Origin: Adineta vaga
Taxonomy: Eukaryota > Animalia > Rotifera
Reading direction: 5' to 3'
DNA length: 64,000 nucleotides
Assembly (NCBI GenBank): GCA_021613535.1
Contig: CP075497.1
Span: 13,206,001-13,270,000 of the forward strand
Shown: positions 1 to 64,000 of the stretch, piece after piece
Layout: every line of letters begins with the position of its first letter
Position numbering within the stretch: position 1 is the stretch's first letter
The notes under the pieces: model-generated
What the model was told of the DNA's origin: nothing
The model's input: only the letters and a program-made list of their open reading frames with translations
The model's database searches: none
Position numbers and translations under genes: made by a program

Positions 1-212
1 GATGTTGAATTATAAAGAACACGACATGAAGAACCGTTAGCATGTGGAAAGTATTCGACATACCAAACTAAAAATAAATTGTCAACACTAACCAAGAATC
101 GATCATTTAACGCAATTTTTATTCCATAAAGATCATAATCTGTAGATACTTTCGTGTACATCAATACCGAAGGAATCCATAAAAACATAAGAATAATTTT
201 CTCAAACGACAT
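1..212 (-). CDS. 5' part of a probable secreted protein (runs off the window edge)
   Basis: ATG at 212 on the minus strand; open frame MSFEKIILMFLWIPSVLMYTKVSTDYDLYGIKIALNDRFLVSVDN... to the edge; hydrophobic N-terminus. Confidence 0.5.
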   Translation of the reverse strand, partial: MSFEKIILMFLWIPSVLMYTKVSTDYDLYGIKIALNDRFLVSVDNLFLVWYVEYFPHANGSSCRVLYNST

Positions 213-819
213 TGTACAATTTTAATATTTTTAAAATGATCGATATTCTTCCGTTTTCATCGAGTATAATATAATATTAACTATAACGGAAATATTCTGT
301 ATGTCATTTTTTTTGTTCATTTTGATGCATTCAGGAAATATACTTTTGATTAGAAAAAACACTTTCATTAATTGATTGTAATATAAATTATAGTGTTGTA
401 CATTTTGGGGGTGTGAATGCGGGTGAAGAAGTGATACATTGACCCACACGCTCAAGATACTATCTATGAATGGGTGTGGGTATAGATGTAAGTATCGGCT
501 CTACACCCACACCCACACCCACCATCAATTTTCTGTTATCAAATGGTTTTGTCATCATTTTTATTTTCATTTCTGTTATTATAATAAAAATAAACAGATG
601 AAGCTTTTCTTTCATATTTTCTTGTTTTATAAGTACACGAGACAATACTAAGACAATTTTCGTATGCTTCAAGATAAGAACAAAACAAAGGAAAGAAAAT
701 TTATATAAAAGCATGGTTGCAAAAGTTTCAACGTCAATATAAGACTGTATGTTTGTGCAATGCTTGCAGATTAGAAAAGAATAATTTTATTCTGAATTGT
801 TTACAATCGTTCGGTTCGA

Positions 820-3027
820 ATGAATTCATCGAGTGACATGGTCGATAGTGTGCAACAAACTAAAAATTCGTAAGTAGTTTTTTTTTATTCAAAATATAAG
901 TTTTGTTTTAGTTTTTTTGAAAATTATCATGATATAGAATATATTGGAGAAGGTGCTTTTGGATATGTTTGTAAAGCACGAACTAAAATTGAATGTATTG
1001 CTGTTGCTGTCAAATGTATTCCGTTGAAACGGTAAGAAAAGAAAGTACTTAGTAGTTTTTCCATTACAGTTTAGAATTGAGACGCTATGATGTATGAAAA
1101 TATTAGATGTATTTGAACGATTTGTTGACATTTAAACTCACCTAAGAAGAGTCATTGGAAGGAAGTTTAATTCTCCTGATTTCAATAAGAAGAATAAGAG
1201 CATTTATGATGTACATTTTTTCTTATGTAGACAAAAAATAGATAAGTCCGTTTATGTGATATATTTTATGCAATCTCTAGTTATTTGTTAGGTACGATTA
1301 AGAAATTGTTGTTTTTAACAACTTATTTTTAGAGAAAAAAGCAAGAAATCAGCAGAAACCGAAGCGTCTATGCTACGTTCGTTCAAACATAAGAATATAG
1401 TTGGATATATAGATGTTCTGTATGAGAACGCTCCTAAAGATTGGCAAGAACAACAAGAAATGAAACATGGTCTTCGATCACAAGAAAATACTGATGCATC
1501 CGAGTCGACTAGTCGTTACTCGACTGATACCAGAGAAGATAAACTGGATGATGTTGTGGTATTTGTACACGACGACAATGATATGAACGAAGAAGTGGAC
1601 GATTTATCTAGTACGTTTGGAAAATCTAGCAACACATCATCAGATGCTGATGAAGAACAACAAAAGGTAAAACTTTTTGCTAGTCTGTGTAAATTATCTC
1701 TGTTTTACACAATAATCTAGATTTCTCATTTCGTTTTCTAAGGAGCCCATAGAATCTAATGTCGAACGAAAGCCTGTGGCATATATTATAATGGAATTAT
1801 GCAAATCAGAGACATTAAAAGATCGCTTAGTTCCAGAATATCTTATGAACAATGGCTTAGAACGAATAGAAGCACTTCGTATCTTCTCCCAAATAGTGGA
1901 GGGTATAATCTATTTGCACGAGAAAAGGCTGGTAAGTTAGCTGGAAAATATCAATTATCCTTTTTATATGTAAGCTATTTATATAACTAGATACATCGAG
2001 ATTTAAAACCAGACAATATATTCTTTTCATTGGATAAAGCTGATACTGTGAAGATAGGAGATTTTGGTTTAGTTAGACGGGAAATTGTGGAAGAATCAAA
2101 CGCGAATGACAATTCTACGAAAATTACCTATTCAACAGGAACAGAATCGTATATGGCTCCAGAGCAAAAGTTGAGTGACAATAGAAAGTTGTTAACGAGA
2201 AAAGTGGATATCTATGCAATGGGCATTATTCTTTTTGAGTTGCTGTACCAATGCTTAACAGGTTCTGAAAGAATAAAGGTACTCGATAATTTACGTTTAA
2301 ATCAACCGAAATTTCCGACAGATGTAGAAACTAAGATTGGAAACGAAGCAAAAGAAGTGAGTAATGTTCTCAGCTATTATTTGTCAGTTACTTGGCATAA
2401 ATTGCTGATATAATCCTGTTGTTTGTAGCTTATTCTTCAATCGATACATCACAGATGGGATAGTCGTCCAACTGCCTTACAAATAAGAAATCAGCTATCT
2501 AGTTTAAATTCAAGTGATTGCAAATTTTCGAACTTGAGTAAGAATTTATTCTAAATAGAAAGTTTTACTTATATGAGTTGACATCTCATTGTTTAGATAT
2601 AACGAAAGATACATATTCATTCTTTTTAGATTATGATATCAAAAGTACTCGTACGACTGATAGAAAAGTAACAACGTACGTAACTACAAGTATTTGGAAA
2701 AATGTTGATGGTCACTTACAAGAAATAATTGAAAGCCATGTGGATAATGTAGATGATTGGAAGCCAAAACGAATGCAAAATATGAACGTAGTCGTTCTAT
2801 ACGCGCATCGTCATGAAATTGTAGCCTTCTATAATCGAAGTACTATGGAACGGTTTATCATTGGTGCATTTTCCCATAAAGATCACGAACACATGCATGG
2901 TCGTGTATTGATAAATATTCAGCATCATATCGACATCTTCCGAAAACAAAATCCTAATTTAGTAGACACGGATAATGTTGATATTATGAAGCAAACGTCA
3001 TCTAAATGGCAAATTGTATTTAAGTAA
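820..3027 (+). CDS. eIF2-alpha kinase-like (PKR/PERK/HRI-type) Ser/Thr kinase with an extra C-terminal domain, multi-exon
   Basis: Spliced motifs IGEGAFGYV, VAVK, HKNIVGY, long acidic insert, YIIMELC, IHRDLKPDNI, KIGDFGL, GTESYMAPEQ, DIYAMGIILFELL; GT-AG introns join the ORFs in frame. Confidence 0.85.
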
Positions 3028-3285
3028 CAGATAATACTTATAATTCTTCACGTTTTTTTAATCACGATTGGAAAAAATATAGCAACATTGATAATCTTTG
3101 TAGTGATTCTATTGAACGTGTAGATGTGAGGGTGGGGACGAGCATTAACTAAGCTGCTCATATTTCTGTTAAATATAATTTTATGGAAAAATCATTTTAA
3201 GTCAGTTATTTCTTTGGTTTAGTAGTTGTGTTAAAATCCGAAGCTGCTTCACTCTTCTGCTCTCCACACGATGCTCTTCACATTC

Positions 3286-3737
3286 TTATAATTCAAGTTC
3301 GATTGTAATTCCTTTGTTAACTGTCTTATCCAATCTCCTGATGCATCGAATTCGAAATGCTGAGAACGGTAGTATTAGAACTTCGCATTCATCTGGAATT
3401 TCTGATATCTGTTCGATGTTAAGAGCAGTTCCGAGATTTTTTATCACATATGTACAAATTGCTGGTATTTGATTAATCTCATTTTGTGATGCCGGAATAA
3501 GCTCAGGTATTTCTTCACCTCCAGCATAAATTTCCGCTACATTCCGTTCTTTTGATGTCGAAACAAACGAGATATTCATAAGCTTTGATCCAACAACATA
3601 TTTTGAGGAATCACTTTCTTGTAATAACATTCCACGATAGGTTTTACCACAATAATTATATTTGTCCAATTCAGAATCATGCATAAGAAGTGATATAAGA
3701 TCAATAATGGATGTAACGATTTCATAATTAGTAGATT
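3286..3737 (-). pseudogene. 5'-truncated NAD:arginine-type (R-S-E) ADP-ribosyltransferase domain
   Basis: TYRG...FVSTS...DECEVL motifs; the frame extends upstream to about 3737, where it abuts a TGTGGG fold-back repeat; no proper N-terminus seen. Confidence 0.65.
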
Positions 3738-4082
3738 CTTGAGGATGTGGGTGAAGAAGATATACCCACAGACACCTACACCCTCAAATAATCATTAAAA
3801 TTATCGAACATATCTACATCTACACTCTCGGTATTATAAAATAAAAATAGATCAATTAGAATACATTATATACTGCTCAAACTTTGAAATGATATTGTTT
3901 TTTAGAATATTAAATGCTAATGTGTTTCCATAAATAGTTCTTTTTTTTAAAATTTTTTATACGCAAAACAATTGATGAGACGACAGTGAGATGACACTCT
4001 TCCACTGATAGAATCAAAAGAGCGATGCATCATAATAATTGATATATTTCAGATGCTTTTTTATTTTAGTAGACTGAGTAAA

Positions 4083-5604
4083 ATGAATATTTCAATACAA
4101 TTATTTATTAATATCATTATAATTTCGTATATTGAATCGATTTATCAATCAACTGTGATTTTTAGTTCACTAGGAAGTGAATTTCAATCAGAAAATAATC
4201 TTGATCTTTTTCTTTCAAAAACAGTTTCGAAAAGAATCTTATGTATTGCTCTTTGTAATCAACATCGATTGTGTTATACATTTGATTTTGATTTCATATC
4301 TGGTCGATGTCGATTATTTGAAAGTAATCTTAGAACAGGTTCAATTATCGTATCATCTTCATCATCATCGATTGTTGGTATTATTAAATTAACATCGAAT
4401 TTATATCAATCAATACATGATCAATCTTGTCAGATATGTGAACACAATCGATATGAAATATGTTCATCAATAAAAAATACTTGTCAATGTCCATTACACA
4501 CATTTTGGAATGGTTCAATATGTTTATTACAATTGTATGAAAATAGAACATGTTTACAAATCGATGGTTGTCGAAAAGATTTCAATTTAACTTGTTCAAT
4601 GGATGTTTATGGAAAATTTCTTCAATGTTCGACAGGTATGAGAAATTCTTCAAGAAGTATCTTATTGTTTTCTCTTTCATCTCGATCGTCTAGTATCACC
4701 ATCAGCACTTCCATTTGGTGTTACAGTAGTTGGATTATATAATGGAACATCAAATGATAATGATACGATATTATCTGGACCGAGAGGTATCGCTTTTTCT
4801 AACAATGGTTCATTATATGTTACTGATGCAACTTATAAAGTGATTCGTTTTCCACAAAATAGTCGCATTGGTCAAACAGTAATGACATATCTTAGCAATC
4901 CTGCAATGATTACTTTTGATCAGACATTATCCAATTTTTATGTATCTATACCGTATAATGCTCTTGTGCAGATGTGGCCTTCAAATAATACAATACCACC
5001 AAATCCTGGGACTGCAAGTTGTACGACGGATTTATTATATTTTACGATTGGTGTTGCAGTAGATAGTTTAGGTAATGTATATATTGCCAGTACTCTTTGC
5101 AATTGGGTTACTAAATGGTCACTAAATGCAACCAATGGAACATTAGTAGCTGGTTTATCAACAGCAAATGCAGGTAATGATAATTGGTCGTTAAATTGGC
5201 CATTTGGTCTCTTTCTTGATGAATTAAATGAAAACCTCTATATTGCTGATTATTCGAATCATCGTGTACAAAAAGTTATATTAAATGGTTCAGGATATGG
5301 AGTTACTGTTGCTGGTGGAAATGGTGCCGGTGTAGCAGCTAATCAACTCAATAGTCCAACAAGTATTATTGCTTCGCGTTACGATGGAGCAATCTATATT
5401 GCTGACAGAAATAATAATCGTATACAGAAATGGTTAGTCAATGCAACGTTTGGTATTACTATAGCTGACAGTCCAAGCGGTATAGCTGGTAATACACCGT
5501 ATTTATTGAATTGGCCTTTTGATATCAAATTGGCATGTAATGAAGAATGTTTGTATGTATCCGATAATCGAAACAATCGTATTCAACGATTTTATCTTCA
5601 ATAA
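4083..5604 (+). CDS. Secreted PAN/apple + Cys-rich + NHL-repeat beta-propeller protein (intron 4636-4693)
   Basis: Signal peptide; CIALCNQHRLCYTFDF apple motif; Cys-rich segment; NHL repeats LYIADYSNHRVQK, IYIADRNNNRIQKW, LYVSDNRNNRIQRF. Confidence 0.85.
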
Positions 5605-6984
5605 TAAAAACGATTGTTCTTTACATATATATTTGTTTTCGTAAATATTTACTTTCAATTGTATGAATAAAAGAAATCAGTACAAAATCATATGTGATTA
5701 CTTTATACACAGTTTGATAATTTAAGAACCTTTAATCATTATATAAATTATATATTTATCATATAGATGAATAACGCAGTTATACTTTTATGTTGAGATC
5801 TTTTAATAAATCAATATATTTGATGAAGAGTGAGTGTTAGTATCGATTCTTTATTCCAACCCACACCCTATAATGTTGATTTTCTCTTGTTACATTAACC
5901 ATATTTTGTTTTTCTAATAAATGATATAATGAACGACAATATTTAGAGAAATTTATTTTATAGCTAATAAAAATTAACTGTTAAAAATCTTTCCGGATTC
6001 AAAAAAAAGTAACTTTTATAATTTATGAACCATAGCATATCTATTCTGAAGTTGTATAGTGCAACAAATCAAAGAAATGGATTATCTATTAAACAATTTC
6101 GCTTTTGAAAAGTCGATTATAAAGAAATTGTATTTGAGTGAATAACAGATTATTTAGAATAAGCACTGCGTAGAAACTGTAAAATAGATACTAACTTTGT
6201 TAATAAATGACTATATAGATCCGTTTTTGATATTTATAACAGCGAGTTAAAAAGGAAATCCATATGTTTAGTATTTACAAAATATATATATAAAAACAAG
6301 TCAAATAAAAATGCTACCACTTCATTAATGCAAAATTTCTGATTATGTTCATCTTACGTGCTTTTTTTATTTCAATCTGGTTTTTCTTAGAGAATACTCG
6401 TCAATTACTTCTGCAATATTAAAAATAACATCGATTTGATATTTTAGTAAATTTTCGACAAGATTTCTATTTGTATCGCATCGATAGATATTTGATGATC
6501 GAAGTATGCTTCTTCTTCATTATTTAAATTTCGTTTTAAATTATAAACAATTGCAATACATTGGTTTAAAAAATCCATAAATTGATAATATCTGGAAATT
6601 GGAAATATTGTTTTTGAGACAAAAGAAAAGAATAAAACATATGAAAAGAGTCTTTCTCTAATCAATATGTGTAGACTTGTGCAAACATCGAACTTGCCCA
6701 TGTTTGGAACGATATTGTGTATTGTCATTATATGGAACATCTGTACATGACATCATCACATATCTTCTTTCGTTCTGTTCTTTTATATGTTCATGACGTC
6801 ATGTAATCATACTTTTTTTTTAAATTTCCCATACAAGGACAATATGTGTGATTTAAAATAGAAGGGAAAAAAGCTCACAGTCAAGTTCATATCATGAAGA
6901 AAGAAAAGAAAAAAACGAAAGAAGCGTGTTATCTATCTATATATATATATATCTGATCATAACACAGTAAGAGACATTTTCGTC

Positions 6985-7775
6985 ATGCAAACACTTTCAA
7001 TCGCTCTTTCAGCCTTCACTATCGGTGTTTTTACCGTTTTAATCATCTTAACACTGTATTCAACATTTCAACCGTCAGAAAATCGACAAATTTTGACCGA
7101 TGATGATGCATCGACTAACAAATACGCGAGATTCGCATATATTTTTTCAAACTTTTGGAATCCTTCAACGATGACCACTAGTAGTGTTGTTTCTAGTACA
7201 GCAGAAAGAACAACTGAATCTTCAAAAATTGAAACAGGTTAGAAAAATTAATTGCGTTCAATAAAGTGATATATTATGTTTTTGTTTATAGCTACATTTA
7301 TTTCTAGATGATAAAATTCATGGAACTCTTGATGGTGGTATACCATTTGATGATTTTCTTGATCACAAAATGACACCTTGTATCGGCGTTGAAGCCTTTT
7401 GGCATTTAGATCATCGTTTTTTTTCTCTACGCTGAAAATAACTCATCTAATTCTACTCTGTATCATGGACATACAAAAGAAGAAGGCTTTTCAATTTTAA
7501 ATGAAACATTTATGATGATAGAAGGAGAAAGAATTAACAAAGTGATTTCATATATTGGAACAAGAAATAGATGGTGGTATAATGATAAAATGGTTCGTTT
7601 TATAGTGAGTATTCAATTCTTTATAACTAGTGGACGATCAAATAGAGTTTACGGATCTGAAAAAGGAGAAATGCTTACTGAATCATATGAGGGTTTTACT
7701 ATTGATTATGCAAAAGGAAGATCAGGTGTTCTACTTGATCAACTTCAAATAGTTTGTAATAATCAAGGTATGTAA
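6985..7775 (+). pseudogene. Membrane-anchored jacalin-like lectin, apparently frameshifted
   Basis: N-terminal TM and Ser/Thr stalk; GTLDGGIPFDD and AKGRSGVLLDQLQIV jacalin-like motifs; frame break near the T-run at about 7417-7435. Confidence 0.5.
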
Positions 7776-9490
7776 ATAAAACGATTTCTTTTGTATAATA
7801 GAATGTTTTTTATTGATTTATTTAGTAAATCATCAAAGTAGATGAAGGAAAATACTTCGCAGCACAATGTTCTGCTTTACCAGAATCATCATCACTCGTC
7901 ATTCTCTCGGCTATTTATCAAATAGAAATTTATTCTCTTTCCAAATCAGTAGATGTAACTGATGCTTTTCGGACACAATGCGGTAAAGGTAAATCTGGTA
8001 GATTTAAAATCGCTAGCCATACTTTAACCAAATATATATGTTCAAAATGCTTGAAAAAACTTATAGTGACATATACATGTAGCAATCAACAAAGTAAATA
8101 ACAATTTTAACCTTACATACATCTATTTAAGTAACTTTCTTTTAGATATTTTTGGTTTGATTCAATGAAATATTGACTCTTGGATTGATAATATTGACAT
8201 AAGTAAGTTTATTTTTGATTTCCTTGATTTTATACTGTTCTTTTTTTCTTTCTTTAGATGATAGAAAGAATATTCCAGATATTGAATCCATAGAAATGTG
8301 TGGAAAGCATTGTATATGATAAGAATCACAACTGTTATCTCAAACGTACGATGAAATTAAGCGACAAAGCAAATGGTACACAAGTAATGGCTGTAGTTAA
8401 TCGTGATCGATATTGATGAACTATATTGTTTCTTATGAAACGAGACAATACGATTTCTTTTTTTGAAAGCAAATATATAGATTAGTGTTTCATAAATTGC
8501 GACAGAGATATCCAAATGATCCGTTACATCATAGAGTAAATAACTTATTTGAGAATATTTCAAAATCAATAAATGTGATGATGTTCGGTATACAATCATA
8601 AAGCATATTGTTACTTTGAAGATCATGATGAACAAGAGAAATATTGATATCTGATTTTAAGAATAAAAGTTCTACAAGAAAATTTATTGAATTTTATGAT
8701 AGATCATTTACATATTATCATGATAAATGTGAAAGCTTATTTCTCTATAAGTGAAAGTAAAGTGATGAAATATAGAAATAAAACAAGATCTTTTGTGTCC
8801 TTGTTCGTCAGTACGAAGGTAAAAATAGTGGTAAGTGTGCGTTTAAAATACAGATGCAACTAATAAGTGCAATTAAATTCTTATGAAACAGATGAGTCCT
8901 TTATAGAGAATAAATAAAAACAAGTCCTAGTAGTCTCTCAACTAAATCAACAATGCGTTGTTGTTAGACTCTTTGTGAGAAATGAAAAAAAATACATTTA
9001 ATAACGTATAACATTTGACAAACAACATGTTAATCATTTAAAATGCTTGGTGATATAGGAAACAGTCATTGCACTAGCATTATTACTTTAAACACATATA
9101 AGATCATGAACACTAATATTTGAATAAGAGGATGAAACTTCTGTTGCTTTTTCTCCGTAATGAATATGAAAAATATCAAAATGAAATATTGAGCATGGTT
9201 TTAGATAATATGATGAAAGAAATAACAGTTTTTGATTATCCTAATATGAAAATTACTTCGAATATTACTCTCGAAACATAGAAAAACAAAACTATTTTTC
9301 TGTAAAAAGTTTATTGCGTTCAAGAGGAAAGTCACACATGAAGAATAAAATAATACCTTGGTGAACACTTTTCTAATAAGGCATCATATGAATGACTTTT
9401 ATGATGCTGATAGAATGAAAAAGAAAAAGAAAAGCTAAATTATTACTTTGCATTCCATAATTATTTTGATTCATTTTCTTTTCTTCAACG

Positions 9491-11204
9491 ATGGCAGTTG
9501 CATATATGGTTTGCATACAAAAATTGACATTATTTGTAATGTATCTCGTTGCACAATCCGTATTAGGAGATATGCGATCATTTACACTATCTTTAATGGA
9601 AGGATCACGGTTTCAATGTGCCGGAACAACATGTCCACCTTTTGCGACTTTTAGTACTCTAAACATTCGTTTATGTCAAACAAGTTGTCTGAATTCTATT
9701 CAATGTAAAGCAATTACTTTTCATCAATCAACCTCGAGATGTGACTTATTCAATGAAATATTGAATTCAAATGGAACCATGTTAGTTGATATAAATACTG
9801 TTACTCTAATTGTTATTACTGGAACACGTATACCTGCTGGTTAGTAATTTGTTTTTTTTTGTCCAACAGAGAAAAATTGTTTAGGAATAATTTGTGAGTG
9901 AGACATCTGATATTATAAAAGTAATAGTATGTACTAGTTTGAAAAAGAAAAGATATGATTGGAGATTGAAAAAACACTTTTACCAATTCTATATAGAGGA
10001 TCTTTTTTTTTGTTGATTAGAACTGACGACCACATCGACTACAACATCGACAACATCCTCTTCATCAACATCAACAACTACAACAGGTTAATATCCTAAT
10101 CAGGGCATAGATTAAACGTATAGATTTAAAAAACTCTCATTGTTAATTAATCTTTTATTTTATTTTATAGCTTGTAGCAACATATTTCTTAGTCAAGTTA
10201 TTTACTCAGCTGCTTCTCATCCAAACATGATTACATTAGCAGACGTGAATAATGATAAGAAACCAGATATACTAGCTTCGCACTACGATGGTGGTTGCGT
10301 GAGTGTACGTTTTAACAATGGAAATGGAACCTTTGGCAATCAAACTCTTTATAATTTTGGTACTCTGTTAGGATCACTTGTAGTAACCGATGTTAATTCT
10401 GATGATAATTCAGATATTGTTATTTCATATTTTACTGCAAACAATGTTGGTGTTCTTCTTAACAAAGGTAATGGAACATTTTTTTCTGCAGTTAATTATG
10501 CAGTTAATACTAATCCTCGAACAGTAATAGTTTCTGACGTAAATAACGACAATAAGCCTGACATAATTGTAGCAAATCAAGCTTCAAATAACATAGGTAT
10601 TCTTTTGAACATGGGCAATGGCACGTTTCTTCCTCAAACTATCTATAACGTTTGTAGTAATCCATATGGATTAGTAGCAAGCGATGTTAATTCTGATAAT
10701 AAATCAGATATTATTGTTGCATGTTATGTCGCGAACAAAATTAGTGTTCTTTTAAATTCGGGAAATGGAACATTTCTTAATGAAACAACTTATGCAACAG
10801 GCACTAGTCCCGTATTATTGTCAGTGGCCGACATAAATGATGATAAAATGCCTGATATTGTTGTTCCAAACCAAAATTCTAACAGTATCAGTATTTTTTT
10901 CAACACAGGTAATGGTACATTTCTTCCTCAAATTACTTATTCTGTTGGTACGAATCCATTTGCAATAGCATTATCAGACGTAAACGGTGATTCGAAACGC
11001 GATATTCTCGTTGCACATAATGGAGAGCGCAGTGTTGTTGTACTTCTCAACATGGGTAATGGTACGTTTCTCAATCGAAGAAATTTTACAGTTGGTAGTG
11101 GCGTCATGTCAATTTCAGTCGCTGATTTGAATGGCGATAATCAACCAGATATCGCCGTCAATAATTATTATGATAATAATCTTAGTGTACTCTTACATTG
11201 TTAA
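9491..11204 (+). CDS. Secreted PAN/apple + Thr-rich linker + FG-GAP/VCBS repeat protein (exons 9491-9839, 10021-10086, 10171-11204)
   Basis: CQTSCLNSIQCKAITF apple motif; seven DxNxDxxxDI repeats, most followed by NxGNGTF; splice phases consistent. Confidence 0.85.
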
Positions 11205-11549
11205 AATGAATTCATTTACAAACTGATGAACAATTCGATATGAATAACTTTTCCATTTAATTTCATGTTATTTTTTTCATTTTCGAAATACATCAATTCG
11301 AATGTTATAATTTTCCTTATTTCCTTACAACTCGAGCTACATTTCTTTGTGAGATAGGATATATCGTTGAGATACTTGATTATCTCATGGAATTAATGAT
11401 CAATTATCCTACTGTCATCTTGATTCCGAATCTAACAACCTTGACTACATCCTCATAGTTCTTTAGAATTATAACATTCATGAAAAAGGAAGTTGTTAGT
11501 TATTCAGATGAATGTTTTGATGAGAATAGCTTTTTGAACATTTCTATTA

Positions 11550-13200
11550 ACTATAACTGTACGCACATGTATGAGAATTCATTCTGTTTGGCGTAGAGCT
11601 TAGCGATACTGAGATAGGTCTCAGCTAATGTTGGATTAATTTGTGTAGGGTTTTTTCATCAATTTCCAGTATTTTTTCATCAAAGTCGATTGCTTTCGAA
11701 AAGCAATTTAGACTGTCGGATACGTTGGCTAAGTTAGTGTAGTCTGCAACTATGGTTGGATGATGAGACGGAAGGCTTATTTTGTTGATTTCAAGAGCTT
11801 TTTCAAAGCGAGAAAGTCCTTTTGGATATTCACCCATCTGAATGCATATATCACCGAGAGAGTTGTTTATTGAAGCCAAAGTTAGATGAATCGGAGAAAG
11901 AACTATTTGGTAGATCTCAAGTGCTTTTGAGGAAAACATAATCGCATCTATATAGCTGTAGGCGGTCATCTTCTGGTCTCCAAGGGTTTTATAGGCAAGA
12001 TCTCTTTCTTTACCATCGGATGGTTGATCGAGTAAGCTTCTACATACTTCTTCATTTTTCTCATATTCGCCTAGTTATGTAACAGCCACGAACCCAACCG
12101 ATCCCATCCTGTTAATTTGCCCGTATCTTCTCGCAATGATACGGTCAAAGCACTGAGTTGTGTGTCATTGGCAGCCTTCAGAACAAGTTTGAGATGCCAC
12201 AATCTGTCGTTTCCATTTATTCGTTCAACATTGCCAATACGAAAAATAGCGTGCATAGAAAATAGAATTTCTTATTCTGATTTATAATGAGGGACATCTT
12301 TCAAAAAACAGCAAAAGGGGTTGTGGAAACCGTTAGATCGATCACCATTGTAAAAAATATGCCCACCAGATCGGAATTTGATAGAGCACAACGAGTAAAA
12401 TTCACTGAAACCTGCGCGCTTTTGCTAGTACACAAAAGGTTATTAAAGGACATCAATTCTTCTCTTGTCTGCATCAGTTTCATAAATTCTGTTTTGTTCG
12501 AAGTAAAGTTTTTCAATCTGTCGATGAAGATTTTTTATGAAAAAAAACCATCTTCAGAATAGTTCCCACTTCAAGATTACGTAGAGCTTGATTAAGCATC
12601 CGATAGAGAAAAGCTTCGCGGGTGTACCACCAAACAGGTGTTTGACTATGATAGTTCCGTTCAAATTCTACAATCTTGTCTAATTCATTTTGATTATTGG
12701 TGTACTGCTCACCACACCCTCAAGACGAGTTCTTTAACGACTTTTTACATAATCATGATCTATTTCCAGCAGAATCTCTTTCAATAGTTGAGTATACATA
12801 AATGTTTGATCCAAATGATTTAAACCTCGATTGGATGATGAATGTGTAGAGGGTGAGACAAAATTTATTGAAATTATATCTTGATCCCATTGTTATACAG
12901 CTTGCTCTATTGAATCACACATAACTTCAATTTTGATAAAGACATCTTTTATTTTTGACCAATAGAACCAGAAACAACAGGAAAAATATACGTGTCTTTA
13001 TTCTCATTCAAGAAACTCATACATTGATCAACACCAGTCAAGATTTTGATGTCATGAACAATTCGGTGGAGACGTTAAAGAAAATAACGAAATTCATCTT
13101 CAGTTTGATCGATATTTGCATTTAACCAGATGAGTTGAAAATTGTGCATGTTACGTTTAGCATTTGTAGATGATGACTGATTCGTTTTATCCATGATTTT
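11550..13200 (-). pseudogene. Degenerate ART + TPR protein
   Basis: Fragments FQLIWLNANID, LMSFNNLLCTS, HAIFRIGNVE, TPR-like LPSHHPTIVADYTNLA, scattered over several frames with stops. Confidence 0.75.
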
Positions 13201-13699
13201 ATGTGCTATATTATTCACCATAATATGCAATATAAATTCACAATCTGTATCGTGTTTTCCTATACAACGATGGAAATTAATCAATGATCAAGTAAATATC
13301 TGAACAAAATCATTTGTTTTAACGACAAAATAGATAGTCTACAAGTATTGTTAATCGATGATTTCGTTTTACTATTCGAATCAACAACGATTATACACAT
13401 ATTTGATTGGAAAAATGCCACTTGTGTGACTATAGATAAATCAAAACGAGTGGTAAATAAACGAAAATCGAATCTAATTTTTTGAGTTGCCTGATAAAAC
13501 CCAAGTTCAAATTCCATGTCATAAGTTTTAGTTTTATTTTTTTTAAAATAATCTTTACATCACTTGTTCTTATCGCAAGCACACCTCATCTTTTAGTTTT
13601 CTCTCTCTTTGTTGATAAGATCATACTTTTTTTTCATCTACATATAGAATAAGATAGTATCTGAAATTCTTTGATAAAACGTTTTTACCACTTACGAAA

Positions 13700-14588
13700 A
13701 TGAATCGCACAGCTTTGGTGACCGGTGCTGCACGAGGTTTAGGACGTGCAATTGCTCTTCGTCTTGCTCAAGATGGTTTCGATGTTGCTGTTAATGATAT
13801 AGAAATTAATTCTTCTGATCTTCAAAAAGTTCAACAAGAAATCGAAACAATAGGTCGAAAGTCAATTGCTATTATTGCTGACGTCGCTATAAGTGAAAAG
13901 GTCGAAGAATTGATGCAAGATGTTCTTGGAAAATTAGGAAGTCTTGATGTATACATGTTTATTTCTAATTATTCAATTTCTTTTTCTCTTTTCATTAATT
14001 CGACAGGTAGTCATTGCAAATGCAGGAATTTGCATTGTGAAATCACTTTTAGAAACAAGTGCAGACGAATGGGATAAACTTTTTGAAGTTAACATGCGTG
14101 GTGTATTTCTTTGTTATCGAGAAGCAGCAAAAGTGATGATCAAACAAGATAAAGGAGGGAAAATTATTGGTGCTTGCAGTACTGCTGGATATAAAGGATA
14201 TCCAATGATTGGTCATTATTCAGCTACGAAATGGGGTGTACGAGGTTTAACACAAGCAGCTGCTCAAGAATGAGCTCGGTATAAAATTACAGTTAATAGT
14301 TATTGTCCAGGTATGTTTTATTCTTTTTTTTTCAAATGTTTCAAATTTAGGGAATTTTCAATAGGACTTATTGATACAACGATGACCCAAACAAGTAATG
14401 AAGAGATAGCAAAACTTCGTGGATTGACAGTAGAAGAAGTTGCGGCAAATTCCGTCAAAAATATTCCACTCGGTCGTACAGGACAACCTGATGATGTTGC
14501 AAATGTTGTTTCATTCCTTGCAAGCAAGGATTCTGATTACATTACAGGTCAAAGTATTTTAATCAATGGAGGATTATATTTTTCTTAA
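13700..14588 (+). pseudogene. Short-chain dehydrogenase (acetoin/2,3-butanediol dehydrogenase-like) with an in-frame TGA at 14271-14273
   Basis: TGAARGLG, ANAGI, YSATK motifs; introns 13949-14006 and 14311-14364; frame reads AAAQE*ARYKITVNSYCPG where Trp is expected. Confidence 0.8.
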
Positions 14589-14775
14589 TTTATAATTTAT
14601 AACTATTTTCAAATAAAATTTCTCTCTATGATAAATCGTTTTCAGACGAATTTCATTCATTATAAAATATGTAAAACAGAAAGTGATGGTGACGTCTATT
14701 AAATGTAGAAGCATATGTATGGTATTTTCTTTCTTTTTCTTTTCTGCATTATTTCATACGTTTTTATAGTCAGTT

Positions 14776-15800
14776 ATGAGCGAATCACTTTCATCGTCAA
14801 CTTCCTCCGATCTTCAAGTTCCCGATGAAAAATATCTAACACTTTTAGATGGTCGTCAATTAGCATATACTGAACAAGGTGATGTAAATAGTAATAAAAT
14901 AATGATATTCTTTCATGGAGTATTTGGTGTTGGAAGTTCATCACCTGAAGAAAAACTTTATGATGACATTAGATATCATTTTATTGCTCCTACACTTCCT
15001 GGTTGGGGAAATAGTTCACCATGGCCAGAAGATCAACGAATTTTAAATTATCCGAATGATATTCATCAATTATTATTATCTTTGAAGAAAAATCAGAAGA
15101 AACAACATCTTCGAATCACTGTTGGAGGTGGAAGTTACGGAACTGCTTTTGTTCAAATATGTTTCTTTGCATCTCCTGATATAATGCCTGAAGTTACTAA
15201 TGTTGAATCATTAGTTCTTTGTTCTGGTTTTTCTCCATTTAAATATCATAGAACATATACGACAGGAATGAGTTGGTCAAATTATGTTGCAGTTGGTGGA
15301 CCAGCAATTTATTTTCCTTCTATTCGAAGATTACTGGGAACATTTCTACAGAAGAAAGCTCGTAATATAGACGAAGCAAAGAGTTTCTTACGAGTAAATA
15401 TATTTGATTTAATGGATGCTGAAGAAAAAGTAAAATTAACTTACATAAATGGGAAGAACAGAGAAACAGACCATTAGGATCGGTTCTTGAAATGATGGCA
15501 AGAAACATGTGTATAAGTATTGCAAAAACAATGGCTGGATTTAATAGCGTTGCACATGTGTTACATTCAGATTGGGGTTATGATCCAACGAAAATGCCAG
15601 CACTACCAAAACGAAAAATATTAATTATAACTACAAAAGGAGATAAGATAGCTCATATGGAAATGTCAACTTATTTAGCTGAAACTTATCCAAATGCAGA
15701 ACTTCGAACAATTGAAGGAGGTCATTTAGCATCATTTTTTGTACTTAATGATATTATGAAAGATTGGTTAACAAGTCTTGACCAAAACTTTGACGAATAA
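14776..15800 (+). pseudogene. Alpha/beta hydrolase, frameshifted near 15430
   Basis: LLDGRQLAYTEQG, FFHGVFG, GGSYG nucleophile elbow, GDKIA, GGH; C-terminal half continues in another frame (NLHKWEEQRNRPLGSVLEMMARNM). Confidence 0.75.
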
Positions 15801-16363
15801 ACCTTTTTTGTTAGATTATTACTTTGCTAAGTATAAAATTTTTCATGTTTTATCAACCCTTTGAGTCCTGATGGAATATAGATTCCCCACCTATACCGGA
15901 AAATTATATTTTTCACAGAATTTTAATCCATACATATTCTTCTGAATAGGGTCAATCAAATAATGCACTGTAGTGTATTTCATTGATTTTACAAAGTTTT
16001 TCTCAACAATCTAACGGATATCCCAGAAAGAATGGGCGTCTCGGTATTTTGGACTCTATGGTCTTTTTGAATTCTTTCTGAATTCAAAATCACAAGCCAC
16101 AAGCATTCTTTTCCACACAAACCTGGGTATACGGGTCTAAAACAAACAATTGGTTCTATTCAATGACCAACAGTCATTGTTATATATCCAGATGATGCAA
16201 CACACAATTGTTCACATCGTTTTTCACGATTCTAATCATTTCACTTGACCATGACCAGACATAAATCCAGTACTGTGTTCATTGACTCGCCTTAATTCAT
16301 CACTAGTGATGAAAAATGTGTATACCCAGTTAGATACTTTCACCTTAATCAATTTGAAAGACT

Positions 16364-16500
16364 TAGGGTATAAGGGTCTAAAGGGTCTAAGGGTGTAAGA
16401 CCCTTCTACCCTTATACCGTTTAGACCCTTATACCGTTTAGACCCTTATACCCTTACACTCTTATATCCTCACACCCTTATACTCTTACACACTTAGACC
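16364..16500. repeat. Degenerate 9-10 bp tandem repeat (AGGGTCTAA / ACCCTTATA) in inverted arrangement
   Basis: Direct reading: agggtataagggtctaaagggtctaagggtgtaa followed by repeated gacccttatacc units. Confidence 0.7.
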
Positions 16501-16729
16501 CAAAGATATGACGACTTCCGAAGTTATGAAGGACGAAAGTATGCATGTGTATATATATATATATATATATAATTATGAAGATTCGAAGACTTATGATTTC
16601 AATCGGAAATGATATCTGTTTCTTCTTTTCTTAATTCAGAAAGAATTCAAATAGACCATTGTATGTAAAAACTGGTGTATTTAGCGATTTTTACTACTAA
16701 AACTTATCCGAATTGAACTGAATAGGTGT

Positions 16730-16975
16730 TCATTCGATAGAGCTCGTCGAGATCTATCGATCTTGAAAGTTTCATCGGTTGGTCTAAGCTATAGGCGAAT
16801 CCCTACAGGTTTTACTGAGTTTTTGTTATTTTTTACCTATTTTTTACTAGTTTTTCGAGTTTTTTACTAGAAGGAAAGTCTTTTGGGAAAAGTAAATACA
16901 CCATTCGATAGAGCTCGTCGAGCTGCATGTTGGTCTAAAGTTGGTCTAACTTGGTCTAGCCTATAGGCGAATCCT
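16730..16975. repeat. Internal duplication in a probable transposon remnant
   Basis: CATTCGATAGAGCTCGTCGAG...TTGGTCTA...CTATAGGCGAATCC occurs twice; a reverse-complement relative lies at about 43200-43227. Confidence 0.6.
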
Positions 16976-17959
16976 TTTAAAAAAAATCGAATCCTAGTCT
17001 AAGATACCCTACGTTTTAAAAAATTGCGTTAGTTCACTGCCGGCATATTCGTATTCTAGAATGAAAGAAAATCCTTTCCAAATGGTAAATAATATTTTCA
17101 TGGAACTAAAGGTTTTATATCCAACGGAGAAATGGATTGAAGGTTATGAACTTTGGTATATAACAAAACACAAGGCAAAACAGATTATGGATACACAAGC
17201 TCATCTTCACGATTTAACTGATAGTTGTATTTCTATTCTATCTTTTTTTACGGAATACCTTAATGATGATGAACTAAATTGTCTGATGGATATATGCAAT
17301 ATATATTATGAAATTGCCTATGAATATGAGCAAGCTCTACAGTCTGGTCAAATTCGATATGATGACAACGATATTAATCAAAAAGATTTGGCGGGGTGGG
17401 TGTGGTTGTAGGTCTCTGAGCAGAGATGCCGACTTCCACATGCTCAAACACACCCCTCAACCACACCCACACCAACACCCCTCAAATATTATATGTCATA
17501 TAACAAAGCCTTGGAAAAATATTCAGAGTCTCATTTATTATGCGACACTCTTGAATCAAATATTCTTAATATTAATATTCTTATTTCTTCACTTTTTTTG
17601 CGTCAGTAGTCATACAATTTGTATTTTTGTATGTATTATGACTCATTTTCAATTTTTTAAGTAGAAGAGAACGATGCATGGTAAAGGGAATAGGATTATT
17701 CGATTTTTTTTCACGACGCTGAATGAATGATCGAGAAAATATTGATTTCATATTGATTATGAAAATGCATTGATTAGATTGAAAAAAAGAATGTTTATGC
17801 AATGACAACTGTTTGTTTAGTTGTTGATAACAGAAAAAGGAGAAATCACCACTGACAGATTCGTTATAAAAACGCCTGTTTCATTATCGATATTTTACTT
17901 CTAATTTTATCCAATTGAAACAAACATATTACTTATCAAATCATAAAACCACCCTCAAG

Positions 17960-18190
17960 ATGGCAAAAATAATCTGTATTTTGGCTGTTATATTAATAAT
18001 TATAGCTTTGAATATTGAACTGATTTCATCATCAGGAGGTTCTGATATGTTATTCTTCAGATCCGATTCTGCATCAATGTTTCTTGGAAATTGTAAACAA
18101 CAAAGAATATCACATAAGACAAGTGGAGTAGGTGAATTAGATTTTAGTGAAGATTACAAAGAATTGGCACGTGGTGGTACTGGTGATTAA
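17960..18190 (+). CDS. Small putative secreted peptide precursor (76 aa)
   Basis: Signal-peptide-like MAKIICILAVILIIIALNIELISS; AATAAA immediately after the stop. Confidence 0.5.
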   Translation: MAKIICILAVILIIIALNIELISSSGGSDMLFFRSDSASMFLGNCKQQRISHKTSGVGELDFSEDYKELARGGTGD

Positions 18191-18305
18191 ACAGAAATAA
18201 ATAAATAACGGTTGAATTTATTTTATTTTATTTTATCAAATTTTTCTAATATTCTATAAATGGTTTTTTTTCTTGAATAAATATTTAATCATGATCAGTA
18301 AAAAT

Positions 18306-18415
18306 CTTGAGGGTGTGGGTGTGGGTGAGTGTGGGTGGGTGTGGGTGTGGGTGAGTGTGGGTGGGTGTGGGTGTTGATATAGAAAGATAACACCCACCCA
18401 CACCCACACCCTCCA
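18306..18415. repeat. Fold-back element of telomere-like (TGTGGG)n / (CCCACA)n repeats; the largest of at least 9 copies in the window
   Basis: CTTGAGGGTGTGGGTGTGGGTGAGTGTGGG...CACCCACCCACACCCACACCCTCC; relatives at about 407-522, 3738-3789, 17393-17485, 19041-19124, 22198-22256, 23656-23742, 47219-47275, 54251-54310. Confidence 0.85.
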
Positions 18416-19535
18416 TCCTTAAAACGCATTCTTGCTATAGGATCACCTTTTTGAATGGTAATATATTCATCATCCTGGCTTACTTTGGATAAAGAAAAAA
18501 CAACGCATAAATTAACCCCTTTCCATCCCGAGATTTCCTTGCGTTCTGTACAAACACGAAAAAAATTAAAAATCTCTCTCTCTTGTCTCCAACTAGTTAT
18601 ATGTAAATCTAGTGTGATTATTATAAGAAGAACCACGTGTGGTAATTCGCTTGAACATCACATGATGTTCGTCTTCTAAGACGACGAAAGAACGAAATAA
18701 AATATTTTGCGTTCTGTATGGCATCTACGAGATGTCATGCGGAATTGAAAGGGTTAAAGATGGGTGCAGCAAGCACATAATGTACATAAGAAATGTGAAA
18801 AAGTGAAGCCGTTAAAACTAACCGTGATGCATATAACTCATTCAAGCCGACGCTATGTTGGAAAAAAGGAAAAGGATAAGCTGCATAAATAGCATATAAT
18901 ATTTCCTGCAGGCTCATATTACAAGGTATTCGTTTCGACATCGGCATCAAAAAGTTAGTACTATATTCGAGTTTTTAGCGCCTCGATTCACTCCTGTACT
19001 TGAGTAACGTCTCCAATAAGTGGAGTCGGATAGAGCTCAAAAGGGTGTGGGCGTGGGTGAGAATGTGGGTACTCCTGTCTTCTGCCATTCACAACCATGC
19101 ACACATATATACACATACCCTCAAGGGAAGGAAAAGAATGACTAATATAACAAATCGTTAGCTTCGTAGAGTGACATTTGTTGACGCTAACATATAGAAC
19201 ATGTTTCGCTCTCTAGATAACTTTTTTTCGGGTCCAGGATCTCGTTCTAGGGCACAATGTTACAGAGTATGGAATACCATTTCGGAAGAGTTTTTGTTAC
19301 TTAAAAATTAAATCTGCAATAAGTTTTCGGCTTAATTAACACTATTATGACTAAGGCTCGTATGTCGAAAAGATACAGAATAGATGAAATTAAATACACG
19401 TTGACAGTGTGCTTTGATAGCTCAGCGATCTGAGTCCTGGCTTAAGTATCACAGTGATAATTTAGTTCCATTTTTTGTTTTAGTAAGATCGAATAATTTT
19501 AGCAATCCTCATTACTACTTCACATTGATATCACG

Positions 19536-22106
19536 ATGGTTTGGGAACAAATTGATTGGTCCATCTCCGAAATAACCATCGCTTTCGGCTCTTTGCTGAT
19601 CCTAGGCTTCGTCCTCCTTCAGGTTTGTTGATTTCTGGTCTTGATCTCACATAAGTTACTCGATATTTAAAATATGAAACGCTCTCCTACATAGATGAAG
19701 CACTGGTTCAGCTTTCGCAGCACAAACAGCTGGTATCGATCGATGCCTTTCAATATTCGTGAAACCTTTTCATTCGGCGCTCTCCGCAAGGCCACCTTCT
19801 TGGGAAGGTCCTTTTCTAAGAAACATGGTCCAATTTATCGTCTCCATTCTATGTTTGAAACAGTCGTGTAAATTATGCTCGGTTGTTACTTTTCTTTCCA
19901 TAGTTCATCTTTTAATTTATTAATATAGAATTTTGGCATCGAGCGATCTTGCAGCTGAATTTTATAAGCATTCGCGAACACTACAACGGAGTCCTGAAGT
20001 TTCTTTGCTAGGCCAGGTATCGGAAACTGTCATGGGCAAGTGTATGGCGGCACTTCATGGCCAGCAATGGCAATCATGTCGGAACGCCTTCAAGACAACA
20101 TTTCTTACAAAAGCAGTACAAGATTGTTTCCAAATGATCCAGGGTGAAATAACCAAGTGGCAGGCAGAGTACGTGACGAACGGCGCCGTTCTAGATGTTC
20201 AACGAAGCAAAATCGACGAACTACCACTGAAGATCCTAGTACATGTTGTGTATGGCGATGATATCACGGAAGATGAAGTCGAGCAAGTGTTGCTGTTTGG
20301 CCGAGAACATGGGGTCATTATGGATGCATCCATGAACATCCTAGAAAACTTACCGGGGTACAAATCGCTACCTTGGAGTTTGAACGCTCGTTCAAAGAAG
20401 TTTCGTGCAGAATGGCAACGCTTCAACATGGTCAAACTGAAGAAAGCATTAAATCCGAGTGCTCAAGAACGAACCGATGTCTTTTCGATAGCGGCAAAGT
20501 ATTTTATGCAACAGGAAGATGACTTTGACTCAAAAATAGCTATGGTTTGAAGTTCTGAAAATAGATTTATTTTTTAACGAGATTTTGTATTTAGTTCTTT
20601 GATACAATCGATGAAATTTTGCTCCTAAACATCGACGTAACCTACGTTGCACTAATGAACATGCTGGTTTTTGTAGCGTCGAATGAAAGCGTTATGGCCA
20701 CACTCCGAGATGAAATCAAGAATTCGGCATCGTTCAATAGCAAGATCGAATATGACACTTTATCTAAACTGCCATATTTAGATGCTGTTTTCAAAGAATC
20801 CGTGAGACTGAGACCGCCTTTGTCGCTTAGTTTTCCAGAACGTACGACTGAACCCATGATACTGGGTGGTTATCAAATTCCAGCCGGAACGGCCGTCATG
20901 ATCGATGCTGCATCCATTAACCACGATGGTCAAGTCTGGAATCATCCGGACGATTTCGATCCGAATCGTTTTCTTGACATCCAAGAGTCTGGTATTGAAT
21001 TTCAGTACTTTAAGTATGGTCTCAATCGTAATCGTCGATGCTTGGGCTTTCGTTACGCTGAGGCCATCGTTAAACAGGTCAGTTGGGATATCTTATCTTT
21101 GGCAAAGATTGACATTGCTGACGATGAGGATCCTACGCAAGCAATGAAAAAATGGTCGAGCTGTGTCAGAGACAAGGGGCTCCCATTTTTTACGCCGTAT
21201 TCAAACTTCCCACGACTCAAAATGACCTTCGATTTTGGCGATGTGACGTCCTTAAAATTAGCGCCGGTCTTTCGTATTGACGATGGGAAATCAGCGCCTT
21301 GTTTTATTGCTGGTGAGAGAGCACTACGAGAAAAGGGCAGCGTATTGTTTGGCATGAGTTTCGGCAACAGCTACTATTCCGAAGACGTCATCAAGTCGGT
21401 CATACCGTTTCTTGGCAGCCGATTCAGTCGCATCTTCATCGATGTTCCTGATGAGTGGACTAAACACACGTACACTGCCTTGGGCTATTCCGGTAGTGAT
21501 GCTAAGAAAAAGTTGAGAAATCTGACGACTCGCTTGCGCAAACGCTGCCAGTTGGGTGTCGATATAGCCACTCAGTCTGGTATAGCACCTCGTGAGAATT
21601 TCATCTTCGTGGATTGGGGCACACATGTCGAAACTTCAAATATTTATCAAAATGCTCTGACAAAAATTAAAAAGGCGTACCAGCAAAACGAAGCATTTAG
21701 AACTGATTGTAATGCGACGACTGAAGAGGTTCTCCGGTCCCAAGGTCGAAGCCATGGTTGGGACAACAAATCATCGGCAGAGCTAGCGACGGCAATTGAA
21801 ATCGCTGTCACTTATGTTCTAATGGAATTAGCTGAAGCAGTAGCTTTTGGAGACATCGCCTCTCGTGTAACAAATGGTGGTCATGCTCCAAACACGCCGG
21901 CTGCCATGGTTTATCACCGACGATGGCTAGTTTTGGAAAAGTTTTTGAACTGCGAGTATGAAAATGAAATTTGCAAACAGCTGGTAAACAAACTTGCTCT
22001 CAATTTTGGCTTTCTCATCTTTGAAGCAAGACCAGTTAAATGTTCGAGTCATGAAGAGTTTGCTGGTGACGAAACCGAGAAGGGCACCGCAACAGTCATT
22101 AATTGA
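19536..22106 (+). CDS. Cytochrome P450 - cyclodipeptide synthase (NYH CDPS) fusion protein, about 795 aa; exons 19536-19622, 19695-19867, 19929-20544, 20595-22106
   Basis: N-terminal TM anchor; HGPIYRL; I-helix TIDEILLLNIDVT; ESVR (ExxR); FDPNRF; heme motif YGLNRNRRCLG (Cys 21039). Then, in the same exon and frame, CDPS motifs LFGMSFGNSYYS (Ser 21357, Asn 21366), YVLME (Tyr 21813, Glu 21825) and VYH (21912-21917). All three introns are GT-AG and the exon lengths sum to 2388 nt in frame. Confidence 0.9.
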
Positions 22107-22332
22107 TACTTTTCGATGGGATAACCAAGAAATGATTACATTCTTTCTTTCTTTTTTAATGAAATTAGCCTTTTCTCTTCCTTTTGATTTTTTTTTGTTG
22201 AGAGTGGTGAGGTTTAGGTATCAATTCTTTATCCACACCTACACACCTACACCCTAAAATAGATTGTGCAGGAGTCATCACTAGTTTCTATACATAATCT
22301 TTTCTAGATTTCGTTTCACCACCGTCGAAGAA

Positions 22333-23489
22333 ATGTTTGGTACAACTTTTCAAAGGAAACTTGCTCATTGCGTAGTATTAAGAGCTACGTTGTTAATACG
22401 GCGAACAAAGTCGAACCAATGTCTGCACTTTTTTCCAGGAGAAAATTCCGATCTGCGTGGTGATGGTGCCTTTCGACGAGAGCAACCACTGGGATCAACA
22501 ATGGAACTGGCTTACGCAGGAGTTCTTTCATTTCTTCGCCGAAACTACACAAGAAACTTGCAGAACGTCGATGTGGCCGTCACTGGAATTCCCTTGGATT
22601 TAGCGACCACTTATCGTCCTGGAACTCGGTTCGGACCGAAGGGAATCCGGGAAGCATCGACTCAACTGCCCGATCTCAAGTCGCATCCCGGTGGAATCGA
22701 CCTATTCGAAGATTTAGCCGTAATCGATTACGGTGACTGCTGGTTCGATGCTAGTCAACCAATGACCATTCCGAAAGCGATCGAAAATCACGCCAAGGAG
22801 ATCATCGATCAAAACGTGTTCCTTCTCTCTCTGGGTAAGAGTTGCACTTGTAACAGAAGTACAATTGCCTCTTTCTTGTTTACCTTTTAGGAGGAGATCA
22901 TTACGTGAGCTATCCATTGCTGAAAGCGCACGCCGCCAAGTATGGCAAACCATTGTCGTTGGTACAGTTCGATGCACATTGCGATACTTGGCCAAATCCA
23001 CACGAGGACAGTCTGAATCACGGCTCAATGTTTTATTACGCTGTTCGTGAAGGTTTAATCAATCCGAAGACTTCAATTCAAGTTGGTATTCGAACCTTCA
23101 ACGATGACTTCATGGGAGTGAAGGTGCTCGATGCCAGTTGGGTCCACGGACATAGCATCGATGAAACTGTACAAGAAATTCTTGGACGGATCGGCGACAA
23201 TCCAACGTATTTGACCTTCGATATCGATTGTCTCGATCCGGCCTTTGCTCCCGGAACAGGTACACCAGTCTGCGGAGGTCTCTCCACGGCTCAGGCCTTG
23301 GAAATCGTCCGTCGACTAGGATCACTGAACTTCGTCGGCATGGACATCGTCGAGGTTTCACCGCCGTTCGACCACGCCTCGATTACTAGTTTAGCTGCAG
23401 CCACCCTCGCCTATCAATTTTTACTTTTACTCAGAAACAAAAAGATTCTCAGCAAAAATTTTCCATTTGTCCCTAAGTCAGCTCAGTAA
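22333..23489 (+). CDS. speB: Agmatinase-like ureohydrolase, bacterial SpeB type (intron 22835-22890)
   Basis: GIPLD...RPGTRFGPKGIR, spliced LGGDH, FDAHCD, FDIDCLDPAFAPGTGTP, DIVEVSPPFD; exact 5' structure uncertain. Confidence 0.9.
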
Positions 23490-25062
23490 AGATCACATCC
23501 ACTTACCCGCGAACTCTCGCCCAAACTAAACAATGTGATTAGAGAAATTAATGAGAATTTATTTCACAATTTAATTAAATGACATGATTAATTTAAAAAG
23601 TTATTTTTTAGCAAATATATTCGCAAATACACCACTCATTTCAATGTTTTCCATCTTGAGGGTGGGTGTGGGTGTAAGTCAGTATCTCTATCGATATTCA
23701 TCCTTACATTCATTCTCAACGTCAGGCTCACCTACACCCACCTTTTTATTTTTCAATAAAACTTTAGTACAAATAGTCTTTATTATTCTGAAAAGAAAAT
23801 TTCATTTCAATTCCAACACGTCATTTTTAATTACAAACATCAATAGAATATAAAATCATTTGTTCTTATATTTTATTCATATCAAACACAATATCATGTC
23901 TTCTCGGAAAAATTATTTATGCAATTTAAATCTCTTTGCACCAACGTTTAATAATAATGAACAAGAAACTGTTGAACAACGTTGATGGAATATTATTGGA
24001 ACACGAATTTTTATTGTATTTCTTATATTAATTCTCTTTGCTACTATGGTCTTACTTTATCTCTAATGAATCAAACAATAAAAATCATCATAGATCATCT
24101 TCCAACAGACGCTAAATGTGTATGTTCTCAAATTTCGATACCTTATAGAAAATTTACATCGATTTACGTCAATTTTCATTCGATAGACTTTTGAACTTAT
24201 GGTGTATGTGCTCAATTTCGATCACTTGTTGTATTTTGTCGATTATCTACAAGAGGATGGTCTAATATGTAACTGTCGATTTCAAATTTGTATAATAAGA
24301 CTTCACATATATAGTCGATAAATTTGAAGAAATTGTTAAAAAAAAATTTTGTTTTATTCTATGTGATGATGTAACATTTGATAACATACATTAATAAAAT
24401 GGTGTTACATTTCTTTCTATCAAGTCTTCTTTTCATATTTTATTCACTTCGTTAATTATATAACTCGCATGAAATAGAACAGAACATATCGAAACGTGAT
24501 AGAATGAAACAGAAAGAGAAAGAGAAAGAGAAAAGATATATTCTATTATAACAAAATAAATATACATTTACATTATATGATTGTATTCAAATTTGAGCTA
24601 TAATCATATCGCATTAGGGTAATGAACAGATTGAGGATCTATAAGTGAGAATATAAATTAGAGATCAGTCATTCGAATAAAAATTATCTAAGATATAGTT
24701 TATTTTTAAGTTATAAAAAATTTAAATAGAAATAAGTCTAGATAGATATCTCTACATTAATCGTCTTTCTTCTATTTCTTTTTTGTAAATTCAAATAGAT
24801 TTGATACTGAATAGTTTGTTTCTAAATTTCGATTGAGATGAAATTGTTTGTTACAAAGTATGTAGATGATTAAGGTCATTATAAGTAAAAGCACGTGTTC
24901 TTTTCATATTAAACATGAGAGAAAGATAAAAGCACAAAATAAGTATTTATGAAACAATAGAACGGGTAAATTTTGTATATATACTCTCAACTGATAAGGG
25001 GAGAAAAGTTCATATTGTTATAATTAACATTTTTATTCTTTAGAAATATAGATACTTTAATT

Positions 25063-25928
25063 ATGGATGATAAAACATTGCATACTCAAGATTATTTAAC
25101 TGAATTCGGTACAAATGATTATCTCGGTGCATATACACGCTTTAAAACTATTCCATGGTTTATGGAACATATTAAAGGATTGGTACGTGTTTTTGTTAAG
25201 AACAGTTCTCATCTTGGTCATGAACGAGCTCTTGAATTTGGTGGTGGACCAACACTTGTCTCATCTTTTGTAATTGCACAATATGTTCAATCAATTACAT
25301 TTTCTGAATATGTACCAAACAATTTGAAGGCAATAAATGATTGGGTCAATCAAGTCGAGGATGCTTTTGACTGGACAGATGTATTTAACTTTATCATCGA
25401 ACAATATCATCAACAGGTTAGTTAGTTGTCTGTATCATTCTTTGCTGCGTGATTTTAATAGTCTATATTATTTAGACAGGTATCACGCTCTCATTATCAG
25501 AATGTGAACAACGTTTACGTACAGATCTTCAACGAGGCGGTGTGCTACAAATCGGTGATGTGAATAAACAATCTGGTTGTGCTGTACTCGATAATCCAGC
25601 TAATTATAACCAATTTGATATTATTCTTAGCTCATTCTGTCTCGAAGATGCTTGTCTTACAAAAGAAACATACGAAAAGACTGTCGAACGACTGTGTACT
25701 CTGCTAAAACCGGGTGGTTTTCTTGTTTTAGCACATGGACGAAATCAAACATTTTATTATGTCGCCGACAAACGATTTTTCGCTCAATATATGAATGAAC
25801 AATCTGCACGTGAGACACTGGAAAGAATGAAATTAATCAATATTCAAAGTTCAGCTGTCGATCGAACACCTAATATGTATAGTGATTCAGATGGTTATTT
25901 TATTGTATGTGGATATAAAATGAAATAA
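25063..25928 (+). CDS. NNMT/PNMT/INMT-family SAM-dependent methyltransferase (intron 25417-25475)
   Basis: LEFGGGPT, ITFSEYVPNN, AFDWT, FDIILSSFCLE, LLKPGGFLV, FYYV motifs. Confidence 0.85.
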
Positions 25929-26309
25929 TAGGTGACGATAATATATGAATTGATTTCAATATCTACATTCTCATTTTCAAATAAAATAAGAAGAATTACA
26001 AATGACATTTATATTAATCATATCTCACATAAATTAATAAAGAATTTTCAAATAATATTTATTTATTCTATCGATATGTTTGTATTCTGTTATTATAATA
26101 GGAAAATATTAATTAAAGAAATACATAATAGTGATTAGTATTATTATTCTAACAAATAAAATTAGAAGATGAATCATTTTATTTCAAAATGATATTAAAA
26201 ACATTATCGAAAATATATTTAAATAATAAATGAGAATAGTTTTTCTTTCTCCTTTAATTATTAATTTATACTATAATATTAGAACAACAATTGATAGTCA
26301 TTTATGAGC

Positions 26310-26950
26310 TCGTAAGATCTTACGAACAAAGGAGAACGTTGTATCATTATGACGTGCACATGATTCGGTGGTTAGCCGTATCGGCTACATACAATGTGCC
26401 CAGCCGATCAATGAGAATGCCGTATGGATTCTATAGTTGATTTATTCCACTTCCTCGGTCAATGCCGCCAGCTATTAGTGTACTTGATGTGGCATTCATC
26501 GACAACTTCATCACTCTATCATCCAGATAATGTGTCCAATAGATAGATCCATTGCTGTCAATTACAATGCTACTCACTAAATAATACGAAACTGATCAGT
26601 GAAAAGATGGCCAGAAGCATACTATATCACTAACTATCTTTATTGTCGGCGACAACAAGCGTTCCACTTGCTCCATCCTTGGAATATTTGAAAAGACCAT
26701 TGTCGTTATCTAAGACGTAAATGCATTCTTGTTTTGTGTCAAAGGCAATGCCACTAAGTATTCCTGTGGAAGCAATGATAGTTTCTCCTACGGTAGCTCC
26801 TTTTGTTCAACGTGTCACGCGTTTATTGTCAGTGACATAGAAAGTTTCGTTGTCGTCAACAATTAAACCGCGAGAAAAACCAGGTCGAGCTAATATACAA
26901 CCAAATTTCGCACCTACCTGCCATTGCATTATAGTTTAGTCCTGCCACCA
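26310..26950 (-). pseudogene. NHL-repeat gene remnant
   Basis: Minus-strand fragments such as IDRLGTLYVADTANHRIM, interrupted by stops and frameshifts. Confidence 0.6.
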
Positions 26951-27739
26951 TCGTGCCTTCTCGAGACCAGATCGCAGTAGAACAAGGTGTAACTAAAATT
27001 AATTGAATTAATTATATATTACATTCGTCCGATATCTATAGAAAATTATTTCTTATCTAATGAATCGAAGCGAAATCTTTTGAACCATCTGTGGTACTGA
27101 AAAATTTTATAATATATATATATCAAATTTTAAATGCTCAACTGTTTGAGAGGATGGCTCCACATTTTATACTCATCCTCATTCCATCTCTCATGGAGCA
27201 CTATACCATTGAACTGGAAAAGATAGAACTGTAGGAAATAAGTCTATCGTCGTTCTGTTAATGCTGGCAAACTACCAACTTTTTATGTAGAAGATACTAT
27301 GTTCAATCTTTCTGCCAAGACAGATCTAAAATTGTTGTAATTCACTTTGATTAACTTATTTCAGTAAACTTTGATAGTCCTAGTAGTGGATTTTCACAGA
27401 GGAAAGTGAATGAGATCCGCACAGACAATCATATCACCCAAAAAACAATTTTTCTGCTAAATATCTATTCTTATGATTCAAATATCTATGTTTAATAGGA
27501 CTTATTCATTTCTAAATATTTTCAATGGCTGTTTTCAAACGACTTCATTATTAGCATCAAGATTACAATGTTTTTAAAATATTTTATGTATATATTACAA
27601 ATGAATAAATATTTAAATTCAATAAAAATTTAAAATTTTTCTGTTCTTAATTCAAATCTTAATTTAATTAATGAAAAAATTGGTGGTACTGTTTATAAAT
27701 TAATGATTGATAAAAATTATTGAAAATAGAATTCATAAT

Positions 27740-28482
27740 CATATTTTATTACAATTAATCAAATGTATATTGAGTTGTAATACAGAACATCAAATTATTC
27801 ATCGATTACATCATATATAAAAACTGTGTTCATATTGATAAATCAAGATTATCTACATATGAACAATTATTTAATAAATCTTATGATTATTTACGATGTT
27901 CTTGTTCATAAATCTCATTAAAACATCGAGAATTTGTTAATATAAAAACGCGTTTTCATGAAATTTGTTCAATGGATTTCATATCTGATAAATGGATTTT
28001 CTATTTGCATGAAATTATGTATCCTCTTCATCAAAATTTTGAAATTGATTATATTATCATTCAGCGTCTCTTTGTCGTTTATCTCAAGAAACAGTTCAAA
28101 ATGTACAAATTCAATTCAATTTAAATGATTTTATTAATAATGAATTCGTATTATCCGATATTTATTAAACTAACGTATTGAACAAACTATGATTAATTTT
28201 CAAAAAAACAATACGAAAATTATTTCTAAATACATTTTCATTAATTCGAGAAACAATTGGAATAGTTTATTTAATGATTGGTATTTAACTATATCAATGA
28301 GTATTAGTCCTATTAGACGTATTCGTGCTAAATCATATTCTTATAACCGATGTAGTTGTGGAATATCATATGAAAATTATTTCAATACTTGTGCATCACT
28401 AATATTTACTTATTCTTATACAGTCAAATATAATATCATTGAAGGTATAACAATATTAATTCAGCTTTATACTCTTTTGTGA
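27740..28482 (+). pseudogene. Degenerate fragment of a Cys-containing extracellular/membrane protein
   Basis: Frameshifted coding-like pieces (YLRCSCS, RFHEICSMDFISDKW, RCSCGIS, YNIIEG), truncated next to the repeat at about 28540. Confidence 0.35.
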
Positions 28483-28552
28483 AACACGATCTGAAAGAGA
28501 GTGTTGAAGTGTTTATAGGCAGAAATTTGCACGCATCTCCCCGCCCCCCCCC

Positions 28553-28883
28553 CACAGACCGTGACAGAAAACACTAAAAAATGGCACCACAGACCGTGAC
28601 AGGCTCGTCAAAATCCTTTCGCAGACCGCGATAGACCGGGTTCATAGACCGTGACATTTGGTTTTCAGGAGATCACAGACATGACAGACACAATTCACAA
28701 AAAAAAATCAGAAACCGTTACAGACGTGCTAATGTGGGACCACAGACCGTTAGAGACTGGCAAAAATGGCATCACAGACCGTTATCGACTCGCAAAAGTT
28801 CGCTCACAGATAGTGACAGAACGACCAAAATAGCATAACAGACCATGGCAGAATAGCCAAAATAGAATCACAGACCGTAATAA
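28553..28883 (+). repeat. Array of 11 CACAGACCGTGACAG-like motifs with variable spacers, about 32 bp period
   Basis: Unit starts 28553, 28588, 28620, 28643, 28674, 28709, 28741, 28773, 28805, 28837, 28869; preceded by a poly-C tract. Confidence 0.85.
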
Positions 28884-30820
28884 ATACACGTTAACATCAG
28901 ATCATAAGCCTCAGCCATACCAAATCAAAACAGATGAGAACGTGTGCTAGTAATTTGCCACTTCCTTCGTTGCCTCCTTCCCACCCTCCCTCTCTCCGTG
29001 CTTTTTTATACTAAATTTAAAGAGAAAAACCGTTGAATCGTCTATTGAAGACTTCGATAGGCTTTTATCAGAAATCATAGCAGATATTGAATTTATAAGG
29101 TGTTCAGCATAATCGTGTTTCACACTTTTAATCCCGTTAGGGATTGCGCTGAAAGCTTTTTATTTATTATTTGTCAATTATTATCAATATTTATTGTTAA
29201 ACTTATGTTATATTTTAAATATAAACAAAGAATTCATTCAATAACTGATTAATATTTTATCCTTGAAATCACTATGCTAATTCTTAGGAATACACATGAG
29301 AATGATATTGAATAAATTAAATCACTCATGAATATTTTCTTTGATAACAAATAAAATTACTTTGTTCATTTTCAGACTACGCTAATATCTGAATATAATT
29401 CTTGTCGAAAAAACTGTATCACTTCAAAGGGAAAAACGCCATTTTTGCACTTCTTAATAACATAAGTATATTTTCAATATTTGATTATTCATTTCAGTAT
29501 GTTTTATTGTTAGACTTATATTGTATTCGATCTATTAATCCTGTGAAAACACAATACACAAAGCTAGATATCGATAAAGCATTCTTAAGTGTATTCAAAC
29601 TTAATGTCGAAGATATGATATTTCCTTGTAAACGAACAAAAAAATTCTTTTTTAATAGAATAATAGAGCAAATAAAGCACTTTTTTCTCATACTATTCCA
29701 TCACTATCTACTAAAAGGATCATAGTAATAAAATTTCGAGCAGAAGTATTATTAAATGAAACTTAATTTTGGTACTATGTGTTATTATCGTCCATTCCTA
29801 TAAAACTTTTGATTTTTTTCTGTTTTTCTTTTTTTCCTCATATTATATGGAATTTGATCGTATATTCTTATTAAAATATACAAAAAGATTGTTGACCAAA
29901 TATAAGTGAGATAAAAGCAAATTCAACAAAACTTTATTACATCATATATTGGAAATAATGACCTTTATCATTTACACACAACTCGAGATTCTCTTAATCA
30001 TTTATTTCTCTCTATTCATAGAGTACATAAACTCCGTAGTTATGACGAAAATTGCGCTGATATCTGAATAGGAATATTTGTTTCATATAAAATATAAAAG
30101 CAATACTTCTTTTCTTTCGCGGATTTTTCCTATATGAGAAAAAGAGGAAAGCTAAAATTGTGCTTAGATAGTTTTTTTTGTTTCATTTACCTTGAATACA
30201 TTAGTTAATTTAAATGTAATATGATATGTTTTTCTGCACAGAGAAAACAAACAGTATTGATGTCTGCATATAAAACTAAATTTTAATGTTAATCTCTGTT
30301 TGCATACTAAAAAGCATGAATTAATATTTAGTTTTCTATTAACCGATTTTTATCTCATAATATTTTCACATCTATAATAAAAAAGAACACTATCAATTGA
30401 TCAATCTATTTATCTCATTCTAGCAACAATAGTGGAGAGTAAATTATATTTTTACATGTAATTACACTACAATTTTGACTATTAATCATCAAGAATCATC
30501 ACAGTAAAATGGTATGATTATACATGTTTTGCTCATTTTCTATCGATTTTGTTTTTAAATTTTAGTTTGTTCTATTCAACCAAAATCGCTTAATTTCGAT
30601 AACCTTATTTGTACATTTCTCTTGTACATCTTCTGGTAAGATATTGTACTGATACAAAAAAACGAAGAAATAAGAATTTAATATTCATCTGACATAACTG
30701 AGTCAAATGCTCGGAAACAAAATACATTTAAAAAAAGATCTATAGATTAATATACATCTGAATTTAATACCAGAGAGCAAAGACAATGAGTATTCTCGCT
30801 AATTATGAATAGATCTCTAA

Positions 30821-33779
30821 CAAGAGAAGGTGCCCAGGTGTGTCCCTGGAATTTCAATGAAAATAGTGTGGGTTTGTTAAGTCAAGTATACCTATCTCAG
30901 GCATGAAACAATTAGCGGCTACGGCTGCTGTAATAAAAAATTATAGCCAAAACATTTTTCAAGAAATTGGCACATATACTTCGCTATATAGGTTTTTCTT
31001 TTAAGAATATTTTAAAGTTCTAGTGTGTTTTCGCGCTAGGTATTATATACCCCGTTCGATTTGTATGTTCTGTAGTTAAATCGTATGAAGAGACGAAGTG
31101 GAAGATGGAAAAAGTCGGTAATTTTATTCAGAAAAAAACGCGAGTATTTATAGGTGGAATGGATAAAGAGAAGAATTCATTGAGATGTTTCTTCTCTTCA
31201 TTTAGCTCATGAAGAAAGATTGACAATGGGTCAAGTTCCGTAAAAGGTCACACAGGAACATAAGTACCTGCTCTAGGAAAGAGAAGCAAGATATGTACGA
31301 GAGAGAAAGAAAGAGATATAAGAATGAGGAACGACATATACGGCAGAACAGAAAGAAATTTTGAGAGGGAAAGATATAACTATGCATGTAAGCGTGTAGC
31401 ACGACGAGAGAAGATGATTGATGAGTGATGATTTATTGCAAAGAAATCAGAACTGTAAATACCAGGATGAATAAAGGGACAGAGATGACGAAATCCAACA
31501 AAGAAAAGATGATGAAATGAGAAAGACAAAGAGATAGATGATGAAATGTAGAACATCCGTCATCATATGTTAACGAACAGATAACGGATGTACATATATG
31601 TGACGTATATGAAGAACAGAAAAAACATATATGAAAAACGAGAGGATGACATATGTTATCCTCTAACAATGCAACATTTGTGTTTTTACTATATCACTCT
31701 ACATCTCGTATACTAACTATATATATTCTGTATCTATGTATGTTTATACTTTTTTCTCCAGGTCTCTGTAATCACTATTTCTTTGTTTTCCTGATATCCA
31801 TCGCTTCTGTATTTATATATTCGTTCGTCCTTTCGACCTATAAATGGGCCGCTTTTGGTTTAAATAAAGCATGCGATAACCTTCACGATCTCTAACGTGA
31901 TACACTACCGTGTTTCCAACGCAAATATGATTAATGTTAACAATATTCTTTACATGTTTAACAATCTGGTGCGTCAAAAGTATCCAGAACTCGCTCAAAG
32001 TGAACCATCATCTAAAGATCATGAGTTGGCGGACCAGCTGTTTCTGTTGTTTAATCAACTATTAAATTCACCAGAACTCCCAGTCGACCATATTGTAACA
32101 TTGGACTTTGATGAATATGACGATTGCAGTGCTGATTATCAAGAAGAAGATAAAAATGATGTTGCTTCAAACGTCGATGGTATTAGATATTCTTATGATA
32201 CAATGTGTGCCATTGTAGAATATTCAAAAAACCATACTTTTAATTCAATACGTAGACGATATAAACAAATAAAATATAAAGAACAATTACGCCGCATCAA
32301 GCAATACGTTAATGTTCAAGGTACAACAACACAAAAACTACAACGTGTCGATGACTTTGTTTATGCAGAATTTATTCGTTTGCGACAATGTTGTCTACCA
32401 ATACACGATTCAGATTTAAGGCGCTTGGCTATAAAACAAAAGCACATGATTTAAATATCGTTGGTTTTACGGCATCTCATCATTGGATATTTAACTTTAA
32501 ACATCGCCATCACATTTCATCAAGAAAAGTAACAAAGCTGGTAACCAAAAATCATTTGGAAGATCGAGATAAAATATTGAAATCCGCCGAAAATTTTGTC
32601 CAAACAGTAAGAAATACCATTTCGGATTATGCTGAAGATCATATATTGAATAGCGATCAAAGCAGTTTCAAGTACGTTGTTTACGAATGGAAGGAAACTA
32701 AATAGAAAATAGCGCTTTTGATCTTTCAGTTATGATAATCCATCAACACGGACGCTAGCAACAATCGGTGAAAAAATAATAAGAGGCCGCGTCAAGTCAA
32801 TCAATGCTGTTACTCATTCATACACAATTATGCTGATCATTAGTATGGCTGGAGAATTAATTGATCCGGTTTTTATATGTTTACAAGAGCCTACAGGAAA
32901 ACTTGGACCGCGTATTAAACTATCAAGCGAGTAATATTCATGTCTCCTGCAGTAAGAGCGGAAAACTGAGTAAAACACATATTCAGTACTGGGCTGAAAA
33001 TGTTCTAAATCCATCGGTTTCTGAAGATTGTTTACTGCTGCTGGACTCCTGGTCAGGTCAGACTGATTCCAGCATTTATGATGATATTTTCGTTGAAAAT
33101 ATCACTTGTAAGCAAATGCAAATTCCATCAAAAACAACCGGTGATATTCAACCGTTGGATCGTTATTTTTTTGGACAATGGAAATATTTCAAAGAAAAAA
33201 ATTCATGATCGCGTGGCCATTGATCAAATAAGCATAGACATCTGTTCTAGAAACTGCATTTTAAAAATGCATTCTTTGATACATAACCAACTATCAGCTA
33301 AAACATTCTCACCTTTGATCAAATATTCTTGGTATTCGAGTGGCTATACGTCAAAAGATCCTGGTCATTTTGATAGTGTCCATGATGTGTGTTTTTCTTT
33401 CGATGAAGATTTCTGTTCTATGGTAGCATGCGATGACTACTCTTTCATTTGCTGCAGCCATTGCCATCGTATTCTTTGCTTCAACCACTTTTTTGTAAAT
33501 GATCATAAACATTAATAAAAGACTTAGAACTACTGATACTTTATAAAAACGGCACGCAACTCAACTGTAACCATTCTGATTGAAGAAAAAATCCTTACGA
33601 AAAAAAACCTGTATAGCGAAGTATGTGTGTCAATTTCTTGGAAAATGTTTTGGCTATAATTTTTTATTGCAGCAGCCGTAGCCGCTAATTGTTTCATACC
33701 TGAGATAGGTATACTTGACTTAACAAACCCGCATTGTTTTCATTGAAATCCCCGGGACACACCTGGGGACCTTCCCTTG
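30821..33779 (+). mobile_element. Tc5-like (pogo/Tc1-mariner superfamily) DNA transposon, full length but defective
   Basis: About 175 bp imperfect TIRs starting CAAG(A/G)GAAGG; TAA duplication in a C-TAA-G target; internal transposase. Confidence 0.9.
31927..33515 (+). pseudogene. Frameshifted Tc5-like DDE transposase
   Basis: CENP-B-type HTH (FTASHHWIFNFKHRH), ILNSDQ, LLLDSWSGQ, IQPLD, Cys-rich C-terminus; split over four or more frames. Confidence 0.85.
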
Positions 33780-34047
33780 TAAGACATATTTGTCGTCTAA
33801 CATATAATAATCTAGAAATTCAAACGATCAATGAACGAATCACCCTATTCAGACAAAAAAACTTCGTTGTCATGGACGTGCTTGTGTGAAATGTTATTGT
33901 TGTCGTGATCAGAGGTGTGCCACGGGGCAAAATGTTCTGTTTTAGACCCGAAGCTATGAATGACATAGATCAAATGCTGAGAATGTGAGAATAGTCGTAT
34001 TCGATGCAGAATTCTCTGGCCTACACATCCATGTATTTGGGTTGCCA

Positions 34048-34175
34048 CTTTGGATGTTCAATAGAGAAGTTATAGCTGCTACGGGGCTACGGGGCAAGTC
34101 CCCGTGGGACGTCTCGGGTATAGCTGCCCCGTAGCCCCGTAGCAGCTATAACTTCTCTCTATTGAGTATCAAAAG
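34048..34175. repeat. Short near-perfect palindromic (hairpin/MITE-like) element
   Basis: AGAGAAGTTATAGCTGCTACGGGGCTACGGGGCA ... TGCCCCGTAGCCCCGTAGCAGCTATAACTTCTCT. Confidence 0.85.
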
Positions 34176-34412
34176 ATCGGATGATCAACCAAGTCTACAT
34201 CAGCATTCTCCCATTCAACATTGATCTATCTCATTATTGGTATTATGATAAATATGGTCGTAGAAAGATTTATATAAAACGTCCTGATGCTACTTGCTCT
34301 GGTTCTTATAGTGGTCTTCATTCTTATGGTCATTATGGTTCTTTTTATCTTCATTATTTTAATGGTACTCATGATTATGTATGTGAATGTGATGATAATC
34401 ATGTTTAAATTA

Positions 34413-35310
34413 TCAAATAATAAGTTTTGGGATGATTGATTTGATCGAAGCACAAATAAAAGATTTGAAAATGTTGAAGTTTTTATTGACTTTATAAAAA
34501 CTTACAAGCGTCACTGTTATATTCACCCTCACACTTATTCTTACTTTCAGTCTTTGTTGATTTCCATAAGAGAGGAGATTCTTGATCAGAATGATAAAAA
34601 TCAAATGTTGGTGTATGTAGACAAATTCTTGAATCGCCTATATAACAATAATGAATAAACCATTGATGTTCTTTTATCCAAAATGAACTTTGAAATGAAG
34701 TAAATAGTTGGTTTATATGTTCTTCAATATTTCGATTAGAAGAAATTATACATTCCATATTAAATTTAAAGGTTTTTAATTTCGAAAGTTAATTACGAAG
34801 AATTTCTTCCCATTAATAACGCTTTGAAATAATATAATTTTTAAATAACGTAAATTTGATAAATTTTTCAAGAATAAATTCATTATGGATAGTTTATGTC
34901 GATGAAATATAGAAATATCTAAACTGATTAATGTTGAAAGAGAAGGTAAAACATAATTGTGACTAACAGCAATACGAAAAATGTTGACAAGTTTTGATGA
35001 ATGTTTTAAATTAGGAGTATATGTCAGAAATTGATCAGTATGACTAAGAGAAAGATGATATCCAATTAATTGTTGTGATTGTAGAGTTAATGATACTTTT
35101 TTTGGGATATGTACTTTATCAAAATCTGAATGAGGAAGAAGTAAAGAACAATGACGAAGTGTTAATAAATTCCAAATAGTATCAATAATTAATTGATAAT
35201 CAATGCATATTTGTTGTCTTAATCTGCAATGAATAGTTAAATGTGCAAGATTTAATAAATGATAGTTTACATGATAATGGACTATAACATTCGTCTGACA
35301 TTTTTCGTCT
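34413..35310 (-). pseudogene. Degenerate F-box/LRR-type protein gene
   Basis: LRR-like LSNLRYLKI, LFTSFQSSFWIKEHQWFI, ICLHTP in different frames. Confidence 0.55.
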
Positions 35311-35853
35311 TTTGCTGAGAAAAAGAGTAGGAAGAAAATGATTTTTGGTATGTTTTTAAATAGAATATGAAAACGTGACAATTTTCAATGGAAGAGATGT
35401 ATGCGCTGATGGAACTACGCCTTTATTTATTTCTTCCTTTTGAATCACATCGTTCTGATACAAGATACACGCTTATATACTCGTCAATAGAAGAGAACGA
35501 AAGGAAATACAGTATCAAAGTACATTAGTATGTACAGAAGTAAGGACATAATTAAGATAATTCATTAGATGACAAAAATCACAGCATGTGCACAGCGCAT
35601 GTTAGAGAGATTGTCACAAAAAAGAATGGAAAAGACGGTAGATAAAGAGGATTTGCATGCAATTATGTGGAATTTTATCTTCATAAACATATTTCTCTGT
35701 GTTAGTGCACTATAAAATCAATAGTAAAAATATATCTTTAACAGATCAGTTAATACGATACTTTCTCACAGAACGTTGGTACATTAGAAAGTGAATATAT
35801 TTATTTCATTTCTCTTCTACATAAAGAAAATGTCTTCTTAATTTACATAGACG

Positions 35854-38696
35854 ATGAACAATCAAAACCATCAACAACAACAACAACAACAACAACCGCA
35901 ACAGCAGCAACAACAAGCTGTAGGTGCTGCTCAACAAGAAGATATCAATCAGAAACGATCTGATATTGGTCAAGCTACAAATGCTGCACCTGGAACAACA
36001 GCATCGTATGAAACAGTATCACATGATGAGGGTATTGGTAATAACCCCCCCCCCCATATTAGAAGCCCACTGGGCTTCTAAACTGTCTATTACTTATAAT
36101 TTTCTAAGTGGGCTTCTATTGTGGGGGGCTTCTAATACGACTTTTGTGTTAAATTTTCTAAAAAAACATAAGAAAATTGTTGTTTCAGTTATCTCGAGTT
36201 TTATTTAGAATAAGTTCAAAATTAATTACACAAAATCTTCTTAAGATAAATATAAGCACAAATAAATACTTTTATAAATTATAAGTTACAAAAAAAAAAA
36301 GAAAGTAGTTTGAAAGTAACTAGTTTACTTTACCTACTTTTTCCATAAGTCAGTTAATTTTAATTGTTTATTTTTTTCATTTAATATAATTTTATCTTGT
36401 TCTGCAGCTAATGTAGCTGCATTTTGAATTTGTTCTTCATCATCGTCTTCATTAATATTTAATGATAGACAATCGACTACAGATGGATCATACGTATAAT
36501 TTTGAAGAGTTCTATTAAAAAAAACTTAGAAATGTCTTACTTTCGAAATAAACCATTCATTATATTTGTTCATTGTTATAGTGTTAATAACACTTTCTGG
36601 AGTAAAGAACACTTTAATACCATTAGCATATTGTTTTAGTTCATTAGGCGAAATATGACCCTTTCCTTTGAATAACAACACAGGATCAACACGTTGATCT
36701 TCGCCTGAGACTGTAAGAATAACCGTGCAAAATCTCTAAATGAAGAAACGAAATAAAATAACAAATAGAATAATTTTTTACATACCTTTTCTAAAAATAT
36801 GACGTGTCTACCGCTAGCTTCTGAAACTTAACGAAGACTTGTGATTATATTTAGTTGTTCTTGGAGAAGAATATGTAGATCTGATAACGCAAACTTTAAC
36901 TAGGTCTGAAGCCTGTCAGGTCAGCGTTGTAAAGATCTACGAAAACTTCTCTGTAAGTTGTATACAAAAACTCACGACGAATGAACAAGTTAAATTTGTT
37001 GTGTATTGTAAAAAAAGAAAAGTACTCACTTTATTACTTAAACATCCTTCTACTTCATTACAAGTGTTGATATCATTAATTGAGCGTTTTGCTTGATCGC
37101 CGAATAATGCCAGTGGAGATTCATCCATGTTAAAAACGTCACGTGGAGTAAAGGCCCCCATTGGGCCACGTTTTGGAGCCCATCGACTAGCTCGTCGTAG
37201 ATAATTATAGAATGAAGTAGCTTTTTGATGAACTTCGTCGAGTGGAATTTTTTGTTGTCGTTTTGGACGTTGAAGAGAAAGTCGATGGCGAACGAGAAAA
37301 CGACCAAACCATTTTGATGATGGACATGGGTGATTTAATTCTTGGCTTATTTGTCGTCCACGACGTTGAAGATAACGAAATGTCACTTTTTCTTTACGAA
37401 TATCAGTAATAGGTGTTGTTGTTGATCCAGGAGCAGTACGTTTTTGACGATACCAGGTAAGTAAACGAGAATCAAGGTCCACATAAATTAATTTTTTACC
37501 AGCTCCATTACGACGCATGCGTTTTTTACCTGAAGAAAAAAAAATAGAGATTGTTTTACTTTTTAAATGTAATAAAAATGAACTCCTCACCTTTCTTTTG
37601 AGATGACAATTTTATTAATTCATCTTTGTTCTTGATCCACATACGAAGTTGTTTTGTAGCACATCCGATATCGTTGGCTGTTTTAGATTTGTTGTTGTTT
37701 TTTTCGAAGTAGATGATCGCATTTAATTTTTCATTTACGGTCCATTGACGTCGCTTACGTTTATTAATGGTGGTTGATGTTGACGAAGAGGTAGTATCGA
37801 CAATGCTGTTGTTATTAGAAGATGCAGCTTGATGAGATGATTGTAATAATTCTTCTTCATCACTGGATGACTCTGACGACGAATAATTAACGAGTAATGC
37901 AGGTTGAGTCGAAGAATAATTATCATCGCTATCATCGTCACTGTCCGAATTAAGTTGTAAATAATTAGTCCATTTGATTAATTCATATTCATTTTCATCG
38001 ATAATAGACATAACTTCAACGCTGGAATCATTATCGGAACTGGATTCGTCTAATAGTGAGTTTGTAATAACGGCGCTAGATGCTCTTCGATTTGATACAT
38101 AGCTAATGGATATACAATTCAAGAAAAAATATTTTAATTGAATGACATGTGAACAATGCCGTCGGAATATACTTTGTATGAATATGTCTATTCAGCCTAT
38201 TCATTCTGTGCATTTCTCTCTTTCAAAAGATTAGATTATGAAACATCTGAAGATGTGTCCGATTGATTGTTATGTATTAATTTTGTCGTTGTTAAATAAG
38301 ATCAAAGAATTGTTCTGTCATGTACATCAATGCTTGTTTGATATCTAATTTCAACATTGAATTGCTTTGACTTTACTTTACATTCATACATTCGAAGTTC
38401 GAATGTATGAATGTTCAGAAGAAAATTGATAAATTTTGAAAAAAAATTCTAAATCTCGGACTTAATACAAGCCCATGGGCTTCTAATACATCTTTCATAT
38501 TGCTCCTTCCAAAGGGGGCTTCTAATACGGGGGGGCTTCTAATATGGGGTGGGCTTCTATTATAGGGGGGGGGGGTTTACTACAGGTAAATATTAAAATC
38601 TTTAAAAGTTGTAAGCTTTGAGAAAGAAGTGAGAAACCAATATTTGTAACATTGAATTTGATATTTTTAGTCGTCCATGGTTACGAAAGGTGCTAA
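35854..38696 (+). CDS. Small Gln-rich protein (exons 35854-36031 and 38671-38696); the intron is expanded by a transposon
   Basis: MNNQNHQ(n)...ETVSHDE spliced to VVHGYERC*; removing the element restores an 85 bp GTAAAT...TTTTAG intron. Confidence 0.6.
36035..38586 (-). mobile_element. pogo/Tigger-like DNA transposon with an internally deleted transposase
   Basis: TA duplication at 36033-34 and 38587-88; imperfect TIRs with poly-C/poly-G and TAGAAGCCC subterminal repeats; HTH-psq-like RRQWTVNEKL, CENP-B HTH SSKWFGRFLVRHRLS, VFNMDESPL; no recognisable second and third catalytic Asp motifs. Confidence 0.85.
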
Positions 38697-39577
38697 AAAT
38701 CTCGGAGAAGGTGATCAATATTTTATTATCTTATCATTTATCATATTCAATACTTATTTCATTAATTTGATTTAAAAATTTGTATTCAAAATAAATACTT
38801 CATTTTATGTCGAATAAAAAGTTTCGTATTCAAAATACAATCAAATAAAGCAGATTTTTCGAGTTAAATAATCTATTTTGGAAAACAATAAATCAATCGA
38901 ATTCAGTTTTAATTAAGAATAGTAGTAAAAAAATATTTATTTGACTATCATCAGATTCAATCTTCCACGAGAAACAAATTTTTATATTGCAGTCTAAGTA
39001 TTTGAACACATCATTGAAGAGAAAATTTCTGACAAGCATATTATGTCTCTAAAGCAAAACAAATTGGGTCGTTTCAATAAATTTCTTTGAAAACATCAAA
39101 TAAAAATTGTTCACACTAGTTGTAAATAATACATTAATTGGTTCTCCTAATGTTAATTGTCTTTCGGCAGTCACACTTCAGAACATTTCATTCTCTAAAT
39201 TTTGAAGTATATCTTTCCTTTTCTAATATCGTGTAAGATAATATCATAATTTGAACAGCAGATAATGATGAAGATCAAAGTAAAAATGAATAAGAACATC
39301 ACAAGCATTTGGCATAGTATAATTCTTTTCAAATAGTTTATTTTTACTGTTTGAATGTTTTTCTTCAGGTACTTTTCTTTCTTTTACGAAATATTTCGTT
39401 TATAAACGAAACAAGTATGAATGATATTTACAGATGCATATATCAAAAAGATATTCTCAAGTAAGAAATAAACAGACAAGATAAAAGAAAACTATTTTCT
39501 CGCTCATCGTCATTTTCTTGTTATTTATTAAATATATTTCTATAATTTTAAAGGATAAGATAAATATAATTAAAGTT

Positions 39578-41807
39578 TTATAGTCGAAATTCTCGAGCAA
39601 TACAAAGTTCAATATAAGTCTTTGAATGATACAAATAATCTAATTGACAATTCTTTTTTTGAATATCAGTTAATTCATCTAAAATGTGATTATCAAATAA
39701 AGTATCTGGATGAAATTCAATTGTTATCACTTTGAATCGAGAAAAATGATAAGAAATTACATATAATAACAAATAAAGATCGTTAATTGTGAGCTGTAAA
39801 TCTATTCTATATTGTTGTAGATGAATAGTACAAAGTGAAGATGATCGACCAAGACGATTTATAATTGTAAGTAATTCATTATTCAAAGAATTATTCAATT
39901 GACGAACAATTAATATTTCAAGAAATAAAAATTGTTCGATATTAAAATTATTAAGAATTAATTGTGATAAAAGTTCATTATCAATATTTAACATTCGTAT
40001 ATGAGGCATCCAATTAATCCATTTAATTGTTGTATTGACAAATATATCACCTTAAGATAATACTATATTTAAAAAAATATTCAAAGAATGGAACAATAGA
40101 AATTACTGGATCGATTTTCATATCGTTTTCGAATCTCAAGAATATTAAATTGTGTCAAAAGACTATTATCATCATCATCATATTCCATTTGATAAATTCC
40201 TTTTGGTTTTATTAGTATTGTTTTCTCTATTTATATCAGAAATATTTCAGAATGAATATAAAGTATATATACTTACTTCGGCTTGATCCTTGTTGTAACA
40301 TCCTAAAAAATGATTTATTAATAGTTTCATTTTCTCCAATTAGTATGATTACACCCGGTATTTTGTCATATAACATTGACGTTAAACAGTTTAATTGATG
40401 ATCAGAATGATTAAAATACGTATGTATAGTATCATTCATAATCACAAATGGAAGATCAAATAGAAATGGTGAAGTAAATATGACATAAACATTATGTAAA
40501 CTATCATAATAACATCCAATTTCCATAGATAACCAATATTCTATATGAAAAATAAAAATAAATTGATTCGTTTTTTCGAATAATAATTAAAGTTTATTTA
40601 ACCTGTTTGAAATGAATGAATGATATTATTCATTTGTTGATCACATAAACAAACTGTTTCAATCCAAAATGAAAAGTTTTTCATCATATTCATATGAATA
40701 ACAATATCATTAAATAGACGATAACCATCGATATAAGTTAATGAATGTTTAAAATTTGGATCTTGATGAATAAGAGCTAAATGTAATGTCACAAGAGTAT
40801 GTCGGAAAAGGTAAATGAATTTGACAATAGCAGTGAAATTTAGTACAACCATCTTTCTCAATCTAAATATATAGAATCAAATTAGATCAGAGAATTTTAT
40901 TTCATAAAAGAAAATCTTTGAACCTCATTATTAGTTTTATTAAATGGGGACATAGATTAGATGATACAGCAAATAGTTCTTCATCATTTTGTCTAACATC
41001 AACTCCAAAATGGATATCTATTATAAAAAAAAAGAATTGAAATCGTTTGTTTTATCATAAATGAACAATTACCAAGTGTCGATAAATTTGGAAAATATAT
41101 TAATAAATATTTCAATGTAGCAAAATCACGAACATCAATTTGAAGATAAGTAAGTAAATTTAAAGGTTGATATGATGATGGAAGATGTTCACAAAGAAAT
41201 AAACCATCCTTTTCATCACTACTATGCAATGTACAATTAGTTAGTTGACTTTTCGATGAATTCTTTAAAAGTGATTCACAAATTAATATTGATGCTTTAT
41301 TTAATGGACATTTATAGAGTTTTAATTTATCAAGAAATGAAATAGATGACAAATAAGGTAGAAGATCATTTGTATCAGAATCATGAACATTGCGTAATAC
41401 AAGTGTTTCTAGTTGAGGAAAGACGTCATGAAGTGATGATGAAGCTAAAGAAAAAAACATGTTAATTCTTTTTTGTTTTTGACTAGTCTTATTCACTTAC
41501 ATAGACAATATTGTGAGAAAATACGTAATTGATAATATGAATCTCGATGACCAATTTTGAAAATTTTGACATGGAATCGATATTGATCAAGTATTTGAGT
41601 ACAACAAAGTTGAAAAGTCGAGAATATTGTTGTATAAAAATCAATAGATGTATAACAATAATCTTCTAATAATCGATTATATCGTCGATATTTCATCGAA
41701 CCAAAACTTCTCATTGCTTCAACATAAGTTAAATACTTCCAAATAATTAAAACAATCTCATTTGGTAAATCAATAAAATGAGTAGATATTTCTATTTGAT
41801 TCGACAT
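39578..41807 (-). CDS. F-box + LRR-like protein, multi-exon
   Basis: N-terminal FIDLPNEIVLIIWKYL F-box; LRR-like FPQLETLVL, FPNLSTL; ORFs separated by short introns. Confidence 0.75.
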
Positions 41808-42810
41808 TTTCAAATTAACAACGTCTACATAAACAGAAATGAACGAAACATTTATCGGAGATAATCATTGAAGTGTATCCAGTTTCATCTTTTCTCATTG
41901 TTCATTAATGATCAAAGAAATAATGCTTTGTTTATTGTTCATTAACAAAAAAAAAATCTTCGTGTACACATTGTAAAAGTAGAATTTATTTAAATTAGAA
42001 ACTAAAACCTTGGTTAAATCTGTATCATAGACACAAATTTCGATATTTACAATGCTTGTACATTCTTTTGTTTTTCATCTGCAATAGAGGTCGCAATATC
42101 TCATTAAGGATTTGTTATCAGCGAACAAATAATAAGCTACTTAAAAAAAAACTTTGAATGTATTTTCTAAAAGAGCATGAAACAGTGATCTTTTCTGACT
42201 ACTTTTTATTCTCCTATAGTCAAGTTATGCACGAATAAAAAGACACTAAATATTGAGAACAAAGCTGATTGGAAGGAGACAAAAAATTATAGAGAAAAAA
42301 GTCCATGATACATTCACATTCATTACTAACTTGTTTTTTGAGGTAGAACGGTAATTTTTCTACAGCAAGTACATTGATGTATGATCTTTAAAATGATTCG
42401 TCATTCATTGGTATTACTCGAATGGTTACCGAAATACATCTATTACAAAAGTTCTGTGAACTTTTTGTGCATATCTTAAATAATTGACTTATAATCTTGT
42501 GTTACTTTTGATGTCATCAAGATGAGATACCATTTCTTTAATATTCACATAAAAGGTGTTCACGGCTATCTTACATAATGTATTGTTTTCTTCATTTTTT
42601 TTTCGAGATGTACGTGCACCAGAAACGTAAATGAATAAAACTCAGACCCAATCTGGCTGTCATTCATATTCTCGTAAACTTACTTTTGTTCGTACCCTTA
42701 TCGACAGCTTTACCCTTGAAATGATAACTATACGACATGCTGTGATAAAAGTTATTTATTTATTTATTTTGTTTAAATATACGCGATTACAAAAGAAATC
42801 ATCAATCATT

Positions 42811-43101
42811 TAGGGGTGCAACAAATCCTAGTGAAGATTTGGATTTGGTACCCAAATCTTCGGATTTGGATTTGTTTGATACAGTTTGGATTTGGGTTTG
42901 GATTTGTTTTGCCAGATTTGGATTTGGATTTTGAATTTAAACTTGTCTAATAGCAAAGTCACATGATTTCGAGACGCATGAGAACCAAATAAAACCCAAA
43001 CCCAAATCCAACTTTGATAAACCAAATCCAAATCTGACAAAACAAATCCAAACCCAAATCTGATAAAACAAATCCAAAGCTTTGGGTTTGTTGCACCCCT
43101 A
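42811..43101. mobile_element. hAT-like MITE
   Basis: 15 bp TIR TAGGGGTGCAACAAA / TTTGTTGCACCCCTA; internal GGATTT/AAATCC repeats; CATCAATC near both ends. Confidence 0.8.
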
Positions 43102-44352
43102 CATCAATCTACGACGTAGGATATCTTATCGCTGAATCCGAGTATTTTCAGGATTTATCCGTTCACATATGCGTTCCAAATCCGATCTCACTGGTTCCAG
43201 ATCGATCTCGACAAGCTCTATCGATTCCTTGCCTTAAGTATCAATTTATTGTTGTGAAAAATGCTCATTATCAATTATCTGCTTAATGTACAATGACAAA
43301 AATTTTCATTGGTTGATTCATTTGAACCAATGGATATTCTTGTTTTCTAAGTATGAATGTAGAGCGTAAAGAAGAATTAAGGATCTAAGATACCCAAGGG
43401 ATACTAGACAGACTAGGGCAACTACTGGTACTAGGACTTGTGCAAGTCTAAGAATGATAATCAGTATATTTTAAAATGTATTGTTCATCGTTTGATAAAG
43501 AGTTATATGTTTCTGGAGTTCTATATTTTATTTTAGTGTGCGTGGTCACATAAACATTTTCAGTGTTTAGTTTTGTGTACTGAGCTTTCAGAAAATATTC
43601 CATTTAATTAGTTTTACCATACCTTATATTTAAACAAACATTATTCTGATTCCTGTATAGTGAAATACGATATCTAAACATATTCTTTAGCTAAATGAAA
43701 TGTGTACTTCAGTTTTCACATCTTCGTTTTTTGTTTGTATTCAATATTGTACGTTCGATTACGGCTTTATTTATACAAGTAACGCTCGTCCGCGGTTTCG
43801 CTTAGCTATTTCTCGTAGACATGACTGCTGATTGCATTTGTTTAAAAAAACAATCGAAGAATTTGCTCTTCTTATTGGCTATTAGTCCTAGAACGTACAC
43901 ACATCCTGTTCACTAGTATCCGCAGATCAAAACATATAAGAGATCGGTATCAGTTTCATCTTGAACTAGCGTATCACCTATAAGTAAAGAGTCAGTAATC
44001 CTATACTGAAGAATGCTTACAATCCATGGTAACCACATTCTCCACTACGAGAAGGAGAGCATTCGGATCCACATAAAAATAGATTAATTCTAAAACTCTG
44101 TTTCTATTAGCCCACACCACTCCTCTCAATTCACATGCTTGCTTCAGTAATGTGAGCAAATGATGCTCGAATTCAGATTCTTCGCACCGAAACATATAAA
44201 ACTGCATTCACTAAGAATCTATTTTCGATGTTTTTTTTTTACCCTGTGGACATACAAGCAAGCAATCAGACAATTTATGTTTACTGAACTCTTCTCTACG
44301 AGAAAGAGAAAAATAGTTTTTTTGTAAAAAAAAGTTGTCCTTTGTCTAAAAA

Positions 44353-46493
44353 ATGCGGAAACTTCGGATTTTATCCGAGAGTTATGTGTACTGCAAAAAG
44401 TGTATGAGAGAGATGAAACATTTTAGAATGTCTACGCATCAAAATTACCACGAGAAATTTTTCGATGAGCAAGATTTCTGATGAATTATTTTTGAATGAA
44501 TTTTAGTGTTTGAATCTATCGGAATAACGGTTATATGCAACCTCATGAATCTATAAAAGATCTATGATAGATACACATATCAGCATTTTCATAATAGATC
44601 ATCAATATCAATAGATATGGAGATCAGGTTTTTCCCTTTGATAGCCCTTCTGACTAGCTACAAAACCAAGCATTTGGGAAATTCCCAAACTACAGGTCAT
44701 CTGAGACGTATCTAGGCAATTTGTTGTTAAGGACTATAAGAGAGATTATGGGTGGTTGTGTTGGATGCGGTGGTTGTGGAATGTTTATGGACGGTCTATT
44801 TTCGTTAGGACGCGATCAATGTGGATGAATGTAGGTCTCTATGAACATAGCTCATCAATCTGTGAGTGGTTGTAATAGTCACTTTTACGATATCTCAAAA
44901 AGTTGGCTGGTTGCGCTGATTGCATAGATTACAAGTACCCGTCTATTTTCGATAAATGTATGAAAATGAGTGTGGCAAGTTTCTTTTGTAATTGTACGTA
45001 AAGGATATAGATGATTATTATTAATATATAGTTAATTATTGTGATAATGTCACATGTCTGAATAACAGTATTTGTCAGCCATTACTACGCAATTACAAAT
45101 GTGAATGTTCACATGTTATATCTGGACATCATTGTAAATGAATAAAAATAAATGTTATTGTTCGTCAATATGTTACCAAGAACTATAGCATTTGTTGCTA
45201 TTATCATTACTGGTTATATCATTGTTCTTGATGCAGTATCATATCTTTTTTGATAATAAATATAACTCGAAAAGAACGTCAACAAAGTCGATATAAGAAC
45301 TATCGAAAGGAAGTCAATGACTTTAAACGATGAGATATGAAAAATTCATAATATTCTCAAAGTAGTTTTTCCGTATCATAATCTTTAGAATTAAATAAAA
45401 TCTTAACTTGTGTAGAACATTCTGTTTTATAACTCAATAAGAAATGTAATGTTGAGATGAACAAAAGTTACCAAGTTTAGATAAATTTACGCAAGAATGT
45501 TGTATTTTCATCACTTCTTGACTCTCATTCATTTTCACTATAAAAATATTTGTAACTCATTGTATGACATCCGCAATAACCACATGAAAACAGTGGGTTT
45601 ATCTTTTGGCAATGATAAATGAAACAAGCATCAACTGTAAGAAGAAAACGTTCCGGAAAGTGATAAAAGATGAAGAAAAGAAATCGCACTATTTCTTGTT
45701 ATTTTGATGGTTTACCAATGAATGACGACAAAAATTCTGATTCTACTCAGCATTTTGATCTGAGTCCTAGTAAGTTGATTGATTCTAATTATTTACTGAA
45801 AAAAAAAAGAAATTTTTTCATATTTATTTGCAACACTATATCAAAATCATTCTTCTTTTTTCACAGCGTTGTCCAGTGTTAATCTACATTCATCATGATA
45901 AAAAGATGTCGAATCCGATAGTATGTTCAAAAATATTTTATTCCGAGGTTATCATTGATTATCTCTACTGAAAAATTATTTTGTATATCGCTTGAATGTC
46001 ACCATTGAATCGAATAGAAACTAGTAAACAATTAGGATTTATTTTTTGAGAAAATATTGTCTTTGCTAAAATAGGTTGATATAAGTGTCGGAGAAAATCT
46101 TTTCTAATCAATTATTACTCGACTTTTGCATCGAGCAATATCCAATGTTTCATTGGTGTTATGTAACGATCGGTACAAAATCAATATTAGTATGAAATGT
46201 CAGATCATACATTAACAATAATAATCAAATCTGATATATTAAATAAGAGTTGATTATAAAATAGCGCATGAAGTTTTACTCCATGAATTAATCAATTAAA
46301 AAAAGAAGTCTGATGCAAATGAAAAAGTGTTGATAAGTTAAAATTAAAAGTATTTCCATTATTAATTTTATTTTAGACGTTTGCTCTACGAATGTAGATG
46401 AATTTTTATCGGAATATCATTCTTCCAATACTATTGGAAGATAAGTGCGGAAACTTCGGATTTTATCCGAATGTTATGTGTACTGCAAAAAGT
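44353..46493. repeat. Two direct copies of a motif of about 50 bp (about 44353-44402 and 46446-46493)
   Basis: TGCGGAAACTTCGGATTTTATCCGA(GA/AT)GTTATGTGTACTGCAAAAAGT occurs twice. Confidence 0.75.
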
Positions 46494-47536
46494 ATATCAG
46501 ATAGAAAACATAATAAAGTCATACCGAAATACCACTATTTCCAATAACTCACAAACCATTCGGCTGATCAGGCGCTTCTTCAAACTCAATTGAGATATCA
46601 TTGTCACAATACTCCGTAGAAAATTTCATCAGAACTGTACCAATACTTCAGGAATTATCGTGTCTATGAACGGATGAGCAGACGTACTAAACTGTTCAAG
46701 CAGTGCACTCAGTTTTCATCATATGAAATAAATTACCTGGCTTATGCATATACCACCTATTTTCATCTTGTCTGTTACCATACAACTTTACATAGGTCAA
46801 CTTCTTATCTTTACTATTGTGCCAACAGTTTATGGACGTTTCTGTAGACCTAGGAAACCACCTGAGAAACTATGGTGACGTTATCTACGTGGAACATCTT
46901 GACTGACACTTCACCCAGGTTAACCTCGCCCTCATCGTCATCCACACTCCTTCCTCATGTTCCAACAAGTTCTCGACGTTATTTCGTGCCTAGGAAACCA
47001 CCATACGAAGTTTGGAGATTTTACCTATCATAAAACCATCTGGGTGAAATTTCACCCAGATCACTTATATCACCCACATTCACTCTCAGGACTTGAGGAC
47101 ACAAAGGTAATGCACATGAAGCCCAACAGACCGATATATCCTGTGAAAATGACGAAAAAAAAATTTTTGTAAAAAATCCCCGTACTCCTCCTCAGCGATG
47201 GTCTGGCCAGTTTTCAGTAGGGTGTGGGTGTGGGTGTGGATGAAGATTGAAATAACGAATCGATATCCACACCCTCGTTGACCATCTCTTCATTCTTTGT
47301 GTACTCCTCGAAGACAGGTTAGACGAAAATATAAATCTGTACAGAGTTTCCATTGAATAAATATAGATCATTTTTTGCTTTAATGACTTTTGTTATTCTG
47401 AATCTGCAAGATTTGTATAGTTTATACACAATCAAAGGTTTTATTAGATTAGATAGTTAATAACAGAAATCTCTCTCCTTTCTTGATTAATCAGAGAACA
47501 AAAACAACGACCGTGAAACACGTCCAACGATGTATA

Positions 47537-49913
47537 TTATACTTCCATTGATCTATTTTGCAATTGATCTACCAAATCTTTCGCTTGTCGGACAAACTCA
47601 TGGCTTTCCGGTAACTTTTTTTCTCGAATTTGAAGTGCTCGTCGAGCGTAGTCTAACGCTAAAGTGTGTTGTTGTGGATCGTTTTGATGAAAACAAGCCA
47701 AAGAATAGTATGAATCACTTATTTGCGGATGATCGGCAGGTAATGATGTTTCTCGTAATTTTAATGCTTTTTCAAAGTATTCCAGAGCTTGTTCACGGTG
47801 ACCGAGCGCATTATGCATTAAACCTATATTATGCAACGGTTGAGATTTATCTGGATAATACTCAGGCACAGTCTTATTGTATATGACTACCGACTTCTGA
47901 CAATATGTGATACCTTTCTTATATTTACATAAATTGTGATAAGCATAACCGAGACGATTATAACTCCGTGCTAATTCAATGTGATTCTCGGAAAGAATGT
48001 TACGATAGATTTTCAGTGCAAGCTTATAATAAATCAATTCTTGTTGATGGTTATGCATTTCGCAATATGTACTACCAATACCGGCCAATGTTCGTGCGAG
48101 ATCAAACGCAGATGATGAAAATTGTTTACGTTGAAGTATTTCAGCCTGTTGGAAAAATTCCAATGCTTTTCCATACTGACCAAAGAATCGATAAGCACGA
48201 GCCAAACAATATAGAATATTTGCTCGATCTTCATGATCAGAAGACATTCGTTCAAGCAAATGTTCAAAATATATTTTTGATCGTGTATAATCACTTATAT
48301 CAGCCAAAAGAATACCATACAGAATACTAACCTTTGTTTCAGCCATTCGTTCTCGAATATACTTCTCATACAATTGACTCATCTGTCGAATTTCAGCCGA
48401 TGGACGCATATGTATAAGCCACAAATACTGTTCTTCATGATAATTGATGGTGACAATCTCAAATGTAGTACCTAGCGTGAATAAAACTTCGTTTTCATCC
48501 GGCATAGCACTATAATCCGAGATATCAGCTAACACAGTTTCTGATCCTATTGTTGAATCCAATTCAAATTCAAAGAGAACATATTGTTCAGAATCAGTTC
48601 GACTACGACTAGGTGTCGTATTTGTCAATGCATCCCAACTGATAAATATTTGAGCAACAGACAATTGACATGAACACGAGAGAAAACCAGTTGTCGAGAC
48701 TAAATTTCCAACGCGATATTTTTCGATTTCATCGCGAGCTATAATAGAGCCGCGGTATACTTTTGTAATCATTGTTGAACAAATTGGTACAGTTTCAAGA
48801 CTACGACATAGATCTGCAATAAAATAGCGAAAAATGTACATAGCTGTGATATCTTCTGTTCGAAGAGCTCTGTTCACTAATCGATAGAGAAATGTTGGTC
48901 TTGTGTACCAGTTAATTGCATCTTTCGATTGATATGTACGTTCAAATTTGTCAATATTATTTAGTTCATTTGGATTCCCTTCATAATACGAACGACATTC
49001 ATCGATCATTTCTTGAAGAGCATCAAGTGTCTTTGGCATGGCCATGATCATAACTGCAAAGTAAGAAGAGAGCGATACGTATTATATTATACAACCAATT
49101 AGTTCTTTCCGGATTTCTTGTCGTTTGCTCAGATTCGTCATTCTTCGATTCAGTAGTGTGAAACTTGAAACAATCTCAACTGAGGGATAATTTTCAATCG
49201 AATTCAAGTCTGAGCTCATAGTCATAAGCAAAATACGCTCACCTGCACCCTCCCTATCACTCTCACCTTCGGAAACATGTCTTACTTTTAAACACATGAC
49301 ACCAAAGAAATGGTCCGATGTCTTGTCGAACATCACGTAAGGCTCTTTCGTGTCGAGCGATGACACTTAGCCCGTCACTTTCACCTTGGACAATAATTTG
49401 ACGCTCAATTTTGATAATAATTTTTTGTAATTGAGTGGCCATTACTTCAGGTTCATTGGTCAAAGTAGAAAATTTTCGATATTTATCAATCGAAGTTTTC
49501 GATAGTTGATCAGATTTGATCATACAAAGAGCTCGAACACATTGAAAGTCATGAACTATGAATGCATCTTCGATATCAGGCATGACAACAATGCAATGTT
49601 CATTAAATTTATTTGCACATGATAGATATTCAAAAAGTAAAGCCTTTTTTGTGTACAATAGAACGTAATTATTGAGCGCGCGAAGTTGACTCATGATTTG
49701 GATGTTATTTGCAATATCGTTACAAGTTGGATTATACCAAATTAAAGTTAATACTTCTCGATTCGGTTTGATTTGATCGAATGGTACGTCACAGAAAACA
49801 GGCTCTTTGACAGGTAACGAACTATTTTAAGAACATAATGACAAAAAACAAAAACCTGTTTTTCTTGTCTTACCTGCTCTGCAGTCGGTGAACCGAGTCG
49901 TCTTGAATTAGTG
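47537..49913 (-). CDS. ADP-ribosyltransferase (R-S-E) + TPR-repeat protein; 5' end uncertain
   Basis: AINWYTRPTFLYRLVNRALR, KVYRG, GFLSCS, DENEVL, followed by about six TPRs; upstream exon 49286-49820 linked by a GT-AG intron. Confidence 0.85.
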
Positions 49914-51858
49914 ACAAATTTTCGTTACTAATAATAATGATCGCTTTTTGATCCGTTGACATATCCTTGTTTAGTTATTTCGTTTCAATCTATTTATAAT
50001 AACATTCTACTAAATGATTCAATGAATATTTTGATTGTTAAAAAGCTATCAATGACACACATGAAATACTCTATACGCTGGTATTTCTTAATAAATACAT
50101 TTATGTATATCGTTATAGTATCTGATGAAAACAAAAGTGAATTCTTTCTCTCGGAACTTCAAGTTATAGAAATGAATCACATACGAGGAAGATGAGTTAT
50201 CATATTCTCGAAAATAGTTCTCTGTGTGAAATTCTTAATACAACTATAACACCAAATTCGAGTTCATACCGATTTGTATTGTCCTACTTTATTTTACATA
50301 CTTCTAATCGATGTCTAAATACTTGAATGTGAACTAGGAAGTAAAAGAAGCGTCAAACTTGGCAAACGTAATTTATTTAGACGCAAAACGAATAAATATA
50401 TACTTTTCATATATACTGATTCTTCTCATAGCACGGACATGTCAATAGAGTTAATTAATCAATTTAAACGACGCATATGAGTTATAGAAAGAAAGAAAAA
50501 CAACGCGCATAGTATAGCTTATCAGTCATACACACCAATATAAAAAGAGAAACAAAACAAAAAATACAAAGTATCGATTTAGAACAAGCCAGTGATCGAA
50601 AATGATACTTTCATTGATTAGAGCACGGTGTATGACGAGGAGAAAAACCATGTGGAATAATATGATAGAACAAAAAAAATTGTTTGGTTCTTGTTTGTAG
50701 ACTAATGAATAAATACGACCATGACTTCACAGATGACATAGCATTGTCTTCTTACATCTCATACTGACTACATCCTACTTGACATATAGTTTCTACGAAT
50801 TATTCTCGTAGAATCATCTCTTCTGAAGTATTTCATATTAATTTTTACTTAACCGTCGTTTTCCTTATGCAAACAACATTTTCATTCTCAATATATATCT
50901 AAACATTACCAGTACATCGGTCTTTCTTACTGTTCTTTTTTCAATGTTTTATTTTGATCCACTAGCTTTAACTACTCCGGACATGTGTCAACTATTATAC
51001 TCTTCGCTTATCATATCGCTTGCATTCAAATCTCCTTTGCTTTTCTGATTTTTTCCTTTCATCGATTATGTTCATTAATATATCATACAAAGCCTTTCTT
51101 CAAGAAACTACGATAGGTAGCAATATGCATTCTTTCAATATCTTTCGCTGTTCGAAAAAAAACCCAGTTTTTTTTACTGTAAATTTGATCTCGAGCTTGT
51201 TTTCTCACACACCATTGAAAGCGATAGAAAAGAAAGTTTCATTGCTGAAATACTATACAATCGATATCTATTCTATAGAGGGAAACATCTTGTAAGTTAG
51301 ATCTTAGGTATAGATATCTGATCTTATCTTATTATTTTGTATGAAGATCTGCACTTCGATCTTGAGTTCTTTTTTTGTCTGTCTGAAAAAACTTGACATC
51401 ATTTGTGTTGGCCACTAAATTTCTATTCAATATAAATATTTTGTATTCATGAACTATATGGCCGCAAATCTATACAAGCATCATGGTTATACTCGTAAAC
51501 AGCCAAAAATGAGTCAGCGAGAAATATCTTTGCTGAAACAAATCATTCTAATATTCTTCGTATTTATTGTGGGATGCCATTAATGGATTTTTTTCTACTT
51601 GATCAACATATCAATTTAATAACGGGCGAGCAATCGCCGAGCTAAGCGTCTTAAGCATTATTTTCAATGTATTCCTTCACAATCACGAATTATGTTTGGC
51701 TTTGATTCTGATTTTTCAAACATCCTGACAGGTAATCAGTTGTTCACCATAAGCTTTTTTGAGCATTCTTACATTATTTCACTACTTTATTGATAGATAA
51801 AACGATTGACTCATGAACAATAGGCGACAATTGAACTCGAACTACCCAGTTCACAAGC

Positions 51859-53969
51859 TTAATCAAATAAACCAAAACCTATGTCCTCTTCAGGCAATAT
51901 AGTATAATGTAATTGTACAAAAGAAGTTAGTGGAGTTGACTTAGGCCACACATGATCGTAGGGAATTTGATGCATCGTAATGAATCGTGCACAAAGACAT
52001 TTAAGTCGTGAAATTTTCTGTTTTGATTTTAAAAGAGTACGTATGTCAGTGTCAGTTGCTATATTGAGAGCTGTTTGTCCATGGGAATCCACATAATCGA
52101 TATGGGCACCGACATCGAGAAGCATTTCGATGATTTTCAGAACGTTTCCTTTCATATCGTTGTTGATATTGCGGCAAACGATATGTAGTGCGGTTTCGTT
52201 CGAAGTTTGACTTCTAGCGTTCACATCGATCCATCGTTGTCCGTAGGCTAGTAGAAGCCGAGTTGTATCAACGTTGGGAAACCTATAAAAGAGAAAATTA
52301 AATTTGTCTGGACATGGAAGAATCCTGTTCGCTAGCCGACTGTGAATATTTACCTAAGTACTGGAGAGATGTCGGCTAATCATAGTTAATACCAAGACGT
52401 GTTTGAGAACTTACACTTAGATGTAATATCCTCGTGTCGTCGTAAGTTGTTTTTGACAGAGCTTCTTGATCCATAGAATGATCGATCGACGTTCATCAAT
52501 ACTGATTGTTGTTTGCTCGAGAACCTGAAATAGTATTCAACAATGTTAAGCACTTCGAAATGTCTACGTTGATTTGTTCATCTCGTAAGAATTATGCTAA
52601 CAGTCTCTTTTCTGTTGTTGAGCGTCCAACATACCTTTGCTGAAATGGCTAATAGATTCAAAGCTAATCTGATGAAGTTATTAATTGGTTTCTGTTCGGA
52701 AGGTTCGAAAGTTAGATGGCAGATGTACAAGAATTGCTCGGCAGGAATTGGCGTTTGAGTAGTGATCATCCGACAGAATATCCAGATGAAATGTTGAACA
52801 GAATTTTGCACGTTCATTTGTCGCTGCAGATGAAAAAGATGAAGAGCCAGTTGAAAAGAACGATCGAATTGTTCGTTTTCAACAAGCATCAGGATTCTTC
52901 GTTCAAATAATTGATGAAATAATCTCATGTCCTTCCGAACGACGAGAATTCGTTCACAAATCAATAGTGCTTCGATACATAAACGATCATGATCCGTTTG
53001 AATCTGGTCAAGTTCATCAATCGTCTGACATTCTCTCTGAAAATCATAGGCAACGATCGGCTCGGTCTCTGGTTTCGGCGAATGAAACAAGATGCGTTGT
53101 TCGAGTGATTTTCTCAAAAGACGTACCATTCGTTGACGTTCATCTAGTGTAATGGGATTGCTATTGGCTAGATATGACGATGCAACCAGCTCAAGATCAT
53201 TAAACGTTGTCTCATCGTGAATGTATTCGAATAAGGAATCGATTGCTTCAAATGCTTGTCTCTCGGCGACCAATGTCATCGGCGTTTTTCCATCAAGATT
53301 TTTCACGGTGACAGACGCACCGGCCGCACACAACATTTGTATTATTATCGAATGACCTTCACTAGCAGCCACCGTTAATGCTGTATCTTGGTGAACATGT
53401 GTTCTATAGTTCGTATCAACACCTTTATCGAGGAGATAAGCGACAATATTTTCCTGACCAGAACGGGCAGCTAAAACCAGACTATTGCATTTATCACCAT
53501 CATTTGTTAGCGTTCGATTAACGTCAGCATGTCCATTGTCGACTAAAAACTGAACAATGTCGAGTCGTCCTTTCGTACTAGCATCGATTAACAATGGATA
53601 AAGTGGACCATGATTGACATCAGCTGCACCCAAATCTATCAGAGTGTGTGCTATGGTGAAGTGACCACGATCAAGAGCACACCAAAGAGCAGTTACATGT
53701 CCGATAAGACCTCCTTCCGAATCGTACATCGATCCTTCGAGTTCGATCGACGTCGGTGAACAAATAAGTATCATACGTACAATTTCCTCGTGCCCATGAA
53801 CAGCAGCTAACATCAGTAGACTAAAGCGTTCATCGCCTTGTTGAATTATTGTCGTAAGAAGATTGGATTGATCGGACAGTATATAAAGATATTGATCGAA
53901 TTCGATCAATCGACCATCGCGAACGAATTCACATAATTCTTGTTGGATGTCGAAATCGCTTTCGGCCAT
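51859..53969 (-). CDS. fem-1-like ankyrin-repeat protein (3 exons)
   Basis: Ankyrin repeats with HVTALWCA, LELVASSY, IEALLICERIL; C-terminal ETALHIV ankyrin and LKCLCAR box. Confidence 0.8.
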
Positions 53970-54338
53970 GAATATAACTCTAGTTTTATACAAATTTCTT
54001 GTCTAAGAAACGACACAACTCGAATCATTCGGTATTTATTTGTTTCAGTATGATGAAAATAAGCAAGAGAATGACGAAATTACACACGTGACGCATACGA
54101 TCGAGAAATGGCTGGTAAGTAGTGATAAGAATGGCAAAAACACATTCATGTAGTATGAGTCATTGTCATACGCACATGGATTTGCTTAAAGAATTCACAG
54201 ATGTTTTTACAAGAGTTAAAAATGAAATTTTATGATGACGAAATAGGATCAGGGTGTGGGTGAATGAGTGTCTTCTTATGATTTATATCCCCATCCTCAC
54301 CCTCACCCACTTCTGTATTTATTTGGATTATAGTTGGG

Positions 54339-55454
54339 TTAGAAACCATGAACATATTTTTGACCTAAATCAGATAATTTTCCATTTGCTTGAATCAAAC
54401 AATTAGTCGAACCAAGGTTAGCATCAAGACGACGTTGTGCACCAAACCAAGCATAACGTTCAACCCAATTCAATGAATCAAGTTTTGCAACACTTTGTCT
54501 CAGAAAATCTGTTACTTCTTGTTGAGACACTGGTTCATTCGAATTCCATGATGTGCAAGCAAATTCTGTTATCCATACAGGATAATTATTGCCCAATTGT
54601 TTACGAACATGTGTAATCCAATTGATAAAATTATCAGCACCACGACCGTACCAATGTAAAGCAAGAAAATCAATACGTCCACCAAGTTTATTTAATTCTT
54701 GGAGAAATTGTCGTAACCAATTTAATCCTTCATTAGTCGAAGCAATAGCTGGAGAACCAAGTCGAGCACCTTGTTGTCTAAGAGGTTCGATATATTGTTT
54801 CCAAGCATGTGCTGCTTCGACAGGATTCATATGTGCTTGATCAGCACGTTCTGGTTCATTGAAACCAAGCACGTGTTTCGCGCCATTTGCTTGATTACGA
54901 AATTTATTTCCATCGTGACCCTTGTTAGTACTCCATAACATCGGAACATATTCAGCACCCGCAATATTCGTTCTATATGGTGACCAATTGTAAACCCATG
55001 CGATTTTTCCTCCTGCAAAAATGCTTGGATTATCTTCTTTATTTTCCATTGGCCATGCAATACCACGCTTCGATGAACTAAAAGAATAGCAAAATGAATG
55101 CTAATGAAGTTAGATACCTCAATGGATGTCTACTTACAGAGGTCTATTAGGTTTCGGCACTGCTAGTCCGCTTCTTACTCCACAAACTGCAGATTTATCA
55201 TTACTGACGAAAGCATTAGATTTTGAAGCTGAACCAGTTTTCATCCAACACGTACCACCTTCCCAATTTGTCCATGTAAAATGAGTGCATCTTGCTGTTG
55301 AAGAACATTTTCCACCACACAATTCAGGTGGACTTCGAACATTAAGAAGATCATTTCCACGAAAATCACATCCTAAAGCCCAATCATTCCCATTCCAATT
55401 AATATTTGCATTTGCAACAGCAAATATAATGAAAGACACCAAAAACTTTCTCAT
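54339..55454 (-). CDS. Secreted PAN/apple-like domain + GH128 beta-1,3-glucanase (one intron, about 55079-55137)
   Basis: Signal peptide; CDFRGNDL...CTHFTW...TCWMK; SKRGIAW, WVYNW, EYVPMLW, LGFNEPE, LALHWY, VWITEFA, VERYAWF. Confidence 0.88.
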
Positions 55455-56712
55455 AATGAAGACTCCAATTGTTGTTTTTACTCGAAGACTATAATCACAT
55501 TATTTATAGTCATACGCGTCTTCAATTTAAATCGAAGAACGCGATTGAATTACGTAATGGGATGGGGAATATGAATATACCTCATTCTATTTCATAGTCT
55601 TTATTCTCCCACTCTCTCCATCACATGTCAGGCCTACACATTATACGTAGCAATGAGTGTGGTATGCGTCATAAAGTTATCATTCTCTATCTCACCTGAA
55701 GGTAAATATTTGTCTTTCTATCACATCTACAACGTTAAGTATTGCAAAAATCGATTGTATTGAATACATATGTTGAAATAGAAAGAGTTCCATCTATTCA
55801 TATATATCGCATTGTCCGAAAAGTTCGTACAACTCATAATCTTTCATAATTTTATTCGACATATTTGAAGTTTCAAGAGACATGGCTATTAAAACGGTTT
55901 TTCTTTGCTTATGAAGGAAATGAACCAATTGGACCAAAAGTAGTGTATCATAATAAAATTGCGTTCTCTATAAAAACCACAGTACCCATATATTTCAAAG
56001 ATGCAATACGAGATGAGTTGTACGAACATTTCGAACAAGGTGATACCTTCTCAAAGTTCTTTGAACTACACTTCAATCAACATAATTTCAACATCAGCAA
56101 ACTCTCATAATGATGAAAATTTGAGACGAAACTTTGACAAATAATAAGGCAGAGTAAGAGAGTGGATAGAATGTCGTTCGAATCTAAGCAAAATCCCAAA
56201 AATCGAGCAATACATTTTTGGTGTAGGAGATCTATAATTATGGTACATTAGGATTAATGTAGTGAAATGACAATTGGAGTTTGATATTAAAGTTCATGGA
56301 TTATTTCTTGTAAAAACAAGTGATTTAAATCATGTCAATATTTAAACTGTATAGTTTTTTGAGCGATATTGATGAAAAAGACTGGAAAACTAATCTTTTC
56401 ATATCAAGTAATTTACTTCGTTGACCTTATTCGTATTTTTTCTTTGGTTGAGAAAAAATTTGCAAAGAATTTATGTCAAACAAACAAATTTTAATGTTAA
56501 AGCCCAACAGATATTACTAATTGATTTTTTTGTGTACATGGAATCATTTGTTTGTTAACAATAGATGACATACTATTTCTTGGTATCTAATTAAATAAAA
56601 AAATAATTAAAAAAAAAACTCCATCAAATGCTATTTCAATGATCATTTCATTTCATGTTGTCATTTACCTTACATTATATGATAAGAAGAAACATAAATT
56701 AATACATTCCAG

Positions 56713-57573
56713 ATGAAAACCATGAATACTTGTGTAAGTGACTGGTCTATAGCACAAAGTACCAATCTCAATAAACGTGATTCTACTGAACAAAAGTAAG
56801 CATATTTTCTTGATAGAAAGAAGAGTATGATTAGTTTCTATAGATCGATATCTGTATGGAAATTCTGTCGATATTGTTCATTGAATTCATCATTTTTTAA
56901 AGGACTCATCTTAGGAATTCTTACATTTGGTTTAGTATTAGCTGTCGTTATTACACTTTGGTTAACATCGGATCGTAAAACAACGATCGCGAATGTACCA
57001 AGTACAAATACTATACTCACAACAAGTACCACTATGGCTATAAGTACGGCAACGACTACCACTATGGCTACAAGCACGACGATGACTACAACTACAACTA
57101 CGGCAACTATTAGTAATACTTGTACAGGAGGATCAACATACACGACGCAACTTTTATATTTGAGTATGACATCAACTCTTTCTTGGACGAAATATACATT
57201 CAATTACACAGCACCTAATATACTATCGGCTAAATTAACATTTGCCTTGCGTAACGATCCCGACTTCTGGTATTTAGATGATGTTTCCGTGACAAACAGT
57301 TCAGGAAATCAACTTTTGTCTAATGGTAACTTTGAACAAGGTATTCTAGGTAATTGGATTTACTGTAATCCAAATAGTGCAAATTATTCTGGAGCTATCA
57401 CTTCGAATTATCCTCGTACTGGCTCTTATTCATATGAGGATGGATCAGTAGGTTCAAGTGATTATTTAAGTCAAACTTTTGCCGTCACACCAAACAGTAA
57501 ATATTCAATTAAATTTTGGCTTTCATCAGGTTCAAATAGTTCATCGTTTGCATTTGTTACAATTTCCTCTTGA
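56713..57573 (+). CDS. Single-pass membrane protein with Thr-rich stalk and carbohydrate-binding-like beta-sandwich
   Basis: TM GLILGILTFGLVLAVVITLWL; poly-Thr; WYLDDVSV and LLSNGNFEQG motifs; first exon tentative. Confidence 0.65.
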
Positions 57574-57889
57574 ACAATACCTTTGAAATGACTCATCCAA
57601 CGAACTAACTATTAATACCGAATGATTGTAGTGCTTATATAGTTTCTTATTTTATCAATAATAAAATATATACATATAACTAAAACATTACCAAGAAGTG
57701 TAGTCTCATCCACATCCTTAAAAATCCGATGGTATAAGGAATAAAAAATAATGTAAAATATTATTGTTATCATTTCTTTTTATTTATCATAAAACTACCC
57801 AAAACCATCATGTGCTTAAAACATTATTCTTATCATTTGTCAATAAATATACAAAGAACGAATAACACAATTCAAATAAAAGTATTTAG

Positions 57890-59788
57890 ATGAATCTAAA
57901 ACACGTTTTTTCGTTGGTATTGCTCACAACATATACTATTTCATGTAAGTATTTATCAAATCTATTAAGAACATCTATTTATAATAATAAGATTAAGTAG
58001 GTCATGGTATATTTCGTTTTGCCAATTATATACAAGATCATATGGTTCTTCAACGATCACCTAAAAGATCAATTATATGGGGTTATAGTGATACTAATAG
58101 TGATGTAACACTTGAACTGGGTAATCAAATATATAAAACAAGAAGTGAATTATATTCTGTGAATAAATTTGATGAAAATATTTGGTCAATAACACTTGAT
58201 CCACAACCAGATGGTGGTCCTAATCAAATAAATGTTCATCAAACATTACAAAATGGTACAATTTTAACAATTACTCTCAATGATGTTTATTTTGGTGATG
58301 TTTGGATTTGTTCAGGACAATCAAATATGCAAATGACTGTCAGAGATATTTTTAATGGTTCAATTGAAATAGCTAATGCAAATAAATATCCGAAAATACG
58401 ATTATTTACAGCCGCACTTAAACCATCAGCTACACCTGTCGAAGAATTATTAGGTATTGAACAAAATTGGTCAATACCTTCTTCAGATAGTGTTGGAGGA
58501 CCATCATGGTCATACATATCAGCTGTATGTTGGCTTTATGGTCGTATGATTCATGAAGAATTAGGTGGTATACCTATTGGACTTATTGTTAGTAGTTGGG
58601 GTGGTACTGCTATCGAACTTTGGATGCCACCACAAGCATTACATGATTGTGGAATTTCAACGTAAGTTAATTATTTTCTTTCTATTTTTATATATTCTTT
58701 TCTTTTCTTTTCTTTTCTTTTATTAGAAATGAAATAATTTCATTAGAATCTTATGATAAACCATTGAAATTACACGACACATTAAATAGTTCTAATTTAT
58801 TCAATGCAATGATTTATCCATTTACACGTATGACTATTTATGGTAGTATTTGGTATCAAGGTATAATATATAATTCTAATTTGATTTTAATGATAATAAT
58901 ATTTTCTAATAGGTGAATCAAATTCTGATTATAATCGTGATAAATATACATGTACATTTTCAAAAATGATACAATCATGGCGTGAAATATGGCATAAACG
59001 TACAAATACAATAAATGATATTCAATTTCCATTTGGATTTGTTCAAGTAAATTTTCTAGAGAATTTTATTTATTCTGATGAAAATCTTTTTTTGAAAATA
59101 TTTAGTTATCAACAAATACAAATAATAGTAGAAAAGTTGGTGGATTTCCATGGATTCGTTGGCATCAAACATTTGATATTGGATATGTACCAAATAATAT
59201 TGTATCAAATATTTTTATGGCTGTTACTTTAGATTTACGTGATGATTCAAATAAGTTTGTTTTTATTTTCTTTATAATTGATAAAATAGTTAATTTAATT
59301 TTTCTAAAATAGTATTCATCCAAGAACTAAACATGATGTTGCTTATCGTTTATCTCGATCAGGTCTTGCTGTTGCTTATAATTATTCAATAGAATTTCAA
59401 GGTCCTATTGTATCAAATGTAAATGTATCGAGTGATCGAGAACGAATTTATGTTACATATACAGCTGTAAAAGATATTATTTTTAGAAATTTAAATGGAT
59501 TTGAAGTATTTATTTCAATATTTTGTTATATAAATATTATTATTCGAATTTTAGATCTGTTGTCAAGGTATAATATGTGAAACTAATGATAATATTTGGA
59601 TACCAACATCAATTTCAGATAAAAGTGATTTAACAATTATTTTAAGAATTCGAAATGCTTGTACAGGAAAATCTATTTATGGTCTTCGTTATTTATGGCA
59701 TGAAACACCATGTCCATATAAACAAGCAGCTATGTATAGTATTACAGATACAAATTTACCTTCTCCACCTTTTATTAAAATTTTTTGA
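57890..59788 (+). CDS. SIAE: Sialate O-acetylesterase (SGNH) homologue, multi-exon
   Basis: MVLQR, FGDVWICSGQSNMQM, SSWGGTAIELW, LFNAMIYP, IWYQGESN, FPFGFVQL, IHPRTK, LRYLWHETP. Confidence 0.88.
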
Positions 59789-61670
59789 ATTTTTATTCTG
59801 AAGAAAGATTAAATTTTAATAAAATTTTTTTAATTAGAACAATCTTATAGAAATTATATTTAATTTTAATTAGACACGTTAGTTAATTTCATCAATTACA
59901 ATTATTATTTTATTATTACCATTATCTTTCAGCAACTCGTAAATAAATATAAACGTAGATTTCCAGACAGATAGATACATTCATTAATTAATGTCCCAAG
60001 ACACATACAGGTTCAAATGTACTTATAAAAATACGTTTCTAGAGATATAAAAGTAAACAGACAATCCTCTTTTCCTCCCTAAATAAAAGTACTTCTAAAT
60101 ATATTTTTGTTGATTCACTTTTAATATTTATCATATATAATTTAATAACGTCCTTGAAGAATAGAAGAAAAAATATTCATTGTATTGATAACTATTATTG
60201 GTATCATTGCATTGATTCTTTTGATTGTCGGTGTTGCTACAACCCATGTGAGATTTTTGTTTCTTATAAACGCGTGTAAACGCAGCTAAAATGAAACATC
60301 ATTGAGCTTTAAATCACCTCAAGAATTTATTTTTGCTGGAATAGGATCGATCTTTGTTGGTCTGTTATTAGCAATAATTGTTATCATATTGTACCATTGT
60401 TATTTCTAATTATTGGACCAATTTTGATTACAATCGGATTCGTTATTTATCCGAAATTTGTTATCGAAGATTTTGGCAACGCATTACAAATTTCAATTGA
60501 TGTTGATTTTAGTACTATTCTTGTAATTATTGCTTTCATTATTCTCCAAGAACGTCAAAAATGAACACCTAAAACTTATACTCTTGGTATACCACCTAGG
60601 TCAATGTTTCGACCTTCATATCCAACCATAGAATAGGCAGAAAATGGTAATTTTGTTGTGGAAAAAAAGGACTAAGAAATCAGTATCTTCAAAAGAAGCT
60701 CATCGTACTAAAAAATATTCGATAGAATCACTCTGTTTTCTGATAAATGATTGAAAATTTTTTGTATTAAAATATCCTACTGTATTTTAACCTTGAAAAA
60801 ATATATATAAAAGATTACAAATATTTCTGTATCATGTTGGTTGATCCAGCTCAAACCATTGATGGGATTCTTTTGTCTATCAGATCATATCCTATAACGT
60901 TATAAAGTGTTCTCTTTTTCCAATTATATGTCTTTAATTTAATCTTTAGATCTTCCAATACAAATTCAAGGGTAACATTTTGTATTTTAATCATTATTTT
61001 CATCAGAAGATGTTCGACTTCTTTCTTCTATAGTCTTTTAACGTTCTTCAAAGACATTCTATTACGTTTTTCTTTCTCTTGTCATTTTTCTTCTAATCTA
61101 TTAATCAAATACAGCAACAGACAGAAAAAGAAGAATTTACCATTTTAGTTTACAATTTTATTTGGATTCTAAAAAGAATCTAATGAAAAAATGAATCAAA
61201 CTTGATGGAATTCTGTACTTGGAAACGTTCACAATCAAATCTTGTTACATTTAAAACAGAAAAAGAGAGAGTCGAGTATAGACGAAGCTTATTTATAAAG
61301 AAAAATATTCTTTCTTTAAAATTAATCGGTAGAAACACATATAATAATAATAATGCGTTTAGATCTTTCTTTTATGCTTCGTATATTCTATTGATTCTTT
61401 TTTGAGATAAATTCTTAATATTTATCGTTCGTTTCTAATTCTTTTTACTCTCTTATACCCGTATTGAAAAATATATTCCTACAGATTAATAATGCTTAGT
61501 ATTATAACTAAGATCTATAAAAAGTGTACATTGAGGACATATATCATATGATAAAAAGGCTATTGCGTAGATTATTGATGTCTATATTCTTCGTTTGAAA
61601 AACAAAATATATAAATATCGTAAAAGTTTTTGTATTTTTTAGATTATCGATTAATAGATCACATTTAATA

Positions 61671-62672
61671 ATGACCGATATTAGTGAAAATCTTCGACTA
61701 ATTAAATATGGATGTTTACAAACAATAATTGGTCCATCATTGTTATGTGATATAATTGTGTTTATCTATTTGATTCGTCATTGGCGAAAAGAAATTATTA
61801 AATCACCACAAAATCATGTTATTTTATGTGTACTTACCATTAGTTTTATTGAAAAGACAACAGATGCAATATTTAGTCTATATTTTTTTCGATGGAATAT
61901 TGTTATTCAACAAACAGATACGTTTTGTACATGTTGGACTTGGTTAAATTATTCATTACTAACTGTTAATTTAATATTAATAGCTTGGTGTTGTATTGAA
62001 AGACATTTATTTATATTTCATAGTCAAATGATGAAGAAAAAATTGTGTTTAATTTTACTTCATTATATACCTTTACTTATTTGTTTATGTTATACACCTA
62101 TTTTTTATATTATTAATATATTTTTTCCAATATTTTGTATAAATATTTGGGATTATAATTATCCATATTGTGGAAGTCCATGTTATGCATTTCTTCCATT
62201 TTGGGGGACATTTGATTGGTTAGTTCATTATGCAATACCAATTTTAATAATATCATTTTCAAATCTTTTTCTTTTCTTTCGTGTTGTATGGCAAAGAATT
62301 AAACAAGGAAGACCTGTTGAATGGAATCGTCAAAAACGTATGATTATTCAACTTGCTTTTATATCAAGTTTATATTTAATATTAATAACACCAGAAGTCA
62401 TTGTTGGTGTTATTGAAGCATTATGGTCACCAACATTTGCTCTTGAAATTCAACTTAATTATTTTTTTTATATTACAAATTTTGTTCATCAATTATTACC
62501 ATTTATTATTATTAGTTCATTACCTAATATGTATAATGAATTAAAAAGATTCTTTCAACGTATAAAACGATTTATTACACGAGATAGATCACGTATACAT
62601 CCATCTACGATTGTAAATGAAAGAGAACGAAATCTTATTACTTGTGTTCCAACTTATGAAAAAACGATTTAA
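61671..62672 (+). CDS. Rhodopsin-like (class A) GPCR, intronless
   Basis: Seven hydrophobic segments; WCCIERHLFIF (DRY-like); Cys pair. Confidence 0.85.
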   Translation: MTDISENLRLIKYGCLQTIIGPSLLCDIIVFIYLIRHWRKEIIKSPQNHVILCVLTISFIEKTTDAIFSLYFFRWNIVIQQTDTFCTCWTWLNYSLLTVNLILIAWCCIERHLFIFHSQMMKKKLCLILLHYIPLLICLCYTPIFYIINIFFPIFCINIWDYNYPYCGSPCYAFLPFWGTFDWLVHYAIPILIISFSNLFLFFRVVWQRIKQGRPVEWNRQKRMIIQLAFISSLYLILITPEVIVGVIEALWSPTFALEIQLNYFFYITNFVHQLLPFIIISSLPNMYNELKRFFQRIKRFITRDRSRIHPSTIVNERERNLITCVPTYEKTI

Positions 62673-63160
62673 ATTTTATTTATTTTGTCTTTTATGACAT
62701 AAGAAAAATCTCTATTTGATGTTGTTAAGTACATATTGGAAAATTCAATAAATTATTTTATAGAAATCTCGAACGTTTATACATTGACATTTTTGAGTTC
62801 ATATCGAAATTTTGAATATTTTATTATTTGCATCAGTAAAAGAAACCAGAAATATTTCTCTTTTTATTTTTTTTTCTATTACTTTATGGTTTCAATTGAA
62901 TTAAAAGAATATTCTAGCATCGTAAATCAATGATTTATTTTCGTATTAATTTTAGAACAAATATATCTAAAGGTAAAGTAATCATAATTCCATTTCATAC
63001 ATTGAAGATAATATATTAATATAAATTTATTTAGAAATAGAATGTTATTAAAGTTCATCAATCGGTAATATTTTTTTCATCATTAAAGTAGATGATTTTC
63101 TATTTAACTTATTATATAGTTTCATTTCACGATTGAGATCTTCTCAAAGTATAGAAATAA

Positions 63161-64000
63161 ATGGAACGACAACGTCAGACGAACATATTATCAATCAGAT
63201 GTCATCAATTATTATTCTCAAACGTTTAGTAAGTTGTCGAAAAATTCAATTGCAAAGTTAAAAATTGTTTTGTTTTAGTTACGTTTTGGAAATACTGAAG
63301 ATAATGTAATGATGTTTTGTGGTGTTTTGGCGGCTGTTATCTATGCAATTGGTCATGTATTATTTGTTTTTCTATTTGGACAATTAGTTGGTTTATTCGT
63401 CATACGTATCTCATCTATTCAATGTATAGATACCAATGTCAATCTTTGTAATTATAACAATAATTCATTGAATCACAGGTATATTTATACAATTAAATAT
63501 TTGAAAAGTATTTTTTTTAAATTATGAAATAATTGCGGAGATCTATCAGAGAAATATTCTAATAACATATTTAAATGATTTCATTTTAGTCTTTGTTCGA
63601 TTATTAATATGACGAATAAAACTTCAAGTAATAGTTCAATTAATAGCGCAATGTTTTATAATGATGTTCATACAAAAGTTATCCAATTAGTTGGTAAGTG
63701 AGTGATGTCACATATTCCGCCGATCGAGGATGTGTGTGACCCTACTTAATGTATGTTAAAAGAGTACAAACTACAATTTATTTTATTTTTTTAAAGTAAT
63801 TGGATTAGTTCAAGTGATGGTTTATTACTTTCAATATATCTTCTTTGAATTGGCTTCTTGTCGATTGGCAAATCGTATTAGAATAGAACTATTCAAAGCC
63901 ACACTTACTAGAGTATGTCTTTTCTTGTTATAATAGTAAAGTTCGTCTGATTATATTTCCTATTTATTAATTATTTAGAATGTATCGTATTTTGATGTCA
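63161..64000 (+). CDS. ABCB/P-glycoprotein-type ABC transporter, 5' part
   Basis: Spliced LRFGNTEDNVMMFCGVLAAVIYAIG..LFGQL and RLANRIRIELFKATLTR/NVSYFD, typical of the first ABCB TM domain. Confidence 0.7.

Follow-up and report, generated by a model that had tools for sequence, protein, structure and literature searches.

A spliced gene of the rotifer Adineta vaga encodes a GliC-family cytochrome P450 fused to a cyclodipeptide synthase

Cytochrome P450s of the GliC type oxidise cyclic dipeptides in fungi. According to the cited sections of PMC10086836, GliC hydroxylates both alpha-carbons of its substrate before glutathione addition and AclC has the same role, and TcpC, a member of one group with GliC and SirC, oxidises a single alpha-carbon and a single nitrogen in the cited account (PMC4938161). 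AsaD, TamB and CypX are reported in the cited parts of two further papers to yield iron-binding hydroxamates (PMC10512218, PMC11442908). Eukaryotic cyclodipeptide synthases (CDPSs) known at the time are described as stand-alone enzymes in the cited section of PMC2922099, and Rotifera is not among the four eukaryotic phyla listed for CDPSs in that of PMC11610984. We found no published description of a rotifer or other eukaryotic P450–CDPS fusion, with most subscription journals lying outside the search. One row of a published supplement lists a CDPS with a length of exactly 20 kb plus 1452 nt and does not mention a P450; it is very likely the locus described here, because 1452 nt is the length of the internal open reading frame of exon 4.

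The window, that is, the whole stretch analysed, comprises 64,000 nucleotides of the A. vaga contig CP075497.1. Within it, a gene of four coding exons (19536–22106, + strand) encodes a protein of 795 residues that is letter-for-letter identical to P0001 (Adineta vaga UJR38781.1). Three introns of 72, 61 and 50 nt, all GT..AG, separate the exons. From the N to the C terminus, the protein consists of a membrane anchor, a P450 (Pfam p450, residues 67–480, E 1e-46) and an NYH-type CDPS (Pfam, residues 535–705, E 8e-21). The anchor is predicted at residues 10–28, with a 19-residue hydropathy of 2.21 from residue 10, and the structural model shows a helix over residues 10–36. We consider it quite probable that this single spliced protein builds a cyclic dipeptide and then oxidises its ring. 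The features of the gene are as follows.

18931..18953, + strand: likely upstream non-coding exon piece, spliced to 19484; contigs X1, X2 and X11 have loose 5′ ends that match there
19536..19622, + strand: coding exon 1 of the gene model, with the start codon and predicted membrane anchor
19695..19867, + strand: coding exon 2, N-terminal part of the P450; the 72-nt GT..AG intron is skipped in the contigs
19929..20544, + strand: coding exon 3, middle of the P450, with VMGKCMAALHG and LPLKILVHVVYG; the 61-nt intron is skipped
20029–20070, + strand: segment VMGKCMAALHGQQW, in frame
20221–20256, + strand: segment LPLKILVHVVYG, in frame within exon 3
20595..22106, + strand: coding exon 4, P450 from the I-helix to its C terminus, linker, entire CDPS and stop codon; the 50-nt intron is skipped
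20601–20642, + strand: GliC-type I-helix DTIDEILLLNIDVT, with N304, D306 and, where Thr is usual, V307
20796–20816, + strand: segment ESVRLRP, in frame
21015–21047, + strand: heme loop YGLNRNRRCLG, with Cys441 at 21039–21041 and one additional residue
21315..21959, + strand: NYH-type CDPS domain, by TIGR04539 and by alignment to AlbC, YvmC and BtCDPS

Eight of the 20 sequencing runs listed, for which no library type is on record, were examined. X1 and X2, from one study, and X11, from a second, each gave one contig from which all three introns are removed; these contigs reach from 19484 past 22240, covering the P450–CDPS junction. Run X5 skips the third intron, X6–X8 give partial coverage only, and X10 retains the introns. 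The RNA status of the runs is a guess or unrecorded, and we infer a transcript because splicing itself is seen. The junction lies inside the open frame of exon 4, and the Rotaria socialis orthologue P0002 is of equal length, its P450 and CDPS domains being 86% and 87% identical, respectively. An artefact of annotation or assembly, or a fusion with one dead domain, is extremely unlikely: apart from the missing Thr of the I-helix, which is a trait of the whole family, nothing speaks for it, and the single open exon, the spliced contigs across the junction and the same architecture in Rotaria, conserved in both domains, all speak against it. The spliced, conserved animal gene for a GliC-type P450–CDPS fusion is real.

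A preliminary description had likened the P450 half to fungal GliC-type enzymes from five quoted segments, all of which are present and in frame on the + strand, and this resemblance is upheld by motifs, a profile search and a tree. The span given for it, 19929..21100, does hold the motifs, but it starts at exon 3, omitting exons 1 and 2 with the anchor and the P450 N terminus, and includes the 50-nt intron at 20545–20594. The superfamily core is intact, with the ExxR residues E360 and R363 and the heme-loop cysteine C441, and the model adopts a P450 fold (VIA-align Z 34.5, rmsd 2.8 across 406 residues). The I-helix retains the acid of the acid–alcohol pair, D306, but has neither its Thr nor the usual Gly. 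In the alignment, DTIDEILLLNIDVT stands opposite DTMDEILFANLDVT of P0172, whose record name is 'cytochrome P450 oxidoreductase GliC' of Penicillium psychrosexuale and which shares 27% identity with the rotifer P450 over 419 residues (E 5e-36). The GliC motifs quoted in the preliminary description occur in fungal rows, TMDEILFANLDVT in P0172, LLGQCVGL in P0194 and YPFLVVAEVLYG in P0206. Four loose patterns based on the segments, drawn up only after the alignment was seen, match 10–15 of 16 family members and none of 37 ordinary P450s. The reported heme-loop insertion is genuine, amounting to one residue shared with the Rotaria orthologue; it is absent from P0172 and four other aligned fungal rows and is therefore not a sign of GliC. 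An FFTPY motif after the heme loop is common to the rotifer and coral proteins and absent from the five aligned fungal rows. A match to CYP11B is confined to the C-terminal half (E 4e-18), PDB searches returned no GliC-type structure among their results, and atlas feature searches returned generic P450 clusters only.

Word-seeded homologue searches first retrieved coral and anemone P450s (31–33% identity) and no GliC-type fungal protein; these were retrieved solely by a full HMMER search, in which an 11-sequence profile was run against 1.84 billion representatives and 150 matches were listed. Of these matches, 85 were chosen by motif and BLAST score for a tree, which omitted five short fragments and most chains with several P450s, four such chains serving as outgroups. 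In the 45-row tree, 36 family rows form a clade against nine outgroup rows (support 100/100), and in a quick 105-row tree three divergent rows fall between family and outgroup. Ten matches were looked up; six are named, all of them fungal, and one is named GliC. The tree took in no experimentally characterised GliC, TcpC or AsaD sequence. A profile built from 23 rows of the fungal clade gives the rotifer P450 220 bits, whereas none of 94 ordinary P450s exceeds 124.5; the former score is biased upward, since the profile that fetched the fungal rows itself contained the rotifer protein.

Coral family members bear the automatic names tcpC-like, verC-like, asaD and aclC-like, and others are labelled uncharacterised. 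Such names are weak evidence, because anemone members of the same family are called CYP3A6-like, CYP3A13 and lithocholate hydroxylase. Corals, octocorals and anemones carry a conserved GliC-like P450 (P0007, P0008, P0055, P0096 and P0103, about 56–72% mutual identity), and the coral members stand alone, with no fused CDPS; no CDPS was found on nine short loci (L001–L009). A search of the main text and five supplements of a cnidarian P450 survey (PMC8110760) did not turn up the coral family motifs. Grouping with the ordinary animal-type P450s tested is rejected, a tree that joins the rotifers to five ordinary animal-type P450s (two named CYP6, three labelled from motifs, and no mitochondrial-clan row) giving p-AU 3e-52. 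This value and the I-helix speak against an ordinary animal P450 of clans 2, 3 and 4 with an AGxD/ET I-helix.

The preliminary description further proposed a chimera, in which a fungal P450 normally paired with a non-ribosomal peptide synthetase (NRPS) had been newly joined to a CDPS. In that form the proposal is not supported, as the rotifer proteins lie outside the fungal clade and fusions recur in the family. The fungal clade comprises 14 rows, including all six named fungal proteins, and excludes the rotifers (support 100/99); forcing the rotifers into it is rejected (p-AU 0.013). A direct fungal donor is thus not supported, and the same test speaks against a narrow fungal GliC orthologue. 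The rotifers fall in the non-fungal part of the tree with corals and unnamed sequences, a placement with SH-aLRT 90–97 in the quick tree and open in the careful one. Identity to the rotifer P450 is 31–33% for corals, 32% for P0135 and 21–30% for fungal members (27% for the GliC-named P0172); 21–30% is too low for the regiochemistry of the fungal enzymes to be assumed here. P0147, which has a CDPS-like tail, adjoins the fungal clade (95/78) and is one of two rows nearer to that clade than the rotifers.

Transfer of a fungal GliC-type P450 to the rotifer lineage, with fusion to a CDPS there and alpha-carbon hydroxylation as in gliotoxin-type pathways, would account for the motifs and the family membership, and a foreign origin fits both the GC content of the fusion gene (0.43, versus 0.32 for the window) and the bacterial-type agmatinase beside it. 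We nevertheless judge such a transfer quite unlikely, given the rejected grouping of the rotifers with the fungal clade, the two unnamed rows nearer to that clade, the greater similarity of corals and unnamed sequences, and the P450–CDPS fusions outside rotifers. Nor did a Pfam scan of 28 ORFs in the window, mostly of at least 150 residues so that short exons could escape, detect a sulfur-adding gene (glutathione transferase, GliG-type), an NRPS or GliG/K/J/I/T genes beside the fusion. A foreign origin of the rotifer gene is still plausible from its sequence, and common ancestry with the cnidarian genes is possible. The rotifer protein is among several fusions in a non-fungal branch that had not been described and, judged by the relatives compared, represents a recurring CDPS partnership, not a one-off chimera with a fungal P450.

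Viral, prokaryotic, plasmid and phage sequences were also scanned. Scans of viral contigs found no relative, five pattern matches proving not to be P450s. The top viral matches in Foldseek are P450s of Tupanvirus and Yasminevirus (22–23% identity), together with one megavirus CDPS. One weak match from the prokaryote-genome scan lies outside the family, plasmids gave two weak CDPS matches (25–28%), and phages gave one weak P450 match.

A P450 joined to an NYH CDPS is found in seven clusters: P0001, P0002, P0003, P0045, P0048, P0137 and P0145. P0133 stops at a stretch similar to the start of a CDPS. The tails of P0147 and P0195 match TIGR04539 under its cut-off (E 3e-8 and 9e-6) and are the sole additional matches below E 0.02 when a CDPS profile is run over 287 proteins; they contain GxS, YxxxELP and LLYP motifs, are missed by Pfam at E 0.001, and are read as putative XYP-like CDPSs (hhalign probability 69%). 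In a scan of 13 proteins, fungal family members were also found to be fused, P0199 to a tryptophan prenyltransferase and P0264 to an O-methyltransferase. Such repeated joining to enzymes of cyclodipeptide pathways suggests, as context, that the family acts on cyclodipeptides made by either kind of synthase. P0048, P0137 and P0145 are compact fusions of 593–641 residues with shortened P450s, and the contigs that carry P0048 and P0145 measure 19–47 kb; a giant-virus origin of these three is possible, and the viral-contig scans found none. A single exclusive clade of NYH fusions, and with it one loss-free origin for all of them, is rejected at p-AU 0.007, though not in a test with fewer rows (p-AU 0.07). 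Repeated fusion, and an ancestral fusion followed by losses or obscured by truncated gene calls, are both possible.

The proposed joining of the P450 to a CDPS is itself borne out, as TIGR04539 matches at 96 bits against a cut-off of 45 within one open exon. The bacterial model for CDPS-associated, CypX-like P450s (TIGR04538) gives 27.1 bits against a cut-off of 500, with exon 4 alone scanned, a score far under the threshold that speaks against a P450 of that kind. Residues S547, N550, Y699, E703, Y732 and H733 correspond to the catalytic residues of AlbC and to the NYH trio. The alignment to AlbC spanned residues 23–158, and the numbering of its Tyr, Glu, Tyr and His is assumed. In both rotifers, with pocket positions taken from the cited part of PMC5816076, L-G-D-P-W-E-A-M makes up the first pocket, with D575 and E706 acidic; in four other aligned NYH fusions, position 65 is F and position 185 is F or M. 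None of the NYH motifs in Table 2 of that paper has two acidic residues, and an XYP enzyme taking His is described there with Glu at position 185. The acidic pocket may point to a basic amino acid (Arg, Lys or His), an assignment we offer tentatively. A single-sequence model of the CDPS alone has a pLDDT of 41, too poor for pocket geometry.

Several neighbouring genes were noted. Directly downstream (22501–23489, + strand) lies a two-exon bacterial-type agmatinase with a GC content of 0.48 (best PDB match 4dz4, E 4e-82). It could act on an arginine-containing product; since it scores as an ordinary agmatinase, this ureohydrolase was not counted as a pathway enzyme. Farther downstream (25024–25928, + strand), two ORFs encode an NNMT/PNMT/TEMT-family methyltransferase with a weak match to GntF, a possible tailoring enzyme by its family. 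Upstream are an SDR oxidoreductase and an alpha/beta hydrolase (13658–15800, + strand) and a small ORF of about 76 residues (17960–18190, + strand) with a hydrophobic, signal-peptide-like N terminus and no match in Pfam or NCBIfam. The scan does not show that any neighbour belongs to the pathway.

Further features of the window include repeats and transposase pieces. Short inverted arrays of GGGTGT-type repeats lie at 18308–18414, 17392–17486, 19043 and 23658, and TGAGGGTGTGGG matches the window 12 times where 0.04 matches would be expected; we take the arrays to resemble the bdelloid telomeric repeat or a small mobile element. MITE-like nested inverted repeats with 8-nt tandem units occupy 16047–16670, and pieces of Tc5/pogo transposases (Transp_Tc5_C, CENP-B_N) occur at 33009–33515 (+ strand) and 37556–38191 (− strand). 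An ADP-ribosyltransferase domain fused to TPR repeats is encoded at 47537–49081 (− strand), and glycosyl hydrolase, carbohydrate-binding and sialic-acid-acetylesterase-like ORFs at 54339–58665 are likely additional foreign genes.

In the mechanism we propose, the N-terminal helix would anchor the protein in the endoplasmic reticulum, and the cytosolic CDPS would use two aminoacyl-tRNAs via Ser-linked intermediates, as described for AlbC in the cited section of PMC5816076. The cyclodipeptide would then pass to the P450 domain, and a host P450 reductase would supply the electrons, the fusion having no reductase domain of its own. The P450 is predicted to oxidise the cyclodipeptide ring at a nitrogen or an alpha-carbon, and with Val for the usual Thr oxygen activation might be substrate-assisted, a guess from general P450 knowledge. 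By analogy, ring N-hydroxylation to a hydroxamate-type, iron-binding product is a real possibility that we place slightly ahead of alpha-carbon hydroxylation, itself somewhat doubtful; it is ranked first because the two-enzyme systems TamA/TamB and YvmC/CypX give N-hydroxy products and because no GliG-type gene was seen among the 28 ORFs scanned in the window. To judge by the product class, the protein may have a role in defence or iron competition. It is very unlikely, by comparison, that both domains are active and the P450 instead carries out other chemistry on the cyclodipeptide, such as desaturation, dimerisation, aryl coupling or hydroxylation of a side chain, or that its substrate is an unrelated one. 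Its deep divergence from the fungal members and its unusual heme loop would fit such chemistry, as would bacterial CDPS-linked P450s that cross-link rings as well as N-oxidise them (cited part of PMC2922099); against this, the GliC-named protein has the same type of odd I-helix above the heme, and the repeated fusions tie the family to cyclodipeptide pathways.

A broader scenario, speculative and in our view unlikely, is that GliC-type P450s are an old eukaryotic family of enzymes that oxidise cyclodipeptides and that first worked with a tRNA-dependent CDPS. Fusions to NYH and XYP-like CDPSs would then survive in rotifers and unnamed lineages, corals would keep the P450 alone, and fungi would have switched to an NRPS; the rotifer gene would be a one-gene pathway to an oxidised cyclodipeptide with a basic amino acid, for iron capture or defence against fungi and bacteria. 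If so, the lists of NYH enzymes would contain no other with such a basic first-pocket specificity. Known animal genes for microbial-style secondary metabolites are few, and here synthesis and tailoring reside in one expressible chain, making the product directly testable. The family of P450s responsible for gliotoxin-type chemistry extends widely outside fungi, with a branch of rotifers, corals, anemones and unnamed sequences that is repeatedly linked to a CDPS; this bears on the origin of GliC and suggests a function for the coral P450s. An acidic-pocket CDPS could also widen the substrates available for cyclodipeptide engineering.

Among known systems, GliC, SirC, TcpC, AclC and VerC of the epidithiodiketopiperazine pathways belong to the same P450 family as the rotifer enzyme by tree and motifs. 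The rotifer and fungal GliC-type proteins have in common the DExLxxNxDVT I-helix, the LxGxC C-helix and the xYG E-helix, as well as a predicted diketopiperazine substrate. Unlike them, the rotifer enzyme is not part of the fungal clade, has a fused CDPS in place of an NRPS, has an additional heme-loop residue, and is not accompanied by nearby sulfur-adding genes. AsaD (aspergillic acid) and TamB (terramides), likened to it by their described chemistry and, for AsaD, by the automatic name of a coral member, offer a precedent for one P450 that N-oxidises a ring after one synthase, as proposed here; their partner is an NRPS or NRPS-like enzyme on a separate gene, whereas that of the rotifer P450 is a fused CDPS. 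An NYH CDPS is likewise coupled to a P450 in the YvmC/CypX and Rv2275/CYP121 operons and in Streptomyces 'CDPS 71'. The last has the CDPS first and then a 410-residue P450 in the cited description (PMC5816076), the reverse of the rotifer order, in which a membrane-anchored, eukaryotic GliC-type P450, scarcely matched by the bacterial TIGR04538, precedes the CDPS. Animal CDPSs from Nematostella (Nvec-CDPS2), coral and annelid are, like that of the rotifer, of NYH type in an animal genome; the rotifer enzyme differs in being fused and in its acidic first pocket, which is unlike the NYH motifs tabulated in the cited Table 2.

Follow-up and report, generated by a model that had tools for sequence, protein, structure and literature searches.

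A bdelloid rotifer gene joining an N-terminally anchored, eukaryote-type P450 to an NYH-type cyclodipeptide synthase, a putative bifunctional enzyme of Adineta vaga

Bacterial pathways such as Rv2275/CYP121 and YvmC/CypX combine a cyclodipeptide synthase (CDPS), which makes a diketopiperazine, with a separate soluble P450 that tailors the product. A bacterial CDPS-P450 fusion has also been described, namely the NYH-type CDPS 71, the isolated CDPS domain of which is active and makes cWY (Gondry et al., 2018; PMC5816076). Among animals, NYH CDPSs are encoded by cnidarians and annelids, including Nvec-CDPS2 of Nematostella vectensis (Seguin 2011, cited in PMC5816076; PMC2922099), and these enzymes are described as standing alone without fused domains (PMC2922099). 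Animal-encoded non-ribosomal peptide chemistry is thus rare: the literature searched holds only the cnidarian and annelid CDPSs, a single one of which (Nematostella) has been characterised. No paper on a rotifer CDPS was found in that literature, and the study of the horizontally acquired biosynthetic repertoire of bdelloids (PMC11258130) mentions neither 'cyclodipeptide' nor 'CDPS'.

Here, a P450-CDPS fusion gene on chromosome 6 of the bdelloid rotifer Adineta vaga was analyzed. The logic is the same as in Rv2275/CYP121 and YvmC/CypX, but the separate genes of those systems are replaced by a single chain. As in the fusion of Gondry et al. (2018), an NYH-type CDPS and a P450 share one polypeptide; however, in the bacterial protein the CDPS is N-terminal and a 410-aa P450 C-terminal (PMC5816076), whereas the rotifer order is the opposite, its P450 is N-terminally anchored and microsomal-like, and its gene carries introns. 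In contrast to the stand-alone cnidarian and annelid CDPSs, the rotifer CDPS is fused, although no direct comparison with them was made. The novelty that had been supposed for such an enzyme therefore held only in part, since the reverse-order bacterial fusion and the cnidarian CDPSs were known and the protein itself is an uncharacterised entry in GenBank and UniProt. What is new is the family of the P450 half, which is otherwise found in corals. We regard it as likely (probability roughly 0.7) that this is a genuine, expressed bdelloid gene for a bifunctional P450-CDPS enzyme, its activity, its product and the substrate of its P450 being inferred.

The window, i.e., the whole stretch of 64,000 nucleotides analyzed, belongs to a chromosome-scale contig of 13.9 Mb. 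The coding sequence occupies positions 19536-22106 of the forward strand in four coding exons and encodes the 795-aa GenBank 'hypothetical protein I4U23_031446'; the spliced protein was analyzed as this record and not as exons joined anew. The features of the locus, in window coordinates, are as follows.

18924..18953 (+): 3' end of a non-coding 5' exon; donor GT at 18954, GTTAGT next
19484..19535 (+): 5' UTR portion of the first coding exon; acceptor AG at 19482-19483, alignments of transcript contigs X1 and X13 begin at 19484
19536..19622 (+): coding exon 1, residues 1-29, with the start codon and the hydrophobic anchor (residues 10-28)
19623..19694 (+): intron 1, 72 nt, GT..AG; joint in X1 and X13, not in the DNA run X12
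19695..19867 (+): coding exon 2, N-terminal P450 region with the GRSFSKKHGPIY motif common to coral P450s
19868..19928 (+): intron 2, 61 nt, GT..AG; spliced out in X1 and X13
19929..20544 (+): coding exon 3, middle of the P450; Pfam p450 0.0038 for the exon alone
20545..20594 (+): intron 3, 50 nt, GT..AG; joint in X1, X5 and X13
20595..21233 (+): exon 4, P450 portion, residues 293-505, with I-helix, ExxR, PNRF, heme Cys and C-terminal strand
21234..21275 (+): linker of about 14 residues from the last P450 strand to the CDPS N-terminus, without intron or stop
21276..22019 (+): exon 4, CDPS domain, residues 520-767, supported by HMM, alignment and structure model
22020..22106 (+): low-confidence C-terminal tail of 28 residues and stop codon
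22107..22274 (+): 3' UTR, at least this far (X13 to 22274, X1 to 22242)

Intron-free transcript contigs from two studies cover 19484-22274 and show exactly three GT..AG joints, none of them within exon 4, which is a single open frame of 503 codons (20595-22106) with both domains inside. All three introns are kept in the genomic-type run X12 and removed in X1 and X13. Upstream of the coding exons, the non-coding 5' exon is spliced from 18953 to 19484, as seen from the loose ends ahead of 19484 in X1 and X13. Transcript contigs give this exon a minimum length of 90-101 nt, its mapping being limited to the final 30 nt, the consensus of which was placed at 18924..18953 with 1 mismatch against a chance expectation of 0. 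The adjacent genes encode an agmatinase-type ureohydrolase and an NNMT-type N-methyltransferase.

The sequence-only reading had described a spliced animal gene at 19536-22106 with three canonical introns, a single exon (20595-22106) running open from the P450 into the CDPS domain, and a transmembrane anchor, and had considered it eukaryotic rather than bacterial contamination. Both the ATG at 19536 and the stop codon ending at 22106 were confirmed, as were the open exon and the GT..AG introns removed in transcript contigs, and the anchor is supported by the hydrophobic residues 10-28; the non-coding 5' exon had been missed. Transcripts ending or splicing before 21350, which would have spoken against that reading, were not seen, as contigs cross the junction and reach 22274. 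The eukaryotic nature of the gene likewise held, since it is spliced, expressed and located on a 13.9-Mb contig.

The explanation that the fusion results from misassembly, contamination or an annotation merging two genes can be all but excluded. Nothing was found in its favour, the sole oddity being a raised local G+C content of 0.44 as compared to about 0.30. Against it stand the presence of both halves within one uninterrupted exon, the crossing of the P450/CDPS junction by transcript contigs from two studies, and the chromosome-scale contig on which the locus is surrounded by intron-bearing genes. Moreover, the same architecture was found in several Rotaria socialis assemblies and in a third sequence. 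The R. socialis orthologue also has 795 aa, is 85-87% identical and shares the intron positions, the sequence of intron 1 being 83% identical between the two species. Comparison with this orthologue yielded dN/dS values of 0.19 overall, 0.20 for the P450 part and 0.14 for the CDPS part; only the C-terminal tail (22020..22106) showed a value above 1, on few sites. A metagenome scan with exon 4 returned one weak P450 match and no bdelloid orthologue.

The C-terminal half is an NYH-type CDPS with the full catalytic set, while cyclodipeptide synthesis itself is inferred. The Pfam CDPS model (PF16715) matched with 75-76 bits (cut-off 27; 8e-21 for the full protein, 4e-21 for exon 4) and TIGR04539 with 96 bits (cut-off 45; 2e-27). 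On the full protein, the profiles placed the P450 at residues 67-480 and the CDPS at residues 535-705. The model of the CDPS half reached a pLDDT of 90.3, and a Foldseek search with it returned CDPSs as all of the best 48 PDB matches (E to 2e-10; TM 0.78-0.84 by target length), NYH structures outranking XYP structures, followed by tyrosyl-tRNA synthetases; the half has the class-I aaRS-like Rossmann fold of solved CDPSs. Ser547 (codon 21357-21359) aligns to AlbC S37 and Asn550 to AlbC N40, Tyr699 and Glu703 lie within YVLME (699-703) and Tyr732-His733 within VYH (731-733). The Asn, Glu and Tyr catalytic columns are invariant across 58 homologues (alignment A1). With all of these residues in place, the half can be assigned to the NYH type. 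The identification as an NYH-type CDPS proposed by the sequence-only reading thus held, in Pfam and TIGR04539, in the fold search and in the AlbC alignment; the HMM and structure checks it had suggested were passed above cut-offs with CDPS structures on top, and all motifs it had quoted were found (GMSFGNSYY with Ser547, YVLME, VYH, ExxR and the heme Cys).

It could be argued that the CDPS-like half makes no free cyclodipeptide and instead transfers an aminoacyl group to another acceptor or releases a linear dipeptide. In favour of this, the rotifer domain shares no more than 31-36% identity with other CDPSs and its branch in the tree is long, its first pocket is unusually acidic and a 9-residue insertion precedes the YH motif. 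However, the Ser, Asn, Tyr-x3-Glu and Tyr-His residues are present, i.e., everything that the two acyl transfers and the cyclisation require, and the predicted fold is that of a complete CDPS, so that we consider this alternative very unlikely. The acidic Asp575 and Glu706, at first-pocket positions that are hydrophobic in relatives (AlbC 65 and 185), tentatively suggest a basic or polar residue as the first substrate of the cyclodipeptide synthase. The assignment of pocket positions 185, 186 and 200 rests on motif offset and not on structure. In ParcuCDPS, a Glu three positions after the catalytic Glu is needed for histidine use (PMC7613923).

The N-terminal half is a eukaryote-type, class II, microsomal-like P450 with an N-terminal anchor; heme binding is inferred. 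Pfam p450 (PF00067) matched the full protein at residues 67-480 with 1e-46 and 160 bits (cut-off 22.8), and exon 4 alone, which holds the second half of the P450, with 6e-33. Among all 19-residue windows of the protein, residues 10-28 are the most hydrophobic, and they form a single long helix in the model. The P450-half model (pTM 0.83) matched CYP17A1 and CYP51 at TM of about 0.75, and its solved relatives are microsomal enzymes (CYP17, CYP51, CYP76AH). The two halves were modelled separately because the full-length alignment A2 misaligned the P450s (14-16% identity), and no inter-domain geometry is therefore available. Descent from the bacterial CDPS-associated P450s was considered and rejected: the respective model TIGR04538 has a cut-off of 500 bits and gave only 27, and the solved relatives belong to the microsomal enzymes. 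A feature-based ESM Atlas search returned generic P450 clusters only, below 0.9. Within the A. vaga genome no paralogue of the P450 half above 27% identity was found, and reductase-type FAD domains, a possible redox partner, are present.

ExxR (360-363), PNRF (415-418, PERF-type) and the heme Cys441 (codon 21039-21041) are all present, and E360, R363, P415, R417, R439 and C441 do not vary across the 28 P450s of alignment A3. The I-helix DEILLLNIDVT (298-308) does not meet the canonical (A/G)Gx(D/E)T(T/S): in its LNIDVT motif the Asp is kept and the oxygen-activating Thr is replaced by Val307, a substitution common to all coral relatives. Val307 may hint at non-standard oxygen chemistry and is no bar to membership of the P450 superfamily. 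Compared with FxxGxRxCxG, the Cys loop keeps Cys, Arg-2 and Gly+2, with one added residue and an Arg at the usual Gly-4; this alteration is common to both full-length bdelloid sequences, and the local pLDDT is 54-60. These features could be taken to mean that the CDPS half is active and the P450 half no longer oxidises its product, serving as an anchor or scaffold or performing non-canonical chemistry on another substrate. This view is supported by the Thr to Val exchange, by the longer Cys loop with its Gly to Arg change and low model confidence, and by the lack of direct evidence for the substrate of the P450 half. Nevertheless, we judge it unlikely: dN/dS is similarly low in the P450 and CDPS parts, the ExxR, PERF and Cys motifs are preserved, and the unusual I-helix characterises the family, including the coral P450s that adjoin a CDPS. 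Moreover, P450s lacking the I-helix Thr can be active, as is known for EryF, CYP74 and P450nor.

The P450 half is most closely related to coral P450s (E 1e-60 to 8e-72), the best of them 32% identical over 450 residues; the next non-coral match scored 63 bits against 224 (E about 1e-11). In Porites lobata and P. lutea (loci L013 and L015), such a P450 (499 aa) and a stand-alone CDPS (235 aa) lie head-to-head about 760 bp apart. The Porites P450 shares with the rotifer half the DEILLLN(I/V)DV I-helix and the C-terminal FFTPY motif, and the Porites CDPS is likewise NYH-like and animal-encoded, with 32% identity to the rotifer domain, the coral CDPS having been compared through exon 2 only. By contrast, the Porites genes are separate and divergently transcribed, the Porites CDPS has hydrophobic Phe and Phe where the rotifer enzyme has Asp575 and Glu706, and the Cys loop is canonical in the Porites P450 and altered in the rotifer. 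Since a coral P450 of the closest family adjoins a stand-alone CDPS, the rotifer protein can be read as a Rosetta-stone fusion of the coral pair, and the match between fusion and pair thus marks the CDPS and P450 activities as one conserved functional unit. The pairing was seen in Porites as the only coral genus: beyond it, no genomic record was obtained for the P450s from Montipora, Dendronephthya and three from Acropora (P0007, P0008, P0220, P0221, P0224), the coral P450 P0222 was located only on a 3-kb intron-free contig, and contigs matching cnidarian-like CDPS representatives were only about 1 kb long.

The quick CDPS trees were star-shaped, and therefore a shared ancestry of the rotifer and coral CDPSs is allowed and not shown. 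A clade of bdelloid and cnidarian sequences was not rejected (AU p 0.94), the constrained tree scoring better than the quick free tree, but it received no positive support. The closest tree neighbour of the rotifer CDPS, P0066 (278 aa), is encoded on a eukaryote-like contig of 6 kb, and no P450 was found in the 5 kb upstream of it. A bolder reading, which as one joint claim is no more than possible, is that the P450 and CDPS unit represents an old animal pathway, either dating from an early metazoan and retained in cnidarians and bdelloids alone, or transferred between eukaryotes, and not a recent bacterial import; that it was fused in bdelloids into one ER-anchored enzyme; that the first pocket (Asp575, Glu706) was re-tuned to a basic amino acid, e.g., His or Arg; and that the product would be an oxidised basic diketopiperazine new to animals, maybe processed by the adjacent agmatinase-type ureohydrolase and NNMT-type N-methyltransferase.

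For the bifunctional enzyme favoured here, we propose that the N-terminal helix anchors the P450, which is followed, after the linker of about 14 residues, by the C-terminal NYH-type CDPS. The catalytic domains of microsomal P450s face the cytosol; the CDPS half would accordingly be placed in the cytosol and take two aminoacyl-tRNAs, both ER location and orientation being inferred from the P450 class. The first aminoacyl-tRNA would acylate Ser547, the second would give rise to a dipeptidyl-enzyme and a 2,5-diketopiperazine would be released. In the last step, the P450 half, receiving electrons from the cell's own P450 reductase, would modify the diketopiperazine on the same polypeptide. A two-gene CDPS and P450 unit would have become a single gene in bdelloids. 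That a single chain makes and then oxidises a cyclodipeptide, as the initial interpretation had it, remains an inference, strengthened by the coral CDPS/P450 pair; a role in chemical defence, also put forward there, is speculation without evidence.

Through the rotifer fusion and the coral pair, the association of a CDPS with a eukaryote-type P450 is seen in two phyla. As Rosetta-stone evidence, the fusion suggests that the orphan coral/rotifer P450 family works on CDPS products, which is inferred; the roles of the two coral genes also become testable. From a practical point of view, the protein may provide a compact eukaryotic catalyst for two-step diketopiperazine production, perhaps with an unusual specificity for a basic residue, provided that the inferred activity is real. 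For bdelloid biology, the gene would extend the known repertoire of horizontally acquired biosynthesis by a peptide route that depends on tRNA.

A cyclodipeptide synthase (CDPS) and a cytochrome P450 of A. vaga are encoded by one gene, which is transcribed and spliced as a single message. The coding sequence occupies 19536-22106 of the forward strand, with ATG at its start and, at 22104-22106, a stop context of TGA/TAA type. Among 5.8 billion proteins searched, the 100% identical match was a GenBank entry of 795 aa on a 13.9-Mb contig, "hypothetical protein I4U23_031446 [Adineta vaga]" (P0001), from which alone the joined protein was taken, rather than from our own joining of exons, and with which the four-exon model agrees exactly. 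The assembly containing the locus consists of six contigs (100.8 Mb), and the window corresponds to G000:C6:13206001-13270000. The coding exons are:

19536-19622, forward strand, coding exon 1 of P0001
19695-19867, forward strand, coding exon 2 of P0001
19929-20544, forward strand, coding exon 3 of P0001
20595-22106, forward strand, coding exon 4 of P0001, one open frame of 503 codons

Transcript evidence came from contigs of four public runs aligned to 19450-25449 (6,000 letters), which are uninformative on expression level. Two runs from different studies yielded one contig each, X1 (2,670 nt) and X13 (2,713 nt), both covering 19484-19620, 19693-19867, 19929-20543 and 20594-22242/22274, with three GT..AG joints and none within exon 4; therefore, both continue unbroken over the P450/CDPS junction. 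The introns are retained in the large genomic-type run X12 (depth ~100), and the loss of exactly these three introns shows the runs labeled merely "RNA?" to be mRNA-derived. Moreover, X1 and X13 extend 90-101 letters 5' of 19484, the last 30 of which match 18924-18953, followed by GTTAGT; the gene therefore has an additional non-coding 5' exon and a 530-nt intron. The sequence-only reading had proposed a single exon running from the P450 into the CDPS, which was confirmed by the open frame and by the unspliced crossing of the junction in contigs of two studies, but its gene model was incomplete, as the non-coding exon and its intron had been overlooked.

Exon 4 alone matched Pfam p450 (6e-33, profile positions 275-450 of 462), Pfam CDPS (4e-21) and the NCBIfam model TIGR04539 "tRNA-dependent cyclodipeptide synthase" (96 bits, cut-off 45), and full-length P0001 matched both Pfam profiles, p450 at 1e-46 (residues 67-480) and CDPS at 8e-21 (residues 535-705), as the profile check of the spliced protein had demanded. 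The CDPS half carries the NYH signature, as defined previously (PMC7613923; PMC5816076), with its catalytic set intact, which upholds the earlier assignment of NYH-type catalytic residues. In the HMMER alignment with AlbC, Ser547 corresponds to S37 and Asn550 to N40; the nucleophile Ser547, Tyr699 and His733 are retained, and Asn550, Trp633, Phe660, Glu703 and Tyr732 are invariant columns among 58 aligned CDPS sequences. The best PDB sequence matches were BtCDPS (2e-9), S. haemolyticus CDPS, YvmC and AlbC. Additionally, the AlphaFold model built from the 58-sequence alignment (mean pLDDT 90.3) was placed by Foldseek among solved CDPS structures, which took all 48 top PDB matches with NYH members leading, followed by tyrosyl-tRNA synthetases. 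Two features are specific to the rotifer enzyme: 9 residues are inserted ahead of the YH motif, and the tail (28 residues) is disordered.

An exhaustive HMMER search of 1.84 billion cluster representatives recovered 271 relatives of the CDPS half: leaving aside the bdelloid cluster (86%), the highest-ranking were stand-alone proteins of ~210-240 aa with 31-36% identity, the few named ones deriving from DPANN-archaeal MAGs and metagenomes. No similar CDPS domain was found in proteins of 437-1391 aa besides the bdelloid ones. Among the homologues, Cys replaces the catalytic Ser in the clade of P0081, P0102 and P0112 (motif AICLNNGYY), and in P0111 (1158 aa) and P0128 (1291 aa) the CDPS query was matched in 8-9 separate stretches, as if CDPS-like segments were repeated.

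The first substrate pocket comprises eight positions, AlbC 33-35-65-67-119-185-186-200 (PMC5816076), which in the rotifer are Leu543, Gly545, Asp575, Pro577, Trp633, Glu706, Ala707 and Met730; positions 33-119 were mapped by alignment to AlbC, whereas 185, 186 and 200 were inferred from their offsets to Glu182 and Tyr202. In the relatives, among them the coral enzyme, position 65 is W/I/M/F and position 185 is F/Y, in contrast to the rotifer Asp575 and Glu706. Histidine use in ParcuCDPS requires the Glu at the third position past the catalytic Glu (PMC7613923), and CDPS products with basic residues are uncommon (cPR, cHP and cHE; PMC5816076). The first pocket may reasonably be read as acidic, and its substrate would then be basic or polar; this reading is a possible one, inferred from sequence with a mapping made partly by offset.

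As for the P450 half, no window of the protein is more hydrophobic than residues 10-28, which were modeled as a long N-terminal helix. The nearest solved structures by sequence are eukaryotic microsomal and mitochondrial P450s (CYP76AH, CYP21, CYP24, CYP17 and CYP51), and the best fold matches of the model (pLDDT 77.9, pTM 0.83) are CYP17A1 and CYP51 (TM ~0.75); the bacterial "CDPS-associated P450" profile gave only 27 bits, with its cut-off set at 500. ExxR (E360, R363), PxRF (P415, R417), R439 and the heme Cys441 were invariant across the alignment made with 26 P450s. The Cys loop is non-canonical, with one residue extra and Arg in place of the usual Gly, and was modeled with low confidence; P0001 and P0002, the two full-length bdelloid sequences, have this loop in identical form. 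In the I-helix (DEILLLNIDVT), Val replaces the usual oxygen-activating Thr, which might, speculatively, hint at chemistry beyond plain hydroxylation, e.g., coupling or substrate-assisted oxidation.

Rotaria socialis possesses orthologues of 795 aa with 85-87% identity, in several variants across several assemblies, and a third, partial sequence (P0003) is 82% identical; at the R. socialis locus L002 the four coding exons and the intron positions are as in A. vaga. Both halves are under purifying selection: dN/dS over exon 4 between the two species was 0.185 (P450 part 0.20, linker 0.13, CDPS part 0.14) and exceeded 1 solely in the 28-residue tail, which offers few sites. The haploid A. vaga assembly holds a single CDPS and no P450 above 27% identity to that of the fusion. 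The two species' copies are unexpectedly alike (dS 0.33, internal introns 69-85% identical, 88% DNA identity overall), as more divergence would be expected between two bdelloid families. The similarity is sharply bounded (19441-22111 versus 3791-6472 of L002), beginning 43 nt upstream of the 5' UTR acceptor and ending 5 nt past the stop codon, with no alignment of the flanks. It may reflect constraint, a recent transfer from one bdelloid to another, or cross-contamination.

All of the closest relatives of the P450 half come from cnidarians, namely Porites (E 1e-60, 32% identity, 87% of the query), Acropora, Montipora and Dendronephthya, beyond which matches fall to E ~1e-11. Residues 1-520 of P0001 matched the Porites lobata P450 at 8e-72 over 450 residues, and the odd I-helix, a GRxLSKKHGxIY motif and an FFTPY C-terminus are common to coral and rotifer enzymes, which belong to one family. 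At the P. lobata locus L013 this P450 gene lies ~760 bp from a divergently transcribed CDPS gene:

10001-18837, forward strand, P450 gene, closest relative of the rotifer P450 half
8414-9243, reverse strand, gene of a 235-aa CDPS with a Pfam CDPS match

The arrangement is the same in P. lutea, the synteny being drawn from this one genus. Exon 2 of the P. lobata CDPS gene matched the rotifer CDPS domain with 32% identity (4e-23). In the CDPS phylogeny, which is essentially star-shaped, bdelloid and cnidarian clades fall inside the same unresolved group, and a tree forced to unite them was not rejected (AU p 0.94); that its score was 55 log-likelihood units better than that of the quick unconstrained tree is mostly a sign of the shallow quick search. 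Common descent of the two CDPS halves is therefore possible and compatible with the data but unproven, and neither the direction nor the timing of a transfer, if there was one, is resolved. The automatic NCBI names of the coral P450s (verC-like, tcpC-like, asaD) point toward fungal P450s; verC and tcpC come from fungal diketopiperazine clusters and asaD from the aspergillic-acid cluster. P0066, a stand-alone CDPS of 278 aa (5045-5881 of the AT-rich, eukaryote-like 6-kb contig L014), is the weakly supported nearest neighbor of the bdelloid CDPS clade, and both have an insertion ahead of the YH motif.

The fusion gene is flanked by the following genes:

13700-15800, forward strand, short-chain dehydrogenase (adh_short 2e-16) and alpha/beta hydrolase, upstream neighbors, both with short introns
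22306-24302, forward strand, ureohydrolase transcript (coding sequence 22333-22833 and 22890-23489, intron 22834-22889)
25063-25416 and 25542-25928, forward strand, two exons of an NNMT/PNMT/TEMT-family N-methyltransferase (Pfam 2e-15 and 3e-16)

The ureohydrolase, directly 3' of the fusion gene and represented by contigs separate from those of the latter, belongs to the arginase family (Pfam Arginase 1e-60) and resembles bacterial SpeB agmatinase (NF002564, 281 and 120 bits on the two exons, cut-off 302), with ~50 residues extra at its N-terminus. Methyltransferase transcript contigs depart from the genome sequence at 25416, consistent with an intron. Between these two genes, at 23850-24250, the summed contig depth of X12 rises from ~100 to 270-370, and partial contigs and loose ends are numerous there, suggesting a repeated element. 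Elsewhere in the assembly (G000:C1:14336340-14336867, C1:14684735-14685259 and C2:1746173-1746736), open frames of 1036-1038 aa match the P450 query and a reductase FAD domain, resembling intron-poor BM3-type P450-reductase fusions.

The first eukaryotic CDPSs were found by Aravind's group and are all stand-alone (PMC2922099), and NYH sequences of coral, sea anemone and marine worm were listed by Gondry et al. (2018; PMC5816076), who also described a bacterial CDPS-P450 protein whose N-terminal CDPS makes cWY. The rotifer fusion is set apart from such bacterial fusions by the order of its domains, the class of its P450, its membrane anchor and its animal host. In the full-text literature searched, no paper dealt with a CDPS from a rotifer or with a P450-then-CDPS protein; the literature searched on corals, Nematostella and P450s mentioned CDPSs only in Gondry et al. 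(2018), and "cyclodipeptide" and "CDPS" are absent from the paper on bdelloid biosynthetic HGT (PMC11258130). Within the literature searched, the earlier statement that no characterized example is known holds for the rotifer and for this domain order, whereas a bacterial CDPS-P450 fusion had already been published. The fusion proteins themselves are public, yet named just hypothetical proteins or "Cytochrome P450"; new here is that in corals, as seen in Porites only, the halves are encoded by a pair of neighboring genes.

One mRNA encodes one polypeptide with anchor, P450 and CDPS, all of them constrained. The functional steps that follow are inferred, without biochemistry, and the earlier proposal of an enzyme that makes and then oxidizes a cyclodipeptide likewise remains an inference, supported by the catalytic set, the fusion and the coral pair. 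By analogy with microsomal P450s, the anchor would fix the protein to the ER membrane, P450 and CDPS both lying in the cytosol, where the CDPS would reach aminoacyl-tRNAs and form a diketopiperazine via the ping-pong mechanism established for AlbC. Because the two domains are fused in the rotifer and their genes paired in corals, we propose that the P450, supplied by NADPH-P450 reductase (reductase-type FAD domains are found in the A. vaga genome), would modify the product of the CDPS.

Follow-up and report, generated by a model that had tools for sequence, protein, structure and literature searches.

An Acidic First-Substrate Pocket Suggests a Basic Substrate for a P450-Fused Cyclodipeptide Synthase of the Bdelloid Rotifer Adineta vaga

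The P450-CDPS fusion gene and its neighborhood

The window analyzed here is a 64,000-nucleotide stretch of the Adineta vaga genome, located on a chromosome-scale contig (C6) of the 100.8-Mb, six-contig assembly, and all positions refer to it unless stated otherwise. Its forward strand carries a gene in which a cytochrome P450 is joined to a tRNA-dependent cyclodipeptide synthase (CDPS), annotated as I4U23_031446 and represented by a 795-residue database protein (P0001) containing both domains. The first exon (19484..19622), delimited by spliced contigs and by P0001, contains the start codon (ATG, 19536) and an N-terminal hydrophobic anchor. It is followed by coding exon 2 (19695..19867), a part of the P450 bounded by GT..AG joints in three runs, and by coding exon 3 (19929..20544), which encodes the middle part of the P450 and is defined by a domain profile match together with spliced contigs. 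The last exon (20595..22106), likewise present in spliced contigs, holds the C-terminal half of the P450, with the heme cysteine at codon 21039, and the complete CDPS domain (PF00067, E 1e-32; PF16715, 76.1 bits against a cut-off of 27). As these two parts share a single open frame (20619-22106), the fusion holds without any splicing assumption. The CDPS is single-copy in the A. vaga assembly, where spliced genes were searched exon by exon or via P0001.

In contigs of public runs from four studies, the GT..AG introns are spliced out, with all three introns removed in three runs and one in the fourth, and a 2670-nucleotide spliced contig spans both the P450 and the CDPS domains. These runs are listed as probable or unknown RNA, and the spliced joints identify the contigs as transcript-derived. 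The contigs also carry about 90-100 additional 5′ bases joined to position 19484, that begin with a match to the window near 18924, suggesting a non-coding exon upstream of the fusion. Also upstream of the gene, a 129-bp stretch (19193-19321) shares 81% identity with sequence lying before the Rotaria socialis orthologue, at an upstream distance of about 2.8 kb, and may be a conserved regulatory element or a repeat.

The Adineta and Rotaria genes are 88% identical at the DNA level (window 19441-22111 against positions 4071-6752 of the R. socialis locus L008, with a further match at locus L004), their introns remain alignable at about 69-85% identity, and dS between them is 0.26-0.38. The gene neighbors differ between the two genera, and the searches returned no other named bdelloid species. 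Taken together, this hints at a recent transfer of the fusion gene between bdelloid genera.

Beginning 227 bp past the fusion stop codon, on the same strand, is a ureohydrolase gene (22333..23489, with one intron at 22835-22890) that is expressed in the same runs as the fusion. The sequence-only reading had seen in this neighbor a fit with a basic CDPS substrate, and an add-on to that view would have the ureohydrolase tailor an arginine-containing product, converting cyclo-Arg-X to cyclo-Orn-X. We regard this as very unlikely. The gene appears to be a SpeB-type agmatinase that probably lies outside the pathway: its best family match is the agmatinase profile NF002564 (122.7 and 280.7 bits for the two exons separately, where the cut-off of 302 applies to the whole protein), it carries the usual metal-ligand motifs, and its transcripts assemble as contigs separate from those of the fusion. 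Two paralogues, at 78% and 74% identity, reside on contigs C6 and C5 with no CDPS beside them. The N-terminal extension (22333-22480) is rich in arginine and lysine, with no acidic residue in the first 36 amino acids, and in this respect is reminiscent of a mitochondrial presequence, and the alignment with the C5 paralogue extends across this region. Additional genes near the fusion encode an NNMT/PNMT-family methyltransferase (25063-25928), an alpha/beta hydrolase (14776-15800) and an SDR-like protein (13700-14588). No match to the agmatinase, NNMT, hydrolase or SDR genes is found across nine loci of R. socialis, which extend as far as 10 kb downstream and 6 kb upstream of the orthologue, or in a Logan contig bearing an orthologue, such that the ureohydrolase and the methyltransferase have no support from synteny as cluster partners. 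As an argument for arginine, the ureohydrolase counts for very little, although it might act in trans.

An NYH-type cyclodipeptide synthase domain

The CDPS domain (21315..21959, + strand) scores 98.8 bits against TIGR04539 (cut-off 45), and its AlphaFold model (pLDDT 95) adopts the class Ic aminoacyl-tRNA synthetase-like Rossmann fold of the family. Structural comparison with AlbC and with histidine-using CDPSs had been put forward as a check in the sequence-only reading; with ParcuCDPS as the histidine user, it places the model among CDPSs. NYH-type enzymes are the best matches, headed by BtCDPS (Z 24.7, RMSD 2.2 over 218 residues), followed by AlbC (4Q24, Z 20.0), ParcuCDPS (Z about 15), and then tyrosyl-tRNA synthetases (TyrRSs, Z about 12.9). 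Mapping to AlbC places the catalytic serine and the first NYH residue at Ser37 (21357) and Asn40 (21366) (21357..21368). In the model and the alignment, a single predicted helix (21813..21839) carries Tyr178 (21813), Glu182 (21825), Glu185 (21834) and Ala186 (21837), and a third segment (21906..21917) contains Met200 (21906), the catalytic Tyr202 (21912) and His203 (21915). Thus, the catalytic set (Ser37, Asn40, Tyr178, Glu182, Tyr202 and His203) is intact, including the Asn-Tyr-His triad that defines the NYH subfamily. Helix α4 (21495..21575) retains the basic patch to which binding of the first tRNA is attributed (PMC4066775), with 8-9 lysine and arginine residues compared to 6.9 ± 1.5 in relatives.

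By every feature checked, namely profile, predicted fold, catalytic residues and α4 patch, the domain classes as an NYH-type CDPS. With the catalytic residues and basic patch intact, the ping-pong mechanism that is standard for CDPSs (PMC7613923) would be expected, and we consider it fairly probable, from sequence and model, that we are dealing with an active CDPS of the NYH type, positioned behind a membrane-anchored P450. Given the fusion, and by analogy with CDPS-associated P450s (PMC7954767), the P450 half probably oxidizes the ring product of the CDPS. The closest standalone relatives of the P450 half (19536-21230) are 33% identical, one of them from the coral Montipora capricornis (P0161); corals too encode NYH CDPSs.

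The pocket for the second substrate (P2) reads approximately T-E-V-S-R-W-P/L, from which the second residue of the product is not predictable. A T>C change at 21928, seen in three of the four runs, replaces Leu207 at a P2 position with the clade-typical proline, and the reference allele is the less common one among these runs.

The first-substrate pocket and its candidate substrates

Prediction of CDPS substrates rests on eight residues lining the first-substrate pocket (P1), which is hydrophobic in nearly every known case. In the rotifer enzyme these residues read LGDPWEAM (positions 33, 35, 65, 67, 119, 185, 186 and 200 in AlbC numbering). The sequence-only reading had derived the assignments, apart from Trp119, by counting from the catalytic residues with no gap, and they all lie on the + strand where it placed them: Leu33 at 21345, Gly35 at 21351, Asp65 at 21441..21443 (exactly 28 codons past Ser37) and Pro67 at 21447, in addition to the three given above. 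Trp119 (21615..21617) is kept across the clade and in ParcuCDPS. Ungapped counting holds against AlbC from Ser37 to Asp68 and, for all three pocket segments, against a colinear P450-CDPS fusion (P0165). In the AlphaFold model, Asp65 ends a strand (residues 44-48) and Glu185 sits one turn past the catalytic Glu182 on the same helix; with both sites on well-predicted elements, an alignment slip at 65 or 185 is ruled out. Sequencing error and a private allele are likewise ruled out, since the R. socialis and Logan orthologues have identical codons, and the transcript runs that cover the codons of the two acids show no differences there. In the AlbC crystal structure, P1 is lined at its deepest by L33, V65, L119, L185, F186 and L200 (PMC3105412), and this homologous geometry suggests that Asp65, on the pocket floor, and Glu185 both lie inside the cavity.

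How unusual this pocket is becomes apparent when 1.84 billion representatives are searched exhaustively: the Rotaria orthologue ranks first and is followed by CDPSs at 25-38% identity across the full domain, the named sources among them being Nanoarchaeota and Woesearchaeota. Scans of metagenome, viral and genome contigs returned close relatives alone, the ESM Atlas yielded only generic bacterial CDPS clusters, and a word-based search with the isolated CDPS domain gave no useful match. None of the 135 nearest non-rotifer CDPSs has an aspartate or glutamate at either of positions 65 and 185; these rows carry mainly F, M, V or L at 65 (hydrophobic in 99% of relatives) and mainly F at 185. An acidic residue anywhere in P1 occurs in 3 of 121 relatives, in every case at 200. 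These counts, together with the published products, agree with the earlier statement that P1 is mostly hydrophobic and that basic residues are rare among CDPSs. The same reading had flagged a serine in place of the histidine of HxxxGxS and an alanine in place of the proline of YxxxExP; the substitutions are real, but His31 is present in just 13 of 138 rows and Ala184 (21831, a motif residue outside P1) in 112 of 138, so that Ser31 and Ala184 are ordinary within the clade.

The departures of the rotifer domain from its clade are concentrated on P1 and not spread over the domain. When 167 columns are ranked by departure, the top place goes to position 185 and the next to Trp70, with 65 fourth, 200 sixth and 186 eighth. 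The ten highest columns, indeed the eight highest, thus include four P1 sites (hypergeometric P about 4e-4 for the top ten, a value that is partly post hoc, since the test was suggested by two of these sites). The pocket is also roomier, with a summed P1 side-chain volume of 1068 cubic ångströms against 1271 ± 68 in relatives, about 200 lower, and only 1 of 117 relatives falls below the rotifer value. By overall score, P1 is more divergent in five distant relatives, none of which has the acids of the rotifer enzyme. Three bdelloid orthologues have identical P1 residues and a dN/dS of 0.14-0.16 across the CDPS domain, indicating purifying selection; these orthologues are close relatives and thus count as a single evolutionary event. 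This constraint, together with the spliced transcripts, makes a pseudogene unlikely. The acidic, enlarged P1 of this expressed animal P450-CDPS fusion is therefore lineage-specific and under selection.

The extent of change could also mean that the domain has no standard cyclodipeptide output, either being inactive, serving as a substrate or tRNA binder for the P450, transferring the aminoacyl group elsewhere, or keeping a hydrophobic pocket whose acids are internally neutralized. The stem branch of the rotifer clade is long (1.19 changes per column in a quick tree) and further clade-conserved residues are altered (N94T, N98K and R102L). Close to where the pocket opens, Lys72 (21462) is a new basic residue that is invariant in the rotifers and could neutralize one of the pocket carboxylates; Lys98, the second well-conserved new basic residue, maps to the tRNA-binding patch. 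An AlbC construct with L33Y and L185D failed to express (PMC3105412), and two XYP enzymes with Glu185 are listed as inactive in E. coli. However, the catalytic residues and the α4 patch are all kept, the changes cluster on P1, and dN/dS in the CDPS domain is lower than the 0.18-0.25 of the P450 part, and we judge this outcome improbable.

The best reading of the rotifer P1 is a basic first substrate, a view that we hold with moderate confidence from the residues of the pocket and by analogy with ParcuCDPS (Parcubacteria RAAC4_OD1_1; PDB 7QB8). That enzyme makes cHP and cHE and was captured with histidine trapped in P1; its E174, at position 185, is required for histidine, with E174A and E174H rejecting it, while hydrophobic changes at Y55, E174 and Y189 (positions 65, 185 and 200) switch the substrate to leucine and phenylalanine (PMC7613923). 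The rotifer changes are the reverse of this switch at the same three positions, and they also bring in another acid and enlarge the pocket. On the branch to the bdelloid genes, an ancestral hydrophobic P1 of the LGFPWFLY type would have become LGDPWEAM, with two floor residues exchanged for carboxylates, two others for smaller residues, and a new tryptophan at position 70 (21456..21458). Trp70 is rotifer-specific, the relatives having mostly proline there, and is a possible cation-π partner. As judged from the conserved residues, a basic aminoacyl-tRNA docked on helix α4 would acylate Ser37, with Tyr178 and Glu182 holding the α-amine. Its side chain would then enter the enlarged pocket and pair with Asp65 and Glu185 between Trp70 and Trp119. 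As in the family generally, a second aminoacyl-tRNA would add and Tyr202 would cyclize the dipeptide, after which the fused P450 would be expected to oxidize the ring product.

As to which basic residue is loaded, the greater pocket depth and the second charge lead us, on chemical reasoning, to lean toward a long side chain. Arginine is the tentative first choice among single residues; histidine is a weaker candidate, and lysine a little weaker again.

Acidic residues in P1 do not by themselves mark a basic substrate, and here the chain of reasoning in the sequence-only reading holds in part: the pocket is acidic, and the Glu185 of ParcuCDPS provides a precedent for its use, but published motifs include a cGG enzyme (LPLDWVME), a cGN enzyme (CGDSWAHV) and a cYY enzyme with Glu200 as counter-examples. 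The last of these, an XYP enzyme, also speaks for a real rival, an aromatic first substrate capable of hydrogen bonding, either Tyr or Trp. Glu185 would then contact its phenol hydroxyl or indole NH, as happens in class Ic synthetases, and Ala186 and Met200 would make room. The rival is a real one because position 185 superimposes on a substrate-binding residue of TyrRS: AlbC L185 overlays TyrRS D158, the binder of the tyrosine hydroxyl (PMC3105412). The TyrRSs are the next-best structural matches of the model after the CDPSs, a large ring would fit the enlarged pocket, and the cnidarian Nvec2, whose P1 belongs to the ancestral type, produces cWL and cWF. Yet an aromatic substrate would account for one carboxylate and not two, and the characterized NYH enzymes using Tyr and Trp are hydrophobic at both 65 and 185 (VGITMLFN and LGVALFFA, among the motifs available from the published set). 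We consider such a substrate unlikely.

Less probable still is a neutral polar or small first residue (Asn, Gln, Ser or Gly), in which case the partner of the carboxylates would be an amide or an ordered water. The cGN enzyme, CDPS 27, is the sole characterized enzyme with Asp65 in the Gondry 2018 tables consulted, and the cGG enzyme has two P1 acids (D67 and E200). Against this, both belong to the XYP type, neither has Glu185, and bulky residues fill the pocket of the cGG enzyme.

With a basic first substrate, the product is probably a rare positively charged cyclic dipeptide, as far as pocket sequence and analogy can indicate. The most specific version of this proposal, in which a canonical-family, P450-fused CDPS loads arginine or lysine in P1 and the animal makes an oxidized cationic diketopiperazine from one possibly recently transferred gene, is plausible but somewhat short of an even bet. 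If true, it would offer a template for making cationic diketopiperazines, as well as a small molecule not yet described from a bdelloid rotifer. The naturally occurring NYH pocket with two carboxylates and its colinear, hydrophobic-pocket relative P0165 form a pair for studying the origin of charge selectivity.

Comparison with known systems

Among characterized enzymes, the rotifer pocket resembles that of ParcuCDPS (P1 GAYAWELY) in having Glu185, Trp119 and a polar residue at 65 (Tyr55 in ParcuCDPS). The two differ in that ParcuCDPS is an XYP enzyme of 15-16% identity, with one carboxylate, the bulkier Leu186 and Tyr200, an unusual local β3 strand and no P450 fusion. Of the features of the His-in-P1 type, the rotifer enzyme has Glu185, while Asp65, Met200 and NYH stand in place of Tyr65, Tyr200 and XYP; it may work like ParcuCDPS without belonging to that type. 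With the NYH enzymes of the LGFPWFLF type (the cPX group and cnidarian enzymes), it shares the NYH triad, Pro67 and Trp119 and, in the cnidarian members, the R204-W206-P207 end of P2, but their P1 is hydrophobic. The Nematostella enzyme Nvec2 likewise has an animal host.

Basic residues are rare in CDPS products, being limited to cPR from one NYH enzyme and to histidine in two XYP enzymes, only one of which places it in P1. The cPR producer is Lysobacter CDPS 83, whose authors assign proline to P1 and arginine to P2. In the 2018 account, no characterized NYH enzyme used His, Asp or Lys, and a 2022 review (PMC11610984) still recorded no CDPS product with lysine or aspartate. D65 and E185 do not occur together in any motif of Gondry 2018 Table 2 or of the supplement sheets examined, and there LGDPWEAM matches none of the specificity groups (cPX, cWX, cLL, cYY, cFX and others). 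Arginine otherwise enters this literature through the fungal RCDPSs (AnkA and AvaA), which also make tRNA-dependent, arginine-containing cyclodipeptides and depend on an acidic DDXXE motif (PMC11610942). These are described as a separate family with a catalytic cysteine and no recognized conserved domain, in contrast to the catalytic serine and clear PF16715 match of the rotifer enzyme, which rule out membership in that family.

With respect to domain architecture, two proteins from JGI samples, P0165 (968 residues) and the partial P0034, are P450-CDPS fusions with the domain order and linker of the rotifer protein, and P0165 is 30% identical to it over 746 residues. Unlike the rotifer enzyme, they have a hydrophobic P1 (F65, F185, L186 and Y200), and the quick tree gives no supported grouping of their CDPS domains with that of the rotifer. 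Fusions with an N-terminal P450 and a C-terminal CDPS apparently form a family without earlier description. Streptomyces CDPS 71 (cWY) also combines a CDPS and a P450 in one chain, but in the opposite domain order, in a bacterium and with a hydrophobic P1. A different architecture is seen in several relatives (P0056, P0059 and P0047), where a periplasmic solute-binding domain (PF00497) follows the CDPS at the C-terminus; PMC5816076 presumably refers to such proteins in noting 'ABC-transporter domain' fusions. Literature searches found no paper on any rotifer CDPS. Animal CDPSs are already known from cnidarians and an annelid, and CDPS-P450 fusions from bacteria; what is new here is a P1 with two carboxylates in an NYH CDPS.
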